From NCBI GenBank assembly GCA_963792585.1, contig CAWBWI010000003.1:1-64000 (forward strand): 64,000 nucleotides of DNA, read 5' to 3'. Positions within the stretch are counted from its first letter, which is position 1, and each line of letters starts with the position of its first letter. A program made the translations under genes and the position numbers. Shown here piece after piece: positions 1 through 64,000 of the stretch. This DNA comes from Candidatus Eiseniibacteriota bacterium (lineage in GTDB: Bacteria; Eisenbacteria; RBG-16-71-46; CAIMUX01; VGJL01). The notes under the pieces were generated by a model. The model was not told where the DNA came from and did not search any database. It saw nothing but the letters and a program-made list of their open reading frames with translations.

Positions 1-417
1 CGAACCGGGTCAGCGATTCTAGATCGGGTACCCGGGATCCGGGACGAGCACCTCATCACCCGGGTCGACCAGGCCGAGGATCGCATACAGCATCACGCCC
101 TTGCCGCCGACGGTCACGAAGACCTGCGACGGGTCCGTGGGGACGCCCTTGCGGGTGGCGACATCCGCGGCGATCGCCTCGCGCAGGGCGGGGATGCCCG
201 GGAACGGCGCGTAATGGGTCGCCCCGTCGTCGAGGGCGCGCTTCGCCGCCTCGCGGACGTGGGCCGGCGTGTCGAAATCGGGTTCGCCGATCTGGAGGTG
301 GATGATCGATCGACCCTGCGCCTCCAAGGCGCGGGCGCGGGCGCTCACCTCGAAGGCGCTCTCAGTGCCGATGGTGCCCATCCGGGCGGCGACATGGAGG
401 CCGGTGGCGGTCGGCAT
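1..417 (-). CDS. PLP-dependent class I/II aminotransferase (aspartate aminotransferase-like), 5' part; runs off window
   Basis: IIHLQIGEPDFDTP, THYAPFPGIPALREAIA and DPGDEVLVPDPGYPI motifs. The apparent stop at 19-21 is probably a 1-nt deletion (PGYPIYESLTRF is restored by adding one C). GGAG lies upstream of ATG 417. Confidence 0.9.
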
Positions 418-565
418 GGCGGGCATCTCCTGGTGGGGTTGCGACGGAGCATCGATGCCGACGATGCATAACGTCAAGCGCGAGATTCTACGGTCGCGAT
501 GTAGATGGGCTTATCTAAAGACCCCGGCCGCGGCGAGTCGCGGAACGGCCCCGACGGCGTCCAGG

Positions 566-1474
566 CTAGAACGCGTCCGCCGCCTGCGCCAGCTCGTCGA
601 CCATCGCGGCCACGGCCGGGTGGCGCCGACGTTCCGGCTTGACGGCCACCATCACGCGACGCTCCAGCGGGGGATCGATGGCGACGATCGACGCCCGGAT
701 GGGTCGATCGCGGAGGGCCAGGCCGGGCAGGACAGCGACGCCGAGTCCGGCCTCGACGAGGGCGATGATCACGCTGTAGTCCTTGCAGTTGCTCCGGACG
801 TGGGGCTCGAAACCACTCTGCCGACAGGCGCGCAGGACGGCTCCGAAGATGGAGCTCGCCTCGGTATCCATGATCCACGGCTCGTCGCGCAACTCGTGCA
901 GCGCCACCGGCGCCTTCCCGCCGCCCGATACCCTCAGGAAGCCGGGCGGCAGCGCCACCTGGATGGGATCACGCACGAGCGGCAGGAGGTCCAGGTCACC
1001 CTCGCCGATCCGCGAAGTCTCGTCGTACTCGTCGACGACCGCGAGGTCCACCTCGTCGAGGGCCAGGGCGGCCAGGCTTTCTCGCGTCTCCAGATCGCGC
1101 AGCGTCACGCGCAGGTCCGGATGCCGTCCGCCCAGGCTGGCGATCGCCCCGGGCAGGATCGCCCGTGCCGCGGTCGGGAAGGCGGCCACCCGAAGCGTCC
1201 CGGAGATCCCTTCGCGGGCGGCCGCCAGCTCCGACTCGGCCGCGGCGAGGGCGGTCGTGATGGCGTCGGCGTGGTGAACCAGCCGTTCGCCTGCCTCGGT
1301 GAGGCGCACCATCCTCCCGTGGCGCTCGATCAGCGCCACGCCGGCCTCGGCCTCCAGGATCTTGAGCTGCTGCGACACGGCGGACGGGGTCACGGACATC
1401 GCCGCGGCCGCAGCCTTGATCGTGCCCCGCCGGGCGACCTCGCGCAGCAGTTGCAGGCGCCAGACCCCGAGCAT
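566..1474 (-). CDS. LysR-family transcriptional regulator
   Basis: N-terminal HTH (TIKAAAAAMSVTPSAVSQQLKILEAEAGVALIER...LTEAG) plus LysR substrate-binding domain. Confidence 0.95.
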   Translation of the reverse strand: MLGVWRLQLLREVARRGTIKAAAAAMSVTPSAVSQQLKILEAEAGVALIERHGRMVRLTEAGERLVHHADAITTALAAAESELAAAREGISGTLRVAAFPTAARAILPGAIASLGGRHPDLRVTLRDLETRESLAALALDEVDLAVVDEYDETSRIGEGDLDLLPLVRDPIQVALPPGFLRVSGGGKAPVALHELRDEPWIMDTEASSIFGAVLRACRQSGFEPHVRSNCKDYSVIIALVEAGLGVAVLPGLALRDRPIRASIVAIDPPLERRVMVAVKPERRRHPAVAAMVDELAQAADAF

Positions 1475-1486
1475 CGGCGCCGCGCC

Positions 1487-2407
1487 CTACGGCAGGAGCG
1501 AGCGGATCGCGAACGTCACGTTGGCCGGCCGCTCGGCGAGCCGCCGCATGTACCACGGGTACCAGTGCTCGCCGTAGGCGATCAGCGTGCAGACCCGATA
1601 GCCCGCCTTGGCGAGGCGGAACTGCTCCCCGGTCCGGATGCCGTACAGCATCTCGATCTCGAAGGCGTCGTGAGCGACGCCGGCCGGCGCCACGGCCTCG
1701 GCGATCTGCTCGATCAGCTCCACGTCGTGGGTCCCCAGACCCAGCCGGATCGGGCGGCCACGACCGTCGAGCAGGAAGCTCACCGCCAGCCCGACGAAGT
1801 TCGAGTCGACGCGGCGCTTGTCGCGGTAGGCGATCGTCGCCTTCTCGTCATACGCGCCCTTGACCAGGCGGATCGCCGGGTCGAGCGGCATGAGCCGGGC
1901 CACGTCGCCGGCGGTGCGCTTGAGGTACGCCTGCAGGCAGATGCCCGTGTTGGGTGCCACCGCACGGAGACGTTCGTAGAGCCGGATGGTCGACTCGACG
2001 TACGCGCTGCTCTCCATGTCGATCCAGAGATACGACCCGGTCGCCGCCGCGTGCTCAGCGATCCGCACCAGGTGGGCGAGGGTCGCGTCCTCGTCGTGGT
2101 CCAGGCCCAGTTGGGTGGGCTTGACGGAGACTTCGCCACGGATGCCGCGGCGCTTGATCTCGTCGAGCAGCTCCACGTAGTGATCGGCGACCTCGTCCGC
2201 CTCCGACAGCGAGGCCAGGTTCTCGCCCAGACGCGTGTACATCGTCGCGATGCCCCCCGCCTGGAGCGGCGCGGCGGCGTCCAGAGCGGACGCCATGGTC
2301 TCGCCCGGCATGAACCGACGGACCGCACGCTGCATGAACGGGAACCGCGGCAGGCGCGCCTTGAGCCACGCGTTGTGCGAGGCCCACAGGAAGACATGAC
2401 GCATCAC
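1487..2407 (-). CDS. Monofunctional proline dehydrogenase
   Basis: RRFMPGET, SVKPTQLGL, IDME, LQAYLKR, IRLVKGAY, THD, EMLYGIR and YMRRLAERPAN motifs. Confidence 0.95.
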   Translation of the reverse strand: MMRHVFLWASHNAWLKARLPRFPFMQRAVRRFMPGETMASALDAAAPLQAGGIATMYTRLGENLASLSEADEVADHYVELLDEIKRRGIRGEVSVKPTQLGLDHDEDATLAHLVRIAEHAAATGSYLWIDMESSAYVESTIRLYERLRAVAPNTGICLQAYLKRTAGDVARLMPLDPAIRLVKGAYDEKATIAYRDKRRVDSNFVGLAVSFLLDGRGRPIRLGLGTHDVELIEQIAEAVAPAGVAHDAFEIEMLYGIRTGEQFRLAKAGYRVCTLIAYGEHWYPWYMRRLAERPANVTFAIRSLLP

Positions 2408-3174
2408 GGCAGACTCCTCACCATGCCACCGTCAACGGACACGATGGCTCCCGTGACGTACGACGCCGCGGGCGACAACAGGAACGCTCCAAGCCGACCG
2501 ACCTCGGCCGGGTCACCATACCGCCCCAGCGGGATGCGCTCGATCCACGCCGCCCGGGCGGCCTCGGGCGTCCCGCCGGTCCGGGCGGCGGTCGCCGCGT
2601 CGAGCTCGGCGATCCGTGCCGTCGAGAGACGGCCGGGCGCGAGGCCGTTGATCCGGATCGGCACGATCTCGGCGACCAGCGACTTGATGAGGCCGGCCAG
2701 CCCCGGACGGATGACATTGGACGCGGTCAATCCCGGGATCGGCTCCCGGGCCGACGACGAGAGGATGATCAGGATCGCCGCTCGATCGCTCTCGCGCAGG
2801 AACGGCAACGCGGCCCGGATGAGTCGCAGGGCGCTGTGCAGCGTCCCGTCGATGGCGCGGACCCAGGCCGCCTCGTCCAGATCCTCGAACCGGCCCGGTG
2901 GCGGCCCCCCGGAATTGACCAGCAGGAGGTCCAGACCGCCCAGTGCCGCGACGGTCGCCGCGACCGCCGAGGCGGGTCCCTCCGGCGTTGCGAGGTCCGC
3001 GGCTGCCGCGACCGCACCCGGGATGCGCGCCACCGCGTCATCGAGGCGATCCGACGGGCGCGCGACCAGGGCCACACGCGCGCCATCGGCGGCCAGCGCC
3101 GCCCCGATGGCCCCGCCGAGTCCGCCCGAGCCCCCACCGACCAGCGCGCGGGCGCCCTCGAGCCCCAGGTCCAT
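2404..3174 (-). CDS. Short-chain dehydrogenase/reductase (FabG-like)
   Basis: GGGSGGLG Rossmann motif, NSGGPPPGRF, IPLGRYGDPAE, VDGG. Confidence 0.9.
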   Translation of the reverse strand: MDLGLEGARALVGGGSGGLGGAIGAALAADGARVALVARPSDRLDDAVARIPGAVAAAADLATPEGPASAVAATVAALGGLDLLLVNSGGPPPGRFEDLDEAAWVRAIDGTLHSALRLIRAALPFLRESDRAAILIILSSSAREPIPGLTASNVIRPGLAGLIKSLVAEIVPIRINGLAPGRLSTARIAELDAATAARTGGTPEAARAAWIERIPLGRYGDPAEVGRLGAFLLSPAASYVTGAIVSVDGGMVRSLP

Positions 3175-3304
3175 GTGCTCCTCCGGATCCGTCGTGGATC
3201 CCATCATCGGGCGGCCCGTCACCGTCGCGGATCCGCCTCGATGGTACGCGTCCGTTCATGGCCGCGAGGCCCGTCTTCGCAGGTGCGGCTAGAATCCGCG
3301 GACG

Positions 3305-3715
3305 ATGACCAGGTTCTTCGACGTGGACGCCGCCAACGACGCCTTGGGCGAGATCTCGCCACTCCTTGCCGTGCTGGCCGACCAGCGGGCGGAGCTCATC
3401 CGCCTGCGAGACCGCGCGCTGGCGACCCCGTCGTCGCCCGGTGGCAGCGCGGTCGAGGACCTCGATCCCGCCGAGGTGCGCGTGCTCCGCCTCCGGATGC
3501 AGGGCGTCATCGACCAGATGACGGCTGCGGTCGCGCGGATCGACAGCCTGGGGATCACCCTCCGCGACATCGAGCGGGGGCTCATCGACTTCCCGGCGCT
3601 CGCCGGCGGTCGCCAGGTCTGGCTGTGCTGGCAGCTGGGTGACGGTGAGATCGCGTTCTGGCACGAGCTGGAGTCCGGCTTCGGCGGACGGCGACCTCTC
3701 ATCGAGCTCACATGA
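3305..3715 (+). CDS. DUF2203-family protein
   Basis: RFFDVDAAN...LRDIERGLIDFPA...VWLCWQLGDGEIAFWHELESGFGGRRP pattern. Confidence 0.85.
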   Translation: MTRFFDVDAANDALGEISPLLAVLADQRAELIRLRDRALATPSSPGGSAVEDLDPAEVRVLRLRMQGVIDQMTAAVARIDSLGITLRDIERGLIDFPALAGGRQVWLCWQLGDGEIAFWHELESGFGGRRPLIELT

Positions 3716-4179
3716 CCGCCGACAAGGCCCCGGCCCCGACTCCGGCCCCGGTCGCCCAGCGGGACCGGCGCGTCGTCCAGGCGGACGGTCGGGCCAAGGC
3801 ATACCGACCGCTCCCGCGGGCCGCCCGGGAGGTGGCCCTTGCCTCCGGGCTGGAGGCGTACGCGACCGGCGACTACTTCCTGGCCCACGAGCTGTTGGAG
3901 CCCGCCTGGATGGGGACCGCCGACCCGGGCGAGCGGGCATTCCTCCAGGGCCTCATCAAGCTGGCAGTCGCCGACGTGCATGGCGTCCGCGGTAACCCGG
4001 CAGGCGTCGCGCGCAACCTGGAGGGCGCCGTGGGCCGTCTCCGCCTCGCCGAGGATGCCGGCTTCAACGCACCGCCCGGGCTGGACCTGGCAGAGCTGAT
4101 CCGCGACCTGACGGTCCGCCTGGATCGGGCGCGACTCGGCGAGCGTACGGAGCCCACCACCCTGGGCGGGAGCCGCTGA
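3712..4179 (+). CDS. DUF309-domain protein
   Basis: GDYFLAHELLEPAW...FLQGLIKLAVA pattern; ATGA overlap with upstream gene. Confidence 0.8.
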   Translation: MTADKAPAPTPAPVAQRDRRVVQADGRAKAYRPLPRAAREVALASGLEAYATGDYFLAHELLEPAWMGTADPGERAFLQGLIKLAVADVHGVRGNPAGVARNLEGAVGRLRLAEDAGFNAPPGLDLAELIRDLTVRLDRARLGERTEPTTLGGSR

Positions 4180-4547
4180 TGCTCCGAGGACCCGACCTGC
4201 CCACGGTCGATCCGATCGAGGCCGGATCGCCGACTCCGGAGGATCCGGCGCGGCCATTGCTGGTGGACGTCCGGGAGGTGAACGAGTTCATCGCGTTGCG
4301 AGCGTCGGGGGCGGCGCTCCTGCCCACCTCGAGCTTCCTGGCCCGCATCGACGAGCTGCCGACCGACCGACCGCTCCTGGTGATCTGCGCCTCCGGCAGC
4401 CGCTCGGCCGCCGTGACCGGCTACCTCATCCGGGAAGGACGCGCGGACGTGGCCAACGTCGCGGGCGGCATGGAGCTCTCGGTCCGGGCCGGGCTACCGG
4501 TCCGTCGCGGTCCGGTCGAGCCGGGCGAGGGGTCGATCCCGGGCTGA
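4179..4547 (+). CDS. Single-domain rhodanese (sulfurtransferase)
   Basis: LLVDVREVNEF, active-site loop CASGSRS, NVAGGM. Confidence 0.9.
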   Translation: MLRGPDLPTVDPIEAGSPTPEDPARPLLVDVREVNEFIALRASGAALLPTSSFLARIDELPTDRPLLVICASGSRSAAVTGYLIREGRADVANVAGGMELSVRAGLPVRRGPVEPGEGSIPG

Positions 4548-4566
4548 GCCGTCACTGACGACGCCG

Positions 4567-4588
4567 CGTCGCGTCGCCGCGACGCGGG
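4567..4588. terminator. Hairpin between convergent genes
   Basis: CGCGTCGCG-TCGC-CGCGACGCG inverted repeat between the rhodanese and Kelch gene 3' ends; no U-tract. Confidence 0.4.
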
Positions 4589-4596
4589 TCGCCTTC

Positions 4597-6045
4597 TCAG
4601 CGACGCAGGACTCGCCGGATCATCCCGCGGGCCTGCTCCTTGTGGGCGAAGCCCCAGCCGATCACCAGCAGGATGATGAAGTTGACGGTACCGGCTCCGG
4701 CCGCGTTCAGGTAGCCGAGCTGCTGCCCGATCTCGCCTTCGATCTTGAGGCCGGGGATCGTCATCCCCGCGAGGCCGACCTGGAAGAACGGGCTGAGCGG
4801 GGCGACATTGGCTCGAGCGCTGCTCGACGTGGGACCCTCGACGGTCTCGCCACCGATGACGATCGCATTGGGGCCGGACAGGACCGCGGCACCGCCGGTC
4901 AGGCCGAACGGCAGGTCGCTGACGGGCAGGTTCTTCCAGGCGGGCAGATCGCCCTCCGTCGTCGGGATCGTCCAGTAGAGCTCGCCCCGCGGTCCCTCCG
5001 CGTCCTCGCCACCAACGAGGTACAAGGTGCCGTTGGCGGACCAGCTCGCCGCGTTGTCGCGAGCGGCCGGCAGGTTCGCGGTGTCACTGACGGCCCACTG
5101 GACCACCTTGCCCTCGTTCGGATCCTCTGGCAGGCCCTCGGCCGCCGCGACGCCGATGGTGCCGCGCTGGACCGCCCCGACCGGTCCGTTGGCATCGTGG
5201 CCGCCCCACAGCCAGACGTAGTCGCCGATGATCCATGCGGTGCCGTCTGCCTGCGGCCGGATGAGGCTCGCCTCGACCTCCCAGGGCTCGAACGACCCGT
5301 CGTCGGCGAGCGGGCTCTTCCAAACGGTCGATACCGGGCCTTCCGGACCCTCGCCGCCGATGAGCAGGATGCCGGTCGGGGCCGCGACGACCGCGGCGCC
5401 GGCGCGACCCTCCTTGAGCAGGAGGTCCTCGTCATCGACGATCTCCCAGTCGGGCAATGCACCGGTCGCGGCGTCCGGAGTCAGGGAATAGATGGTCCGC
5501 GTGGGTTCGCCGTCCGCGCCGTACCCGCCGATGACGAGGATGCTGCCGGACACGAGCAGAACGCTCGCGTCCGTGCGCGGCTCGGGCAGCGACGGACCCG
5601 TCTCCCACGCGCCGAAGTTGCCCGTGCCGGACAGCTCGGCGACGTAGACGGTGGACTGCGCCGTCTCGCCGTCCGAACCCCCGATGTACAGGAACTTCGT
5701 GCCGATCTGGATCGCACTACCGTCCGTCCGCGGCTGCGGCAGGGCGAGCTCCGCCGGGGACGGATGCCACGGCGCGACGGCGCCCACCGGCGCTGGGCAG
5801 GGCAGGGTCTCGTTCTCGGGCGAGCAGAAGTTGATCGGGGACCAGACGAGGACCCCGAGCTCCACCGTCCGGCCGACGGTCAGGTAGTACGCCCGGTCGG
5901 GGATGTACCCGAGCATCATGATCAGGACGATCAGCCAGAACGTGGCCTTGACGCCGGCCCAGGCCCAGCCATCGGCGTCGAGCGCGCCGAAGAAGACCCG
6001 CTTGCGCGGGACCGTGCTGCCAGCGCCGAGCGCTTGCTGCGCCAT
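4597..6045 (-). CDS. Membrane-anchored Kelch-repeat beta-propeller protein
   Basis: Six GG/W Kelch-like repeats (LYIGG, LVIGG, LLIGG, WLWGG, YLVGG, IVIGG); hydrophobic helices near both termini; GGGAGG RBS before ATG 6045. Confidence 0.8.
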   Translation of the reverse strand: MAQQALGAGSTVPRKRVFFGALDADGWAWAGVKATFWLIVLIMMLGYIPDRAYYLTVGRTVELGVLVWSPINFCSPENETLPCPAPVGAVAPWHPSPAELALPQPRTDGSAIQIGTKFLYIGGSDGETAQSTVYVAELSGTGNFGAWETGPSLPEPRTDASVLLVSGSILVIGGYGADGEPTRTIYSLTPDAATGALPDWEIVDDEDLLLKEGRAGAAVVAAPTGILLIGGEGPEGPVSTVWKSPLADDGSFEPWEVEASLIRPQADGTAWIIGDYVWLWGGHDANGPVGAVQRGTIGVAAAEGLPEDPNEGKVVQWAVSDTANLPAARDNAASWSANGTLYLVGGEDAEGPRGELYWTIPTTEGDLPAWKNLPVSDLPFGLTGGAAVLSGPNAIVIGGETVEGPTSSSARANVAPLSPFFQVGLAGMTIPGLKIEGEIGQQLGYLNAAGAGTVNFIILLVIGWGFAHKEQARGMIRRVLRR

Positions 6046-6080
6046 CGTCCTCCCATCCTCACCGACCACGAGGTCGGATC

Positions 6081-7178
6081 CTATTCCGCGGTGATCGTGC
6101 CCGTCATGTTTGGATGCACGGAGCAGATGAACGGGTACGTCCCCGCTGCCAGCGCCGCGACGTTGTAGGTGGCCTCAGCTTCGCCGGTGATGATGTCCCC
6201 ACGCATCAGCGAGGTGGCCGTCTGGTCCTTGACCTCCACGTTGTGGGGGACTCCGACCTCCTTGTTGACGAAGTGGATCTGGAACGCCACGTCGGCCGGC
6301 ACGGTGTACTCCGACTCATCGAAACCGGCGCTGGTCGTCGCCGAGATCTCGAGGACGGTGGCAGCCGGGGCGACCGAGGGACCGGCGGACGCGCCGGCCG
6401 ATGCTCCCGGCGAGGCGGAGGCGCCGGCGCCTGGAAGCGCCTTGGTCCAGCACGCCGGGTACGGGGTCGCACCCGGGGCCGGCGCGTAGTTCGGGTCGCG
6501 CCAGCCGGTGAACGTCTCGACCTCCCCGGTCAGTGGGTCCGTCTTGGGCTCGAACAGATGCTCGTCCCGGATGATGAAGGTCTCATCGTCGGTGGCCATC
6601 AGAAACGCGACGAGGTCATCGATCGCCTTGTAGTTGAGCGGGCCTGGCGGGGTCGCCGTGTCGGCCCACACCGGCATCTGGGAGTTCGCCGTACCGCAGG
6701 CATACCGGCCGCCGGCGACCAGGATGGTCCGCAGGTAGTTCTCGTTGAGATGCTGGAAGAGCTTCTCCTGGCTGTTCAGGATCGGGCCGATGCCGCCCTC
6801 GCCGTCCACGCCGTGGCAGCGCGCGCAGTTCGCCTGGTAGATGTTGTACCCACGCTCGACCGAGATGACCTGCTGCGCCGCCACCTCGGCGTCCAGTCGC
6901 GGCTCTGTCAGCCCGAGTGGCGTGCCGAGCTCGTAGAACCAGTAGATCGCCACGAACAGGATGACCACGACGACCGCGAGGAACCCCACCCAGCGGGCGT
7001 TCGACGACTGGCGCACGACCTGCGCGGCCCGCTCGGGCGTGAGCTCGAACGTCCGGGTCGCCGGCGCCGACGTGAACCGCTCCACCGGCGCGGCCTCGAC
7101 CGGCGGCCGGGGAACGGGCAGGCGCTGTTCCGGCTCGGGCTCGTGCCCCGTGGGCTCGCGTCCGGGCGTGTCGGTCAT
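6081..7178 (-). CDS. Membrane-anchored cytochrome c fused to a C-terminal cupredoxin (blue copper) domain
   Basis: TM helix, CARCH heme motif with downstream Met (SQMPVW), PHNV...CSVHPNM type-1 Cu ligands. Confidence 0.85.
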   Translation of the reverse strand: MTDTPGREPTGHEPEPEQRLPVPRPPVEAAPVERFTSAPATRTFELTPERAAQVVRQSSNARWVGFLAVVVVILFVAIYWFYELGTPLGLTEPRLDAEVAAQQVISVERGYNIYQANCARCHGVDGEGGIGPILNSQEKLFQHLNENYLRTILVAGGRYACGTANSQMPVWADTATPPGPLNYKAIDDLVAFLMATDDETFIIRDEHLFEPKTDPLTGEVETFTGWRDPNYAPAPGATPYPACWTKALPGAGASASPGASAGASAGPSVAPAATVLEISATTSAGFDESEYTVPADVAFQIHFVNKEVGVPHNVEVKDQTATSLMRGDIITGEAEATYNVAALAAGTYPFICSVHPNMTGTITAE

Positions 7179-7214
7179 CGGTCTCCTCGGTCGTGGATCT
7201 GGGTCATCGGGGCG

Positions 7215-7889
7215 TCAGATGCAACCGGTGGGGGTGCGTGGCGGGATCAGGCCGGGCTGGCCCAGGGCGACCGGCAGGGGCCCCAGGGTGATCTTGCCCG
7301 TGTTGATGGTCAGAGCGCCCTCGCCGTCCACCGTGACACTGAAGCGGTCCATGCCGCGCGGGGCCGGTCCATACGCGGCTCCGTCGGCCTTGACGCCCAG
7401 GCGGTCGTACCGGGATCCGTGGCACGGGCACTCGAGCCAGAAGTTGCGCTCGCACGGGTTCGGCTTGCAGCCGAGATGCGGACAGCGCTGGTACAGCGCC
7501 CGGACGTTGAGGGCGGTGCCGTCCCCGGTGGTGTCCTCGCCCGCGATGAAGCGCTGCTGCGCCGGGTCGATCAGGATCACGAACGCGCGAGCCTCGGCGT
7601 AGTACGCCGGAAAGCCCTCGTCGACCGGGATGACCGTGTTCTGCGCCTTCACGTCGTCGAAGGTCCCGATGCGGAACGGCGCACCGAACCCGCCGGCCAG
7701 GTTCGGCCAGATGAACCCGATCGTCCCCGCCCCCACCTCCAGCAGCCACAGGCCGATGCCGGTGCCCAGCGCGACCCGCATGAGCTGACGGCGCGACATG
7801 CCCTCGACCTGTTCCTTGCGGAGGGACTTGATCGCCTCCTTGGTCAGGGCCTGGGGCTTGGCGGCGGGCTCGACGTGGTAGTTGCTCAT
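7215..7889 (-). CDS. qcrA: Rieske 2Fe-2S subunit of a quinol:cytochrome c oxidoreductase
   Basis: Tat-like SRRQLM plus TM helix; CPHLGC and CPCHGSRY boxes; GPAPRGM. Confidence 0.92.
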   Translation of the reverse strand: MSNYHVEPAAKPQALTKEAIKSLRKEQVEGMSRRQLMRVALGTGIGLWLLEVGAGTIGFIWPNLAGGFGAPFRIGTFDDVKAQNTVIPVDEGFPAYYAEARAFVILIDPAQQRFIAGEDTTGDGTALNVRALYQRCPHLGCKPNPCERNFWLECPCHGSRYDRLGVKADGAAYGPAPRGMDRFSVTVDGEGALTINTGKITLGPLPVALGQPGLIPPRTPTGCI

Positions 7890-7919
7890 GCGCGGTCTGT
7901 CGTCCTTATCCGAGGCGGG

Positions 7920-8522
7920 TCACAGGGCGAAGTAGACGCCGGGGGCCGTGACGTACGGGATGACGAAGGTGTAGCCGGGGCCACGGAAGAAGATACCGAC
8001 GAAGGTCAACGCCAGGCCCAGGATGCACAGCATCGTGAACAGGATCACGGCCGTCTTGCGCTGCGATGGCCGGAAGGCGAGGACGTCCCCCCGATCGACG
8101 AACGGGATCAGGGCCGCCCCGACCAGCACGAAGGTCGGCACGAGGACGCCCGCCACGGTCGGGTGGAAGTAGGCCAGCAGTTCCTGCAGGCCCAGGAAGT
8201 ACCACGGTGCCTTGGCGACGGCCGGGGTCACGTTCCCGTTTGCCAGCTCCTCGAGGGGAGCGTTGATGAACAGGCCCATCATCAGCAGGAAGATGCTCAT
8301 CATGCCGGCCGCCAGGAACTCGATCGACAGCAGGTGCGGCCAGGTCATGACCGTGTCGTCGGGCTCCTTCTGGACCCGGACGACGGCGTCCTGCTTGACG
8401 AGCGCGAGCAGCCGGTAGGGCCGCGCCGACATCGGCACGCGTTGCTTGTCGATCTCCGTCCGGCGGGTCGGGTCGACCGGCAGGACTTCGCGCCGCTCGG
8501 TGGGGTTCTTGGTGTCCGTCAT
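7920..8522 (-). CDS. Cytochrome b6f subunit IV-like (C-terminal part of a split cytochrome b)
   Basis: TWPHLL, NAPLEELAN...TP...KAPWYFLGLQELL (PEWY equivalent), LIPFVDR. Confidence 0.88.
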   Translation of the reverse strand: MTDTKNPTERREVLPVDPTRRTEIDKQRVPMSARPYRLLALVKQDAVVRVQKEPDDTVMTWPHLLSIEFLAAGMMSIFLLMMGLFINAPLEELANGNVTPAVAKAPWYFLGLQELLAYFHPTVAGVLVPTFVLVGAALIPFVDRGDVLAFRPSQRKTAVILFTMLCILGLALTFVGIFFRGPGYTFVIPYVTAPGVYFAL

Positions 8523-8525
8523 GGC

Positions 8526-9254
8526 TCAGAGCGGTCCACTGATGCCACCATCCTTCCGGATCCTCCAGAAATGGACGGCCAGGAAGATCGCGGCGACGAG
8601 TGGCAAGACCATGATGTGGAGCACGTAGAAGCGGAGCAGCGTGTTCTGGCCGACCTCGACGCCGCCCAGCAGGATGCGCGAGACCGGGGTGTTGAACAGC
8701 GGCGCGTAGCCGCCCATGTTCGTTCCGATCGTGATGGCCCAGTAGGCGATCTGGTCCCACGGCAGCAGGTAGCCGGTGAAGCTCAGCATGATGGTCAGGA
8801 AGAGCAGGACGACCCCGACCACCCAGTTGAACTCGCGCGGTGGCTTGTAGGCCCCGTGGTAGAAGACCCGCATCATGTGCAGGAACACGAAGAACACCAT
8901 CAGGTGGGCGCCCCACCGGTGGATGTTGCGGGTCAGCAGGCCGAACGTGACCTGGGCCTGGATCTCGAGGATGTTGCTGTACGCCTGGGTGGCGCTCGGC
9001 ACGTAGAAGAACATCAGGTACACGCCGGTCACGGTCAGGACCAGGAACAGGAAGAACGACAACCCGCCCAGGCAGAACGTGTAGGCGAACTTGACCGCGT
9101 GCTGGCGGACGCGCACCGGGTGGATGTGCAGGAAGACGTTGTTCATCACCGCGTACGCGCGCGAGCGCTCGTCGCGCGGGTACGGCTGGCGGAAGATCGA
9201 TCGCCAGACGGGGCTTCGGCGGATGGTCTGATCCACCCGCTCGAGGAAACTCAC
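8526..9254 (-). CDS. qcrB: Cytochrome b6-like (N-terminal part of a split cytochrome b)
   Basis: YTFCLGG (heme ci Cys position), IHRWGAHLM, LHMMRVFYHGAYKPPREFNW, TGYLLPWDQ, RFYVLH, HFWRIRKDGGISGPL. Confidence 0.95.
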   Translation of the reverse strand: MSFLERVDQTIRRSPVWRSIFRQPYPRDERSRAYAVMNNVFLHIHPVRVRQHAVKFAYTFCLGGLSFFLFLVLTVTGVYLMFFYVPSATQAYSNILEIQAQVTFGLLTRNIHRWGAHLMVFFVFLHMMRVFYHGAYKPPREFNWVVGVVLLFLTIMLSFTGYLLPWDQIAYWAITIGTNMGGYAPLFNTPVSRILLGGVEVGQNTLLRFYVLHIMVLPLVAAIFLAVHFWRIRKDGGISGPL

Positions 9255-11095
9255 CGGGCTCCTCCTGCGACGCCGGGAGTCCCGGCGAGTTGCGCGTCAC
9301 GATACGACTCCTTGTAGAGCCGTCCGTCAGTCGAGATCTCCTGGAGCTCGAACCGCTCCATCGTAATGGCGTCGAACGGACATCGCTTGACGCACAGGGC
9401 GCACCGGATGCAGCGCTCCTCGTCGAGGATCATCGCCCCGCCCTGCTCCCAGCCGTAGGCCTCCTCGAGCTCCGGCAGGAGTCCCTCGGACTTGAGGGCG
9501 TTGATGTCGACCATGTGGATGACGCCCTCGGGACAGACATCCGCACAGGCCCCGCACAGGACGCAGCGGAACGGGTCGAACCAGATGTTGTAGTTGCACA
9601 TCAGGCAGCGCGTGGACTCCGCGACCGCGCCGTTGGCATCGAAACCCAGCTCCACGGGCGTGTTGAAGTTCACGACCGGCTCGGTCGACGGCATGCGCGC
9701 CGCCAGCGGCACCATGGGGATGTGCTGCCGTGGGAGCACGTCGTAGAACTCCGGCATGTCGTGGCGCCACGAGCTCGTGATCTTGACGTTGGCCGAGACC
9801 GTCACGTCCGTCCGTCCGGCGAGGTACCGGTCGATCGCGTAGGCGGCCTTCTTGCCATGGCCGGCGCTCTCGATCAGCGTGGTGGGGCCGGTCACGAAGT
9901 CGCCGCAGGCGAACACGCCTCGCACGTTGGTCGCATAGGTCGCCGGGTCGACCTTGACCCGGCCGCGGTTGATCTCGAACGACGCCTCGACCGGGAGGAA
10001 CGTCAGGTCGGCGGCCTGCGACACCGCCGGGATGACCGTCTGCGCGGCGACGATGAACTCCGAGCCTTCGATCGGCACGGGCGACCGACGGCCGGACGCG
10101 TCCGGCTCGCCCAGTCGGTTTCGGATGAACCGGACACCGGTGACCTTGCCGTTCTCGCCGACGATCTCGATGGGGCTCGCGAGGAACTCCATCCGGACGC
10201 CCTCGCGCTCGGTCTCGCCCAGTTCCTCCTCATCCACCACGAGCTCGGAACGGGTACGCCGGTAGGCGATGGTGACGTTGTCGGCGCCATGTCGGAGGCT
10301 GGTTCGCGAGCAGTCCATCGCCGTGTAGCCGCCACCGATGACCACGACGTCGGTGCCCACCTCCAATGGCTGGCCGAGGTTCGCCTTCTTCATGAAGTCG
10401 ACACCGTAGTCGACGCCCTCGAGGTCCGAGCCCGGGATGTCGAGGGCGACCGCGTTCATGGCGCCGGCCGTGATCGCGATCGCATCGAAATCACGCTGGA
10501 GCTGCTCGAACGTGATGTCGACCCCGATGGTCGTGTCGTAGACGAACGTGACGCCCAGTCGCTCCACGAGGCGTACGTCCATCTCGATGGCCTCGCGAGG
10601 GAGCCGGAAGGCCGGGACGCCGATCAGCATCGTCCCGCCGGCGAACGGCAGGCTGTCGAAGACCGTGCATTGATACCCCTTCATCGCCAGCTCACGCGCG
10701 ACGGCCAGCCCGGACGGCCCGGCGCCGACGATGGCCACGCGCTCGGCGCGGGCGGTGATCTGGGGCATGACGTCCGGGATGCCGGACGCCTCGTGCCATT
10801 CGACGAGGAAGCGCTTCATCGCCCGGATCGCGAGCGGACGATCGATGTCGCCGCGACGGCAGGCGCGTTCGCACGGGGCTGAGCACACGTACGAGCACAT
10901 CGCCGCGACCGGGTTGGGGTCGCGCGACAGGATGTAGCCCTCCTCGAATCGCCCCTCGGCGGCGAGGTTCAGGTAGCCGCGGCAGTTCGTTCCGACCGGA
11001 CAGGCTTCCTGGCACTCGATGTTGCACTGCAACCAGGAGGCGTCGACGGGCTGGACGAGGAATTCCTGAGCTGGTTCGATGGCCAAGCGGGGCAC
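9251..11095 (-). CDS. GltD/NfnB/SudA-like NAD(P)H-dependent flavo-iron-sulfur oxidoreductase with C-terminal 2x[4Fe-4S] domain
   Basis: CQEACP...CSYVCSAPCERAC (Fer4_20), GAGPSG FAD motif, GGGYTAMD and AYRR NADPH motif, CGD, CLMC, CVLCGACADVCP, CIRCALCVKRCP. Confidence 0.9.
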   Translation of the reverse strand: MPRLAIEPAQEFLVQPVDASWLQCNIECQEACPVGTNCRGYLNLAAEGRFEEGYILSRDPNPVAAMCSYVCSAPCERACRRGDIDRPLAIRAMKRFLVEWHEASGIPDVMPQITARAERVAIVGAGPSGLAVARELAMKGYQCTVFDSLPFAGGTMLIGVPAFRLPREAIEMDVRLVERLGVTFVYDTTIGVDITFEQLQRDFDAIAITAGAMNAVALDIPGSDLEGVDYGVDFMKKANLGQPLEVGTDVVVIGGGYTAMDCSRTSLRHGADNVTIAYRRTRSELVVDEEELGETEREGVRMEFLASPIEIVGENGKVTGVRFIRNRLGEPDASGRRSPVPIEGSEFIVAAQTVIPAVSQAADLTFLPVEASFEINRGRVKVDPATYATNVRGVFACGDFVTGPTTLIESAGHGKKAAYAIDRYLAGRTDVTVSANVKITSSWRHDMPEFYDVLPRQHIPMVPLAARMPSTEPVVNFNTPVELGFDANGAVAESTRCLMCNYNIWFDPFRCVLCGACADVCPEGVIHMVDINALKSEGLLPELEEAYGWEQGGAMILDEERCIRCALCVKRCPFDAITMERFELQEISTDGRLYKESYRDAQLAGTPGVAGGAR

Positions 11096-11561
11096 GTGCC
11101 TTTCCGGGAGTGTCGGGCTCGGGCGCGGACAGCTGGTCGGCGGCGTGCGCCGACGCGGCGGAATCTACCATCCGCGTCTTCCGCGGCGCAAAGGTGCGTC
11201 GCATTGTGCCCTGCCGGGTGCTCAGTGCCGCCCCGGGTGCGCGCCGTGCCGCGCGCCGTCGCGCCGTGCACCGGTCGTGGATGTCGGCCTCAGTGGACGT
11301 TGTCGGCCGAGTGGACACAGAGCGCGATGAAGCAGCACGCGCGACCTGCCCAGGTCGACATCCATGGCCAGTTGGCGCTCGGCGCATGCTCATTCGTCGC
11401 GGCGATGTCGACTGACACCACCATCGTCCTCCCACGCTGAGCACCTGCCCGGGTACCGCGTCGCGCCGGCGCGACGTTGACGGTGGGGACCCTCGCAGTA
11501 CTACGCTGCCCGCGATGGTGCCGCCGCTCGAAGCAAGCACGACACAAGCGATGCCCGCCGG

Positions 11562-13286
11562 ATGACGGCTGCCGAGTTCGCGTTCCTGGCGATGGGCCTC
11601 GTGCTGGGCATGGCGGCGGGGGCCGCGCTCATCGAGATCCTGCGCGCTCGACCGCCGGTACCACGTGAGGTTCGCGTCACCGTCGCTCAAGATGCCATCC
11701 CGCGCCGCGCCAGCACCCTCGCCGATCCTGCCTTCGCGGCAGTCGCCGCCGAACCTGCCCGGGGCGGACCCGCGGACCGGCGCGAAGGCCCGGCCGATGC
11801 CCCGGCTGGGATCGAGGATCGGCGAACGTCCGTTCGCCCGATGGGCGCGATGACCCTCGCCCTTGCGGCGTCTGGATCGAGCGGGCCCGCCGGCGGGCCG
11901 GACGTCGTTCGCGTTCCCATCGGCCGCGGAGAGGACCCGGTTTACGCGGCATTCCGGGCGAGCACCCCCGCCGGACCCGCCGGAGCGAGCGCCCGCGCCC
12001 TGGCGGCCGGGGGCGCCCTGAGCAGCTCGACGACGGCCGTACTGGACCGGTCGGCGGACCCCGTGACCGCCGCGTCCAGTGGCGGGCCCGGTGACGCCGA
12101 CGCCGGCGGCGGGGCATCGGCCCCCGGTATCGGCGGGGCATGGGCGCCCGGTATCGACGCGACGCCCGCAGCCGCCGGGCCGTGTGCCGAGGAGCGGCGC
12201 CTGTCCGACGAGCGGTGCGAGATCGCCATCCGTGCACGGGCCGGAGCGACGACTGCCGACGAGACCCATCGGGCGGCCCAGCGGTCGTACGACGACCACG
12301 ACGCCCGTGCGGACCAGGCGGCGGCTGCCGCCGACCCCCGTGCCATCCGGCGCGCAAAGGACGAAGCCCAAGCCCGGTTCAGGGCTGCGAGGTCCATCGC
12401 CGCGACCACGGACGAGGTGGAGGGCGCCGCGCGCACGTGGCTGCTCGAGATCAACCAGATCAACACCGACGCGCGTGACGCGACGGCAGCCGTGGCCCGT
12501 GAGCGGGAGGCCGTCCGGATCCTGACGCTCGACCTCGAGCGGATCGCGATGGAAGCCGAGGCGGCACGGATCGCCGCCGAGACGGCCGAGGCGGCGTGCC
12601 TGGCGGCACGGGAGGCGCTCGCCGCCTGCGAGGAGGCGCTCGCCGGACCGGTGGGCCACATGCCGCTCGTGCCGTCGACCCCACCCGACGACGGTGGTGG
12701 CGAGGACGACGAGCCACTGGCAGCCGCCCTGGGGAGCGGGGGCACCCCGCGCATCTTCCGCCTCGTTCGGGGGGACCGCTCGGCGATGACCGAGCTCGTC
12801 GACGCGATGGCGGGTGACGACCCGGAGGGGCGCCGACACTGGCAGCTCGCGCTTTCGGACCTTGTGGACGCGATCCTCGCCGACAGCATCGCGGCCGCGT
12901 CGCTCGACTTCCCGACGGATCACCCGTTCTGGGGCCCGTTCACCATCGGCCAGAACCGGGACATCTCCAGTGCGCTCTCATCGCTCGGCTACCGCTTCGA
13001 CGGGTTGGGTGGCTGGGTGGACGGCCGGGTTCCCTCCCAGCGCGATCTCTCGCTCGCACTCGGCTACGCCGGACTGGATCCGATGCGGATCCGCCACTGG
13101 CCGACGGAAGCGGAGATGGCCGAGCTCAATCGAGACGTGACGGTGGCGGCGGACGAGCGGCTGGCCGGCGCGGCCGGCGACCTGACCCTGGGCGAGCTGG
13201 TCTCGATGCTCGGACGGCGCGCCGACGGGCTCGCCGATGTCTGGAACCATTGGGGTCGCCTGCGCCCGCTCCTGCTCGAGGGCTGA
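11562..13286 (+). CDS. Hypothetical protein: N-terminal TM helix, low-complexity linker, Ala/Glu/Arg-rich coiled coil, globular C-terminal domain
   Basis: 574-aa intact ORF with coding-like codon usage; no family recognised. Confidence 0.7.
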   Translation: MTAAEFAFLAMGLVLGMAAGAALIEILRARPPVPREVRVTVAQDAIPRRASTLADPAFAAVAAEPARGGPADRREGPADAPAGIEDRRTSVRPMGAMTLALAASGSSGPAGGPDVVRVPIGRGEDPVYAAFRASTPAGPAGASARALAAGGALSSSTTAVLDRSADPVTAASSGGPGDADAGGGASAPGIGGAWAPGIDATPAAAGPCAEERRLSDERCEIAIRARAGATTADETHRAAQRSYDDHDARADQAAAAADPRAIRRAKDEAQARFRAARSIAATTDEVEGAARTWLLEINQINTDARDATAAVAREREAVRILTLDLERIAMEAEAARIAAETAEAACLAAREALAACEEALAGPVGHMPLVPSTPPDDGGGEDDEPLAAALGSGGTPRIFRLVRGDRSAMTELVDAMAGDDPEGRRHWQLALSDLVDAILADSIAAASLDFPTDHPFWGPFTIGQNRDISSALSSLGYRFDGLGGWVDGRVPSQRDLSLALGYAGLDPMRIRHWPTEAEMAELNRDVTVAADERLAGAAGDLTLGELVSMLGRRADGLADVWNHWGRLRPLLLEG

Positions 13287-13323
13287 CGTCGAGCCTGACC
13301 GAGCCCGACCGGGCGTGAGGCGC

Positions 13324-14130
13324 TCAGTCCTCGCCGACGCCCGGTGACGCGTCGCCGGCCGGTCCCGGGCCTTCGTTCTCATCCTCATCGATGACGATGA
13401 CGCGGAGCGCTTCGCCCGCCGGACTCCCGATGGCCGCGCCCTCTTCTCCCGCCCATTCGCGGATACGCACCATGAGGCCGTCCACGTCCCGGATCTGGCT
13501 GCGATGCTCCCGGAGCGCATCGAGCTTGCGCTCCAGCGTCGAGGAGATGTCCACCCAGGAGTTCGCGTGGTTGGACCAGAACAGGTAAAGACGCCGGACG
13601 ATGTGCGCCGACAAGCCGTCACGCGCCATCGATGGGAAGGCCATGGGGTTGCGGGCGGCCGGGTAGACGGCATCCACGGCGGCCATGCCCGCCGCGCGAT
13701 GGTCGGCGTGGTTGATCCCGCCGTCACCGTAGAACAGCGTCTCGGGATCCGTGGCGAGCACCGCGTCGGGCCGGAACGTGCGGATCTCCCGGACCAGCAT
13801 CTCGCGAAGGGCGAGGTCGTTCACCAACGCGCCGTCCGGCTGGTGCAGGAAGGAGACCCCGGCATATCCGATCACCCGGGCCGCCGCCGTCTGCTCGGCC
13901 TCCCGCAGGGCGGCAAGCTCGAACGGGTCCACCCCAGGGTCCTCGCCACCCTGGTCCCCGCTGGTGCAGCAGACCAGCCACCCGACCGAGCCGGCATCGA
14001 TCCAGCGCGCCGCCGTCCCGGACGGCCCGAACTCCGCGTCGTCGGGATGCGCCGCGATCACCATGAATCGGCCCGGTCGCCACACATGAGGCTCCGGCAC
14101 ACCTGGGATCGGAACGGTCGTCTCCGTCAC
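13324..14130 (-). CDS. PIG-L/LmbE-family deacetylase
   Basis: AHPDDAE, TSGDQG, PDGAL, NHADHR, KLDALREHRSQ. Confidence 0.92.
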   Translation of the reverse strand: MTETTVPIPGVPEPHVWRPGRFMVIAAHPDDAEFGPSGTAARWIDAGSVGWLVCCTSGDQGGEDPGVDPFELAALREAEQTAAARVIGYAGVSFLHQPDGALVNDLALREMLVREIRTFRPDAVLATDPETLFYGDGGINHADHRAAGMAAVDAVYPAARNPMAFPSMARDGLSAHIVRRLYLFWSNHANSWVDISSTLERKLDALREHRSQIRDVDGLMVRIREWAGEEGAAIGSPAGEALRVIVIDEDENEGPGPAGDASPGVGED

Positions 14131-14227
14131 GCGCCGGCACCTTGCAGGGCCCGGTACACGGCGCTACATTTCCGCCCGAGGCTTCGCTCGTCTCCCCCCA
14201 CGAGCGAAGCCTCCTGATTCCCGGGCC

Positions 14228-14711
14228 TCATCCGCGGGCCGTCCGGGACCGCTCGAGGGTCGCCAGGACGTCCTCCGCGTGACCCTTGGGCTTCACCGCC
14301 GGCCAGATCGCGGCGATCCGACCGTCGGGATCGACGAGGAACGTCGTCCGCGCGGTCCCCCAGTAGGTCCGGCCGTAGTTCTGCTTCTCCACCCAGCGAC
14401 CCATACGCCTCGGCGACGGCGTGCGCCTCGTCGGCGAGGAGCACGAACGGCAGGTCGAACTTCTCGCGGAACGCCTGCTTGCTCTGGGCCCCCTGGGGAC
14501 TGATGCCCCACACGTCCGCGTCCCGATCGACGAATGTGGCGTTGGCGTCCCGGAACTCGCAGGCCTCCACCGTGCAGCCGGGCGTGTCGTCCTTGGGATA
14601 GAAGTAGAGGATCGTCCATCGACCGCGCTGGTCGATCAACCGATGGATGGCGCCGGTCTCGTCCGGCAGGGCGACCTCGGGGGCAAGGTCGCCGACGGCA
14701 GGCATGCTCAT
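14228..14711 (-). CDS. bcp: Peroxiredoxin Bcp (frameshifted near 14395)
   Basis: YFYPKDDTPGCTVEACEFRD; C-terminal EKQNYGRTYWGTARTTFLVDPDG...VKPKGHAEDVL lies in another frame. Confidence 0.9.
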
Positions 14712-15394
14712 GACGCGATGGTACCGGGCGTTTCCACGATGAACAGCCGCCCGTCGCGCGCGGATACGGATGCGCGCGCCGCCGTGCGGACATTGGACAG
14801 GCCGCGCGACGAACCGCCCAGCAGCGGTTCGTCATGGAGCGCGTACTGGAGGCCGGTCGTGGTCACGCCCGCCACGTCACCACCCAGGGGAAGAAGCGAC
14901 ACCGACTCCCCGAGCCGCCCGTCGAGCATCACGCTCGCCGGAGATCCATCCGCCGACGGCGCCCACAGCAGACGGACTCGCGCGCCGGCGTCCACGATCC
15001 GCACGTCGAGGCCGGCAAGTCCTGCGAGCCCGAGCAGTCCGATGTTGGCGAGCGCATGGTCGAAGCGCTCGCCGCCCAGCGCCCCCACGATCGTGAGCCT
15101 GGTGGCCCCGACACCCAGCGCGGCGGCGACCGCCAGCTCCGTATCGGATTCGTCCTTGTCCGGCCTCGCCAGCTCCATCGGCACCCCGCGAGCGACCAGA
15201 TCCGCGAGGCCATCCACCCCGAGCGAGTCCCCATCGCCGACCCACCGGTCGATGACCAACCCGAGCGCGTCCGCCAGTCGTGCCCCGCCATCCGCCGCGA
15301 CGACGAATGCGACATCGGCATCCCAGCTCGGCCATGCGGCATCCAGCCCGGCCCGCTCGGGTGCGTCTCCGTCGGCGAGGATGAGGGCGTGCAT
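14708..15394 (-). CDS. thiN: Thiamine pyrophosphokinase
   Basis: VAADGGA, GDGDS, KDESDTELA, GALGGERFDHALAN, GLQYAL, RGLSN. Confidence 0.92.
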   Translation of the reverse strand: MHALILADGDAPERAGLDAAWPSWDADVAFVVAADGGARLADALGLVIDRWVGDGDSLGVDGLADLVARGVPMELARPDKDESDTELAVAAALGVGATRLTIVGALGGERFDHALANIGLLGLAGLAGLDVRIVDAGARVRLLWAPSADGSPASVMLDGRLGESVSLLPLGGDVAGVTTTGLQYALHDEPLLGGSSRGLSNVRTAARASVSARDGRLFIVETPGTIAS

Positions 15395-15418
15395 CCGGTC
15401 AGTCTAGGAGGATGCCCG

Positions 15419-15460
15419 GGAGTCGCACCCGGGATCCGCAGGAGTCGCACCCGGGATCCG
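15419..15460. repeat. Perfect 20-bp tandem direct repeat (GGAGTCGCACCCGGGATCCG x2, 22-bp period) in a divergent promoter
   Basis: Copies at 15419-15438 and 15441-15460. Confidence 0.9.
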
Positions 15461-15476
15461 ATGCTAGACTCCCGCC

Positions 15477-16067
15477 GTGTCGCCGCCACTCGACCACCCC
15501 GCCGTGCAGCGCGTGCTTGAGGCTGCCCTGCGCAAGGGGGTCGCGCTCGAGATCGTGACCTTCGACGAGTCGACGCACACCGCCGAACAGGCGGCCGCCG
15601 CGGTCGGTGCGGAGCTCGGTCAGATCGTGAAGTCCCTCGTGTTCGTGGCGCCGCGAGACGAGGACACGCTCGAGCCCATCATCTGCCTGGTCTCCGGCCC
15701 CGATCGGGTGGACGTCGCTCGCCTCGCCGCCGTCACCGGCGAGCCCGAGATCCGCCGCGCCACTGCCCGCGAGGCCAACACGCTGACCGGCTTCACCATC
15801 GGCGGTATCCCCCCGATCGGCCACATCCGCCCGATCCGGGTCATCATGGATCCCCACCTGGGCCGCCATCCGACGGTCTGGGCGGCGGCCGGACTGCCGA
15901 CCGCGGTGTTCGAGGTGCCGCCAGCCACGCTGCGGACCCTCGCCAATGCCACGGTGTCACCCGTCACGGAAGAGCGTCGGGTCGCAGACCTCGATGCGGA
16001 CGCGGGGCCGATCACCGCCGCCGACGGATCCGCTGGTTCCCTGGCCCGCCAGGGCAACGGGGCGTGA
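15477..16067 (+). CDS. YbaK/EbsC aminoacyl-tRNA deacylase-family protein
   Basis: THTAEQAAAAVG...QIVKSLVF, TGFTIGGIPPIGH, VWAAAG. Confidence 0.9.
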   Translation: MSPPLDHPAVQRVLEAALRKGVALEIVTFDESTHTAEQAAAAVGAELGQIVKSLVFVAPRDEDTLEPIICLVSGPDRVDVARLAAVTGEPEIRRATAREANTLTGFTIGGIPPIGHIRPIRVIMDPHLGRHPTVWAAAGLPTAVFEVPPATLRTLANATVSPVTEERRVADLDADAGPITAADGSAGSLARQGNGA

Positions 16068-16684
16068 CCGACACCACCCGCGCGACCGGCACGAACCGCG
16101 CGACCGGCGCCGCGGGCCCGGAGCCCCGCAACGCGACCATCACGTACCCCGGCGGCCTGCGCGCCCGATGGCGTTGGGGCGGCACCGGCCAGTCGGCCGC
16201 GGTATTCGCCCTCAGTGAGGCCGGTGGCTCGCTCGTGGACCTGGGGCCGCAGGTCGCGCCCGACCCGGATGCGCTCTGTCGCGCGGAACTTCGACTGGAT
16301 GGCCCGCGCGGCGGCTGGACGGCACGGTTCGCCTCGCTCATCTACGACGAGCCGCGGGCGACGTACTGGGACGATGCCGGGATCCTGGTCGTCGCCTACG
16401 GGTTCCACACCTTCGCCCTGGATGCCGCGACCGGGGAGGCCCGTTGGCAACACCGGTCCGCGACACCGGTCATCGGCCTGTTCGGATCCCCGCGGCTTGA
16501 CCATGTCGTCGTCCAGTCGGAGCTGGAGACGTTCGCTCTCGAGGCCGATGGGACCGTCGCGTGGCGGATCGCCCACACGGACGTGGTCACCGCCGTGGAG
16601 TCCATCGGTGGCCGGCTCGTGCTGACCGGCTTCGACGGCCAGGTCAACGCGCTGGATCCGGCCACGGGACGGCCCACCGCCTGA
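16064..16684 (+). CDS. Hypothetical protein with PQQ-like beta-propeller repeats
   Basis: FALDAATGEARW, FALEADGTVAW and NALDPATG repeats; GTGA overlap with upstream gene. Confidence 0.7.
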   Translation: MTDTTRATGTNRATGAAGPEPRNATITYPGGLRARWRWGGTGQSAAVFALSEAGGSLVDLGPQVAPDPDALCRAELRLDGPRGGWTARFASLIYDEPRATYWDDAGILVVAYGFHTFALDAATGEARWQHRSATPVIGLFGSPRLDHVVVQSELETFALEADGTVAWRIAHTDVVTAVESIGGRLVLTGFDGQVNALDPATGRPTA

Positions 16685-16769
16685 GCGATCGAGGGGTTGG
16701 TCGTTCCCGGGTTGTGGACGAACGGTGGATAACTCGGCGGTCGGGGGCGAATCTCGTGGACGACTGCCG

Positions 16770-16799
16770 TTGACCCAGGACACACCCTGGACCTAGCGT
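16770..16799 (+). promoter_or_regulatory. Sigma70-type promoter TTGACC-N18-TAGCGT
   Basis: -35 at 16770-16775 and -10 at 16794-16799 in an intergenic region. Confidence 0.55.
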
Positions 16800-16805
16800 A
16801 CCCAT

Positions 16806-16888
16806 CAGCCCGGAGGGGCCCAAGGACACTAACGGCGGCGATCGCATCAACGTCCACGTGTCGTGGAGGTTCCTTCGGGCCTTTTCGT
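16806..16888 (+). ncRNA. Candidate structured small RNA
   Basis: Own promoter; long closing stem 16812-16826/16871-16886; inner hairpin TCCACG-TGT-CGTGGA; ends near a TTTT tract; no family recognised. Confidence 0.4.
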
Positions 16889-16913
16889 GCCCGGCGCGCG
16901 TATCATCCCCGCC

Positions 16914-17813
16914 GTGACCGCCCCCCTCCTGATCGTCCTCGGCCTTGCCCTGCTCGGTGTGGGCGTCGTCGTGCTGCGGACCTTCGGCCCGCGCTATCGG
17001 GTCGGCCGCCTTCTCGCCGCCACGCCGGAGGTCCGGATCGCGGAGGCGATCGACCTGGCCGACGGCCCGCCGCGCTATGTCGCCGTCCACGGACGGATCG
17101 ATGCGGAGGAGGATTTCGAGGACGACGCCCACAAGCCGCTCGTCCTGCGGCGGGCTCGGATCCAGCGTCGACACGGGAGCCGGTGGGAGACCGTCGACGA
17201 GCATGTCGAGGCGGTGGCATTCGGCGTGCGCGATGGCCTCGAGGCCATCGCGGTGGATCACGCTGCCCTCGACGACGGGCTGGTGGTGATGCCGCGCGAG
17301 TCGGTCGGAACGGCCGGCGACGCCCCGGATCGCCTACCCGCCGGCACTGACCCGGCCACACCCGTCCGGCTGCGAGTGGATCTCGTGTCCTCGGTCGAGC
17401 ACGCGATCGTCCTGGGGGTGCCCACCCGTAGCCGCCCTGGTGACCCCCCGACCATGACCGCCGGCCTGGGACGGCCACTGATCCTGACCACGTTGGAGCG
17501 CCCCGAGGCCATGCGCGTGCTCACCGAGGGGGGTGAGCGACGGCCGCTCATCGCCGCGATCGCCTTCGCTGTCGGGGCCATCGCGATCACGGCCGGCCTG
17601 GCATGGGCTGTCCTCGGTGCGATGACGGGAACGGCCGCCGCGGCATCCCCTACACCGACGGCGGGCGTCGGCGGTGACCCGCGAAGCAGCGGGGCCGGTC
17701 CGGGTCTGGTCGGTGATCCGTTGCTCGCCATCGGCGTCGTGATCGGCCTGGGGCTGTTGGCCACGGTCGCCACCATCGCCTACGTTCGTCTAACGGGCGG
17801 TCGCCAAGCCTGA
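16914..17813 (+). CDS. Hypothetical membrane protein (3 TM helices)
   Basis: Intact ORF with N-terminal and two C-terminal hydrophobic helices; TATCAT -10 box 7 nt before GTG. Confidence 0.75.
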   Translation: MTAPLLIVLGLALLGVGVVVLRTFGPRYRVGRLLAATPEVRIAEAIDLADGPPRYVAVHGRIDAEEDFEDDAHKPLVLRRARIQRRHGSRWETVDEHVEAVAFGVRDGLEAIAVDHAALDDGLVVMPRESVGTAGDAPDRLPAGTDPATPVRLRVDLVSSVEHAIVLGVPTRSRPGDPPTMTAGLGRPLILTTLERPEAMRVLTEGGERRPLIAAIAFAVGAIAITAGLAWAVLGAMTGTAAAASPTPTAGVGGDPRSSGAGPGLVGDPLLAIGVVIGLGLLATVATIAYVRLTGGRQA

Positions 17814-17848
17814 CACGCTCCCGGATCCGCATCGGGACCTTCGACCTA

Positions 17849-17899
17849 TTGGCAAGAACTGTGAGCTTGGTAGCCTCAGTGTCGTGGACTTCACAGTTC
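17849..17899 (+). promoter_or_regulatory. Promoter TTGGCA-N16-TAGCCT overlapped by inverted repeat GAACTGTGA/TCACAGTTC
   Basis: IR arms 17856-17864 and 17891-17899 flank the -10 box (17871-17876). Confidence 0.5.
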
Positions 17900-17912
17900 C
17901 TCCATCCGAGCG

Positions 17913-20867
17913 ATGAACACGAGCCTCCCGCCACGGCCGACCGACGCCACCCTTTCGGTCACCAAGGCCGCGCGGCTGCTCGGCGTGCACCCGAACACCG
18001 TTCGGGCGTGGAGCGATGCCGGCCGGCTGCGGTACTACCGCATCAATCCACGCGGTGACCGCCGCTATCGACTCGGCGACCTCCAGCGATTCCTGACGGC
18101 GGCCGAGCACCTGCCCCAAGCCGATGGGCACGGGTCATCCACCGGCGCCCGTCGCCCCCTTGATCCGTCGGCGGTCGCCGCGGCGTTGCGCATCGGGGGC
18201 CAGCGCTCGGAGCGCGCGCCGACCGCCACGCGTGCGGGGGCGGGGCCCACGGCCGAGGAGCGCCATCGACGCGACCTCGCCCTCCTGGACCGGATCGCTC
18301 GCTCGGCCCTGACCGGAACGGACCTCGAGGACGACCTCAGCCGGCTGGCCGGCGAGATCCGGGATGGCGGTGACCACGCCCTCGTCGCGATCTGGGAGTT
18401 GCGCGGAGATCGGCTGGTAGCGCGCGCGACGGCCGTGTCGTCGGTCGTCTCGATGCCGCGGCTGCTCGACCTGCCGCGCGGCTATGGCGTCCTGGGACGA
18501 GCCCTCGACGCTGCGCCGCCGCCCCGAGGAGCCGCCCCGAGGAGCATGGATCCGCCCGCGACATCGGTCATCGCCGATCGCGGCGAGCGGGTCACCACCA
18601 CGGTCCTGCCCGGCGAGCGCAGCGAGCTCGCCGCCGCGATCCCCGGCCCGGATGGGCCGTGGGGGGCCTTGCTGATCGTCGAGGACGGTCCGGATTCCCT
18701 TGGCCGCCCTGATCAGGACCTTGCGATGGTCCTTGCCGACGCTGTGGGAAGCATCGTCAGCCTGGCCCGCCACCAGGATGAGGTGGCGCACCTGCTGCAT
18801 CGTGCCGAGGCGTTGCGCCGGGTGGCCAGCGATATCGGAAGCCGGCTGGACCTGGACCGGATCCTGTCAGGCCTCGTCGACCACACGATGGTGCTGTTCG
18901 AGGCGGATCGCGCCGCGGTCTTCCTCCGCCGCCCGGACGGCGAGGACACCGCGGAGGTGAGCCGCGGCCTCTCGGCAGGGTTCCTCAGCGCGATGCGGAC
19001 GATCCGACCGACGACCCTGCCCAACGCGGCGATCGCCGCTCGGCGGCCGCTCTACGCCGTCGGGTACCGGGACGACCCCCGGGGCGCCGACGTTCGGGCC
19101 GCCGTCGTCCAGGAGGGCTTCGACACCCTGTGCACAGCTCCACTGATGGACGGCACCGAGCTGCTGGGGATGCTGAACGTCTATCACGACACCCCGCATC
19201 CCTGGTCTCCCGACGAACTCGAGACCATCGCCGCCCTCGCGACGCAGGCCAGCGTGGCGATCCGGACGGCCCAGAACTTCCAGCGGATGGCGACCTGGAC
19301 CGCGCAGCTCCAGTCGATCCAGCAACTCGGTGCGCGGCTGAACCACCTGACGAGCGTCCGGGACATCGGGATGGCGATCGCGACAGAGCTTCGTCAGCTC
19401 ATCGACTACCACAACGTGCGGGTGTATCGCCTCCTCGGCGAGGAGCTGATCCCGGTCGCGATGCAGGGGCAGGTGGGCGAGTACGTCGACGAGACACCAG
19501 ACCAGCTTCGGGTGGCGCTCGGCCAGGGGATCACGGGCTGGGTGGCCGAGCACCGGATCGCCCAGAACCTGCCCGATGCCGCGGCCGATCCGCGGGCCAA
19601 CACCATCGCCGGGACGGAGGACGACCTCGACGAATCGATGCTCCTCGCGCCGATGTTGTTCGAGGACGAGGTCCTGGGCGTCCTGGTCCTGTCCAAACTG
19701 GGGCTGCATCAGTTCCACGATGACGACCTGCGGCTCCTGGTCATCTACGCGAGCTTCGCCGCGCAGGCGATGGCCAACGCGGATACCACCGAGCGCCTGC
19801 GCGAGCAGTCGGCGGCGCTCGAGCGCCAGCTCCGTAGCCAGCGCGAGCTGATCAGCATCACCGAATCGATCCTCACCACGCTCGACGGCCATGCCGTCCT
19901 CGAGGGGATCACGGACCGGCTCGGGGGACTGATCGCGTGCGACAACATCGCGATCGAGGTCGTGGATCCGGTCAGCGGCCTGCTGACGCCGCTGACCGCG
20001 CGCGGTGTCCACGCCGCGGACTACCTGGAGCCCTGGGAGCCCGACGAGACCGGGATCGCGACGTGGGTCGTGGAGCACAACGAGCCGGTCTATATCGAGG
20101 ACGAGCGGAACGACCCCAGGGTCAATCACTTCCGCGATGAGGACGCGATGGACGGGAGCCTGATCGTGGTCCCGCTCCGTGGGAGGTCCGGCGCGATCGG
20201 GGTCCTGACGATCGAGCGTCTCGGCGTGGGCAACACGTTCGCGCCCGAGGAGTTCGACCTCATCAAGTTGTTCGCGGCCCAGGTGTCGATCGCCCTGCAG
20301 AACGCGGAGATGTTCCGGGCGGTCGAGATCCGCGCCCAGTCGGACGACCTGACCGGCCTCCTCAACCACGGGACGTTCCAGGAGTACCTGGAGCGGCTCG
20401 TGCGCGACGGTGCGCCATTCGGACTGATCATGCTGGACCTCGACGACTTCCGCGAGGTCAACAACCGGATGGGGCACCAGGCAGGCGACGACCAGCTTCG
20501 GCGCATCGCTACCGCCCTCGTCCGGGCCGGCCGTGAATCCGATCTCGTGTTCCGCTACGGCGGTGACGAGTTCGCCTTCCTGCTCCCCCACACCGACCCC
20601 ACGGGGGCGTCCCAGGTCGCTGAGCGTGCCCGCGTCGCCGTGTCGCAGCTGGGTGGCCCGGTGAGCGCGTCCGTCGGCATCTCCACGTACCCGGCTGATG
20701 GGGCGACCTCGGCCGACGTGCTGCTCGCGGCGGACCGAGCCTGCTTCGTGGCCAAGCGGGGCGGTCGGGACCGGGTCGCCACGGCTGCCGAGGGGTTGGC
20801 GCTCGCCGCCGAATTCCTGCCCCAGGCTCCGACCCCCGTCGATTCCGAGGCGGGGATCGTCGGCTGA
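17913..20867 (+). CDS. Diguanylate cyclase with N-terminal MerR/BldC-like (HTH_17) DNA-binding domain and about 4 GAF domains
   Basis: LSVTKAARLLGVHPNTVRAWSDAGRL...GDRRY; repeated GAF motifs; DDLTGLLN, DLDDFREVN, RESD-x5-GGDEF. Confidence 0.92.
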   Translation: MNTSLPPRPTDATLSVTKAARLLGVHPNTVRAWSDAGRLRYYRINPRGDRRYRLGDLQRFLTAAEHLPQADGHGSSTGARRPLDPSAVAAALRIGGQRSERAPTATRAGAGPTAEERHRRDLALLDRIARSALTGTDLEDDLSRLAGEIRDGGDHALVAIWELRGDRLVARATAVSSVVSMPRLLDLPRGYGVLGRALDAAPPPRGAAPRSMDPPATSVIADRGERVTTTVLPGERSELAAAIPGPDGPWGALLIVEDGPDSLGRPDQDLAMVLADAVGSIVSLARHQDEVAHLLHRAEALRRVASDIGSRLDLDRILSGLVDHTMVLFEADRAAVFLRRPDGEDTAEVSRGLSAGFLSAMRTIRPTTLPNAAIAARRPLYAVGYRDDPRGADVRAAVVQEGFDTLCTAPLMDGTELLGMLNVYHDTPHPWSPDELETIAALATQASVAIRTAQNFQRMATWTAQLQSIQQLGARLNHLTSVRDIGMAIATELRQLIDYHNVRVYRLLGEELIPVAMQGQVGEYVDETPDQLRVALGQGITGWVAEHRIAQNLPDAAADPRANTIAGTEDDLDESMLLAPMLFEDEVLGVLVLSKLGLHQFHDDDLRLLVIYASFAAQAMANADTTERLREQSAALERQLRSQRELISITESILTTLDGHAVLEGITDRLGGLIACDNIAIEVVDPVSGLLTPLTARGVHAADYLEPWEPDETGIATWVVEHNEPVYIEDERNDPRVNHFRDEDAMDGSLIVVPLRGRSGAIGVLTIERLGVGNTFAPEEFDLIKLFAAQVSIALQNAEMFRAVEIRAQSDDLTGLLNHGTFQEYLERLVRDGAPFGLIMLDLDDFREVNNRMGHQAGDDQLRRIATALVRAGRESDLVFRYGGDEFAFLLPHTDPTGASQVAERARVAVSQLGGPVSASVGISTYPADGATSADVLLAADRACFVAKRGGRDRVATAAEGLALAAEFLPQAPTPVDSEAGIVG

Positions 20868-20905
20868 CAGGCCCCCGTCACCGCGGACGGGACGCGTCCG
20901 TCACG

Positions 20906-22046
20906 ATGAGCGAGATGACATCCCTGCCGCGCCGTGGCTTCGCCGTCCTCGCCACCCTGCTGCTGGTGGTCGGGTGCGTTCCGCCGCCGGCCGGACGGCC
21001 GAGCGCCACCACGACGGAGACCACGGTCGGGCCGACGATGTCCGCCGTCCCGAGCCCCAGTGGGCCCACCCCGCTCCCTTCGTTCGTCCGCCCCACCCCG
21101 ACGCCCCTGCCGACGTTCCTCGCCTACGTCGTCCAGCAGGGCGACACGCTGTCGTCGATCGCCCGCCGGTTCGCGACGACCCCGTTCAGCATCGCGTACT
21201 GGAACCGCACCGCGCACCCGTCCCTGGATCCGGATTCCGACAGCTACCAGCCCGACCGCATCGGCATCGGGTGGACGCTCCTGCTCATCCCGAACGCGGC
21301 GATCGATGGGTCCGACCTGCCCGAGGACAGCCCCACGCCGACGGTCCTCCCGAGCGCCGGCGCGACGTCGTCGATCCCATCCGGAACCGACCCGAGCCCG
21401 TCGACCGGAGGTGTCAGCGTGGTCGTCCGCCATGGGCCCCGGTCAGTCGCAACGGTCGCGCTCACCTTCGACATGGGTGGTCGCCTGGAGCCGGCCCTCG
21501 ACATCGTGGGCTGGCTCGTGGACAACGGCGTCCCGGCCACGGTCTTTCCGACCGGTGACACGGGGACCACGACGACGGTCGGGCGCTTGGCCCTGGAGCA
21601 GGTCGCCGGGCACCCAGGCCTGTTCGACTTCGGTAACCATTCGTGGTCGCACCCGGACTTTCGCGACCTCGACGATCCGGCCATCCGGGACCAGCTCGAA
21701 CGGACAGAGTCGGCCATCCTCGCGACCGTGAACCGCTCCACGAAGCCATGGTTCCGACCACCCTTTGGCGGATTGGATGACCAGATCCCCGCGGTCGTCG
21801 GGTCGGCCGGATGGAGCTACACGGTGCTGTGGGACGTCGACACGATCGACTGGCGGCCCGAGGTCGACGGCGGACCGACCGCCGCGGACATCGTGGACGA
21901 AGGTGGTCGGGAATGCCCAGGGCGGGTCCATCGTGCTCATGCACCTCGGCGGGTTCAATACGTTCGAGGCGCTGCCCGACATCGTCGCGGGCCTGCGGGC
22001 GAAGGGCCTGGAGCCGGTGACGCTCGGAGAGATGTTCGGGTCGTAG
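20906..22046 (+). CDS. Lipoprotein with LysM and polysaccharide deacetylase domains (frameshift near 21900)
   Basis: LVVGC lipobox, YVVQQGDTLSSIARRF, ALTFDMG, NHSWSHP, FRPPFG, WDVDTIDW; GSIVLMH in the next frame. Confidence 0.85.
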
Positions 22047-22063
22047 GCGGCTATCCTGCGCGG

Positions 22064-22816
22064 GTGAGCGCAGATCCATCGGCACCGCGCATCGTCGTGA
22101 CCGTGGCGGTCGCGTCACGCCAGGCCGAGCCGGCGATCGCCGCCCGCAAGAACCGCCTCTATGCCGATGCGGTGGAACGCCACGGCGCGGAGCCGGTCGT
22201 GCTGGATGCCACCTCGACACCGGAGGAACGTCGCGAAGCGTTCGCGACGATGGCGGGCCTGCTGATCAGCGGCGGTGCCGACATCGATCCCGCGCGCTAC
22301 GGCCAACCGGTGGATGGCGCCCTCGGCACCGAACCCGATCGCGATGCGCTCGAAGCGGAGGCATGGGTCGTCGCCCGGGACCTTGGTCGGCCGGTCCTGG
22401 GCCTGTGCCGTGGCCTGCAGGCGATCAATGTCTTCTCCGGCGGATCCCTCCTGCAGCACGTGGACGGGCATGCCGGCGCGGCGTACGGGCACGGCCCGGC
22501 CGCCACGCACCCGATCCGCCTGGAGCCGGCGTCCCGGCTGGCGGCGGCCATCGGTGGGGCTGGCGAGCTGACGGTGAACTCGTACCACCACCAGGGCATC
22601 CGGCCCACCGACCTCGCGCCGGGTCTCGTGCCGAGCGCCTGGGCGGATAGTCCGGGCGGCCCCCTGGTCGAGGGTCTCGAGAGCGCCGACGGACGGTTCG
22701 TCGTCGGCATCCAGTGCCATCCGGAGCGGACGGAGTCGACGCCCGACGGATTCGAGCGGTTGTTCGCCGCCTTCGTGGACGCGTGTCGGAGCCCTAGAGT
22801 CGACCCGCCTGGATGA
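22064..22816 (+). CDS. Peptidase C26 / gamma-glutamyl-GABA hydrolase-like glutamine amidotransferase
   Basis: GLLISGGADIDPARYG, LGLCRGLQAINV, NSYHHQGI, GIQCHPE. Confidence 0.9.
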   Translation: MSADPSAPRIVVTVAVASRQAEPAIAARKNRLYADAVERHGAEPVVLDATSTPEERREAFATMAGLLISGGADIDPARYGQPVDGALGTEPDRDALEAEAWVVARDLGRPVLGLCRGLQAINVFSGGSLLQHVDGHAGAAYGHGPAATHPIRLEPASRLAAAIGGAGELTVNSYHHQGIRPTDLAPGLVPSAWADSPGGPLVEGLESADGRFVVGIQCHPERTESTPDGFERLFAAFVDACRSPRVDPPG

Positions 22817-23555
22817 TCCGCTGGAGGAACTGCCGCGTCCGCGGCTCAGTCGGGTCCGAGAACAGGCGATCGGGCGGGCCCTCCTCGCAGACCACGCCCC
22901 CGTCGAGGAAGCAGACTCGGTCCGCGATCTCCCGGGCGAAGCCCATCTCGTGGGTGGCGATGACCATGGTCATGCCGCCCGACGCCAGTTCGCGGACCAC
23001 GTCAAGGACCTCGGCCACGAGCTCCGGGTCGAGCGCACTCGTGACTTCGTCGAGGAGCAGCAGGTCCGGTGCCATCGCGAGCGCCCGCACGATCGCGACG
23101 CGCTGCTGCTGACCACCGGACAACCGATCGGGGAACTCGTCGCGCTTGTCCGCGAGGCCGAACCGGTCCAGGAGGCGCGCGGCGTCGGCCTCAGCGGCCG
23201 CTCCAGGCGTCCTGAGGACCTTCCGTGGCGCGAGCGTGATGTTGTCGAGCACGGACATGTGCGGGAACAGGTTGAACGACTGGAACACGATGCCGATCCG
23301 CCGCCGGATCTGGTCCACCTTCACGCCTCGGGCTGTGATCTCCGAACCTTCGATGAAGATCCGGCCGGCATCGATCGGCTCGATCAGGTTGATGCACCGC
23401 AGGAGCGTGGACTTGCCGCTCCCGGAGGCGCCGATCAGCGCGACGACCTCGTGCTCGGCCACCTCGAGATCGATACCGCGGAGCACCTCGAGGTCGCCGA
23501 ACGACTTGTAGAGCCCCTGGACCGCGAGGGCCGGCTTGGCCTCCCCGTCGGTCAT
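22794..23555 (-). CDS. Polar amino-acid ABC transporter ATP-binding protein
   Basis: GASGSGKST, LSGGQQQRVAI, LLLDEVTSALDPE, THEMGFA. Confidence 0.95.
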   Translation of the reverse strand: MTDGEAKPALAVQGLYKSFGDLEVLRGIDLEVAEHEVVALIGASGSGKSTLLRCINLIEPIDAGRIFIEGSEITARGVKVDQIRRRIGIVFQSFNLFPHMSVLDNITLAPRKVLRTPGAAAEADAARLLDRFGLADKRDEFPDRLSGGQQQRVAIVRALAMAPDLLLLDEVTSALDPELVAEVLDVVRELASGGMTMVIATHEMGFAREIADRVCFLDGGVVCEEGPPDRLFSDPTEPRTRQFLQRIIQAGRL

Positions 23556-24454
23556 CGGGAACCCGCCGCGCCGCGCGCACGGTCGCGTGCGACCAGCCAG
23601 TCCGTGAACCGGGCGAGCGGGATCGTCAGGACGATGAACACAAGGGCCATCGCCACGTACGCCGAGAAGTTGAAGGTCGCCGCCGCCTTGATCTGCGACG
23701 CGCGGAAGATCTCCACCACGCCGATGTACGACACGAGCACGGTGTCCTTCTGCAAGCCGATGAAGTCGTTGAGCAGCGGCGGGATCACGCGCCGGACCGC
23801 CTGCGGGATGATCACATGGCGCATGGTCTGGGAGCGCGAGAGGCCAAGCGACCGTGCGGCGGCCTCCTGGCTGGGGTGGATCGAGTCGATGCCGGCGCGG
23901 TAGACCTCGGAGACGTAGGCCGAGTAGATGAGCGTCAGCGCGACGACCGCCCATGGGAAACCCGTCGGCGTGCCCTCGATACCGAGCGCGGGGATCCCGA
24001 ACCCGAGGAGGTAGATGACCAGGATCCCCGGGATCGCCCGGAACACGTCCACGTAGACCGTCCCGAGGAAGCGGACCGGGAAGAACACCGGGCCGCGCAG
24101 GCTCCGGACGACCGCGAGCCCGAGGCCGAAGCCGAGGATCAGCACCTCGGCGATCAGGAAGAGCTGGATGTTGACGATGAAGTACTTGAGGATCGAGCGG
24201 TCCCAGATGAACTGGCCGTCGTAGAAGCCGAATGCCTCGGCGAGGTAGCGCGGCGAGAAGAAGGTCTCGCGGACCTGCTCCCAGCCGGGTGTGTTGACGA
24301 TGACCCAGCCCAGGATGCCGAAGAAGACGACGGTGCTGACGATCGCGATCGTCAGCGACCGGAGCGCCCCCTCATCGCGGGCGCGCCGCAGCCCGCTCCG
24401 CCGCGGCATCCTGGTCAGGGCACCGGAGTCGGGCGGGCTGCCGGTCAGGCCCAC
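23552..24454 (-). CDS. Polar amino-acid ABC transporter permease
   Basis: YVDVFRAIP, YSAYVSEVYRAGI, QEAAARSLGLS, PQAVRRVIPPL. Confidence 0.92.
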   Translation of the reverse strand: MGLTGSPPDSGALTRMPRRSGLRRARDEGALRSLTIAIVSTVVFFGILGWVIVNTPGWEQVRETFFSPRYLAEAFGFYDGQFIWDRSILKYFIVNIQLFLIAEVLILGFGLGLAVVRSLRGPVFFPVRFLGTVYVDVFRAIPGILVIYLLGFGIPALGIEGTPTGFPWAVVALTLIYSAYVSEVYRAGIDSIHPSQEAAARSLGLSRSQTMRHVIIPQAVRRVIPPLLNDFIGLQKDTVLVSYIGVVEIFRASQIKAAATFNFSAYVAMALVFIVLTIPLARFTDWLVARDRARGAAGSR

Positions 24455-24475
24455 GAGCCGATGTCGTGGCGCTGC

Positions 24476-25448
24476 CTAGGGCTGGAACGCCGGGACGCCC
24501 TCCTGGAAGGGCAGCCACTTCGTGACGAGGCCGGCGAAGGTGCCGTCCTCGTTGAGCGCCGTGATCGCGGCATTGACGCAGGGCGTCAGCGCGCTGTCCT
24601 TCTCGAGGACCACGGAGAAGTACTCGTCGGTGCCGGTATCGAACTTGCCGAGGGCGACCGCGTTCTCGACCTGGACGTTCGTGACGAAGTCCGCGGTCGG
24701 CAGGTCGACGACGATGCCGTCGATCTGGCCCGACTTGAGCGCCTCGATCGCGAGGTCGTTCGTGTCGAAGACCTGCGGCTCCTTGGTCGGCTTGATCGTG
24801 TTGACGATCGTGTCGTAGCTGGTGGTCCCGACCTGGGCACCGAAGGTGTAGTCGGCGAGGGCGGCGACGGTCGTGGCGCTCGCGAGGGGATTGTCCTTGA
24901 GCGTCACGACGGACTGGAGGACGGTGTAGTACCCCTCGGACAGGTCGGCGGCCTGCGCGCGCTCAGGCTTGTACGAGACCTGGCCGATGTAGAAGTCGAA
25001 GTCCTTGGCACCCGGCGCGTACGAGTTCGCGAACGGAACGACGATCCAGTTGACGCTTGTCCGCGGCGATGCCGAGCTTGTCCGCGATCGCGTACGCGAC
25101 CGCGCTCTCGAAGCCCTCGCCGGTGGTCGGGTCGCCGGTGAATTCGGAGTCCTCCCACGGCGGAGTGTTGCCACTCTCGCGGCGAGCGAAGTACGGCGGG
25201 TAGGCCGGGTTGTCGGCCCCGACGGTCAGGGCGCCGGCAGCCTTGAGCGCGAGCGCCTCGGGCGCGCACGCGTCCGTGGTCGGGCTCGGGGCGACGCTGG
25301 CCGCCTCGCTCGGGGCGGCACTCGGGGCGACACTCGGTGCCTCGCTGGCGGTATCACTCGGCGCCGATCCGGCGCTGGAGCACGCGGCGACCACGAGTGA
25401 CACGAGAAGGGCGGTGGTCGCGACGGTCGCGGTTCTGCGCATCTGCAT
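24476..25448 (-). CDS. Amino-acid ABC transporter substrate-binding lipoprotein (frameshift near 25055)
   Basis: VAAC lipobox, LTVGADNPAYPP, GFESAVAYAIA; second frame GAQVGTT, DGIVVDLP. Confidence 0.88.
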
Positions 25449-25655
25449 ACTCCGATTGGCTGATGGGACGCGCGAGAGTGTACCCGCAGATACCCTGGCT
25501 GTCAGGTGGGGGTTGGCAAGTGGCGGGCGGCCTGCGAACGCGGCGCCGGCACATCGAAGCGGCGCCGGGAGGAGGGTTCGGCGCCGCTTCGACGGGGTTC
25601 GACCGGTCGGGCGGGGAGGAGGGATTCCACCGTCCCGGTCGGGGATATTCGAGGG

Positions 25656-25920
25656 TCAGTGCGGGCGGGGCGCTCCCCCGTCGGCGGCGCCGAACCGACC
25701 GGCCCGCGCCATCTCGCGCAGGAACAGGAGGTGGTTCACCTGGCGCAGGGACCAGTGGACCTGGGCGAGCGGGATGCCGCTCAGGAACGCCGTGAGGTCG
25801 GCCGCTTCCTCAGGGGCGAGGCCCCGCATCAGGAGCATCCGGTAGGTGGCGCGGGTGACAGCAGGTCCGAGGCCTGGCGAGCTGGGTCCGGGGCCGGCGG
25901 GTCGGCGGCCTGGTGACCAT
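25656..25920 (-). CDS. Small hypothetical protein (start uncertain, probable frameshift)
   Basis: Protein-like segment ATYRMLLMRGLAPEEAADLTAFLSGIPLAQVHWSLRQVNHLLFLREM with coding-type codon usage. Confidence 0.55.
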
Positions 25921-26187
25921 GGGTCCAGACGCGACCGCGGAGGCCACCGCGCGAGAGCGGGAGGATGAGGCGTCGCGAGGCGATCGCCCGCGTCCCCGTG
26001 ATCCTCGATGCGCCGGGCCGGCCATATCCCACGTACCCCTCGGTGGACCCTGTCCGCGACCCGGCCACTCCGGTGCGGTACGGGCATGTTGGCCACGGAG
26101 CCCGACGGTCGCGATGACCCGGCGGTCCCATGCTGCGCCGGTACTTGTGGCGGTGCGGCTGCGGCCATCCCTCGCTAGACTCATGAC

Positions 26188-27382
26188 GTGCGTGTACGCC
26201 AGTTCGAGCTCCGCCTGATCGGGACCGCCCTCGTCATCGCCTGGGCGGTGGCGGCGGTACTGGTCCTCGTGGCGTACCGACCCGGCGGGCCGCTGGACCT
26301 GCTGGTCGGCGTCACGATGCTCCTGCCCGATCCTGATCGCGGGTACCGGCGTCATCTGGCCGCCCGTCGCGCGAGGGGCCGGCGCGTTCCCGCTCATGGT
26401 TTCGCTTGGCCTCGGGTCGCTGCTGTTCCTGCTGCCGTCCATCGGCGGCGTCTTCAACCAGCTCCAGGCCCTCGGCTCGCAGACCCTGCTGCCTTCGCCG
26501 GAAGCGGCCTACCCCTGGCTGCTGGCGCTGCTCGGGACGAGCCTCTTCAGCGGATTCGGGCTCGCCCGGCACGTGCTCGGGCGGCATCCGCTCTGCGACC
26601 CCGTCGGCTGGCCGTCGGGATCGCCTTCGGGGTGGGCCTTACGCTCCTCGCGGGCGTCATGTTCACGGGCGTGGCCATCGCCAACGAGGTCGCCCTCCGC
26701 GATCAGCCCGGCGCGACGGCGGGCTCGCGCTTCGGACCGACGGACGTGGAGGGATCTCCGCCGTCGTGCGACGGCGCGCTGTCGATCGGACCGACGGCTC
26801 GGATGGAGGCCCACATCACGAGCACGTCCGACCTCCGTCGGCGCGGAACCGTGGACCAGAGTGGCGTTCGGACGGCCGATGGGTTCCGCTGGACTGCCTA
26901 CGTGGCGACCGACCGGGAGCTCGGCTGGTATGGCGTGGCGACGACGGACGGGCGCGCCTGGGTCCGGCTCCCCGGCGGCGACTGGGAGTCGACCACCCCG
27001 ACCGAGATCACCGATGGGCCGATGGACCTCATCGCGATCGATGCGGCCCTGACCGAAGGTATCCGCGCGACCGCCGAGGATCGCGGCACGGAGGTCGTCG
27101 AGGGCGCGCCGGCGCGACGCTGTCGCGTGTCCATCGACGGAACGACATTCAGGGCCGCCTTCCCGCAGGTGCGCTGGCTCGTCGGTCGACGCGGATCTCG
27201 CGGACTGGAGAGGCCAGCTGGACTTCTGGGTGTTCCTCGATGGCGAGATCGGACAGATCGCCGGCACCCTGAGCGGCGAGGGTGCGGCGGTCAGTCCGGA
27301 GGCCCTGCAGGGCACCATCGAGGTCCTGATGACGGCCACGTCGCGTGGTCGCGACCATGTCGTCTATCCTCCGGTTCGATGA
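26188..27382 (+). CDS. Hypothetical multi-TM protein with C-terminal extracytoplasmic domain (several frameshifts)
   Basis: TM segments distributed over ORFs 26188 and 26396; TAGACT -10 box 6 nt before GTG; stop overlaps the WYL gene start. Confidence 0.65.
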
Positions 27383-28379
27383 CTCGACGAGGCGGAGCGA
27401 CCGTTCGGCAAGCGCGACCGCCTGGCGCGGATGCTCCGGGTCGTGACCGTCCTGCGCGGTCACCCCGAGGGGATCCGCCCCGCCGAGATCGCCCGACGGG
27501 TCGGCGTGGCCACGCGGACCGTCTACCGCGACCTGACGCGCCCTCGAGACCGAGGTCGGTGTCGCCGTCTGGTCCGAGAACGGGCTGTGGGGCGTCGTCA
27601 ACGAGGAGTTCCTGCCGCCCCTCAAGCTCACCCTGGACGAGGCGATGGCCGTCGTCCTGTCCGCGCGACTCATGGTGCGCTACGCGGACAAGTACGACCC
27701 GGATCTCGCCGCCGCGTTCGAGAAGCTCGAGGAGGTCCTGCCGGCGCCCGCTCGCGGAGCATGTCGAGCGAACGCTGGACGTCCTCGCCCAGCATCCACG
27801 CGACGCCGCCTTCAGCGAGCACGTCCACCGCCTGACCCGGGCCTGGGCCGAACGGCGGGTCGTGACCCTCGAGTACGAGCCGGCGCGCTACGCACCGGAG
27901 GCGGCGGCGCGCCAGGCCGTGGTCCGACCCGTATCTCATCGAGCCGTCGCTCCAGACCCACGCGCTCTACCTGATCGGGTGGGACGAGACGCGGAGCGCG
28001 CTGCGGACCTTCAAGATCGAGCGGATCCGTGACGTCGCGCTGACCCCGCGCACCTTCGAGCCACCCGAGGCGGGGTCCCTGGAGAAGGCCCTCCGCGGGG
28101 CATGGGACATCATCGCGGACCAGGCGTCCACCCAGGTCGTCCTGCGGTTCACGCCGTCCGTGGCGGCGCGCGTGCTCGAGACGACGTGGCACCCGACCCA
28201 ACGGGTCGAGACGGCCGAGGACGGCTCCCTGGTCTGGCGCGCGACGGTGGCGGGGACCATCGAGATCCGCCTCTGGATCCTGTCGTGGGGCGACGAGGTC
28301 GAGGTCCTGGAGCCCGCTTTCGCTGCGAACTGATGTTGCGTCCACGCACCGTCGGGCGGCCGCCCTGCATGGCGGTTAG
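27379..28379 (+). CDS. WYL-domain transcriptional regulator (HTH_11-WYL-WCX, PafB/C-like), frameshifted
   Basis: KRDRLARML...IARRVGVATRTVYRDL; LPPLKLTLDEA; LYLIGWDETRSALRTFKIERI; WHPTQ; WILSWGDEVEVLEP across frames. Confidence 0.88.
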
Positions 28380-28459
28380 GAGCGGTCTTGTGGCATCTGG
28401 GGTAGGTTAGGAAACTTCCAGGCCGACGTGCCCCCCACACGCCGAGGAGCCCCCATCGC

Positions 28460-29270
28460 ATGTCCTTCCCCCGCTCTGGCCGCCGCGCGCCCGGCGTCCT
28501 GATCGCGGTCCTGGTGGCCGTGTTCGCCGCCATCCAGCCTGCCCGCTCCAGTCAGCGCCTCGACCGCGAGCGACGCCGAATCCCTGGCCGTGGATCTCGT
28601 GAATGCGCGAGCGCACCGCGCGCGGACTCGTGCCCCTCCGGCGCTATGGCGACCTCGCCGACGTCGCCGGCCGGCGGGCCACCAAGATGCGCGACACCAA
28701 CATCCTGAGCCACTCGATCGCCGGAGACCTGGGCAGGCAGCTCACCGACGAGGGCGTCACCTGGTACCGCTACGGCGAGACCATCGCGTACACGTACAAG
28801 GCGTGGGCGAACGAGGCGGCCCGCGATCTCGTGAAGGTGTGGATGGCAAGTGCACCCCACCGGGACCTGCTGATGAGCTCCCGGTTCAACTACATCGGCG
28901 TCGGCCTCGCCTACCGCTCCAGCAACGGGCGGACCTTCGGTTCCATCGTGGTGAGCGACGTGCCCGACCGGAGCGGAGCGAGCGCCTGGTTCACCGGAGC
29001 GAGGGTGATCCGGCGGGAACGACGTCGTCTACTCCTGGTCGGGTTCCGACCTCCGGCTCCAGACTCCGGACGGCCGGCCTGCGCGACTTCGACGTGCAGT
29101 ACCGGGTCGGCGATGGCAGCTGGTCGACGGTCCGGAACGACACGCTGACCGGCTCGATCACCCTTTGGAACCGGTCGCGCGGCGTCACCTACGGCCTGCG
29201 GGTCCGCGGAACGGACAACCGAGGCAACATCGGCACCTGGTCCAGGGAGGTCCGGGTCACGGTACCGTAG
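28460..29270 (+). CDS. Secreted CAP (SCP)-domain protein with C-terminal FN3-like region, frameshifted
   Basis: Signal-peptide-like N-terminus; DLVNA.R, LSHS, YGETIAY, WMASAPHRDLLMS, IGVG; YGLRVRGTDNRGNIGTWS. Confidence 0.8.
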
Positions 29271-29274
29271 ACGC

Positions 29275-30675
29275 ATGCCCCGCCACCCGTTCGCCGCGGT
29301 CAACCTGATCAGCGATCCCATCCACGGCTACATCGAGCTGACGAAGCGCCTGACCGCCGGACGCGTCGGCCGCCGCGGGCCTCCCGGCCGAGGACGTCGC
29401 CGAGGACGACCTGCTCGACACCGCCTGGCTCCAGCGACTCCGGCGCATCAGCCAGCTCCAGAGCGCGCGCTGGGTCTTCCCGACCGCGGAGCACTCGCGC
29501 TTCACCCATGGCCTCGGTGTCATGCACGAGGCCGGGCTGTGGGCGCGCTCGCTCTACCCGAGCCTGCGGTCGACATCGCCGGCCGCGGTGCCGGCGAACC
29601 GATCCCGTCGGAGGGACTCGTCGTCGAGACGCTGCGCATGGCCGGCCTGCTCCATGACGTCGGGCATGGACCGTTCGCCCACTTCTTCGACGATCACGTC
29701 CTGGCCGCGTTCGACGCCCCGGCCGACCCGCGCCGCCCCGACGCGAAGCGGCTCACCCACGAGGACCTCAGCCAGCGGATCATCGAGGACGAACTCGGGA
29801 CCGCTCATCCGAGGCCTGCGACGGGCGCCGGGGGGCGTCGCCGGAGCGCGACGCGTTCGCCGACGGGGAATCGATCGACCCGTCCTGGGTCTCGTTCCTC
29901 GATCGCCAAGCCGGCCCTGGCCGACCCGACGATGCCGCGCTGGGTCCGCTGGCTCGCGCCGCTGCTGTCGGGCGTGTTCACGGTGGACAACCTCGACTAC
30001 GTCCGGCGCGACGCGTACCTGACCGGCGTGGCCGCCGGGCCGGTCGACGTGGAGCGCCTGCGCCGCTATACGTTCATCTCGGACCGCGGGCTGACGCTGT
30101 ACGAGCCGGGACTCGGCGCGCTCGAGATGTTCCTGACGGCGCGGCGGTTCATGTACCAGCAGGTCTACTTCCACCGGACCGTGCGCGCCATCGACCTCGA
30201 CCTCGCGGAGGTCTTCGGGCCGTCGCGTCCGAGCGATCTTCGGCGACGGGTCGCCGGCGGAGCGCCTGACCGCCTACGCGGACCTCGACGAGTACGCCCT
30301 CCTGCACCAGGCGGCGCGCTGGGCGCGCGGCGTGGACGTGGACCAGGTGGGCCGGCACGGTCGCCGACGCGTGGCGCGGCGATCCTGCTGCGCCGACCGA
30401 CCTGGCGTTCCGAGGCGGAAGTCCGCGCGGAGTACGAGCCCGGGGCGTTTCCGGATGCGCTGGTCGCGTCGCTCGGCGACGCGGACCCCGGTGCGGTCGC
30501 CATCGACCTGGCCATCGTGGACGCCCGGCCGGCAGACGCGGCGTCCACGGACAGCCTGCTCGCCCTGGAGAACCGCGATGGTTCGACGCCTTCGATGGCC
30601 GCGGCCCTCTCGTCGATCCCGTCGTACTGGCTGATCGGCCGACGCTACCGGCGGCGGGTCACGGCGGCGGGGTGA
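29275..30675 (+). CDS. HD-domain phosphohydrolase (YdhJ/SAMHD1-like), frameshifted
   Basis: DPIHGYI, LQRLRRISQL...FPTAEHSRFTHGLG, LLHDVGHGPFAH, DNLDYVRRD, MYQQVYFH. Confidence 0.9.
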   Translation: MPRHPFAAVNLISDPIHGYIELTKRLTAGRVGRRGPPGRGRRRGRPARHRLAPATPAHQPAPERALGLPDRGALALHPWPRCHARGRAVGALALPEPAVDIAGRGAGEPIPSEGLVVETLRMAGLLHDVGHGPFAHFFDDHVLAAFDAPADPRRPDAKRLTHEDLSQRIIEDELGTAHPRPATGAGGRRRSATRSPTGNRSTRPGSRSSIAKPALADPTMPRWVRWLAPLLSGVFTVDNLDYVRRDAYLTGVAAGPVDVERLRRYTFISDRGLTLYEPGLGALEMFLTARRFMYQQVYFHRTVRAIDLDLAEVFGPSRPSDLRRRVAGGAPDRLRGPRRVRPPAPGGALGARRGRGPGGPARSPTRGAAILLRRPTWRSEAEVRAEYEPGAFPDALVASLGDADPGAVAIDLAIVDARPADAASTDSLLALENRDGSTPSMAAALSSIPSYWLIGRRYRRRVTAAG

Positions 30676-31609
30676 CCGTGGGGCTCGGTGTGGGCGCCTT
30701 CGTCGGCTTGGGCCGATCGGGGAGCACGAGCATCGGGTCGATCCGGGCGATCTCCCGGTCCGGCAGCTTCATCCGCTTCACCACCTTGGGGTCCAGCGCG
30801 AACGTCGCGGTCTCGAGCGGACTGAACAGTCCGTAGTGCAGGTGGCAGCCGGATGCCCGTCCGGTCATGCCCTCGTAGCCAAGGAGCTGGCCGGCCTTGA
30901 CGACGTGGCCCTTCTTGACCTTGATCCGGCTGAAGTGTGCGTACACGCTCCGGTATCCGTTGCCGTCGTCGATCACGACGACGATCGGCAGCGTGGGATA
31001 CAGCTTCTTCTTGTCGAGCCGGTCGAGGTACGGCTTCAGGTCGCCCACCCAGCCCATCAGTTCGTCGTAGTGACGTCCGGCGGCAAGGACCGTACCCGCG
31101 TGCGCGGCGACGATGCGATCGCCACAGAACGTGGCCAGGTCGATGCCGTCGTGGAACTTCTCTCCCTCCACGATCCGGGAACCCCAGGAGGTGGGGCCGA
31201 ACGGCAGCGTGAGCCGCCCGCGCGGGAGCGGCCACTGGTAGCCGGTCAAGGTCGCGGGCGGGGCCGGCGTCGGGACCGGGGTCGGCGTGGGGACCGGGGT
31301 CGGCGTGGGAACCGGGGTCGGCGTGGGGGCAGCCGCGGCGGCCGCGGGAGGCGCGTCCACTGGGTTGGCGGCGGCCGCCAGGCCAGGCTCCCCGGGCACG
31401 CTCTCCGCTACGCCGGCCGCGGCCCCGGCCGGCGCGAATGGGCCGCCCTCCCACGAACTGGCGACGGTGAACGCGAGCGCGCCGATGATTCCCGCGATGA
31501 GTCCGAGCGTCAGCGCGCGGCGACCGACGGGCCGGCGTCCCTCACGTTCGGAGAGTGGCCCGGGGAGGTTGCCGAGCGGCGACGGACTGGTCCCCGACCG
31601 TGACGACAT
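30659..31609 (-). CDS. M23-family metallopeptidase with TM anchor and Pro/Thr linker
   Basis: HDGIDL, YAH, TGRASGCHLHY. Confidence 0.92.
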   Translation of the reverse strand: MSSRSGTSPSPLGNLPGPLSEREGRRPVGRRALTLGLIAGIIGALAFTVASSWEGGPFAPAGAAAGVAESVPGEPGLAAAANPVDAPPAAAAAAPTPTPVPTPTPVPTPTPVPTPAPPATLTGYQWPLPRGRLTLPFGPTSWGSRIVEGEKFHDGIDLATFCGDRIVAAHAGTVLAAGRHYDELMGWVGDLKPYLDRLDKKKLYPTLPIVVVIDDGNGYRSVYAHFSRIKVKKGHVVKAGQLLGYEGMTGRASGCHLHYGLFSPLETATFALDPKVVKRMKLPDREIARIDPMLVLPDRPKPTKAPTPSPTVTPPP

Positions 31610-31822
31610 GCGCGCATGGTAGGCGGACCAGGCAAGTCATGACGTGGCACGCCGCACGCGACCGGAGTAGCTACCGCGACGCGGAGCGGCTCGCGCCGGA
31701 TCCGGGCGCTCCATAGCGAGTTCTTCACCGTTCCCCGACCCGCATCGCCACCACCGGCCGATACGGTCGGTGGTGACGCAGTCCGCCACGGACCGCAGCC
31801 CGTACCAAGGACCGCCCCACCG

Positions 31823-32278
31823 ATGGCCCGAACCGCGACCGACGACCTTGACCTGCTCACCACCCGCCTGCGTCTGGGCATCCCACTCGACGGGTTCGAC
31901 GGGCGGCCCATCCCCCTGCGCCATCCCGATGGCCGCAGAGTCGACGCGATCGAGGCCGCCCGGGCCCTGATGGACTCGGCCGCCGGACTGCTCTCGACGC
32001 GGGAATCGATCGCGTTCGTGGAGCGGACCCTGGGGCGTGCGTCCGACGTCGAGGCCGCCAGCATCATGGCGGGCGAACCATCCTCGATGCGGATCGCGAG
32101 GGTCGCCGGGGTGCTGGTGAGCGCCGCGGTTCGAGCGAGCGTGCAAGCTCGCTCCGACTACGCGAGCCCAAGCGACCTCAATCGCGCGACGCTTGCCTGG
32201 TTCGAGGTGCACGATCTGCGACACCGACAGCTGCTTGAAGCGAACGATCTGCTCGAGGCGACCCGCCTGACCGCCTGA
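31823..32278 (+). CDS. Hypothetical protein (start uncertain)
   Basis: Helical protein-like ORF with coding codon bias; no family recognised. Confidence 0.55.
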   Translation: MARTATDDLDLLTTRLRLGIPLDGFDGRPIPLRHPDGRRVDAIEAARALMDSAAGLLSTRESIAFVERTLGRASDVEAASIMAGEPSSMRIARVAGVLVSAAVRASVQARSDYASPSDLNRATLAWFEVHDLRHRQLLEANDLLEATRLTA

Positions 32279-32347
32279 CCGCATCGCTCGGCGGGGCGGC
32301 GAACTGGAATGGGCGGGCACCGGCCGAGCGGTTCGACGGCACGCCCT

Positions 32348-33620
32348 TCACCGATCGTCGACGATGCCTTCGTTGTCGTTGGCCGGGACTTCCTGGCCGG
32401 CGGCGGCCCGGACCCGTGCCAGGTCCCGACGCGCGATCCGCGAGGGTCGGGTGCGTCGGCGAGACCGCCGGCTCCAGGATGGCGATCGCTCGCCGCAGCA
32501 GCTCGGCCGCTTCGTCGGGGTGGCCGCGCGCCCGCCGGACCTCCGCGAGGTTGACCAGCGTGTTGGCGAGTGACGGTGCGGCCGGGCCGGATGCCCGCTC
32601 CTTGATCTCCAGGGCGCGGAGATACCAGCGCTCGGCCTCGTCGAGGTCGCCATCCCGCTGGGCGATCGCGGCCAGGTTGTTGTAGACGACGGCAGCCTCG
32701 CGATGCTCCGGCCCGAGGCGTTCCTCGATGATCGGCAGCGCGTCCAGCAGGAGCAGGCGGGCCTCGTCGCGCTGCGCGGAGCGGTCGAGGATCGCGGCCA
32801 GCGCCACCCGGTCGAGGGCCGTCACCACGTGATCCTCGCCGAGCGTTCGGGCGTGAAGCCGCACCGACCGTCGGCCGTGATCGGCGGCGGCGGCCAGGTT
32901 GCCGCGCGCGAACTCAAGAGCGCCCAGGTCGTGCTCCACGGTCGCGAGATCCGGGTGGCCCAGCCCACCCACGCGCTGGATCATGCCGAGCGCCCGCCGG
33001 TGCGCGACCGCGCTGCCGGCGAAGTCACCGGCGAACTTGCGGACCACGCCGAGATCCGAGAGGACCGCCGCCAGCTCGAGCGACTCCGGGCTGAATCCAC
33101 GCTTCGCTCGTCGCTGCGCCTCGAGGAGGTCGCCCTCGGCCGCCTTGAGGTCGCCGACCTGGCGCCACACCGCGGCTCGAGCCTGGAGAGCGAGCGTGAC
33201 TGCCGCGTCGCGCTGCCGCGGGTCCGGCAGGACGAGGGCATTCACGACAGCGAGCTCGGCGTGGGCAGCGGCCGCGTCGAGGTCCCCGAGCTCCAGGTCG
33301 ATGAGAGTAACCTCGGTCGCGACCTCGGCGACGATCCCCGCGTCGTCGATCTGCCGGGCAAGGTCCAGGGCCGCGGCACCACGGTCATGGGCCTCCTCAA
33401 GGCGACCGTCGTACCGACACAGAGCCGCAAGGCCGATCAGTGCGCGCGCCCGTAGGAGATCCAGGCCCCGGTCATCGGCCGCCCCTTGGAGGACGCGATG
33501 GAAGGCCGCCTCCGCCTCGCGATGATCGCCGGCGGCATCGAGGCGACGCGCGTCATCCAACTCGGCCACCGGATCAGGGCGACCGGCGCCGGACTCATCC
33601 AAGGACAGATCCACGAGCAT
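32348..33620 (-). CDS. Tetratricopeptide-repeat protein (kinesin-light-chain-like TPR_10/12); 3' end frameshifted
   Basis: Repeats such as LGPEHREAAVVYNNLA, HPDLATVEHDLG, LANTLVNLA. Confidence 0.85.
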
Positions 33621-33682
33621 CCATCGAATCGACAGTCTCCCACGCCAGGGTCGTCGGACGGACGCGCTATCATCCGCGGCAT

Positions 33683-33759
33683 CCGCCCGTAGCTCAGTGG
33701 ATCAGAGCGACTGACTTCGGATCAGTAGGTCGGGGGTTCGAATCCCTCCGGGCGGGCCA
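33683..33759 (+). tRNA. tRNA-Arg (anticodon TCG), CCA encoded
   Basis: Acceptor stem CCGCCCG/CGGGCGG, D arm GCTC/GAGC, anticodon stem ACTGA-CTTCGGA-TCAGT, T arm GGGGG-TTCGAAT-CCCTC; TATCAT -10 box at 33668. Confidence 0.97.
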
Positions 33760-33762
33760 TCG

Positions 33763-34882
33763 TCATCGGTCGCGCGAGCGGTCGACGCCTACGAGTCGGC
33801 GCCCCTGGATCTCTGGGATCGGTGCTCCGGCGAAGTCGAACAGGACCAACGCCTCGTCGAATCGGATGCGAGCCGCGACCGCCCACTGGTCGTCCTTGAC
33901 GGCGCCTTCGAACGACCGATCCACGGACGAGAGGTAGAGGTCTCGCGCGGCGCTGACCCTGGCCTCCGTGGGCGCCTCCTCGGCCGCTTTCGCGACCCGG
34001 CCCTTCGGTGCCCCGGCCGTGAGGGCAAGGTCCAGCCAGTGCGCCCGCTTCGCGGTCCATCGCTCCTCATCCGCGATCCGGCGGCGCTCCGCCTCGAACA
34101 CCGGCAAGGCCGCCTCCATGAGCCAGACGGTCCGGTCATCGACGTGTCGCACGACGATCTGCTGCTTGCACTCGGTGCACCGTCGATCCGACGTCGGAGG
34201 CGGCTGCAGGATCGTGGCGCAGTAGGGGCAATAGGCGCGGGCGTCCACGGACGCCACGGCCGGTGCGGCACGACTGGCGGCGCAGCTCGGCCACGGGTGG
34301 CTCGGCCCGCGGATCGCAGCGACCTCGGATCCAGTGACAGGCTCGAAGTCCAGTCCGATCCCCGGAGAACAGCGTGTCCTGGGCGGGCGCGTCCACCGCG
34401 ACGGACGGATCGTCGACGGCGACGGCGCGGGATCGGCCGTCCACCCCGGAGCCGGCGCCCCGAGGAACATCACCAGTGGGGTCGCGTCGAGCTCCGGATC
34501 CGCCGGGACCGGCGCGGGCGGCTCGTCGATCCCGGCGATGCGGAAGACGAGGGGCTTTCGCACCTTCGCAGCGGAAGCCTGGTCTACCGATTCAGTCACG
34601 TCGATCGCCTCATCTGCTTCAGGCACGCCAGCCGACCGGCGCGGCCTGGGGTGGGTCGGTGGGGTCGGTGTCGCCGATGGGATCCGAGTCGTTCGCCGGG
34701 ACGGACACGACCGTCGTCTGCGGACGATCCGGTTCGGCGACACCGCCAAGCCGTTGGAGGGTCACGGCACGGACGCGCTCGACCTCCGCTGCCTGGTCGT
34801 CCGGTGATCGCTTGAGACGCCGTTGCACGTTGGCCAGGACCGATCCCTCACGAGTCGGCGGCCCTGCGTTCGTTTCCGTCAA
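33763..34882 (-). CDS. Hypothetical protein with CPYC...CTEC zinc ribbon (frameshifted, possibly 3'-truncated)
   Basis: ORFs 34619-34909 and 33763-34749 join across frameshifts; YCPYCATIL...RCTECKQ; TTG start with GAGG upstream. Confidence 0.6.
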
Positions 34883-34967
34883 TCGACTGCCTCGGCCGAT
34901 CTCGGCCAACCTGTCGGGGAGTGACGCCCACGGCGCGGCGTCGAACCCGAGTGACGCTACCAGTGAG

Positions 34968-34983
34968 TAGCCCGATCGGGCTA
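34968..34983. promoter_or_regulatory. Perfect 16-bp palindrome TAGCCCGATCGGGCTA (candidate operator)
   Basis: Seen directly, upstream of the zinc-ribbon gene. Confidence 0.45.
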
Positions 34984-35187
34984 GCTGAAGCCGCCGAACG
35001 TACTATTCAAGGTGCGTCGCGGCACCGCCGCCGGTCCCGTCGACCGCACCGCTCCGGACCGGACGATCCCAGACCACACCGCACCACATCAGCTGGCGCC
35101 GACTCGCCACATTCGGCTCCTGACATCATCGACGCAGCGCAGGCCACAAGTTGGGTAACGGACGGCGATGGGCAGGAGAGGGAAACG

Positions 35188-35508
35188 GTCGGCTCGGGCC
35201 CGAGCCAGGATGAACTTGAGCAGTTCATCCGTGCCAGCTTTGAGTGATCCTCGACCCGTCAGTGAACGCCTCCGGTCCGCGTTGTCTGGGCGGGCGTCGA
35301 GGCGGGCATCCGGGCAGCCGCTCGGTCGGCCCGCTCACCCTCGGCGACGGGCGGATCGCGAACGTCTCGCCAGCCCGAGCGCCTCGCGGCGAAGTGCCGA
35401 GCCACCTCCGCCCGCATCGGCGCGACGTGCCTCGGGCCGCTCCGGACAGCGACTGAGTACGAGCTACCCGTGTTGTTCCTGCGCGCCCGCTGCCCTCCGG
35501 GCGGGCCA
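35188..35508. repeat. Conserved islet right-end element, copy 1 (321 bp)
   Basis: Near-identical to 36512-36749 apart from an extra ~82 bp (35261-35342); ends in the tRNA 3' 16-mer. Confidence 0.95.
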
Positions 35509-35613
35509 ATGTCATGAGTCGCGACGCCACCGGCGGCGACTAACGAGTCGCGCGTGGGTGACAGCCTCGTCGTCGATCGACCTCCGCCGCACCTTGCGGC
35601 TGTGGTCCGGCGT

Positions 35614-35817
35614 TCACTTCCGGTCGTCGTCTGACTCGAAGATCGCTTCGATCGGCTGGTCGAAGAGACGGGCGATCTTGAATGCGAGCGGGAGCGACGG
35701 GTCATATCGACCCGTCTCGATCGCGTTCACGGTCTGGCGTGAGACGCCCAGCTCGTGCGCGAGGTGCTCCTGGGACCACTGGCGCTCGGCGCGGAGGACC
35801 CGGAGACGGTTCTTCAT
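35614..35817 (-). CDS. XRE/Cro-family HTH transcriptional regulator
   Basis: MKNRLRVLRAERQWSQEHLAHELGVSRQTVNAIETGRYDPSLPLAFKIARLF. Confidence 0.95.
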   Translation of the reverse strand: MKNRLRVLRAERQWSQEHLAHELGVSRQTVNAIETGRYDPSLPLAFKIARLFDQPIEAIFESDDDRK

Positions 35818-36197
35818 CGGTATCGCCGCGCCGACCACACGAAGCCGACCGCATAGAGGCCGACGAGGATCCCGAAGATGACGAACCCGCTCAAAGGCTC
35901 GTAGCCGAGGCCCTCGAGGAACCCCCACGAGACGGCGACAAGCATCGTCCCAAGGCACGACACGGCGAGTGCCGTCAGGCGGATCCGCTGCTGAAGTTCG
36001 TCGTCGGCGAGGAACTGGGCGATCGCGATCGCGATGATCGCGATCGCGGCAGGCACGGGCATCAGCGCGACCAGCGCCCGGGGCAGGTCGCCGACGATCG
36101 CGTCTCCGCGAAGGATCGCGATCGACACGAGCAGCAGCCCCGCGTAAGAGACGAGCGCCGCCCCGAGCTCCAGTGTTCGGCGATGGCGGCCGGTCAC
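35814..36197 (-). CDS. Small 4-TM membrane protein
   Basis: Four hydrophobic helices with DELQQRI motif, typical of XRE-associated membrane proteins; ATGA overlap. Confidence 0.85.
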   Translation of the reverse strand: MTGRHRRTLELGAALVSYAGLLLVSIAILRGDAIVGDLPRALVALMPVPAAIAIIAIAIAQFLADDELQQRIRLTALAVSCLGTMLVAVSWGFLEGLGYEPLSGFVIFGILVGLYAVGFVWSARRYR

Positions 36198-36352
36198 GCG
36201 CGACGCCGCCGCTGGATCTCCCGCGCGAGCACGAAGGTGCCCATCGCCCCGGCCAGCCCGATCAGGTACCCGATCGACCCCATCGATGCCGCGAACGCCG
36301 CGCCGATCCCTATGCCCATCGCGGCAGCCTGCCCCATGGTCCGCTCGTTCAT
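36194..36352 (-). CDS. 52-aa membrane peptide (not in the ORF track)
   Basis: AAGGAGG RBS; MNERTMGQAAAMGIGIGAAFAASMGSIGYLIGLAGAMGTFVLAREIQRRRRA; GTGA overlap with next gene. Confidence 0.75.
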   Translation of the reverse strand: MNERTMGQAAAMGIGIGAAFAASMGSIGYLIGLAGAMGTFVLAREIQRRRRA

Positions 36353-36511
36353 CTGTCGTGCCTCCTTGTCTATACGTAAAGCGTGCTTGTCTATTCGAAG
36401 ACTATGCCCGACCCACGCAGGCTGTCAAGGACCCTTGTCACATGTCGCGTCCAAGAAGGGATCGCCTGGCACCTGTTCGCACTCGCCCTTGGCTGACTCG
36501 TTGATGGACCT

Positions 36512-36749
36512 GTCGGCTCGGGCCCGAGCCGGGATGAACTTGAGCAGTTCATCCGTGCCAGCTTTGAGTGATCCTCGACCCGTCGGCGATGGGCGGATCG
36601 CGAGGTCTAGCCAGCCCGAGCGCCTCGCGGCGAAGTGCCGAGCCACCTCCGCCCGCATCGGCGCGACGTGCCTCGGGCCGCTCCGGACAGCGACTGAGTA
36701 CGAGCTACCCGTGTTGTTCCTGCGCGCCCGACGCCCTCCGGGCGGGCCA
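36512..36749. repeat. Conserved islet right-end element, copy 2 (238 bp)
   Basis: Matches 35188-35508; ends in the tRNA 3' 16-mer at 36734-36749. Confidence 0.95.
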
Positions 36750-36760
36750 GCTTCCCTGGG

Positions 36761-37351
36761 CTATCGCGGCGGGCGGACCATCCCGGTCAGCGTGTGGCCG
36801 AAGCAGTCACCCTGGCCGATGATCTCGAACCCGCGCTTCCGGTAGAAGGCGATATTGGAGTCCGTCGCGGTCTCGAGGTAGCAGGGCACGCCGGCGTCAT
36901 CGGCCCGTGACGTCCCCACCTCGACGAGCTTCGAGCCGAGTCCCTGGCCCTGCCTGGCCGTCCGCACCCCGGCGGTCATCAGGTACCAGTGCGGGCCCTC
37001 GACCTGCTTGTGGAAGGCCTCGGTCACGGCCATCGCCTTCGAGAAGCGGTTCAGACCGCCAACGCCAAGAGCGAGCGGCATCCGCCACATGCCCGCCCGG
37101 AGCATCCTGGGCATGCTCATCGGCCCGCTCTCCGGATGGAGCCAGACGGCCACAGCCGAGACGTCTTCATTGGCCCACACGCGCCCGTAGCGCAACCCGT
37201 AGGCAACGGGGACGCCCAGGAACGGTGTGGCCTTTGCGCGCCGCGCGGGGTCGGGTGCGACGATCTCGAGTAGCGGGTCGTTCGCGAACGCCTCGGCGAG
37301 CGTCAGCGTCGCCGCGCGCTCCTGATCGGGGCGTAGCTCAGCCAGTTCCAC
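36761..37351 (-). CDS. GNAT-family N-acetyltransferase (puromycin-acetyltransferase-like)
   Basis: LAEAFANDP, HWYL, RQGQGLGS, CYLETATDSNIAFYRKRGF. Confidence 0.92.
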   Translation of the reverse strand: MELAELRPDQERAATLTLAEAFANDPLLEIVAPDPARRAKATPFLGVPVAYGLRYGRVWANEDVSAVAVWLHPESGPMSMPRMLRAGMWRMPLALGVGGLNRFSKAMAVTEAFHKQVEGPHWYLMTAGVRTARQGQGLGSKLVEVGTSRADDAGVPCYLETATDSNIAFYRKRGFEIIGQGDCFGHTLTGMVRPPR

Positions 37352-37364
37352 GTGGGCTCCTCAC

Positions 37365-37739
37365 TTGCCTCGGACGGACGTGGGGTCCGATCGTTGCAGG
37401 AGCGTACCAGCCAGCTCAGGGCAACCGGCGGATGACGATCCTGCCGGCCACGCTCGGCTGGATGTACGACCTGCCGGACACCCGCACGTGATCAGCGGGA
37501 CTGCGGAGATCGTCGGCGGGCTCGGCCTCATCTTGCCGAGCGCGACGAGGATCCTCCCGGTGCTGACCGTGTGGGCCGCCGCCGGACTCGCGGTCGTCAT
37601 GCTCGCGGCCGCCGCCTGGCACGTCGGTCGTGGCGAGGTCACCAACATGAACCTCGTGCTCGCGGCGCTCCTCGGCTTCATCGCCGTCCGGCGCGCCAAG
37701 GTGAACCGGATCGAGCCGCGCGCCGCGAACTCGGGCTGA
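37365..37739 (+). CDS. DoxX-like membrane protein (N-terminus uncertain or damaged)
   Basis: GTAEIVGGLGLILP...AAAGLAVVMLAAAAWHVGRGE. Confidence 0.7.
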   Translation: MPRTDVGSDRCRSVPASSGQPADDDPAGHARLDVRPAGHPHVISGTAEIVGGLGLILPSATRILPVLTVWAAAGLAVVMLAAAAWHVGRGEVTNMNLVLAALLGFIAVRRAKVNRIEPRAANSG

Positions 37740-37830
37740 AACCCGGGTCCACCTTGCCACCGGAGCTGCGCGCGGCCGGTGGATATTCGCCGATGTCGTC
37801 GCGTTGGCGAGATGGTTGGCGCGGTCGGCG

Positions 37831-38926
37831 TCAGGCCTCCCCGGCGACGACCATCGGGAGGCCGATCACGGGGCCGAGGCGGTCCGCTGCCATGCCGCGG
37901 AGCCGCTCGGCGAGACTCGGCCGGTTCACGTCGGATGGCAGCACCACGATGGCACCGCTGAACCGTCGGCCCGCCTGCGCCAGACCCTCTGCCCCGGAGG
38001 CAGTCGGAAACCAGCCGCCCGCGTCCACGCCCGCGGCCGTCGCCGCCTCCAGGTAGGTGATCGATGGCCCCCCGGCCCTCGCGACGCGCGGTGGCGATGT
38101 CGAACAGCCGATCGGGTGACGGGCGGTTGGCGTCGTCGCCACGCCAGTCGTGATACGGGCTCGCAAAGCCCTCGGCCGAGCGGTCGACGATGACGAGGGC
38201 GCGATCCTCTCGCCGGGCGAGAGCCAGCGCGGTGATGAACGCCAGCCGGTCAGCCCCCCGACCCACGGCCACCACGACGGCTCCCGGGCCGGCATCGGAG
38301 GCAGGTTCGTCGAGCAGGACGTCGCTCGCCTTGACCAGCTCCAGGGCGGACGCCGAGGGCGGCACCTGGTCGACCGGTGGAGGCGGTGCCCCGATCGGCA
38401 GCAGGGTGCGGATGAGGAGGTCGACCACGTCCGCATCGTCGGAGACGAAGCCGACGAAGCGCTTGCCGGGACTTGCTGCGCCGCCGATGCCGAACGTCTT
38501 CGCGTCACCGAGCTCGTAGCTCACGAACGCCAGGGGCTCGGGCGAGTCGCTCACGAGGAACCACTGGTTCTCGAGGCGGCGGGTGTCGGCCGGCAATGCC
38601 CGGTAGTCGAGGTCGTCGAGGCCGAGGCCGTCGGCACGTTGCCCCGCCGCCCACGCGACCACCTGGGTTCCGGCAGCGAGGAGGGCTCGGTACCGCTCGG
38701 CCTCGACGTCGAACTTGGCGGCAGCCTGGAAGCCCACAAGGAGCCGTCCCCCGGTCGCGGCGCGCTCGATGTCCCGGGTCGTTCGCAGCATGGCACGCGG
38801 GTCGTAGGTGAAGCGGGTGGCATCAGGTGCGCGACCCAGTGCCTCGGCGAGACGTCGGCCGATCTCGAAGATCCCGGAGTCACCTGCCCCGACCGGGTAC
38901 GTCCAGTCCATTTCCCTGGTAGCCAT
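37831..38926 (-). CDS. DICT-like sensory domain fused to a USP-like domain (frameshift near 38060)
   Basis: GFQAAAKFDVEAERY...NQWFLV...RFVGFVSDDADVV (DICT pattern); AVVVAVG...ALALARRE..LVIVD (USP-like); AAGGAG RBS. Confidence 0.6.
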
Positions 38927-39002
38927 ATCGCTGAGCTCCTTGCGTTGGTCCGCTCCGGCTGCCTGCGGATGCACGAGACACTCGACTCCGCGAGCGAACC
39001 CG

Positions 39003-39569
39003 TCAGGCGGCGAGGACGGTGTTGCTGCGAGCGCGTTCGGCGAGCTCGGCGACCAGCTCGGCGATATCGGCGCGGATCCCCGCGTCCGTCAGGGCGAAGT
39101 CGTCGCGGAAGGCTCGTGCCGCGAACGGAACGGCGACGACATGGTCGAGCACGTCCGAACGCGTGCGGCCCAGGATCCGCACGACTGACTCGATCCCGCC
39201 GTTCGCACCACCCCCCCCGGTGGACGCGCCCATCACCGCGACGGGCTTTCCGGCCAAGATCCTGACCGGCCCGCGGGAGGCCCAGTCCAGGGCGTTCTTG
39301 AGGACACCACTCGTGGCGCCGTTGTACTCGGGCGTCGCGAGAAGCAGCGCGTCTGCATCGACGATGGCCCGCCGCAGGGCAACGACGGTCGCGGGAAGTC
39401 CCGCGTCCTCGAGATCCCCGTCGTAGAACGGGAGGGCGGCGAGCCCATCGAACGTCCCGGCGGATACACCGCTCGGGGCGAGCTGCGCAGCAGCACGCGC
39501 GAGCGCCCGGTTGTACGAGTCCCGCCGAAGGCTGCCCGCAAGGATCAGGATCTTGATCGTCTCGTCCAC
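39003..39569 (-). CDS. NADPH-dependent FMN reductase
   Basis: GSLRRDSYNRALA, LPFYDGDLE, TPEYNGATSGVLKNALDWASR. Confidence 0.93.
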   Translation of the reverse strand: MDETIKILILAGSLRRDSYNRALARAAAQLAPSGVSAGTFDGLAALPFYDGDLEDAGLPATVVALRRAIVDADALLLATPEYNGATSGVLKNALDWASRGPVRILAGKPVAVMGASTGGGGANGGIESVVRILGRTRSDVLDHVVAVPFAARAFRDDFALTDAGIRADIAELVAELAERARSNTVLAA

Positions 39570-39754
39570 CGTGTCGTTGACCTTCGTTCTTCCGTCTGGT
39601 GATTCGATTTCCACCCGCTGTCGATCTTGATTCGTTCGTGCGGCGCGCGCGGATGGGTCGAAGGACGCTGACCGGCTCCAACGCCCTTGCCGGTCTGACC
39701 GTCGGGGCGCGCCAGGTACTCCGGTTCCGCGCGGTCTGCGCCCCCGGCAACCCC

Positions 39755-41277
39755 CTACCGGACGAGCGCGCGCAGGTCGGCTCGAAGCAGCTTGCCGACC
39801 GAGCTCCGCGGCAGCCGGTCGAGGAACGTGATCGAGACGGCACCTCATGCGGCGCGAGCCGTCCGCGCGCGAACTCGATGAGCTCGGTATCGGCGACCGA
39901 GCTTCCGGGAGTCAGGACGACGAACGCCGCCCCGACCATATCGCCATCGGCGGTCACGATCGGCACGACCCCGGCGTCGACGACCGCGGGATGGGTCATG
40001 AGCTGGCGCTCGACATCGCCGGGATAGACCGTCCGACCGCCGACGATGAAGCCGGCGTCGACGCGATCGACGATCCAGACGTCGCCGTCGCCGTCCACGC
40101 GTGCCGCGTCTCCGGTGCGCAGCCAGCCATCGGCGACCAGCACCTCCCCGGTGTCGGCCGGTCGACGCCAGTACCCGGCCATGACGTTCGGGCCACGCGC
40201 CAGCAGCTCGCCGGTCTGGCCAGGCTCGACATCGTGCCCGTCCGGGATCGACGATCCGGATGTCGACGAGCAGTGGCGGCCGACCGGCCGACCCGACCTT
40301 CTGGAGCGAACGCTCGGCGTCGAGAAGCAGGACGAGGGGGCCTGCCTCGGAGAGCCCGTAGCCCTGGACCAGGGCGACCCCGCGGTCGTGGTAGGCGCGG
40401 ATCAACCGTTCGGGTACCGGTGCACCCCCGGTCAGGATGAACCGGATGCTGGACAGGTCGGCCACCGGCCAACGCTCGGCGCGCATCAGCTCGTCGAGCA
40501 CGTCCGGGTTGCCGAAGCCGACGCTGACACGATGCCGTTCGATGACCCCGAGGAGCCCGTCACCGGTGACGTCATCCGGCACGACGACGGTGCCCCCGAG
40601 AAAGAGCACGGGCAGGACGTTGACGCCCGTGCCGCCGACCCGGAAGAACGGGGCGATGGCGATCGTCACGTCGTCGCCCCTGAAGTCGGCGCGGGACAGG
40701 AAGTTGACGACGTTCCAGGTCACGTTGCCGTGGCTCAGCATCACGCCCTTGGGAGACCCGGTCGTGCCCGAGGTGTGGGGCAGGAACAGCAGGTCGTCGA
40801 GGGCGATACGTACGTCGGGCACGTGATCCGGCGACCCCGCGACGAACGCCTCGTAGTCGATGGCACCCGCGGCGACGCCTGGGCCGACGAGCGAGGCGGT
40901 GGCGAACCGAGGCGGGCGCGCGTGTGGGCGCCACGGCGTGATGCTCGATCAGCACCGTGGGCTCGGCGTCCTCCAGGATCAGGGCACGCTCGTTCGACGC
41001 CAGGCGGTGGTTGACCGGGGCAAGGACGGCACCGAGCGTGCCGGCTGCGAAGAACGCCTCGAGGAAGGCGCCATGGTTGGGGCCGATCCAGGCGACGCGA
41101 TCGCCGCGCACGACCCCGAGACGGTCGAGGCCGGCCGCCAGCCGGCGGATGCGCTCGGCCAGCTGCCCGTAGGTGACCGGTCGTCCTCCGGCTGATGATC
41201 GCGGGTCGATCCGGATCGACTCGCGCTCGCCGCTCGATCCACGAGCCGACGCCATGCCTGCCGCTCTCGAAGCTCAC
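39755..41277 (-). CDS. Acyl-CoA synthetase (AMP-forming, long-chain/MenE-like); multiple frameshifts
   Basis: HTSGTTGSPKGVMLSH, GYGLSEAGP, GWLRTGDAA, GKLLR across frames. Confidence 0.88.
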
Positions 41278-41418
41278 CGCTGCAGGATGCCAGACGACCG
41301 GAAGGGGTCAACCGCCGGCCCATCCGATCCTCGTCCGTTTGTCGTTCCGCCGCGCCACGGCCATCCGGGCCTATCCGGGCCAGACCGTCGTTTCGAGCCG
41401 TCAGCGCATACTCGTGGC

Positions 41419-42873
41419 ATGCGCATCCTCATCGTCGGCGCCAGCGGCTACATCGGCGGTCGCCTGGTCTCGCTGCTCCAGGCCGGGGCCACGACCTCGT
41501 CCTGCTGAGCCGCGACGCCCGGCCCCTCGCGGCCCGGTTCCCGGAGGCCAGGGTCGTCGCCGCCGACCTCCTCGACCGCACCGACACTGCCCCCGGCGCT
41601 CGAGGGGATCGAGGTCGCCTACTACCTGGCCCACTCGATGGGAGCCGGCGAACGGGGGTTCGCGGAGCGGGACCGGCAGGCGGCCCGCAACTTCGCGCAG
41701 GCGGCGAAGCACGCGGGCGTGGCGCGGATCATCTACCTGGGCGGCCTCGGCGACGACGCGGCGGACCTCTCGCACCACCTCGCCAGCCGCCACGAGACGG
41801 GCGCCGAGCTGGCGGCCCACGGCGTCCCGGTCACCGAGTTCCGGGCCGCGGTGATCATCGGGTCCGGCAGCGCGTCGTTCGAGATCCTGCGCCACCTGAC
41901 GGAGCGCCTGCCGGTCATGATCACGCCCCGCTGGGTGGCGCACCCGCTGCCAGCCGATCGGCATCCGCGACGTCCTGGACTACCTCGCGGCTGCGCTCGA
42001 CCACCCGGAGGTCACCGGGATCGTGGAGATCGGTGGGCCGGACGTCCTCTCCTACGGCGACATGATGCGGACCTACGCTCGCCTGCGCGGCCTGCGTCGG
42101 CTGATGATCCCCGTCCCGGTGCTCACCCCGCGCCTCTCCTCGTACTGGGTGAACCTCGTCTCGCCGGTGCCGGCAGGGATCGCCCGGCCGCTCATCGAGG
42201 GCCTGCGCAACGAGGTCGTCGTCCGCGAACCCGGGCCGGCCGCGCGCGTTCGGCCTGCGGCCCCTGCCATACGTCGAGGCACTCCAGCGGGCCATCGACC
42301 GCACCGACCGGCACGACGTCGAATCGACGTGGTTCGACGCGCTGGCTGCCCCCGACAAGGCGAGCCTCTCGTCGCTCACGTCCCACGAGGGGATGATCGT
42401 CGAGCGCCGGCAGCGAGCCGTCGCCGCACCACCCGAGCGGGTGTTCGCCGAGATCGAGCGGGTCGGCGGCGACGCCGGCTGGCCGTACGCGAACGTCCTG
42501 TGGCGCATCCGGGGCTTGGCGGATCGCGTCGTCGGCGGCGTCGGGATGCGACTGGGCCGTCGCGATCCCGAGCACCTGCGGGTCGGGGATGCGCTCGACT
42601 TCTGGCGCGTGGAGGAGGTCCGTCGGCCGACCCTGCTGCGCCTGCGGGCGGAGATGAAGGTGCCCGGGCCGGGCCTGGCTCCAGTACGAGGTGATGCCGG
42701 CCGACGGCGGCAGCCGCCTGGTCCAGACCGCCTTCTTCGAGCCGAAAGGGCTCCCGGGTCTCGCCTACTGGTACGTGCTCTACCCGGTCCACGGCCTGAT
42801 CTTCCGCGGGATGGCCCGCGTCCTCGCGGAGCGTGCCGTCCGCCGGGCCGATGGCGCTCCGCCAGCGAGCTGA
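41419..42873 (+). CDS. YbjT-like atypical SDR with C-terminal DUF2867 domain; multiple frameshifts
   Basis: GASGYIGGRL, YYLAHSM, FRAAVIIGSGSASFE, GDALDFWRVE, LRLRAEMKVPG, FFEPKGLPGLAYWY. Confidence 0.9.
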
Positions 42874-42921
42874 TCACCGGCTCGAGCGCTCGTCCGGGAT
42901 GTCAGCCAGCGGCGGGAGTCG

Positions 42922-43401
42922 TCACCGGCTTCGACGGGTGGGCGACACCCAGGTCAGGACGGCGACTGCGCCGATCACGGCGGCCACCGCAAGCCCCAGG
43001 CCCAGGATGGCGAAATCACCGGTCCACTCGACGGCCTGACCGAGGAAGGCGACGAGGAGGGCGACGATGATGACCTCGGTCAGGTTGTCCTTGAGGTCGT
43101 CGAGGGACTCGATCTTCAGCCACCCCGGGAGCGGCACGTCGTGATGGACGAAGAGCTGGTACAGGCCGGCCGAGATGACGAACAGGACGGTCCCGATCAG
43201 GAAGATGTCGATGATCGCCACCGTGTCGGCGATGAGGCCCTTGCTCGCCGCGGACGATGCCTCGCCGGCCCTGATGAGGTCGATGATCACGGCGAAGACG
43301 CGGATCAGTCCGAACACTTGCAGGGTGGCGGACGCCACGAACGTGCCCAGGACCGCCAGGACGATCAGGAATCGACTCGTGCCGAGGACATCACGAACCA
43401 T
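42922..43401 (-). CDS. YqhA/UPF0114-family membrane protein
   Basis: IDIFLIGTVLFVISAGLYQLFV...WLKIESLDDLK. Confidence 0.85.
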   Translation of the reverse strand: MVRDVLGTSRFLIVLAVLGTFVASATLQVFGLIRVFAVIIDLIRAGEASSAASKGLIADTVAIIDIFLIGTVLFVISAGLYQLFVHHDVPLPGWLKIESLDDLKDNLTEVIIVALLVAFLGQAVEWTGDFAILGLGLAVAAVIGAVAVLTWVSPTRRSR

Positions 43402-43548
43402 CGCCGAGCGATGGTACCCGACGCCATCTCGGTGCCGTTCGCGATCTGGGGCGTGTCCGGTGCAGCGTCGAGCGCCCCGGTCGCAACCCCGAGGGTGGCC
43501 CAGCCGTCCTAGAGCCGGGCCAACATGCACCAACCCGAGGTGACCACC

Positions 43549-44572
43549 GTGCGCATCCTTCCATTCCGAGCCGGCCTGTTGGTCGCCACGTCGCTCCTTT
43601 TCGTTGCGTGCGGCCAGGCTGCGCCCCCGAGCGAGGGCAGCGAGATCCCCGGGCGCATCGCCTACCGCCACTCCGGCGGGAACCGCGGCGTCCCCGGGGG
43701 CAGCAAGCCCCCCACCAAGCGCGATGTCAGAGGCCCTCATCCAGGAGTCGATCGCGTTCCGGTCACTCCGGGGTCTGCGCGCCGACGAGGCGTGGGTCCG
43801 CGAGGTCGCGGCGGATGCTCGGAGCACGATGACGTTCGGCGTGCCGCTCCTCCCCGACGAAGCGGCTGGACTCGAGGCTCGTCCCCGGGAGTTCCGCGAG
43901 CTCGTTCCGCTGCTCCAGGACTACGCGGCGCAATACCCCGGGGAGTTCGGTGGGATGTACGTGGACCCGCCCGGCGGGACCCGGATCATCCTCATGTTCA
44001 CGCGTCGACTGGCGGACCACGAGGCCGCGCTCGCGAAGCTCGTTCATCCCGCCGTCTGGCTGCAACTCCGGGAGACGCGGATCGCCGAGAGCGACCTGGA
44101 CGCCCTGATGGAGCGGATCGCACAGGATCAGGAGGCACTCCGAGGGATCGGCGCCTTCGTCGTCGAGATGAGCCGCGATGACGTCGCACGTACGGTGAAC
44201 GTCCGCCTTTCGACCGAACGATCCGACGCAGCGGGCCTGTTCGTCGGCATGTACGGGCCGAACGTGACCACTGAGGTGATCGACCCGACGGGCGCCTACC
44301 TCAAACCAAGGGCGACGCTCGTCGGTCGCACCGTCGATGCGTCCGGACGCGGCGTGGCGGCGGTCATCGGCCTCAAGCCGCTCTTCGCGGACGGGCTGCC
44401 ATTCGACGCAATCGGCTATGACCCGAAACCGGACGGCACGTTCCGGTTCGAGGACCAGCTGCCAGGTCGATGGTTGGTCACCGCGGACGCCGCCGGGTAT
44501 CAACCGGTCTCCGTGGAGACGGAACTCACGCCTGGGGCCGTCACCACGCTCGAGATCGTCATGAAGCCATAG
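43549..44572 (+). CDS. Putative lipoprotein with C-terminal carboxypeptidase-regulatory-like domain (frameshift after lipobox)
   Basis: FVAC lipobox; GRTVDASGRGV...DGTFRFEDQLPGRWLVTADAAGY. Confidence 0.65.
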
Positions 44573-44731
44573 CCTCTTGCGCCGGTCGTTGCGCCGGCCC
44601 GCGCGGTCCTCGCGGCTCTTGTCGTGCCTGCTAGCGTAGGCACCAAGCCGGGGACGATATTCGAACGCCCGGCGCGGCCTGGAGGATGGCCGCCGGTGTC
44701 GTTCGGAACCCGCACCCCGAGGCATGGACCG

Positions 44732-45679
44732 ATGGCTGAGACCCGACCCCTGCTCGAGTGCCGCGACCTGCGCAAGCAGTACGGCGAACGGACCGCCGTG
44801 GACGGGATCAGTTTCGAGATCGCACCCGGCGAGACGTACGGGCTCCTCGGCCCCAACGGCGCCGGCAAGACGACGACGATCTCGATGATCTGCGGCCTGC
44901 TGCGCCGCGACGGCGGCGAGGTGGTCGTGGCCGGCCGACCGGTCGACATCGGCGCTACCGAGGCGAAGGCGTCGATCGGCTACGTCCCGCAGGATCTCGC
45001 GATCTACCCGGACCTGACCGCGCGGGAGAACCTCAGGTTCTTCGGCCGATTGCAGCGCCTCGGTGGTCACGACCTGGATCGGCGCGTGGACGAGATCCTG
45101 GCCCTGACGGACCTGGCGGATCGGGCCAAGGACCGCGTCGACAGCTTCTCGGGAGGGATGAAGCGCCGGCTCAACATCGGGATCGGGCTGCTCCACCGAC
45201 CCGAACTGCTGGTCCTCGACGAACCGACCGTCGGGGTGGACCCGCAGAGCCGCAATGCGATCCTGTCGAGCGTCGCGGACCTTGGTCGCGAGGGGATGGC
45301 GGTCCTCTACACCACCCACTACATGGAGGAGGCGGAGCGACTCTGCGACCGCATCGGGATCATCGACGAGGGACGGATCAAGGCCGAGGGTACCCGTCGC
45401 GAGCTCGTCGCCCTGGTCGGACAGAAGGACCGCGTCGAGCTGGTCGCGACCGGCGCCGTCGGGCCGGCGACCACGGCCCTCGGAGCACTCGACTTCGTCG
45501 CGGAGGCCATCCGCGAGGACGAGCGGATCGAGCTCGTCGTGGACGAGGCGCGGAACCACCTTCCCGGCATCATCGAGACTGCGGTCGCCCAGGGCGCGGT
45601 CATCAACAGCGTCCAGGTCGTGGAGCCGGACCTGGAGGCGGTCTTCCTCCACCTGACCGGCAAGGCGCTGCGGGACTGA
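44732..45679 (+). CDS. ABC-2 type exporter ATP-binding protein
   Basis: GPNGAGKTT, FSGGMKRRL, LDEPTVGVDPQSR, TTHYMEEAERLCD. Confidence 0.95.
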   Translation: MAETRPLLECRDLRKQYGERTAVDGISFEIAPGETYGLLGPNGAGKTTTISMICGLLRRDGGEVVVAGRPVDIGATEAKASIGYVPQDLAIYPDLTARENLRFFGRLQRLGGHDLDRRVDEILALTDLADRAKDRVDSFSGGMKRRLNIGIGLLHRPELLVLDEPTVGVDPQSRNAILSSVADLGREGMAVLYTTHYMEEAERLCDRIGIIDEGRIKAEGTRRELVALVGQKDRVELVATGAVGPATTALGALDFVAEAIREDERIELVVDEARNHLPGIIETAVAQGAVINSVQVVEPDLEAVFLHLTGKALRD

Positions 45680-45682
45680 CCG

Positions 45683-46863
45683 ATGCGCGCCGCGATGATC
45701 ATCGCCGTCAAGGACCTGCGCCAGAAGGTCGGCGATCGTTCGGCGCTGTTCCTGGCGGTCCTGGCGCCGCTGGGCCTGGCGTTCCTGTTCTCGCTGATGA
45801 TCCCGAGCCAGGGCGACTTCCATGCCACGTACGTGGTCGTGCGACCTCGACGGCGGCCCGCTCGCGCCAGGGGTTGCGCTCCGGTCCCCTCCAGGGGCTC
45901 GCCGACGCCGACGTGGCGACCATCACGAGCGCCGGATTCCGAGGCCGACGCCAGGGCGCAGGTGGAAGCCGGCGACGCCGATGCGGCCATCGTCATCCCG
46001 GTCGGCTTCTCCGACGCGATCCAGGCGGGCGAGGCCGGCGAAGCTGCGCGATCATCGGAGGCCCCGGGACCCTCGCGGTGGAGGTCGCCAGATCCGTGCT
46101 GGCCGGGTTCGGCAGCGAGGTCACGTCCGTCCAGGTCGGCGTCCGTGCCGCGCTGGCGGCGACCGGCGACGCACCCGAGCCGTCGCTCCTCGCAACGACT
46201 CGCCCAGGACGCCATCGCGATCCCGGCGCCGATCGTCGTCGCCGCCGACACGACGGCCGAGCGGCAAGCCTCGTCGACGACGTACTACGGCGCCTCGATG
46301 GCGGTGCTGTTCGTCTTCTTCGCGGCCCAGTTCGGCGTCGTCGGACTGCTTGCCGAGCGGCGGACCGGCACGCTGGCCCGGATGCTCGCGTCGCCGATCG
46401 GCCCGAGCTCCATCCTGCTGGGCAAGGTGCTGGTCAGCCTGGTCATCTCGATCGTGTCGATGAGCGTGATGGTGATCGCGACGACGCTCCTCCTCGGCGC
46501 TCGTTGGGGTGACCCCCTGGCGGTCGCCGCCCTCATCGGGGCGATGGCGATCGCGGCGACGGGTATCGCCACGCTCGTGGTCGGGTTCGCGAGGACCGAG
46601 GAGCAGGCCGGCGGTGCCATCGCGATCGTGGCCCTGACGCTGGCCGTCCTCGGGGGATCGTTCTTCCCGCTCTCCCAGGCGCCGGAGGGCATGGCCTCGC
46701 TCAGCCTGATCACGCCGCATGCCTGGTTCCTCCGCGGCATCAACGATCTCGCCGGCGGGGGATCCATCGGCACGGTCGCGTTTCCGTCCTGGTGCTGCTC
46801 GCGGTCGGTGTCGTGACCGGCGGGATCGGGCTGGCACGGGCGCGTCAGGTGGTCACGCCGTGA
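45683..46863 (+). CDS. ABC-2 exporter permease 1 (frameshifted)
   Basis: KDLRQ..GDR, ERRTGTLARML, LGGSFFPL, TPHAW. Confidence 0.85.
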
Positions 46864-48024
46864 GGGCGCTCGCCATCGCCGGGGTCAACCTGCGGCGGCT
46901 GTTCCGCGACCGGACCGGGCTGTTCTTCATCTTCGTCCTGCCGGTCGTCCTGATCGTCGTGCTCGGCACGGTCTTCGGCGGCCGCACGGCACCGCGGCTC
47001 GGGGATCGTCGTGGTGGACGCCGGCCCGCTTGCGGGCGAGCTGGCCGATGCGGTCCGCGACGGCGAGGTCCGGCTCGAGGTCACGACACCCGTGGACGAG
47101 GACCGGCTGCGGACCGCCGTCGAGGAGGGCTCGCTGGAGCTCGGACTCGTCGTGCCGGCCGGCTACGACGCGGCCCTGCGAGACGGGGGACGGGCCGAGG
47201 TGACCGTGATCGGTCTACCCACGACCGCGCTGTCGGCACTCCGCCGCGCCGTTGATACCGCGGTGGCAGAGCAGGCCGCCCGGATCCGGGCCGCCCGCCT
47301 GGTACAGGCGGAGGCCGGCGTCGGGTTCGACGAGGCGCTCGCGATCGCCACGGCGGTCCAGGCCGCGACACCCGCGATGGACGTCACGGTCGAACGGATC
47401 GGCGAGGGCATCTTCCCGGAGGGCACGGCGGCGTTCGCGCCCGGCGCCCAGAGCCAGCTCGTCCTGTTCATGTTCCTGACGTCGATGACGGCGGCCACCC
47501 AGATCATCCTGAGCCGTCAGCTTGGCGTTTCCCGGCGGATGCTGGCCGCCCCCATCGGGATCACGACGATCGTGGTCGGCGAGGTACTCGGCCGCTTCGG
47601 CGTGGCGATGGTCCAGGGACTGTTCATCGTGTTCCTGTCGGCCCTGGCGTTCGGTGTGCCGTGGGGCGATCCACTGGCGGCCGGGATGCTCGTGGTCGTG
47701 TTCGCGCTGGTCGGCACGGGCGCCGCGATGGTCGTGGGGGTGTTCGCGAACGACGTCGACCAGGCGGGCTCGCTCGGCGTGATGGCCGGGATGCTGCTCG
47801 GTGCCCTCGGCGGCGCGATGGTGCCGCTCGAGATCTTCCCCGAACCGATGCATACGCTCGCATACGCGACGCCGCAGGCCTGGGCGATCCAGGGTCTGCG
47901 AACGGTCGGCCTGCGCGACGGTGGCGTGGCCGACATCCTCGTCGAGCTCGCGGTGCTGAGCCTGTTCGCGCTGGGCCTGATCGCCCTCGGGACGTGGCGG
48001 TTCCGACGCGTGCTCTCGCGCTGA
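46860..48024 (+). CDS. ABC-2 exporter permease 2 (frameshifted)
   Basis: NLRRLFRDRTGLFF, QLVLFMFL, LGGAMVPLEIFP, TPQAWA. Confidence 0.85.
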
Positions 48025-48039
48025 CGGGGGCGCGGCGGC

Positions 48040-48474
48040 TCAGGCCCGTCGGTATCCGATCTCCCAGACCACGGTCCACGATCCTCCGTCGTCGGCCGAG
48101 CGTTGCCACTGCCAGCGGAGGGCGTCCGTCGTCACGTCCAGCCAGATCATCCGTTGCAGGACCGGCAGCCCCTCCACGCTCGCCTCGCGCTGGAAGCTGA
48201 TCCGCCCATCGACTTCGACGCCGGTGAAGTCGAGATACGCGCCGTTCGAATCGACCCACGTCTGCCGCCAGCGGCCGTCGGTGGCATCCCGGACGGACAG
48301 GCTCCGGCCGCGCAGGGTGCCATCCACGTCACCCCCGTCGAACGTCTCCTCGATGACGCGGTCCTCGAGGACCCGGCGGATCGTGTTCGTACCGCGGCCA
48401 CCGCCTGGCCAGGCAAGGACCCAGGTTCCCAGCCAGAAGTCGAGGGCGTCGGGCCCGAGCGGGTCGTCCGTCAT
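48040..48474 (-). CDS. Hypothetical beta-barrel protein (DUF1579-like)
   Basis: LDFWLGTW, WRQTWVDSNG, WQWQRSADDGGSW. Confidence 0.7.
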   Translation of the reverse strand: MTDDPLGPDALDFWLGTWVLAWPGGGRGTNTIRRVLEDRVIEETFDGGDVDGTLRGRSLSVRDATDGRWRQTWVDSNGAYLDFTGVEVDGRISFQREASVEGLPVLQRMIWLDVTTDALRWQWQRSADDGGSWTVVWEIGYRRA

Positions 48475-48564
48475 CCGGTCATGAAACGACCTAGCGGGCC
48501 GGGCGTCAATCAGGTGGGTACGATGCGTGTGCGCAATCGGCGCCAGCGCAGACGGAGGGCGACC

Positions 48565-48930
48565 GTGACATCCGGATCCAAGCTCGAGCCCGTCGTCGAG
48601 GACCCCGAACTCCTCCGGCGGCTCGCCGCCGAACGGGTCCCGCTGACCGTCTGCCCGATGAGCAACATCGTCATCGCGAACCGGTACGGGTCGCTCGCGG
48701 AGCACCCGTTTCGGGCCATGCGTGACGCCGGCCTGCTCATGACGGTGAACACGGACGACCCCGCGATGATGGGCTGGGACCTGGGTCGCGAATACGAGGC
48801 GCTCGGGGCGGCAATGGGCTACGACCTCCGCGAGCTCGGGCGCATCGCGGTCGAGGGGATCGACTCCACTTGGCTGGACGCGACGGAGCGGGCATCGCTG
48901 GCCCGGGAGTTCGAGTCGGCCCTGGACTGA
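48565..48930 (+). pseudogene. add: Adenosine deaminase C-terminal fragment
   Basis: VPLTVCPMSN, HPF, TVNTDDPAM present; N-terminal HxH half absent. Confidence 0.75.
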
Positions 48931-48996
48931 CCGATCCGACGCCGATCCGACGCCGACGGCGCCGCGTTCGGTACAGTGGCGTGGAAGGGAGTCCTG

Positions 48997-50136
48997 ATGC
49001 ATCGAGTCCTGGTCCTGGGTGGTGGGTTCGGCGGGATCGCCACGGCCGTCGCGCTGCGGGCGCGACTCGAGCCCGATGACGAGGTCGTGCTCGTCGAGCG
49101 CCGCCCGACCTTCGTCATGGGCCTTCGCAAGAACTGGGTGCTCGTTGGCGCCTCCACGATCGCCGAGGGCGAGCGGTCGCTGGCGCTCCTCGAGGGCCGC
49201 GGCATCCGGCTCGTCGCCGGCACGATCGATTCGATCGACCCTGTCGGGCGCGCGGTGGACGTTGACGGCCGACGACTGGAGGCGGACGCGCTCGTCGTCG
49301 CGCTCGGGGCGCAACGCGACCCCGACGCGATCCCGGGATTCCGCGACCACGCGATCGACGTCTACGACGCCTCAGCGAGCGAGACTGGCGCCGCCGCCAT
49401 CGAGCGGTTCGCCGGCGGGCGGGTCCTGATCGGCGTGTTCGGCGCACCGTACCCGTGCCCACCGGGGCCATACGAGCTCGCGCTTCTGCTCGCCGAGCGC
49501 CTGGAGGCGCGTGGCGTGCCCGGCGGGGTGTTCGTCTTCTCGCCCCAGCCGGGTTCGCTGCCGATCCTGGGCACCGACGGTTGTGCGTCATTCGATGGTC
49601 GACTCGCCAACGCGGGCATCACCTTCCGACCGAAGACGCAGGCGACGTCCGTCGAGCCCGGCGCGGTCATCACCGCGGACGGCGTGCGCATCCCGTTCGA
49701 CCTGCTCCTGGGCGTGCCGCCACATCGGGCTCCGTCGGTCGTGGGCGCCGCCGGTCTGACCGGTCCGAGCGGTTGGGTCGGCGTCGACGCCCGGACCCTC
49801 GAGACGCGCTTCGCGGGGGTGTACGCCATCGGCGATGTCACGGCGATCCCGCTGGCGAACGGGATGGCGCTTCCCAAGGCGGGGGTCTTCGCCCATGGCG
49901 AGGGCGAGGTCGTGGCCGCCCGGATCACGGACGTGCTCGCGGGTCGGGAGCCGTCGGCGACGTTCGCGGGACAGGGGACGTGCTTCCTGGAGACCGGGCA
50001 CGGTGCCGCGACCGTGGTCGAGGGCGACTTCTACGCGGATCCACCGGCCGTCGGCCTCGGCGCGGATTCTGCGGCGAATCTCGCCGCCAAGCACGCCTTC
50101 GAGTCGGATCGCCTCACCGCCTGGTTCGGCGGCTGA
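48997..50136 (+). CDS. Sulfide:quinone oxidoreductase-like flavoprotein
   Basis: GGGFGG, CPPGPYE, YAIGDV, LPKAGVFAH, TCFLETG. Confidence 0.8.
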   Translation: MHRVLVLGGGFGGIATAVALRARLEPDDEVVLVERRPTFVMGLRKNWVLVGASTIAEGERSLALLEGRGIRLVAGTIDSIDPVGRAVDVDGRRLEADALVVALGAQRDPDAIPGFRDHAIDVYDASASETGAAAIERFAGGRVLIGVFGAPYPCPPGPYELALLLAERLEARGVPGGVFVFSPQPGSLPILGTDGCASFDGRLANAGITFRPKTQATSVEPGAVITADGVRIPFDLLLGVPPHRAPSVVGAAGLTGPSGWVGVDARTLETRFAGVYAIGDVTAIPLANGMALPKAGVFAHGEGEVVAARITDVLAGREPSATFAGQGTCFLETGHGAATVVEGDFYADPPAVGLGADSAANLAAKHAFESDRLTAWFGG

Positions 50137-50462
50137 CGGCCAGCTGACCGGCGGTGGCGGGGCGGGCGGTTGACGCCCGGGGTCGAACGGACCGACGAGC
50201 GGGCCGTGGGCGGGCGTCGTTCGTCAGGCTTGACGGCGGTGACTCAGCGGACCGATACGGGCCCTCGGACTGATCCGCCTGACCGTCCGCTGGTCGGCTG
50301 AGACGCCCCGGGTCAGATCGGCCACCAGTGGCCCACCGGCACCGAGCGCCCGGCGTTGCGCGGTGGCACAGGCGGCGGGAACAACGGTTCGTCGCACGCC
50401 GTCTCCGCGCTGGACGCCGCTCCACGCCGCGGCCACCAAGCGCAGATCGAAGGGAATCACCC

Positions 50463-51191
50463 ATGTCGCAGTCCATCCGCACCGCCGGCGCCCTGGCGCT
50501 GGGGGCCTTGTTCGTTGCCGTCGCGGCGCTCGCCATCCGGCCCGGGCCAACGGCTGGCGCACCGGCGACCGACGAGTCGGCCATCCACACCATCACGGTC
50601 TCCGCGACCGGAGCCGTGACCCTTGTGCCGGACGTCGCCCGCGTCGGACTGGGCGTCACCGTGACCAAGCCCACGGTGAAGGCGGCGCGCGACGCCGCTG
50701 GCACGGCCATGAACGCGATCATCGCGAGCCTCAAGGCGCTCGGCATCGACGACAAGGACATCAAGACGACGTCGATCGACCTGAGTCCCCAGTACAGCAA
50801 CGCATCACCCGCCAAGATCGTCGGCTACCGCATGAGCCAACAGCTCCAGGTCACCGTGCGCGACCTCGACAAGGCCGGCGACGTGGTCGACACCGCGACC
50901 GCCAAGGGCGCGACCGACGTCAACGGCCTGTGGTTCGAGGTCGCCGACCCCGCGAAGGCCATGGACGAGGCGCGGGCCGACGCGATCGCGAAGGCGCGCA
51001 CGAGCGCCGGGGCGATGGCCTCGGCGGCCGGCGTGACGCTGAAGGGCGTGGTCTCGATCTCCGAGTCGTCGGCCTACTATCCCGGCCCGTACTACGGGGT
51101 CGCCGGGGCGCGCGACGAGGCGGCCACGCCGGTCCAGCCGGGCACCCAGGACGTCCAGGCGACGGTCACGGTCGTCTTCGAGATCGGCTGA
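50463..51191 (+). CDS. SIMPL (DUF541) secreted protein
   Basis: TITVSATGAVTLVPDVA, LGIDDKDIKT, PGTQDVQATVTVVF. Confidence 0.92.
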   Translation: MSQSIRTAGALALGALFVAVAALAIRPGPTAGAPATDESAIHTITVSATGAVTLVPDVARVGLGVTVTKPTVKAARDAAGTAMNAIIASLKALGIDDKDIKTTSIDLSPQYSNASPAKIVGYRMSQQLQVTVRDLDKAGDVVDTATAKGATDVNGLWFEVADPAKAMDEARADAIAKARTSAGAMASAAGVTLKGVVSISESSAYYPGPYYGVAGARDEAATPVQPGTQDVQATVTVVFEIG

Positions 51192-51207
51192 CCCGAAAGA
51201 CGGCGGA

Positions 51208-51700
51208 TCAGGCGCGTGCGGCGCCCGCGGCACCCCAGCGGCGAACCTCCGCGTCGAGGTCCAGCGGCATGACCACGCCCTTGTCGGCGTACTCGCCCCA
51301 GGCCTCGCGCGGCACGCGCCACATGATCTCGAACTCGTTGCCGTCGGGATCGGCGCCGTAGAGCGACTTGCTGACGCCGTGATCCGACGCACCACCCAGG
51401 GCGCCGGCCGCCGAGAGGATGCGCGACGCCTCGGCAAGGTCGTCGATGGTCGGGACCTCCCACGCCAGGTGGTACAGGCCGACGGAGCCGCGCGGCGGCC
51501 GCGGGGCGGCCTCCCCCACCGAGAACAGCCCGAGGTCGTGGTGGTTCTCGCCGGCGGCCGACCGCATGAAGACGGCCCGGCCGCCGAACGCGGCCTCGAC
51601 GACCTCGAACCCGAAGACCCGGGCGTAGAAGTCGGCGGCGCGCGGTGGCGTCGCGGACATACAGGACGGCGTGGTTGAGGCGCGCGACGGGGATGCTCAT
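51208..51700 (-). CDS. VOC/glyoxalase-family protein (frameshift near 51640)
   Basis: RLNHAVLYVRD, NHHDLGLF, GLYHLAWEV, DHGVSKSLYGADPDGNEFE. Confidence 0.9.
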
Positions 51701-52356
51701 GCGCGGCGACCTCCTGCGGGGCGGGGCGCGACCGACGAGCTTCCAGCCGGACTGCCACGTGCCACCGTTGTTGATATTGAGGGCCATGTTGAGGAAGGCG
51801 AGGCCCTCCAGCTGGCGGGCGCGGACGAGCGGGCCGACGTCGACGGGCTCGAGGCCGATCGACGCTGACCAGGTCCAGAACCTGCGCCTTCGCCGAGACG
51901 TCGTCGCCGGCCACGAACGCCGTCGAGCGTCTCGCCGTCGAGGATCGGGTCGACCTGGCGGCAGGCAAACAGGGTGTTGAAGGCCTTGACCACGTGGGAC
52001 GCTGGGAAGAGCGCGGCGACCGTCCTCGGCGTTCGAGGTGGTCGTATCGATCTCCGGGCCGTTCGGCGCCGAACGTGATCCGGTTGGTCACATCGACGAT
52101 GGTCTTGCCGGCCACGGTGTCCGCGATCTCGGCGGCGATGGCGGCCGACGCTGTCGATCCAGACGGCGAGCACGATGACGTCGCCGGCCTGCGCAGCGTC
52201 GACGTTGGACGCGGCGATGCGCGCGCCCGATGCCGCAGATGCGGCGGCGGCATCCTCCGCGTCCCGCGACGCGATGACGACGTCGTGGCCGGCTCGAGCG
52301 AACGCGGTGGCCAGTGCCGTGCCGACGTTGCCGGCCCCGATGATCGCGACGTTCAT
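51697..52356 (-). CDS. F420-dependent NADP oxidoreductase (Fno)-like / dinucleotide-binding enzyme; frameshifted
   Basis: IIGAGNVG, ASRD, GKTIVDVTN, VVKAFNT, VAGDD, LEGL across frames. Confidence 0.8.
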   Translation of the reverse strand: MNVAIIGAGNVGTALATAFARAGHDVVIASRDAEDAAAASAASGARIAASNVDAAQAGDVIVLAVWIDSVGRHRRRDRGHRGRQDHRRCDQPDHVRRRTARRSIRPPRTPRTVAALFPASHVVKAFNTLFACRQVDPILDGETLDGVRGRRRRLGEGAGSGPGQRRSASSPSTSARSSAPASWRASPSSTWPSISTTVARGSPAGSSSVAPRPAGGRRA

Positions 52357-52424
52357 GAAGTCCTGTCCTCCTGGGTCGTTGGTCGGTGTCGACCGTTGCG
52401 ACCGGGTCATTCGTTGATGTCACA

Positions 52425-52452
52425 ACCATATCCGCATGTATGCTGTTGTCAA
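52425..52452 (-). promoter_or_regulatory. Sigma70-type promoter TTGACA-N16-TATGGT for the Fno-like/VOC operon
   Basis: AT-rich intergenic region; consensus -35 on the minus strand at 52447-52452. Confidence 0.55.
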
Positions 52453-52475
52453 TATCGATTTGTGGAGAGCAAACC

Positions 52476-53061
52476 ATGGCACCAGAGACAGCCGCGCCGT
52501 ATGGCGACCGCGAGCACGCGCGACGGGCACTTCCGGTCGGCCGGCAGATCAGGCGCTGGCGGACCGGAACGCGGCCTCGACGCTCGCCGGCGTCGCCGAG
52601 CGAAGCGGCCTCAACGTCGGCTACCTGTCGCAGATCGAGAACGACAAGGCCTCGCCCTCGCTGGCCTGCCTCGCCGAGCATCGGCGCGGCACTGGACGTC
52701 CCGCCGGCCTGGTTCCTCATGGATGACGTCCCGGCTCCGACCGTCGTCCGCGCGAGCGAGCGGCCGGTCACCCTGACCGAGTCCGGCCGCGTCGAGCATG
52801 TCGACGGCAAGGCCTCGCGCGACATCTCCATCCTCGAGGTGACCGCCCGACCCGGTGCGTCCGTGGGCCTGCACGCCCACCCGGGCGACGAGCATCACCT
52901 CGTCCTGCGCGGTCGATTCCGCGCGACCCAGGGTCGACACGAGCGTGGAGCTCGGGCCAGGCGACTACCTGCGCTGGGACGGCGCCATGCCCCATGACGG
53001 CGAGGTCATCGGCGACGAACCGCTGTCCATGCTCATCATGCGGATCCGCCCGTCGGACTGA
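52476..53061 (+). CDS. XRE-family regulator with C-terminal cupin (frameshifted)
   Basis: TLAGVAERSGLNVGYLSQIENDKASPSL; HAHPGDEHHLVLRG; LGPGDYLRWDGAMPH. Confidence 0.85.
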
Positions 53062-53207
53062 CCCGGAGCGGCGGTCCCGAACCGCAACCTCCGCAGCATC
53101 GCAACCTTCCGCGTGCGTCGCGGTAGACTCACCTTGACCACAAGTGTCCCCCGCGGTCCTCCCCAGGCTGCCGCGGCCCCGTCAACACCTCTCGACAGGT
53201 GGTGCCC

Positions 53208-54377
53208 ATGAAGGTCGGTGTCGCCAAGGAGACTGCGCCCGGAGAGCGGCGCGTCGCCCTGGTACCCGAAGCGCTCGGCAAGCTGCAGGCGGCCGGGTGC
53301 GAGATCCTCGTCGAACCCGGCGCCGGCGCCGGTTCGGCCATCCTCGACAGCGCCTACGCGGAGGCCGGCGCGACCATCGTCCCGACCGACACGCTCTACC
53401 AGCAGTCGGACGTGATCCTCAAGGTCGCCAAGCCATCCCCCGCGGAGGTCGCGACGACTCCGCCAGGGACAGGCCGTCGTCGGATTCCTGCAGCCCCTCA
53501 TCGATCCGCAGCTGGCGCAAGGAGCCTCGCGGCGACGGGCGTCACGGCCATCAGCCTCGACGCCATCCCGCGCACGCTGTGCCGCGCCCAGACGATGGAC
53601 GCGCTGAGCTCGCAGGCGAACGTCGGCGGCTACAAGGCCGTGCTCATCGCGGCCAACGCCTACCCTCGCTACTTCCCGCTGCTGACGACGGCCGCCGGCA
53701 CGGCCAAGCCCGCCAACGTGCTCATCCTGGGCATCGGCGTGGCCGGCCTCCAGGCGATCGGCACGGCCAGGCGCCTCGGCGCCGTCGTCCACGCCTACGA
53801 CGTCCGGCCCGAGACCCGCGAGCAGGCCGAGAGCCTCGGCGCCAAGTTCGTCAAGCTCAAGACCACCATCGATGCGACCGGCGCCGGCGGCTACGCCCGT
53901 GAGCTGACCGCCGAGGAGCGCGCGGCCCAGCAGGCCGAGCTGAACGAGGCCATCGGCGGCATGGACGTGGTCATCACCACCGCCCAGATCCCCGGCCGCA
54001 AGCCGCCGGTCCTCGTGACCGCCGACGCCGTCAGTCGGATGAAGTCCGGCTCGGTGATCGTGGACATGGCCGCCTCCGCCCTCGGCGGCAACTGCGAGCT
54101 GAGTCAGGCCGGCCAGACGGTCGAGACGCCCAACGGCGTGACGATCATCGCGCCGGACAACCTGCCGGCGAGCATGCCGGCCGGCGCATCCCCGTTCTAC
54201 GCCCGCAACATCTCGAACCTCGTGCTCGGGATGATCAAGGACGGCGCCCTCCACCTCGACTTCGAGGATGAGGTGACCAAGGCGACCGTCATCACCCATG
54301 GCGGCGCGGTCGTCTCCGAGGCGGTGAGCAAGCTGCTCGAACCCGCCCCGACGGCGGCTCCCGGAGGCCCGGCATGA
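53208..54377 (+). CDS. pntA: NAD(P) transhydrogenase subunit alpha part 1
   Basis: KETAPGERRVALVP, AQTMDALSSQ, GIGVAGLQA, GAGGYA, TAQIPGRKPP, GGNCE. Confidence 0.95.
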   Translation: MKVGVAKETAPGERRVALVPEALGKLQAAGCEILVEPGAGAGSAILDSAYAEAGATIVPTDTLYQQSDVILKVAKPSPAEVATTPPGTGRRRIPAAPHRSAAGARSLAATGVTAISLDAIPRTLCRAQTMDALSSQANVGGYKAVLIAANAYPRYFPLLTTAAGTAKPANVLILGIGVAGLQAIGTARRLGAVVHAYDVRPETREQAESLGAKFVKLKTTIDATGAGGYARELTAEERAAQQAELNEAIGGMDVVITTAQIPGRKPPVLVTADAVSRMKSGSVIVDMAASALGGNCELSQAGQTVETPNGVTIIAPDNLPASMPAGASPFYARNISNLVLGMIKDGALHLDFEDEVTKATVITHGGAVVSEAVSKLLEPAPTAAPGGPA

Positions 54378-54712
54378 CCCCCGAAGTCACGGCGCTGCTC
54401 AACGCGCTGACCATCTTCACGCTGGCGATCCTCGTCGGCTTCGCGGTCATCAGCAAGGTGCCGGCCACCCTGCACACCCCGTTGATGTCGGGGGCGAACT
54501 CGATCCACGGCATCGTCCTCGTCGGCGCGATGATCATCGCGTCGGAGGCGGAGGACCCGATCAGCATCATCCTGTCGCTGGTCGCCGTCGCGTTCGCGAC
54601 GATGAACGTGGTCGGCGGCTATGTCGTCACCGACCGGATGCTCCAGATGTTCCGCAAGAAGCCCGTCGCGCCCAAACCCGCCGACGTCGCGGTCGACCAG
54701 GGCGAGGCGTAA
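54374..54712 (+). CDS. pntA: NAD(P) transhydrogenase subunit alpha part 2
   Basis: KVPATLHTPLMSGANSIHG, NVVGGYVVTDRMLQMF. Confidence 0.95.
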   Translation: MTPEVTALLNALTIFTLAILVGFAVISKVPATLHTPLMSGANSIHGIVLVGAMIIASEAEDPISIILSLVAVAFATMNVVGGYVVTDRMLQMFRKKPVAPKPADVAVDQGEA

Positions 54713-54715
54713 CCG

Positions 54716-56153
54716 ATGGATACCCTCGGCATCATCGAAGTCCTCGTTCGCATCGCCTGGTTGATGGGCGCGTCCGCGTTCGTCATCGGGCTCATGCGGA
54801 TGAACTCGCCGGCCACCGCCCGCAACGGCAACCTCGTATCCGCCGGCGGCATGATCCTCGCGATCGCCGCGACCGCGATCTGGATCCTGGCCAAGGAACT
54901 GCTCAGCCCGGAGATGGACGGCATCAGCCCGACCACCTGGGCGATCATCGCGATCGGCATCGCCATCGGTGGCGGCCTGGGCCTGTACATGGCCAAGACC
55001 GTGAAGATGACCGCGATGCCCCAGCTGGTGTCGCTGTTCAACGCGGTCGGTGGCGGGGCGGCGGCGCTCATCGCGATCGACGACTACCTGGGCCTCAAGG
55101 CCGCGCCCTCGATCCAGGTCAATGTCGCGACCGTCCTCGACATCATCATCGGCTCGATCACGTTCAGCGGCTCGCTGATCGCGTCGGGCAAGCTGATGGG
55201 CCTCAGGATCACCCCGTCGGCCCCGGTCATGATCCCCGGTGGCCGGATCGTCACCGTCGTCCTCGCCGTCGTGGCGGTGGGCGGCGCCCTGTTCCTGTGG
55301 GCGGGCAACCTCGTCCGTCCCGGTCATGTTCCTCATCCTGGCCGCCGCGCTGATCTTCGGCGTCACGATGACGCTGCCCATCGGCGGGGCGGACATGCCG
55401 GTCGTCATCAGCCTGCTGAACTCGTTCACGGGCACCGCGGTGGCGATGGCGGGCTTCGTCCTCGATAACCCGGTCCTGATCATCGCCGGCGCCCTCGTGG
55501 GTGCGTCGGGCGCGATCCTGACCAAGCTCATGGCCGACGCGATGAACCGCTCGGTCTTGAACATCATGCTCGGTGGCTTTGGCGGCGGTGAGGGGACCCA
55601 GACCGCCGTCGGCGGTCCAGGCGGCACCGTCCGCTCCATCGGCGCGGACGACGTCGCGATCCAGCTTGCCTACGCCCAGAACGTGATCATCGTTCCGGGT
55701 TACGGCCTCGCGGTGGCACAGGCCCAGCACGCCGTGCGCGAGCTGGCCGAGCTCCTCGAGGAGAAAGGCGTGGACGTGAAATACGCCATCCATCCGGTCG
55801 CCGGCCGGATGCCCGGACACATGAACGTCCTGCTCGCCGAGGCGAACGTCCCCTATCCGCAGCTCAAGGAGATGGACGACATCAACCCCGAGTTCGACCG
55901 TTGCGACGTAGCGCTGGTCATCGGCGCCAACGACGTGACGAACCCGGCGGCGCGCCGACCCGGCTCGCCGGTCTCGGGCATGCCGATCCTCGATGTCGAC
56001 CACGCCAAGTCCATCGTCGTCATCAAGCGCTCGATGGGCCGCGGCTACGCCGGCATCGACAACGAGCTCTACACCAACGAGAAGACGGGCATGCTCTTCG
56101 CCGACGCGAAGGACGGCCTGGCAGCACTCACCGCGGCGGTCAAGGCGCTGTAG
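54716..56153 (+). CDS. pntB: NAD(P) transhydrogenase subunit beta (frameshift near 55315)
   Basis: MTAMPQLV, IGGADMPVVISLLNS, VPGYGLAVAQAQH, HPVAGRMPGHMNVLLAEA, GANDVTNPAA. Confidence 0.95.
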
Positions 56154-56190
56154 CGCCGCCCACCGAGAGGTGGGATCTTCGCAGACGCTC

Positions 56191-56217
56191 GAAGCCCCGG
56201 CCACCGGTCGGGGCTTC
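56191..56217 (+). terminator. Putative terminator hairpin after pntB
   Basis: GAAGCCCCGGCC-ACC-GGTCGGGGCTTC. Confidence 0.6.
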
Positions 56218-56494
56218 ATCGTGGAACCTGGCCTCCGCCCGAGCGGGACGCGGCACTCGGCCCACATTCACAGCATGAATGTCGCCGGACCGGCAAGCGT
56301 CGCTGCCGCGACGCGCTCCCGAGCCGCCGGCCGGGGCGTCTCATGCCGAACGGACGATGTCCGAGGGTTCAGATGCGCCACAATGGCGAGGCACCCCAGT
56401 CGAGCTTCGCCGATCTCATCTCGGTCGGCGAGACCGGACGACCCGGTCGTGGCCACGAGCGGCTCCTGGCGCGCATCAGGGGAAGGACCCAGAC

Positions 56495-57139
56495 ATGACC
56501 GACGAGACCACCACGCCTCCGACCGCCGACGACGTCGTCGTCGTGGCCGCCCAGATCTCCGACGAGCAAGGCGTCATCGCCGAAGGCGCGATCGCTGCCG
56601 AGGGTGATCATGCCCTCCTCGTGGCGCGCTTCGCCGACACGACGGCCGCCATCGCGATCTACGACGAGCTGCTGTCCGCCGAGATCGACGGCTCACTCCA
56701 CATCGATGCCGTGCTCGTGGCCAAGGGCGACCAGGACGGCAAGATCCACATCCAGAAGATGACGGACCACAGCACCCGCAAGGGCCTCAAGTGGGGCATC
56801 GTCGGCGGCGTGGTCGCGGCGGTCTTCCTTCCCGCGACCATCATCGGTGGCGCGGTGGCCCTCGGCGCGGCGGGCGCGGCCGCCGGCAAGGCACGCAACC
56901 TCGCCCACCGGGTCGAGGTCGAGAAGGAACTCGCCGGCGTGATCACCCCGGGCACGTCCGGCATCCTGTGCCTCGTCTCGGCCGCGCAGGCCGAGGAAGT
57001 GGCCAAGAAGATGCCGGAGGCCCAGGAAGTCAAGACCGTCCCGGTCGACGAGGAGACCGCGGGCGCGATCAAGGAGGCCGCAGTCGCGGCCGACAAGGCG
57101 GCGCCCGCTGCGACCGCCGAGGAAGCGCCGGCCAGCTGA
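56495..57139 (+). CDS. DUF1269-like membrane protein
   Basis: IDAVLVAKGDQDGKIHI, Gly-rich TM segment, PGTSGI. Confidence 0.8.
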   Translation: MTDETTTPPTADDVVVVAAQISDEQGVIAEGAIAAEGDHALLVARFADTTAAIAIYDELLSAEIDGSLHIDAVLVAKGDQDGKIHIQKMTDHSTRKGLKWGIVGGVVAAVFLPATIIGGAVALGAAGAAAGKARNLAHRVEVEKELAGVITPGTSGILCLVSAAQAEEVAKKMPEAQEVKTVPVDEETAGAIKEAAVAADKAAPAATAEEAPAS

Positions 57140-57168
57140 CCGACGCCATCCGACAGCCGTGGAACATG

Positions 57169-57197
57169 CGAGCCCGGGGCCATCGGCTCCGGGCTCG
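57169..57197. terminator. Hairpin between convergent genes
   Basis: CGAGCCCGGGGC-CATCG-GCTCCGGGCTCG. Confidence 0.5.
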
Positions 57198-57206
57198 AGC
57201 CGTACA

Positions 57207-57845
57207 TCAGTCGGTCCATCTCCAGTCGGCCAGAAGTCGGTCGAAAGCGGCCCGGTCCTCGACCACCTTTCCGGGAGGGTTCATGAGGTTCACGACGAGC
57301 CCGAACCCGTCACGCACCACGTAGAGCGAGAGCAGGTGGAGCCCGCCGCAGTCGAAGTCGACGAGGATCGCGGGCGTTCCGTCAAAAGCGACCGGGGTGC
57401 TCGACTCCGGCGCAGCTGGGCATCCGTGCCAACTTGCCTTCTGCTCCTGTGATGCCACCGCGAAGGCCTCGAGTTCGAGATCGGTCGGGGCGCCGTAGAC
57501 GAAGACCAGGCGACTCCCGGCGAGATATGCGTGATCGGTCAGCGGACCGGTCGAATCGATCCGGCTAGCCGCGTCCCACGCTTCCCTGGCGGCGATCATC
57601 TCACCGGCCGCCTGGTCACCTGGGATGCGGGCCAGGTACCGGTAGTCGGCCGATTCGAAGACGATGTCCGGTGGGACTGAACTCGGGTCGGAGGTTGCGG
57701 GCTCATCGGTCGGCTCGGGCGACGGGGTGACCGCCGTCGTGGGCGCCACGCTCGGCGAGGTGGCCACGGACGACGAGCATGCGGCCGCGCAGAGCAGAAG
57801 GAGGCCCAGCGCCGGCGCGGCAATCGGCTGGCAGGAACGTCTCAT
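57207..57845 (-). CDS. Hypothetical lipoprotein
   Basis: AAAC lipobox, Pro/Thr/Ser linker, globular domain. Confidence 0.7.
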   Translation of the reverse strand: MRRSCQPIAAPALGLLLLCAAACSSSVATSPSVAPTTAVTPSPEPTDEPATSDPSSVPPDIVFESADYRYLARIPGDQAAGEMIAAREAWDAASRIDSTGPLTDHAYLAGSRLVFVYGAPTDLELEAFAVASQEQKASWHGCPAAPESSTPVAFDGTPAILVDFDCGGLHLLSLYVVRDGFGLVVNLMNPPGKVVEDRAAFDRLLADWRWTD

Positions 57846-57868
57846 CGGATGAACCGTCCTCGGGCTAC

Positions 57869-58984
57869 CTACGCCGACGGCACCACCGCGGCAGAGCGCG
57901 GGATCGGGTTGACGTCCGCGATCTCCAGCGGCGCCAGCTCCCGAGTGACTCGGCGACGACGACCGCGTCGTCGCCCGACTCGAGCACGAAGTCGGCCGGC
58001 GGGTTCACGAAGGCGTGGCCGCCGCGGTTGACGGACAGCAGCGTCGCGTGGTGCTCGGTGCGCAGCCGTGCCGGAGACCGCGTCGATGGACAGCCCGATG
58101 TAGTCCTCCGGCAGCGAGATCCGGTACAGCTCCGAGCCCTCGCCACCTGACACGATGTCCGTCACGATCCCGGTCAGGCCCGGATACAGGGCCGAGCGGG
58201 CGAGCAGGTGCGACGCGATCTTCGAGGTCACCAGCAACTCGTCCACGTCCGCCCGTCGGAAGTGCGGCTCGTGGCGCGGGTTGTTGACCTCCGCCACCGT
58301 CCGGACATCCGGCGCGGCGTGCTCGATGGCCATGATCGTGAGGATGGAGCGCATGTCGGCACCGTCCGACGCGTCGTCCGGGAAGATCAGCGCCGCCGAA
58401 GCCTCCTTGATGCCGGCCCGATCCAGGTCCTCCTCGTTGGTCGAGTCGCCGCGCACGAAGTAGACGCCGTCACCGGCCGGGTTCTTGTCCAGCTCGGCGA
58501 TGACCACGACCTTCTGCTTGTAGTCGTCGCCTCGCAATTCGGCGATGAGGTCACGGGCGGTCGAGTTCCAGCCGCACACGACGATGTGGTCCTTGTACCC
58601 GGAAGCACCCAAGCCCGAACCCTCCTTGAGCAGGAAATCGATGACCATCGCGACGAGGGCGCCCGTGATCATGCCGAGCATGGCGACGCCGAACAGGATG
58701 AGCAACCAGCCGATGATGCGCCCGGCCGGCGAGGTGACGAACGCGGAGTCGCCCTGACCCAGGACGGTCGCGATCCCCCAGTTGAACGAGTCGAAGATGG
58801 ACTCGAACGTCCACGGCTTCTCGAAGAACGTGATGAGGATCGCCGCGATCAGCACGAACCCGACGATGCCCTCGGCCAGGGTCAGGAAGAACCGTCGATC
58901 CAGCTGGCCCGCGACGCGGCGCACATGCCACGCCACCCGCCGGATGATCGGGCTGGCCAGGGTCGGGACGGGGATGCGTGGCAT
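57869..58984 (-). CDS. Potassium-channel-family protein with TrkA-N/RCK domain (3' frameshifts)
   Basis: Two TM helices with pore helix (DSFNWGIATVLGQGD, degenerate filter), HIVVCGWN, RGDST, AGIKEA. Confidence 0.85.
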   Translation of the reverse strand: MPRIPVPTLASPIIRRVAWHVRRVAGQLDRRFFLTLAEGIVGFVLIAAILITFFEKPWTFESIFDSFNWGIATVLGQGDSAFVTSPAGRIIGWLLILFGVAMLGMITGALVAMVIDFLLKEGSGLGASGYKDHIVVCGWNSTARDLIAELRGDDYKQKVVVIAELDKNPAGDGVYFVRGDSTNEEDLDRAGIKEASAALIFPDDASDGADMRSILTIMAIEHAAPDVRTVAEVNNPRHEPHFRRADVDELLVTSKIASHLLARSALYPGLTGIVTDIVSGGEGSELYRISLPEDYIGLSIDAVSGTAAHRAPRDAAVRQPRRPRLREPAGRLRARVGRRRGRRRRVTRELAPLEIADVNPIPRSAAVVPSA

Positions 58985-59151
58985 CGCCGCCGATCGTGCC
59001 ACATCGCCGGGCGCCAGCGCCAGCGGCTATCGACGCTCGGGGCAGCATCATCACCATCGGATGATGCGGTCGGGCCTGGTCGTGCGAGCATGCGCACGTC
59101 GAGATCGACATCCCGTGCCTCGTGGTGGGCAACGGACGAGGGAGGACTCCA

Positions 59152-60891
59152 GTGACCGCAGCGAAGGCTCGCAAGCCGAGATCCCGGATTCCGCTGTTCG
59201 AGGGCCTGCTCCCGTTCGACACGACCCGGCTCAGCGTCGACGTGCTCGCCGGGGCAACCCTGGCGGCGCTCGCGATCCCCGAGGTGATGGGCTACACGAA
59301 GATCGCCGGGACACCGGTCATCACCGGTCTCTACACGCTGCTAGTTCCGGTCATCCTGTTCGCCATCCTCGGGTCGTCTCGCCACCTCGTGGTCGGCGCC
59401 GACTCAGCGACGGCCGCCATCCTTGCCACTGGCCTCGTCGCGATGGGCGCCGTGGCGGAGTCCACGACGTACGTCGGCCTGGCGTCGCTCGCCGCGCTGA
59501 TGTGCGCGGTCCTGCTCGTGCTGGCTCGGCTGCTCAAGCTCGGCTTCATCGCGAACTTCCTGTCGCGCAGCGTGCTCATCGGCTTCCTTACCGGCGTCGG
59601 CATCCAGGTGGCGATGGGCCAGGTCGGCGGGATGTTCGGCATCCCGAGCCAGGAGGGCGGCACCGTCCAGAAGTTCGTCGAGACCATTCAACTCATCCCG
59701 ACCGACACGATCATCCCGACCCTCGTGGTCTCCTTGTTCGTCCTGATCACGATCGTCGGCCTGGACCGGGTCAACAAGAAGATCCCGGGCGCGCTGATCG
59801 CGGTCGTCGTTGCCATCGTCGCGAGCTACGCCCTCGACCTCGTCGCCGATGGCGTGACGACCCTGGGCCCCGTGCCGGGCGGCTTGCCCGCGCTCGGCCT
59901 CCCGACCGACGTGATGACCTGGGACAACGTCGTCGCGCTGCTCCCGACCGTCATCTCGCTCGTCGTCGTCATCCTCGCCCAGAGCGCGGCGACTTCCCGG
60001 GCCTACGCCATGAAGTACGCCGACAGCTTTGACGAGAACGTCGACCTCGTCGGTCTGGGTGCCGCCAACCTTGGCGCCGGGATCACCGGTACGTTCGTGG
60101 TCAACGGCAGCCCGACCAAGACGGAGATGGTGGACAGCGCCGGTGGCCGGTCACAGGTCTCGCAACTGACCGCCGCGGCGGTCGTCGTGGCCGTGCTCCT
60201 ATTCCTCACCGGTCCACTGTCCTACATGCCCAACGCCGTCCTGGCGTCCGTCGTCTTCCTCATCGGGATCCGGCTGGTCGACGTCAGGGGCATGAGCGAC
60301 ATCTACCGCTTGCGCAAAGGCGAGTTCGCCGTGGCCGCCGTGACCGCGTTCACGGTCGTGGTCGTGGGCGTGGAGCAGGGGATCATCCTCGCGATGGCCC
60401 TCTCGATCGTCGAGCACATCTATCACAGCTATCGGCCGTACGACACGCTCATCGTCCAGACGCCGGATCACGGTGTCCACACGGCCGACCTTTCCAGCAA
60501 CGGCCAACTGGCGCCCGGTCTGGTCGCCTACCGCTTCGGGTCGGGTCTCTACTACGCGAATGCCACTCGGTTCACCGAGGAGGTCTTGACCGTCGTGGAG
60601 GACGCCGATCCGCCGCTGCGCACGCTCCTGGTCGTCGGCTCGGCGATGTCCGACGTCGACTACTCCGGATCGGACTCGCTCCGGCAGGTCCAGGAGGAGT
60701 TGGGTCGCAAGGGGGTGACCCTCGCCCTCGCCGACCTGAGCCCGGCCGTCCGGGCGCAGCTGGACGCCTACGGGCTCACCGAGAGGATCGGTGCCGGCAA
60801 CATCCATACCTCGGTCACGGAGGCGATCCGAGCACATCAGGGAGGATCCGAGCCGTCGGCTCCAGCGGCTCCTGGACCGTCGTCGACATGA
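59152..60891 (+). CDS. SulP-family anion transporter with STAS domain
   Basis: DVLAG, IPEVMGY, GSSRHLVVGADSA, GFLTGVGI, LYYANA, DVDYSG. Confidence 0.95.
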   Translation: MTAAKARKPRSRIPLFEGLLPFDTTRLSVDVLAGATLAALAIPEVMGYTKIAGTPVITGLYTLLVPVILFAILGSSRHLVVGADSATAAILATGLVAMGAVAESTTYVGLASLAALMCAVLLVLARLLKLGFIANFLSRSVLIGFLTGVGIQVAMGQVGGMFGIPSQEGGTVQKFVETIQLIPTDTIIPTLVVSLFVLITIVGLDRVNKKIPGALIAVVVAIVASYALDLVADGVTTLGPVPGGLPALGLPTDVMTWDNVVALLPTVISLVVVILAQSAATSRAYAMKYADSFDENVDLVGLGAANLGAGITGTFVVNGSPTKTEMVDSAGGRSQVSQLTAAAVVVAVLLFLTGPLSYMPNAVLASVVFLIGIRLVDVRGMSDIYRLRKGEFAVAAVTAFTVVVVGVEQGIILAMALSIVEHIYHSYRPYDTLIVQTPDHGVHTADLSSNGQLAPGLVAYRFGSGLYYANATRFTEEVLTVVEDADPPLRTLLVVGSAMSDVDYSGSDSLRQVQEELGRKGVTLALADLSPAVRAQLDAYGLTERIGAGNIHTSVTEAIRAHQGGSEPSAPAAPGPSST

Positions 60892-62250
60892 GCGCCATCG
60901 CATGGCCGAGCGACTGACCCGAGAAGGGCTCCGCCAGGCCGGCGTGGCCGCACGCGACGCGCTTCCACCGGCCGACCTGGGAACGTGGACGCCGGCGCCG
61001 GATCGCCCGGATCCCGCTGGCCCTGCTCCAGGAGCAGGCCGCGACCCGGATCCCGCAGCTGGTCCCAGTGCGTCACGGGCGGATGGCAGTCTCGCCGTTC
61101 ACCTTCTATCGCGGCGCGGCACTCCCGATGGCCGCCGACCTTGCGGCCGGCCCGCGCACGGATCTCCGCGTCCAGATCTGCGGCGACGCCCACCTTGCGA
61201 ACTTCGGGCTGTTCGCGTCGCCGGAACGCGACCTGCTCTTCGATATCAACGACTTCGACGAGACCCTCCACGGGCCCTTCGAGTTCGACCTCAAGCGCCT
61301 GGCCGCCAGCCTCGTCGTCGCCGGCAGGGACCGCGGATTCGGGGCGCATGACACGAGGCACATCGTGCACCGGGCCATGCGCTCGTATCGAGAGCGGATG
61401 GCCGGATACGCGTCGATGCGGGCGATCGACGTGTATTACGCGCATGTCGATGCAACGGCGATCCTCGCCTACGTCGGCAAACGCGCGCGGGGCATGATCG
61501 AGGGTACCGTCAGATCGACGGCGCACCATGACTCGATCCATGACCTCTCCAGGCTGACGGCGACGGTCGACGGTCATCCAAGGATCGTCGAGCGCCCCCC
61601 TACCCTGGTCCGCTTGCCCGACGCCGAGCCGCCGCTCGCCCGGGACGTCCTCGCCCAGTATCGCGGCACCCTGCAGGAGGATCGGCGCGTCCTGCTCGAC
61701 CGGTACGTCATGACCGACTACGCCCTCAAGGTCGTCGGCGTGGGTAGCGTCGGCCTTGGGGCCTTCGTCGTGCTGCTCATGGGCGGCGCCGACGACGATC
61801 CGATCGTCCTCCAGGCCAAGCAGGCCGAACCATCCGTCTACGAGCGGTACCTGGGAGCAAGCCGGGCCGCCAGCCACGGCGAGCGCGTGGTCACCGGCCA
61901 GCGCCGGCTCCAGGCGGCGAGCGACATCCTCCTGGGCTGGGGTGTCGGGAAGCATGGCCGCCACTGGTACGTGCGTCAGCACCAGGACCAGAAGGGCAAC
62001 GCGGTCATCGCGACCATGACCCTGGACGAACTCACGACCTGGGGCGAACTGTGCGGATGGGCCCTCGCCCGTGGCCACGCACGTTCCGGCGAACCGTCGA
62101 CGATCGCCGGATATCTCGGTGCGGGCGACGAGTTCGACCATGCCATGGCCTCGTTCGCGGACGGCCTATGCCGACCAGACCGAGCGGGACCACGCGGCGT
62201 TCACGGCCGCCATCACGGCCGGCAGGATCGAGGCCGAGCGAGGCGTCTGA
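60888..62250 (+). CDS. DUF2252-family protein (frameshifted near both ends)
   Basis: RHGRMAVSPFTFYRGAALPMAADL, CGDAHLANFG, FDINDFDE, KVVGVGSVG, QAASDILLGW, LARGHARSG. Confidence 0.92.
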
Positions 62251-62263
62251 GACCCGGGTCCGG

Positions 62264-62797
62264 TCACGGCGCCGGCTCGTCGGCGTCGGTGCTCACCGTC
62301 ACGACCTCCGCGCCGAGGGCGGCCACGAGGTCCCGCGGGGCGAGGTGCAGGTTGATCCCGAACCCGCCACCCCCGATCGCGACGAGCGGATGCGTCATCG
62401 CGGCGCTGTCCACCACGACGGGCCACGGGCGCGATGACCCGAACGGCGTGATGGTGTAGCGCTCGTAGCCGGTCACCGCGCGCGCCTCATCGGCATCCGG
62501 CAAGGTCAGGCGCCGGACGCCAAGGTGCTCGCGCAGCAACGGCCAGTCGAACCGTCGGCCCGCCGGTACCAGCACGAACAGGTAGTCGTCGTCGCCGCGA
62601 CGGACCACGATGGTGCGCAGGAGCGCTCCGACCGGGATGCCCTGGAGCTCGGCGCTCTCCTCGGCGGACCTGGCGCGCTGGGTCCGGACGACGTCGAAGG
62701 CCACGCCACGTTCGGTCACGGCCCGGATCGCCGGGGTCGGATCCGTCGCCTCGCCGACGGTCGCAGGCGGCATCTCGGGCGACGTCTCGTCGGTCAT
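62264..62797 (-). CDS. YbaK/EbsC-family protein (second paralog)
   Basis: LLRTIVV, TGYERYTITPFGS, IGGGGFG. Confidence 0.85.
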   Translation of the reverse strand: MTDETSPEMPPATVGEATDPTPAIRAVTERGVAFDVVRTQRARSAEESAELQGIPVGALLRTIVVRRGDDDYLFVLVPAGRRFDWPLLREHLGVRRLTLPDADEARAVTGYERYTITPFGSSRPWPVVVDSAAMTHPLVAIGGGGFGINLHLAPRDLVAALGAEVVTVSTDADEPAP

Positions 62798-62809
62798 CTC
62801 GTGCGCACC

Positions 62810-63598
62810 TCAGCCGGGGAAGACCGTGCCGCCGTTCGGCGACAGGACCTGGCCCACGTAGGGCTCGCCGCCGGGACCGGCCAGGAACGCGACCGACGCC
62901 GCCACCTCGTCAGGGACCAGGAACCGGCCGATCCGAACGGTCGCCAGCTCGGCCTCGATCGCCTCCGCGTCGTTGTCGCGGAGCATCGGCGTGTCGACCG
63001 GACCCGGCGCGACGGCGTTGACGCGGACGCCGTACTCGGCGACCTGGTAGGCAAGGGCCCGGGTGAACCCCACGAGCGCGGCCTTCGCGGTGACGTACTG
63101 GACGCTCTGGTTTCCCAGCCAGACCGCTTCCGACGCGATGTTGACGATGCGGCCCCACCCGCGCTCGATCATCCCCGGGAGGACCGCGCTGGTCAGGTGA
63201 AAGGCGCCCGAGACGTGGACGTCCATGACGCGCTGCCACGCCTCGAACGTGGTGTCGACGAAGCGCCCGCTCCCCGCGACTCCGGCGTTATTCACGAGGA
63301 TGTCGATCGAGTCGTGCGCGGCGACGTGGACGGCCAGCTGGCTTGCCACGCCGGACGCGTCCGTGACGTCGGCGCCCAGCGCGCCGGCCCGACCACCCAT
63401 CCCCACGATCTCGCCGACGACCCGCTCGGCGGCCACGAGGTCGCGGTCCAGGCAACCGACCCACGCCGCGCCGTCGGCCGCGAGACGGATGGCGGTCGCC
63501 CGTCCGATCCCCGAGCCGGCGCCGGTCACGAGCGCGACCCGCCCGGCCAGCGGGGATAGCCGACCTGGTGAGGCGTCCTGGTCGCGGGGCGGTGGCAT
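62810..63598 (-). CDS. Short-chain dehydrogenase/reductase (FabG-like)
   Basis: TGAGSGIG, NNAG, YVTAK, VNAVAPGPVDT. Confidence 0.93.
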   Translation of the reverse strand: MPPPRDQDASPGRLSPLAGRVALVTGAGSGIGRATAIRLAADGAAWVGCLDRDLVAAERVVGEIVGMGGRAGALGADVTDASGVASQLAVHVAAHDSIDILVNNAGVAGSGRFVDTTFEAWQRVMDVHVSGAFHLTSAVLPGMIERGWGRIVNIASEAVWLGNQSVQYVTAKAALVGFTRALAYQVAEYGVRVNAVAPGPVDTPMLRDNDAEAIEAELATVRIGRFLVPDEVAASVAFLAGPGGEPYVGQVLSPNGGTVFPG

Positions 63599-63648
63599 CG
63601 CCGCAATGCTAGCGTCCGCGTTCGTGGACCGTGGCACCATCGTGGGAC

Positions 63649-63944
63649 ATGGAGCCGATCTTCCTCGTCGTGGGTGGCCCGGCGTGCGGGTTCAAGAGCA
63701 TCACGAGCCGCGCCCAGGCCGCGACGTTCCCCAGAGGGCGTTCACCTTCCCGTGGACGACATCCGGCACATGGTCGTGTCTCGGCCTGTCGCTTCCGCGG
63801 GCCGGACTGGACGACGAGCTGGTGCGGGAGGAGGTCGGCGCCTCGCCCGGACGGCCGCGACCCGGATGGCGATGGACTATGCCGCGCGCGGGCATGGCGG
63901 TGGTGCTGGACGACTTCTACGATCCGGGCGGACTCATCGAATGA
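63649..63944 (+). CDS. Small hypothetical protein (probable frameshift)
   Basis: ATG after a CACCAT -10-like box; stop overlaps the next ATG (63941), whose ORF runs off the window. Confidence 0.4.
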
Positions 63945-64000
63945 CGACGAGCTCCGGCGTAACGGACCGGCCCTACGGGGTCGCGCTGCCCGAGCACGTC

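Follow-up and report, generated by a model that had tools for sequence, protein, structure and literature searches.

The stretch of DNA analyzed here (the window, 64,000 nucleotides) contains a tRNA-Arg(TCG) gene whose 3' end is repeated behind two short units carrying different genes. The features of this locus are as follows.

33683..33759, forward strand: tRNA-Arg(TCG) gene, its T-arm and acceptor end forming the target site (ARAGORN, Rfam)
33744-33759, forward strand: core 1, the 3' end of tRNA-Arg(TCG)
33760..33799, forward strand: degenerate IS481 left-end remnant, at the expected place of the unit-1 left att arm (alignment with IS481 ends of loci L014, L074, L013, and L033)
33763..34880, reverse strand: unit-1 cargo, a whole gene of ~370 aa; the N-terminus is of low complexity, and a CxxC..CxxC domain lies at the C-terminus
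35109..35286, forward strand: 3' remnant of a BD-FAE (PF20434) esterase gene, stop codon at 35245-35247, plus downstream flank; copy 1 (Pfam)
35287..35470, no strand assigned: right-end DNA of a presumed esterase island (~185 nt)
35471..35492, forward strand: 22-nt att arm (P arm) of core 2
35493..35508, forward strand: core 2, predicted attR of unit 1 and attL of unit 2
35510..35540, forward strand: IS481 left terminal repeat remnant
35614-35817, reverse strand: unit-2 cargo, XRE/HTH_3 regulator (Pfam)
35814-36197, reverse strand: unit-2 cargo, small hydrophobic ORF 1
36194-36352, reverse strand: unit-2 cargo, small hydrophobic ORF 2
36401..36428, reverse strand: sigma-70-like promoter match upstream of the unit-2 genes (consensus match only)
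36512..36711, forward strand: second copy of the right end of the esterase island, which is shorter and also carries an 82-bp deletion
36712..36733, forward strand: 22-nt att arm (P arm) of core 3
36734..36749, forward strand: core 3, predicted attR of unit 2
36761..37351, reverse strand: GNAT acetyltransferase gene (Pfam and locus comparisons)

The initial annotation had placed the 16-nt tRNA end at 33744, 35493, and 36734, and all three positions are confirmed; zero further copies of this core occur in the 5.4-Mb assembly. The units between the cores, first estimated at ~1.75 and ~1.24 kb, measure 1749 bp (unit 1) and 1241 bp (unit 2). At each unit boundary the direct repeat of the tRNA 3' end begins in the T-loop region, at the same start base as in L120, an island of a relative that carries a large serine recombinase (LSR). 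Profile searches of C3:1-94 kb detected no serine recombinase (PF07508, PF00239), tyrosine integrase (PF00589), or IS481 transposase, in agreement with the earlier remark that the window lacks a recombinase gene. The cargo of the two units is indeed unrelated, as had been claimed, and relatives carry different cargo at the same tRNA site; this tRNA-Arg(TCG) gene is a hotspot for insertions.

The repeats are real and no assembly error, and contigs from other studies carry the same junctions as the window. A 611-nt contig from run X1 covers 36130-36739, which includes the unit-2 cargo and the shortened form of the repeated element, and run X4 holds the long form with other upstream DNA; these independent contigs speak against the mis-assembly that had been named beforehand as a possible refutation. 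The run comparison drew on assembled contigs only, and low word shares of runs were not used for habitat. The window consists of Limnocylindrales-like (Chloroflexota) sequence that has become joined to a contig from a different organism, with the chimeric join presumably near 94 kb of C3. The relatives of G000, of which 7 of 40 gave weak matches to the element (30-77 nt), are for this reason not the window's kin. None of the papers listed by one full-text search used the word 'Limnocylindria'.

The cargo gene of unit 1 has one frameshift near 34637, located by tblastn of homologues. Its protein has 193 homologues at E<=0.001 and matched no family in a Pfam search, and an atlas search with its zinc-ribbon domain returned matches in unnamed clusters only. 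The unit-2 cargo block (35614..36352) matches locus L033 at 96.6% over 992 nt, and the promoter scan gave 1 match vs 0.2 +/- 0.4 in shuffles (again a consensus match only). The GNAT gene beyond core 3 forms an att-bounded unit in two loci of relatives (L013 and L023); in the window its right att is undetected, and a search of positions 31001-64000 for extra or degenerate att sites gave no matrix match >14 bits. This gene is probably an older accretion.

Cores 2 and 3 are preceded by near-identical DNA (35188-35508 and 36512-36749), as the initial annotation had described; the two copies align at 96-99% with one 82-bp gap and several substitutions, and the assembly holds no other copy. The repeat is real, although its left bound at 35188 falls short, as homology reaches leftward to at least 35109. 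Its reading as a conserved cassette end does not hold: only ~22 nt plus the core make up a conserved att end, and the rest consists of an esterase 3' end and ~185 nt of further DNA. The stretch 35109..35286 is 89.9% identical over 178 nt to the esterase gene end in L013, and 79% identical to that in L070. The adjoining 35287..35470 had no match among the fetched tRNA-Arg(TCG) loci and was found in one contig of run X4, whose 'esterase unit' is known from its length and ends only. A BLAST hint (E 0.002) of a zinc-ribbon gene remnant at 35304-35414 was rejected after a profile test (E about 3), and Rfam gave no RNA family in the element. Copy 2 is fused onto the XRE unit just after 36506; the same fusion occurs in run X1 and is absent in L033 and run X6, where the XRE cargo ends without the element. 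By these alignments, the 238/321-nt element is an esterase-gene remnant plus an att arm, fused onto both units.

Directly upstream of each downstream core lies a 22-nt arm with a non-host motif, which is kept in relatives; arm-core sites recur in 12 other Chloroflexota genomes. The arm matrix (null maximum 0.9 bits) was built from 29 sites. L017, L020, and L032 were set aside as chance matches within coding genes, and the arm of L031 is poor. The arm of core 2, a site that was itself in the training set, scores 29.9 bits and the whole site 55.3, against a reversed-sequence maximum of 0.9. The arm of core 3 is identical at 15/22 positions to the attR arms of islands L160 and L170 (null P 7.5e-5), which belong to a second LSR clade (P0081); identity to the remaining listed attR sites is 7-14/22, with 10/22 for L120. 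Cores 2 and 3 are predicted to be attR-type sites of LSR islands, and the view that the cores are att sites left by serial insertion at the tRNA 3' end is borne out. In the window units the right arms are intact and IS481 ends stand in place of the left arms, with a symmetry of 10/23; the rebuilt attP of L160 and L170 are symmetric about the CC at 16-17/23 positions. Because the left arms have been replaced by IS ends, a functional attL of the window units is doubtful.

In relatives, the same type of site is associated with LSR genes. C-terminal LSR remnants, which match full LSRs with PF00239, PF07508, and PF13408, adjoin the same core in L014, L037, and L059, and two full LSRs (P0002, P0011) end in the reverse-strand reading of tRNA-Arg(TCG). 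Islands with an LSR and RepSA occupy tRNA-Arg(TCG) in L117 and L120, and the right core of the latter, a 7.4-kb island, begins at the same base as the window core. P0082 reads across a displaced site as ARPTGVGRA, where the window reads ARPEGVGRA, and in L213 a P0081-clade tail is joined to the core type of tRNA-Arg(TCG). The LSR gene lies at the left edge, on the reverse strand and overlapping attL, in L117, L119, L120, and L134-L153, and LSR stumps occupy the left edge in L014, L037, L059, L018, and L213; the window units carry no LSR remnant. The 5' truncation of the LSR gene is of graded length in 11 loci, which were picked as C-terminal-only matches and are mostly at tRNA-Arg(CCG). L160 retains both att sites, 3.5 kb apart, around a truncated LSR stump, and a 60-bp unit in L200 consists of its two arms alone. 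Where units are shared between loci, the right (arm) ends are kept and the left ends vary. Some small units (a 432-bp ABM unit, an 848-bp GNAT unit, and the XRE unit) reappear with other neighbors at 85-97% identity, a pattern that, in sequence comparisons, looks like cassette mobility.

No intact LSR joined to exactly this arm type was found, either in 106 loci around the core (tblastn) or near tRNA-Arg(TCG) in 52 genomes, so the cognate recombinase is inferred from sister clades. P0081 has matches in 88/401 genomes of the class, G204 included; a search of G000 gave one distant LSR, outside the window segment. Viral contigs contained no locus for the LSR P0005 and no match to the element pattern. 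Within the class, tRNA genes for Arg, Pro, Glu, Asp, and Val are targets of several LSR clades, and later surveys reportedly include serine integrases of this kind.

The initial annotation further noted related sequence after cores 1 and 2, with that after core 3 unrelated. Both observations stand, the relationship being genuine, if weak (78% over 59 nt, E about 6e-4), but the motif is an IS481 left terminal repeat instead of a shared cassette end. An exact 16-nt match to an IS481 end spans 35510-35525, and the remnant at 33760..33799 is a weaker match than this copy; the window contains IS481 left ends only. Complete IS481 elements are 1312 and 1315 bp long and MITEs 47 and 167 bp, with TGT...ACA ends and 15-16-bp repeats (the flanking repeat in L033 is degenerate). 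The transposase in L074 scores 253 bits vs the NF033577 cut-off of 224, and that in L014, in a shorter frame, scores 201 bits, below this cut-off; the ISNCY model gives 84.7, far under its cut-off of 250. Insertion appears to occur 0-2 nt past the CCA of many tRNA genes and duplicates 15-16 bp, and the core copies made in this way are preceded by ...GACA and miss the first C of the 16-mer. IS481 ends follow the CCA in 61/67 cases (181 genomes), all 21 of the 21 inspected ends adjoin a tRNA 3' end or an att copy thereof, and the targets include tRNA genes of at least 7 isotypes together with their att copies. This preference for tRNA ends is very probably real, and the chances are even that it has so far gone undescribed; full-text literature searches on IS481 and tRNA listed no report of it. 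If confirmed, it would make this IS481 group a single-gene DDE transposon with safe-site targeting.

The array most likely arose by tandem accretion of decayed LSR islands, resembling CIMEs, that lost the recombinase and most of their interiors (probability roughly 0.7). The attR-type LSR sites, the eroded LSR genes, and the identity of the supposed ends as esterase and IS481 DNA all fit such accretion. Islands whose left edge holds a reverse-strand LSR gene that runs into the T-arm of the tRNA would recombine at the CC dinucleotide just past the T-loop, the presumed crossover point. Each insertion would restore the tRNA end and leave an arm and a 16-nt core at the right end of the island. As the left junction remains similar to an unoccupied site, later islands would enter in front, and the newest would lie next to the tRNA. 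Deletions may then have stripped the recombinase and most of the interior, leaving integrase-free remnants of 1-2 kb. Both window units would be fusions in which a deletion brought zinc-ribbon or XRE cargo up against the right end of an esterase island, and the esterase-carrying island would once have been present twice. Separately, the IS481 that targets tRNA ends would have inserted behind the CCA in both core 1 and core 2, where only its left end survived decay. The anatomy, the homologies, and the LSR association in relatives are direct observations, and mobilization in trans is possible. The label 'integron-like', used earlier, is not supported, because the recombinase family is that of the LSRs and LSR genes next to such sites, truncated at the 5' end to graded extents, indicate decay of autonomous islands.

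Alternatively, the units could be purpose-built, non-autonomous cassettes of 0.4-4 kb that carry only a ~46-bp attP, form circles, and are shuffled in integron fashion by an LSR acting in trans. Small size agrees with this (median 1270 bp for 27 arm-bounded units, hand-defined and including re-occurrences in different loci), as do the lack of any recombinase family among cargo ORFs of the scanned arm-bounded units, the up to 7 cores in 10.5 kb of L014 (one of them IS-made), the recurrence of single-gene units in different contexts, the retention of both arms in the L023 units and L200, and the frequency of LSR genes such as P0081 in the class. The left arm, however, is missing from most units, including both in the window, with the correspondingly low symmetry; the left ends of shared units vary, and LSR stumps and gene fragments persist. 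The arms-only unit of 60 bp would be better explained by deletion than by insertion of a circle, and such sites occur in only 5/49 tRNA loci found without the arm pattern (L081, L083, and the duplicates L044, L073, and L079). Purpose-built cassettes are therefore unlikely, and retain what weight they have because units are reshuffled between genomes. It is likewise doubtful that a working cassette platform exists in which attP-only units are moved by LSRs from RepSA-type helper islands while IS481 adds cores and deletion ends; if true, this would amount to an integron counterpart built on serine recombinases. The IS481 tRNA-end part alone is far better supported than this platform.

Tyrosine integrases are the usual agents at tRNA genes, and Islander, in a 2015 database paper, knew only these, and no serine integrases, to target them (PMC4383910). 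An island with PF00589 does use tRNA-Arg(TCG), in L061, and its long duplication was scored in 8/55 loci, but in such islands the duplication starts at the anticodon arm and covers about 50 nt of the tRNA instead of a 16-nt core, and the window arm and boundary match LSR islands. A tyrosine-recombinase-like core was rejected on the LSR matches at the same core and arm, and manufacture of the cores by a tyrosine integrase is very improbable. Equally remote is the proposal that the cores are IS481 target-site duplications bounding IS-ended cargo cassettes. Both units do begin with an IS481 left end, and the IS duplicates 15-16 bp of core; yet the units end in an att arm with no IS right end before cores 2 and 3, IS-made copies follow ...GACA and miss the first C of the 16-mer, and no IS end is found in most arm-bounded units of relatives, and this proposal is largely refuted. 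A single local tandem duplication or a long-read mis-assembly might account for element copies that are 96-99% identical on a chimeric contig whose genes carry frameshifts, and at some point the esterase island may indeed have been duplicated. As an account of the whole array this has very little chance of being right: the copies differ by the 82-bp deletion and several substitutions, run X1 joins the short form to the XRE cargo and run X4 the long form to other upstream DNA, the cargos are unrelated, and the arm-core sites extend to the 12 other Chloroflexota genomes.

Tandem accretion of decayed LSR islands remains the preferred reading, and the array itself, as a further case of such accretion at a stable-RNA gene, is of modest interest. 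Two side results carry more weight, the LSR clades at tRNA genes and the less expected IS481 targeting. Such arrays escape island tools whose criteria include an integrase and a minimum length of 2 kb (PMC12424338), and the false att cores made by IS481 can mislead island-finding. The LSR-att pairs at tRNA genes offer short, readable att sites that are directly testable.

Integrons are rows of small, recombinase-free gene units, with the newest at one end and content that varies between genomes. The present array is likewise a row of small recombinase-free units of variable content, the newest presumably at one end. It differs in that no IntI is adjacent (PF00589 was found neither in C3:1-94 kb nor in the arm-bounded arrays scanned), its sites come from the end of a tRNA gene and agree with the geometry of serine recombinases, its junctions consist of an arm plus a tRNA end, and its cargo genes face the tRNA with a promoter match of their own (consensus only). 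The insertion sequence resembles the IS481 family (NF033577) in its ~1.3-kb length, single DDE transposase, TGT...ACA ends, and MITE derivatives. In the available text of a preprint on the IS1202 family, members insert at a fixed distance beside a recombination site, and the ISTde1 subgroup produces 15-17-bp repeats (bioRxiv 10.1101/2022.12.17.520857). The same text, which treats the target-specific ISAba32 subgroup, has 0 occurrences of tRNA, whereas the present IS targets tRNA 3' ends.

Accretion of CIMEs, ICEs, and IMEs, as outlined in the portion of the review at hand (PMC5704250), involves integration, decay that keeps the att sites, and arrival of a new element at the same site; the elements described there are for the most part tyrosine-integrase elements inserted at the ends of genes, along with IMEs that use a serine recombinase and disrupt protein genes. 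Like a CIME, each window unit is an att-bearing remnant from which integration and transfer genes are missing; unlike in a CIME, the left arms have been replaced by IS481 ends. The closest known system is that of the Dehalococcoides ssrA islands, which, in the sections available, follow a stable-RNA gene in tandem. A short copy of that gene's 3' end borders each island, insertion is in the T-loop region, and a conserved motif of ~15 bp immediately precedes the repeat (McMurdie et al., 2011; PMC3146451). Their DsiB, a serine recombinase of ~540 aa, is encoded on the reverse strand with its 3' end overlapping attL, and the integration module is missing from 15/31 islands (PMC3146451). As far as that account describes them, they differ from the present array in their target (ssrA vs tRNA-Arg, which places the array outside the strict ssrA-GI definition), in their six-gene DsiB module (DsiB-DsiA-RecF-ParB-Mom) vs LSR plus RepSA in L117 and L120, and in size, the present units being much smaller (0.06-7 kb) and bearing IS481 ends at their junctions; they share with it the phylum, the tandem layout, the repeat of the RNA 3' end, and the upstream motif.

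The initial annotation reported the 16-nt 3' end of a tRNA-Arg gene (the core) three times, a near-identical element before the second and third cores, related sequence after the first two, and no recombinase gene. These observations held. The array begins at the following gene:

33683-33759: tRNA-Arg(TCG), whose 3' 16 nt are the core

Cores 1 to 3 lie at 33744, 35493 and 36734, with no further copy in the whole assembly. The two element copies (35188-35508, long; 36512-36749, short) are 96-99% identical in alignment with one 82-bp gap, and the sequences after cores 1 and 2 agree at 78% over 59 nt. Positions 1-94 kb of the contig contain neither a serine nor a tyrosine recombinase gene, and no IS481 transposase.

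Independent assemblies, comprising contigs from four runs of four studies, were compared with the array. The X1 contig fuses the cargo of unit 2 (an XRE regulator and small hydrophobic ORFs, between cores 2 and 3) to the short element copy; the X4 contig (1652 nt) begins with the core and closes with 35109-35508, the ∼1150 nt in between being other DNA; and in the X6 contig the core follows the unit-2 cargo almost directly. Because the same junctions recur in these contigs, the repeat is biological, and mis-assembly of it, a possibility raised by the initial annotation, is not borne out. The element had also been taken for a conserved cassette end; since the X6 cargo runs almost straight into the core and X1 has the short element, it is no fixed end of the XRE unit, and the part conserved across relatives is only the ∼22 nt before the core (the arm; consensus TGTTGTTCCTGCGCGCCCGACG).

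The cargo of unit 1 (33763-34880) belongs to a family, so far unannotated, that comprises at least 193 proteins. Its members have long N-termini of low complexity and share a conserved CPYC..CxxC domain, and the longer ones have an extra Cys-rich C-terminal part that is missing in the window protein. Beyond core 3, a DICT-domain gene and the next gene, presumably FMN-reductase-like (37361-39848), adjoin arm-core sites in metagenome contigs (L035, L034, L027, L026), which makes it probable that accreted DNA reaches several kb past core 3, its att sites having been lost.

Most likely, the window comes from a Limnocylindrales genome and was mis-joined to that of another organism. GC content is 70-74% in the first 94 kb of the contig vs ∼65% elsewhere, and under a Markov model this part scores like Chloroflexota loci and the remainder like the assembly itself. 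Genes upstream of the tRNA match counterparts in L011, L013, L014, L016, and L022. The junction pattern was found in 12 metagenome contigs and at 14 genomic loci, namely 10 from uncultured Chloroflexia, two from Candidatus Limnocylindrales, and two actinobacterial matches attributable to chance. The assembly is chimeric and its taxonomy is not applicable to the window; the segment most likely being mis-joined, the assembly's own relatives are uninformative for the array. The last ∼6 kb of the contig apparently also score Limnocylindrales-like, as does its start, and positions 1-40000 of contig C5 have 39-46% GC.

The arm was modeled as a matrix from 29 training sites, the window's two among them (reversed-sequence maximum, 0.9 bits). 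In some sites a post-core GAACAAC mirrors the arm start, giving an imperfect inverted repeat centered on CC, where tRNA identity begins. Inverted-repeat geometry around a central dinucleotide suits a serine integrase, and crossover would fall at this CC. Core matches occurred in 63/401 and 60/301 genomes, and most were retrieved as loci. Among 55 distinct loci with an intact tRNA (six duplicates dropped; categories overlap), a downstream arm site was present at 11, nine of them chosen through the arm pattern, a long anticodon-arm duplication was scored at eight, an IS end directly followed the tRNA at four, and three had other exact core copies; 32 had no copy inside the retrieved stretch and two were too short. 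The long duplications belong to tyrosine-integrase islands (L061), a class separate from the arm-core sites.

Large serine recombinases (LSRs) are associated with these sites in relatives. Translations from L014, L037, and L059 yielded LSR C-termini reading into the core on the reverse strand; a search with them retrieved 64 proteins, many being full LSRs (PF00239, PF07508, PF13408). P0002 and P0011 finish in the reverse reading of tRNA-Arg(TCG), and the P0001 translation crosses a displaced site into the arm of another element. Close relatives occur in 3/401 genomes, in each case at tRNA-Arg(TCG) or what remains of it. The L120 island spans 7.4 kb and carries RepSA and restriction-modification genes together with an LSR gene broken by a frameshift. 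In L117, an intact 553-aa LSR is accompanied by RepSA; near 18440 this island borders on a tRNA-Arg that is damaged, lacking its 5' half and having a short duplication inside it. A second clade (P0081), reached via a fragment in L018, is found mainly at tRNA-Arg(CCG), and also at TCG and TCT genes. Its attR (right-junction) arms in L160 and L170 are identical to the window arm at 15/22 positions (random mean 6.2, P = 7.5e-5), against 7-14/22 for the other attR sites listed, and L213 joins a tail of this clade to the window's core type. No intact LSR with exactly the window's arm was found in 106 loci, so the cognate enzyme is one that we infer.

LSR genes displaced by a later insertion (P0001, P0082) continue into the att arm of the neighbor, which gives the protein a different C-terminal tail, 20-30 residues long; the enzyme's C-terminus may be switched by att state, as proposed for DsiB. 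In the class (presumably Limnocylindria), many LSR genes terminate within a tRNA 3' half on its reverse strand, or next to one, and together form a wide range of serine integrases that target tRNAs:

tRNA-Glu: L098, L104
tRNA-Pro: L113, L115, L121, L127
tRNA-Asp: L124, L131-L133
tRNA-Val: L122
tRNA-Arg(CCT): L102, L129

The post-core motif, previously regarded as a shared cassette end, is instead, on sequence grounds, the left terminal repeat of an IS481 element. Full elements measure 1312 bp (L014) and 1315 bp (L074, whose transposase scores above the NF033577 cut-off and where copies stand in tandem), MITE forms measure 47 and 167 bp, and both have a 15-16-bp core copy as flanking repeat. 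Their positions are as follows:

IS481 group and MITEs, 0-2 nt past a tRNA CCA or att copy: L194-L214, L013, L014, L033, L074, L118, L165, L179

Exact end motifs number 67, in 37/181 genomes of the family, and in 61 of them CCA lies 0-3 nt before the IS end vs ∼7% expected from a rough base-composition estimate; as the genomes are kin, these counts are not independent events. Of 21 ends inspected (19 with CCA, two without; Rfam scan on 20), 13 follow a full tRNA gene, representing seven isotypes (Arg, Ala, Gln, Val, Ser, Ile, Pro). Another seven, judged by eye, stand behind an att copy or a 3' piece of a tRNA, two of them (L200, L205) with the exact arm-core-IS order of core 2, and the remaining one is inverted and has the core on the opposite side.

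Relatives also display islands in decay. At 11 loci, picked as C-terminal-only matches, LSR genes are shortened from the 5' end to differing extents; in L160 the att sites, both still present, stand 3531 bp apart around a 5'-truncated LSR stump; and a 60-bp core-to-core unit (L200:38-113), with an IS481 end behind it, is almost nothing but its two att arms. Shared units have a constant right end and a variable left end, on the LSR gene side. Window positions 35109-35286 hold the 3' end of a BD-FAE esterase gene, complete in L013, with ∼185 nt between this remnant and the arm; in L033 the XRE unit's own arm stands just after the point equivalent to 36506, where the window has the esterase remnant. 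In the simplest history, an esterase island would have been present twice, each copy fused to its left neighbor through a deletion; the X4 contig, read at its ends, has about the right length for the whole esterase unit. We consider it likely (probability roughly 0.7) that the array behaves as a case of serine-recombinase accretion of the ssrA type, with CIME-like remnants, which keep att sites without integration genes.

A dedicated cassette system whose units are shuttled in trans is possible but rather unlikely. Several observations speak against pure decay. Small units recur beside differing neighbors: a 432-bp monooxygenase unit (L018, L025, L029, L015; 85-92%), an 848-bp GNAT unit (L013, L023; 96.5%), as well as the XRE unit (window, L033, L026, X4, X6). 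L014 has seven cores within 10.5 kb, and two L023 units have both arms (14/23 symmetry). In the window units the left arm is gone (10/23). Recurrence could reflect excision and re-insertion in trans, or whole arrays shuffled by helper islands and recombination between cores. The integron-like character first suggested did not hold on the feature tested, an adjacent IntI. As to cargo, adenylate/guanylate cyclase (PF00211) is strikingly frequent at the tRNA-Arg(TCG) site (L011, L014, L019, L022, L059, L081, L083); one set of three genes (cyclase-like, DUF2269, and hydrolase) stands behind the same tRNA in opposite orientations in L015 and L018, an inversion; and in L023 (oriented 1918-7244) the GNAT unit and att array are immediately preceded by a Tn7-like TniB/TniQ set, the tRNA lying outside the retrieved stretch.

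Accretion on the ssrA pattern has precedent. The Dehalococcoides ssrA islands, module-less ones included, share the design of the window array, at ssrA there, as far as the relevant passages of McMurdie et al. (PMC3146451) describe them, and the corresponding part of a review (PMC5704250) sets out accretion in three steps. The Islander paper (PMC4383910) states, in the portion relevant here, that no serine integrases were known at tRNA genes in 2015, and neither PMC12424338 nor passages of PMC12884075 give a settled answer on their later cataloguing. For site-linked insertion, an IS1202 preprint (bioRxiv 10.1101/2022.12.17.520857) describes, in the part drawn on, IS elements that insert at a constant spacing from a recombination site, a precedent without tRNA, unlike IS481 here; in the literature searched, ISfinder lying outside that search, no report of tRNA-end targeting by IS481 was found. 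What sets the array apart from a further ssrA-type case is the IS481 group, apparently tRNA-end-targeting, and the tRNA-targeting LSR clades.
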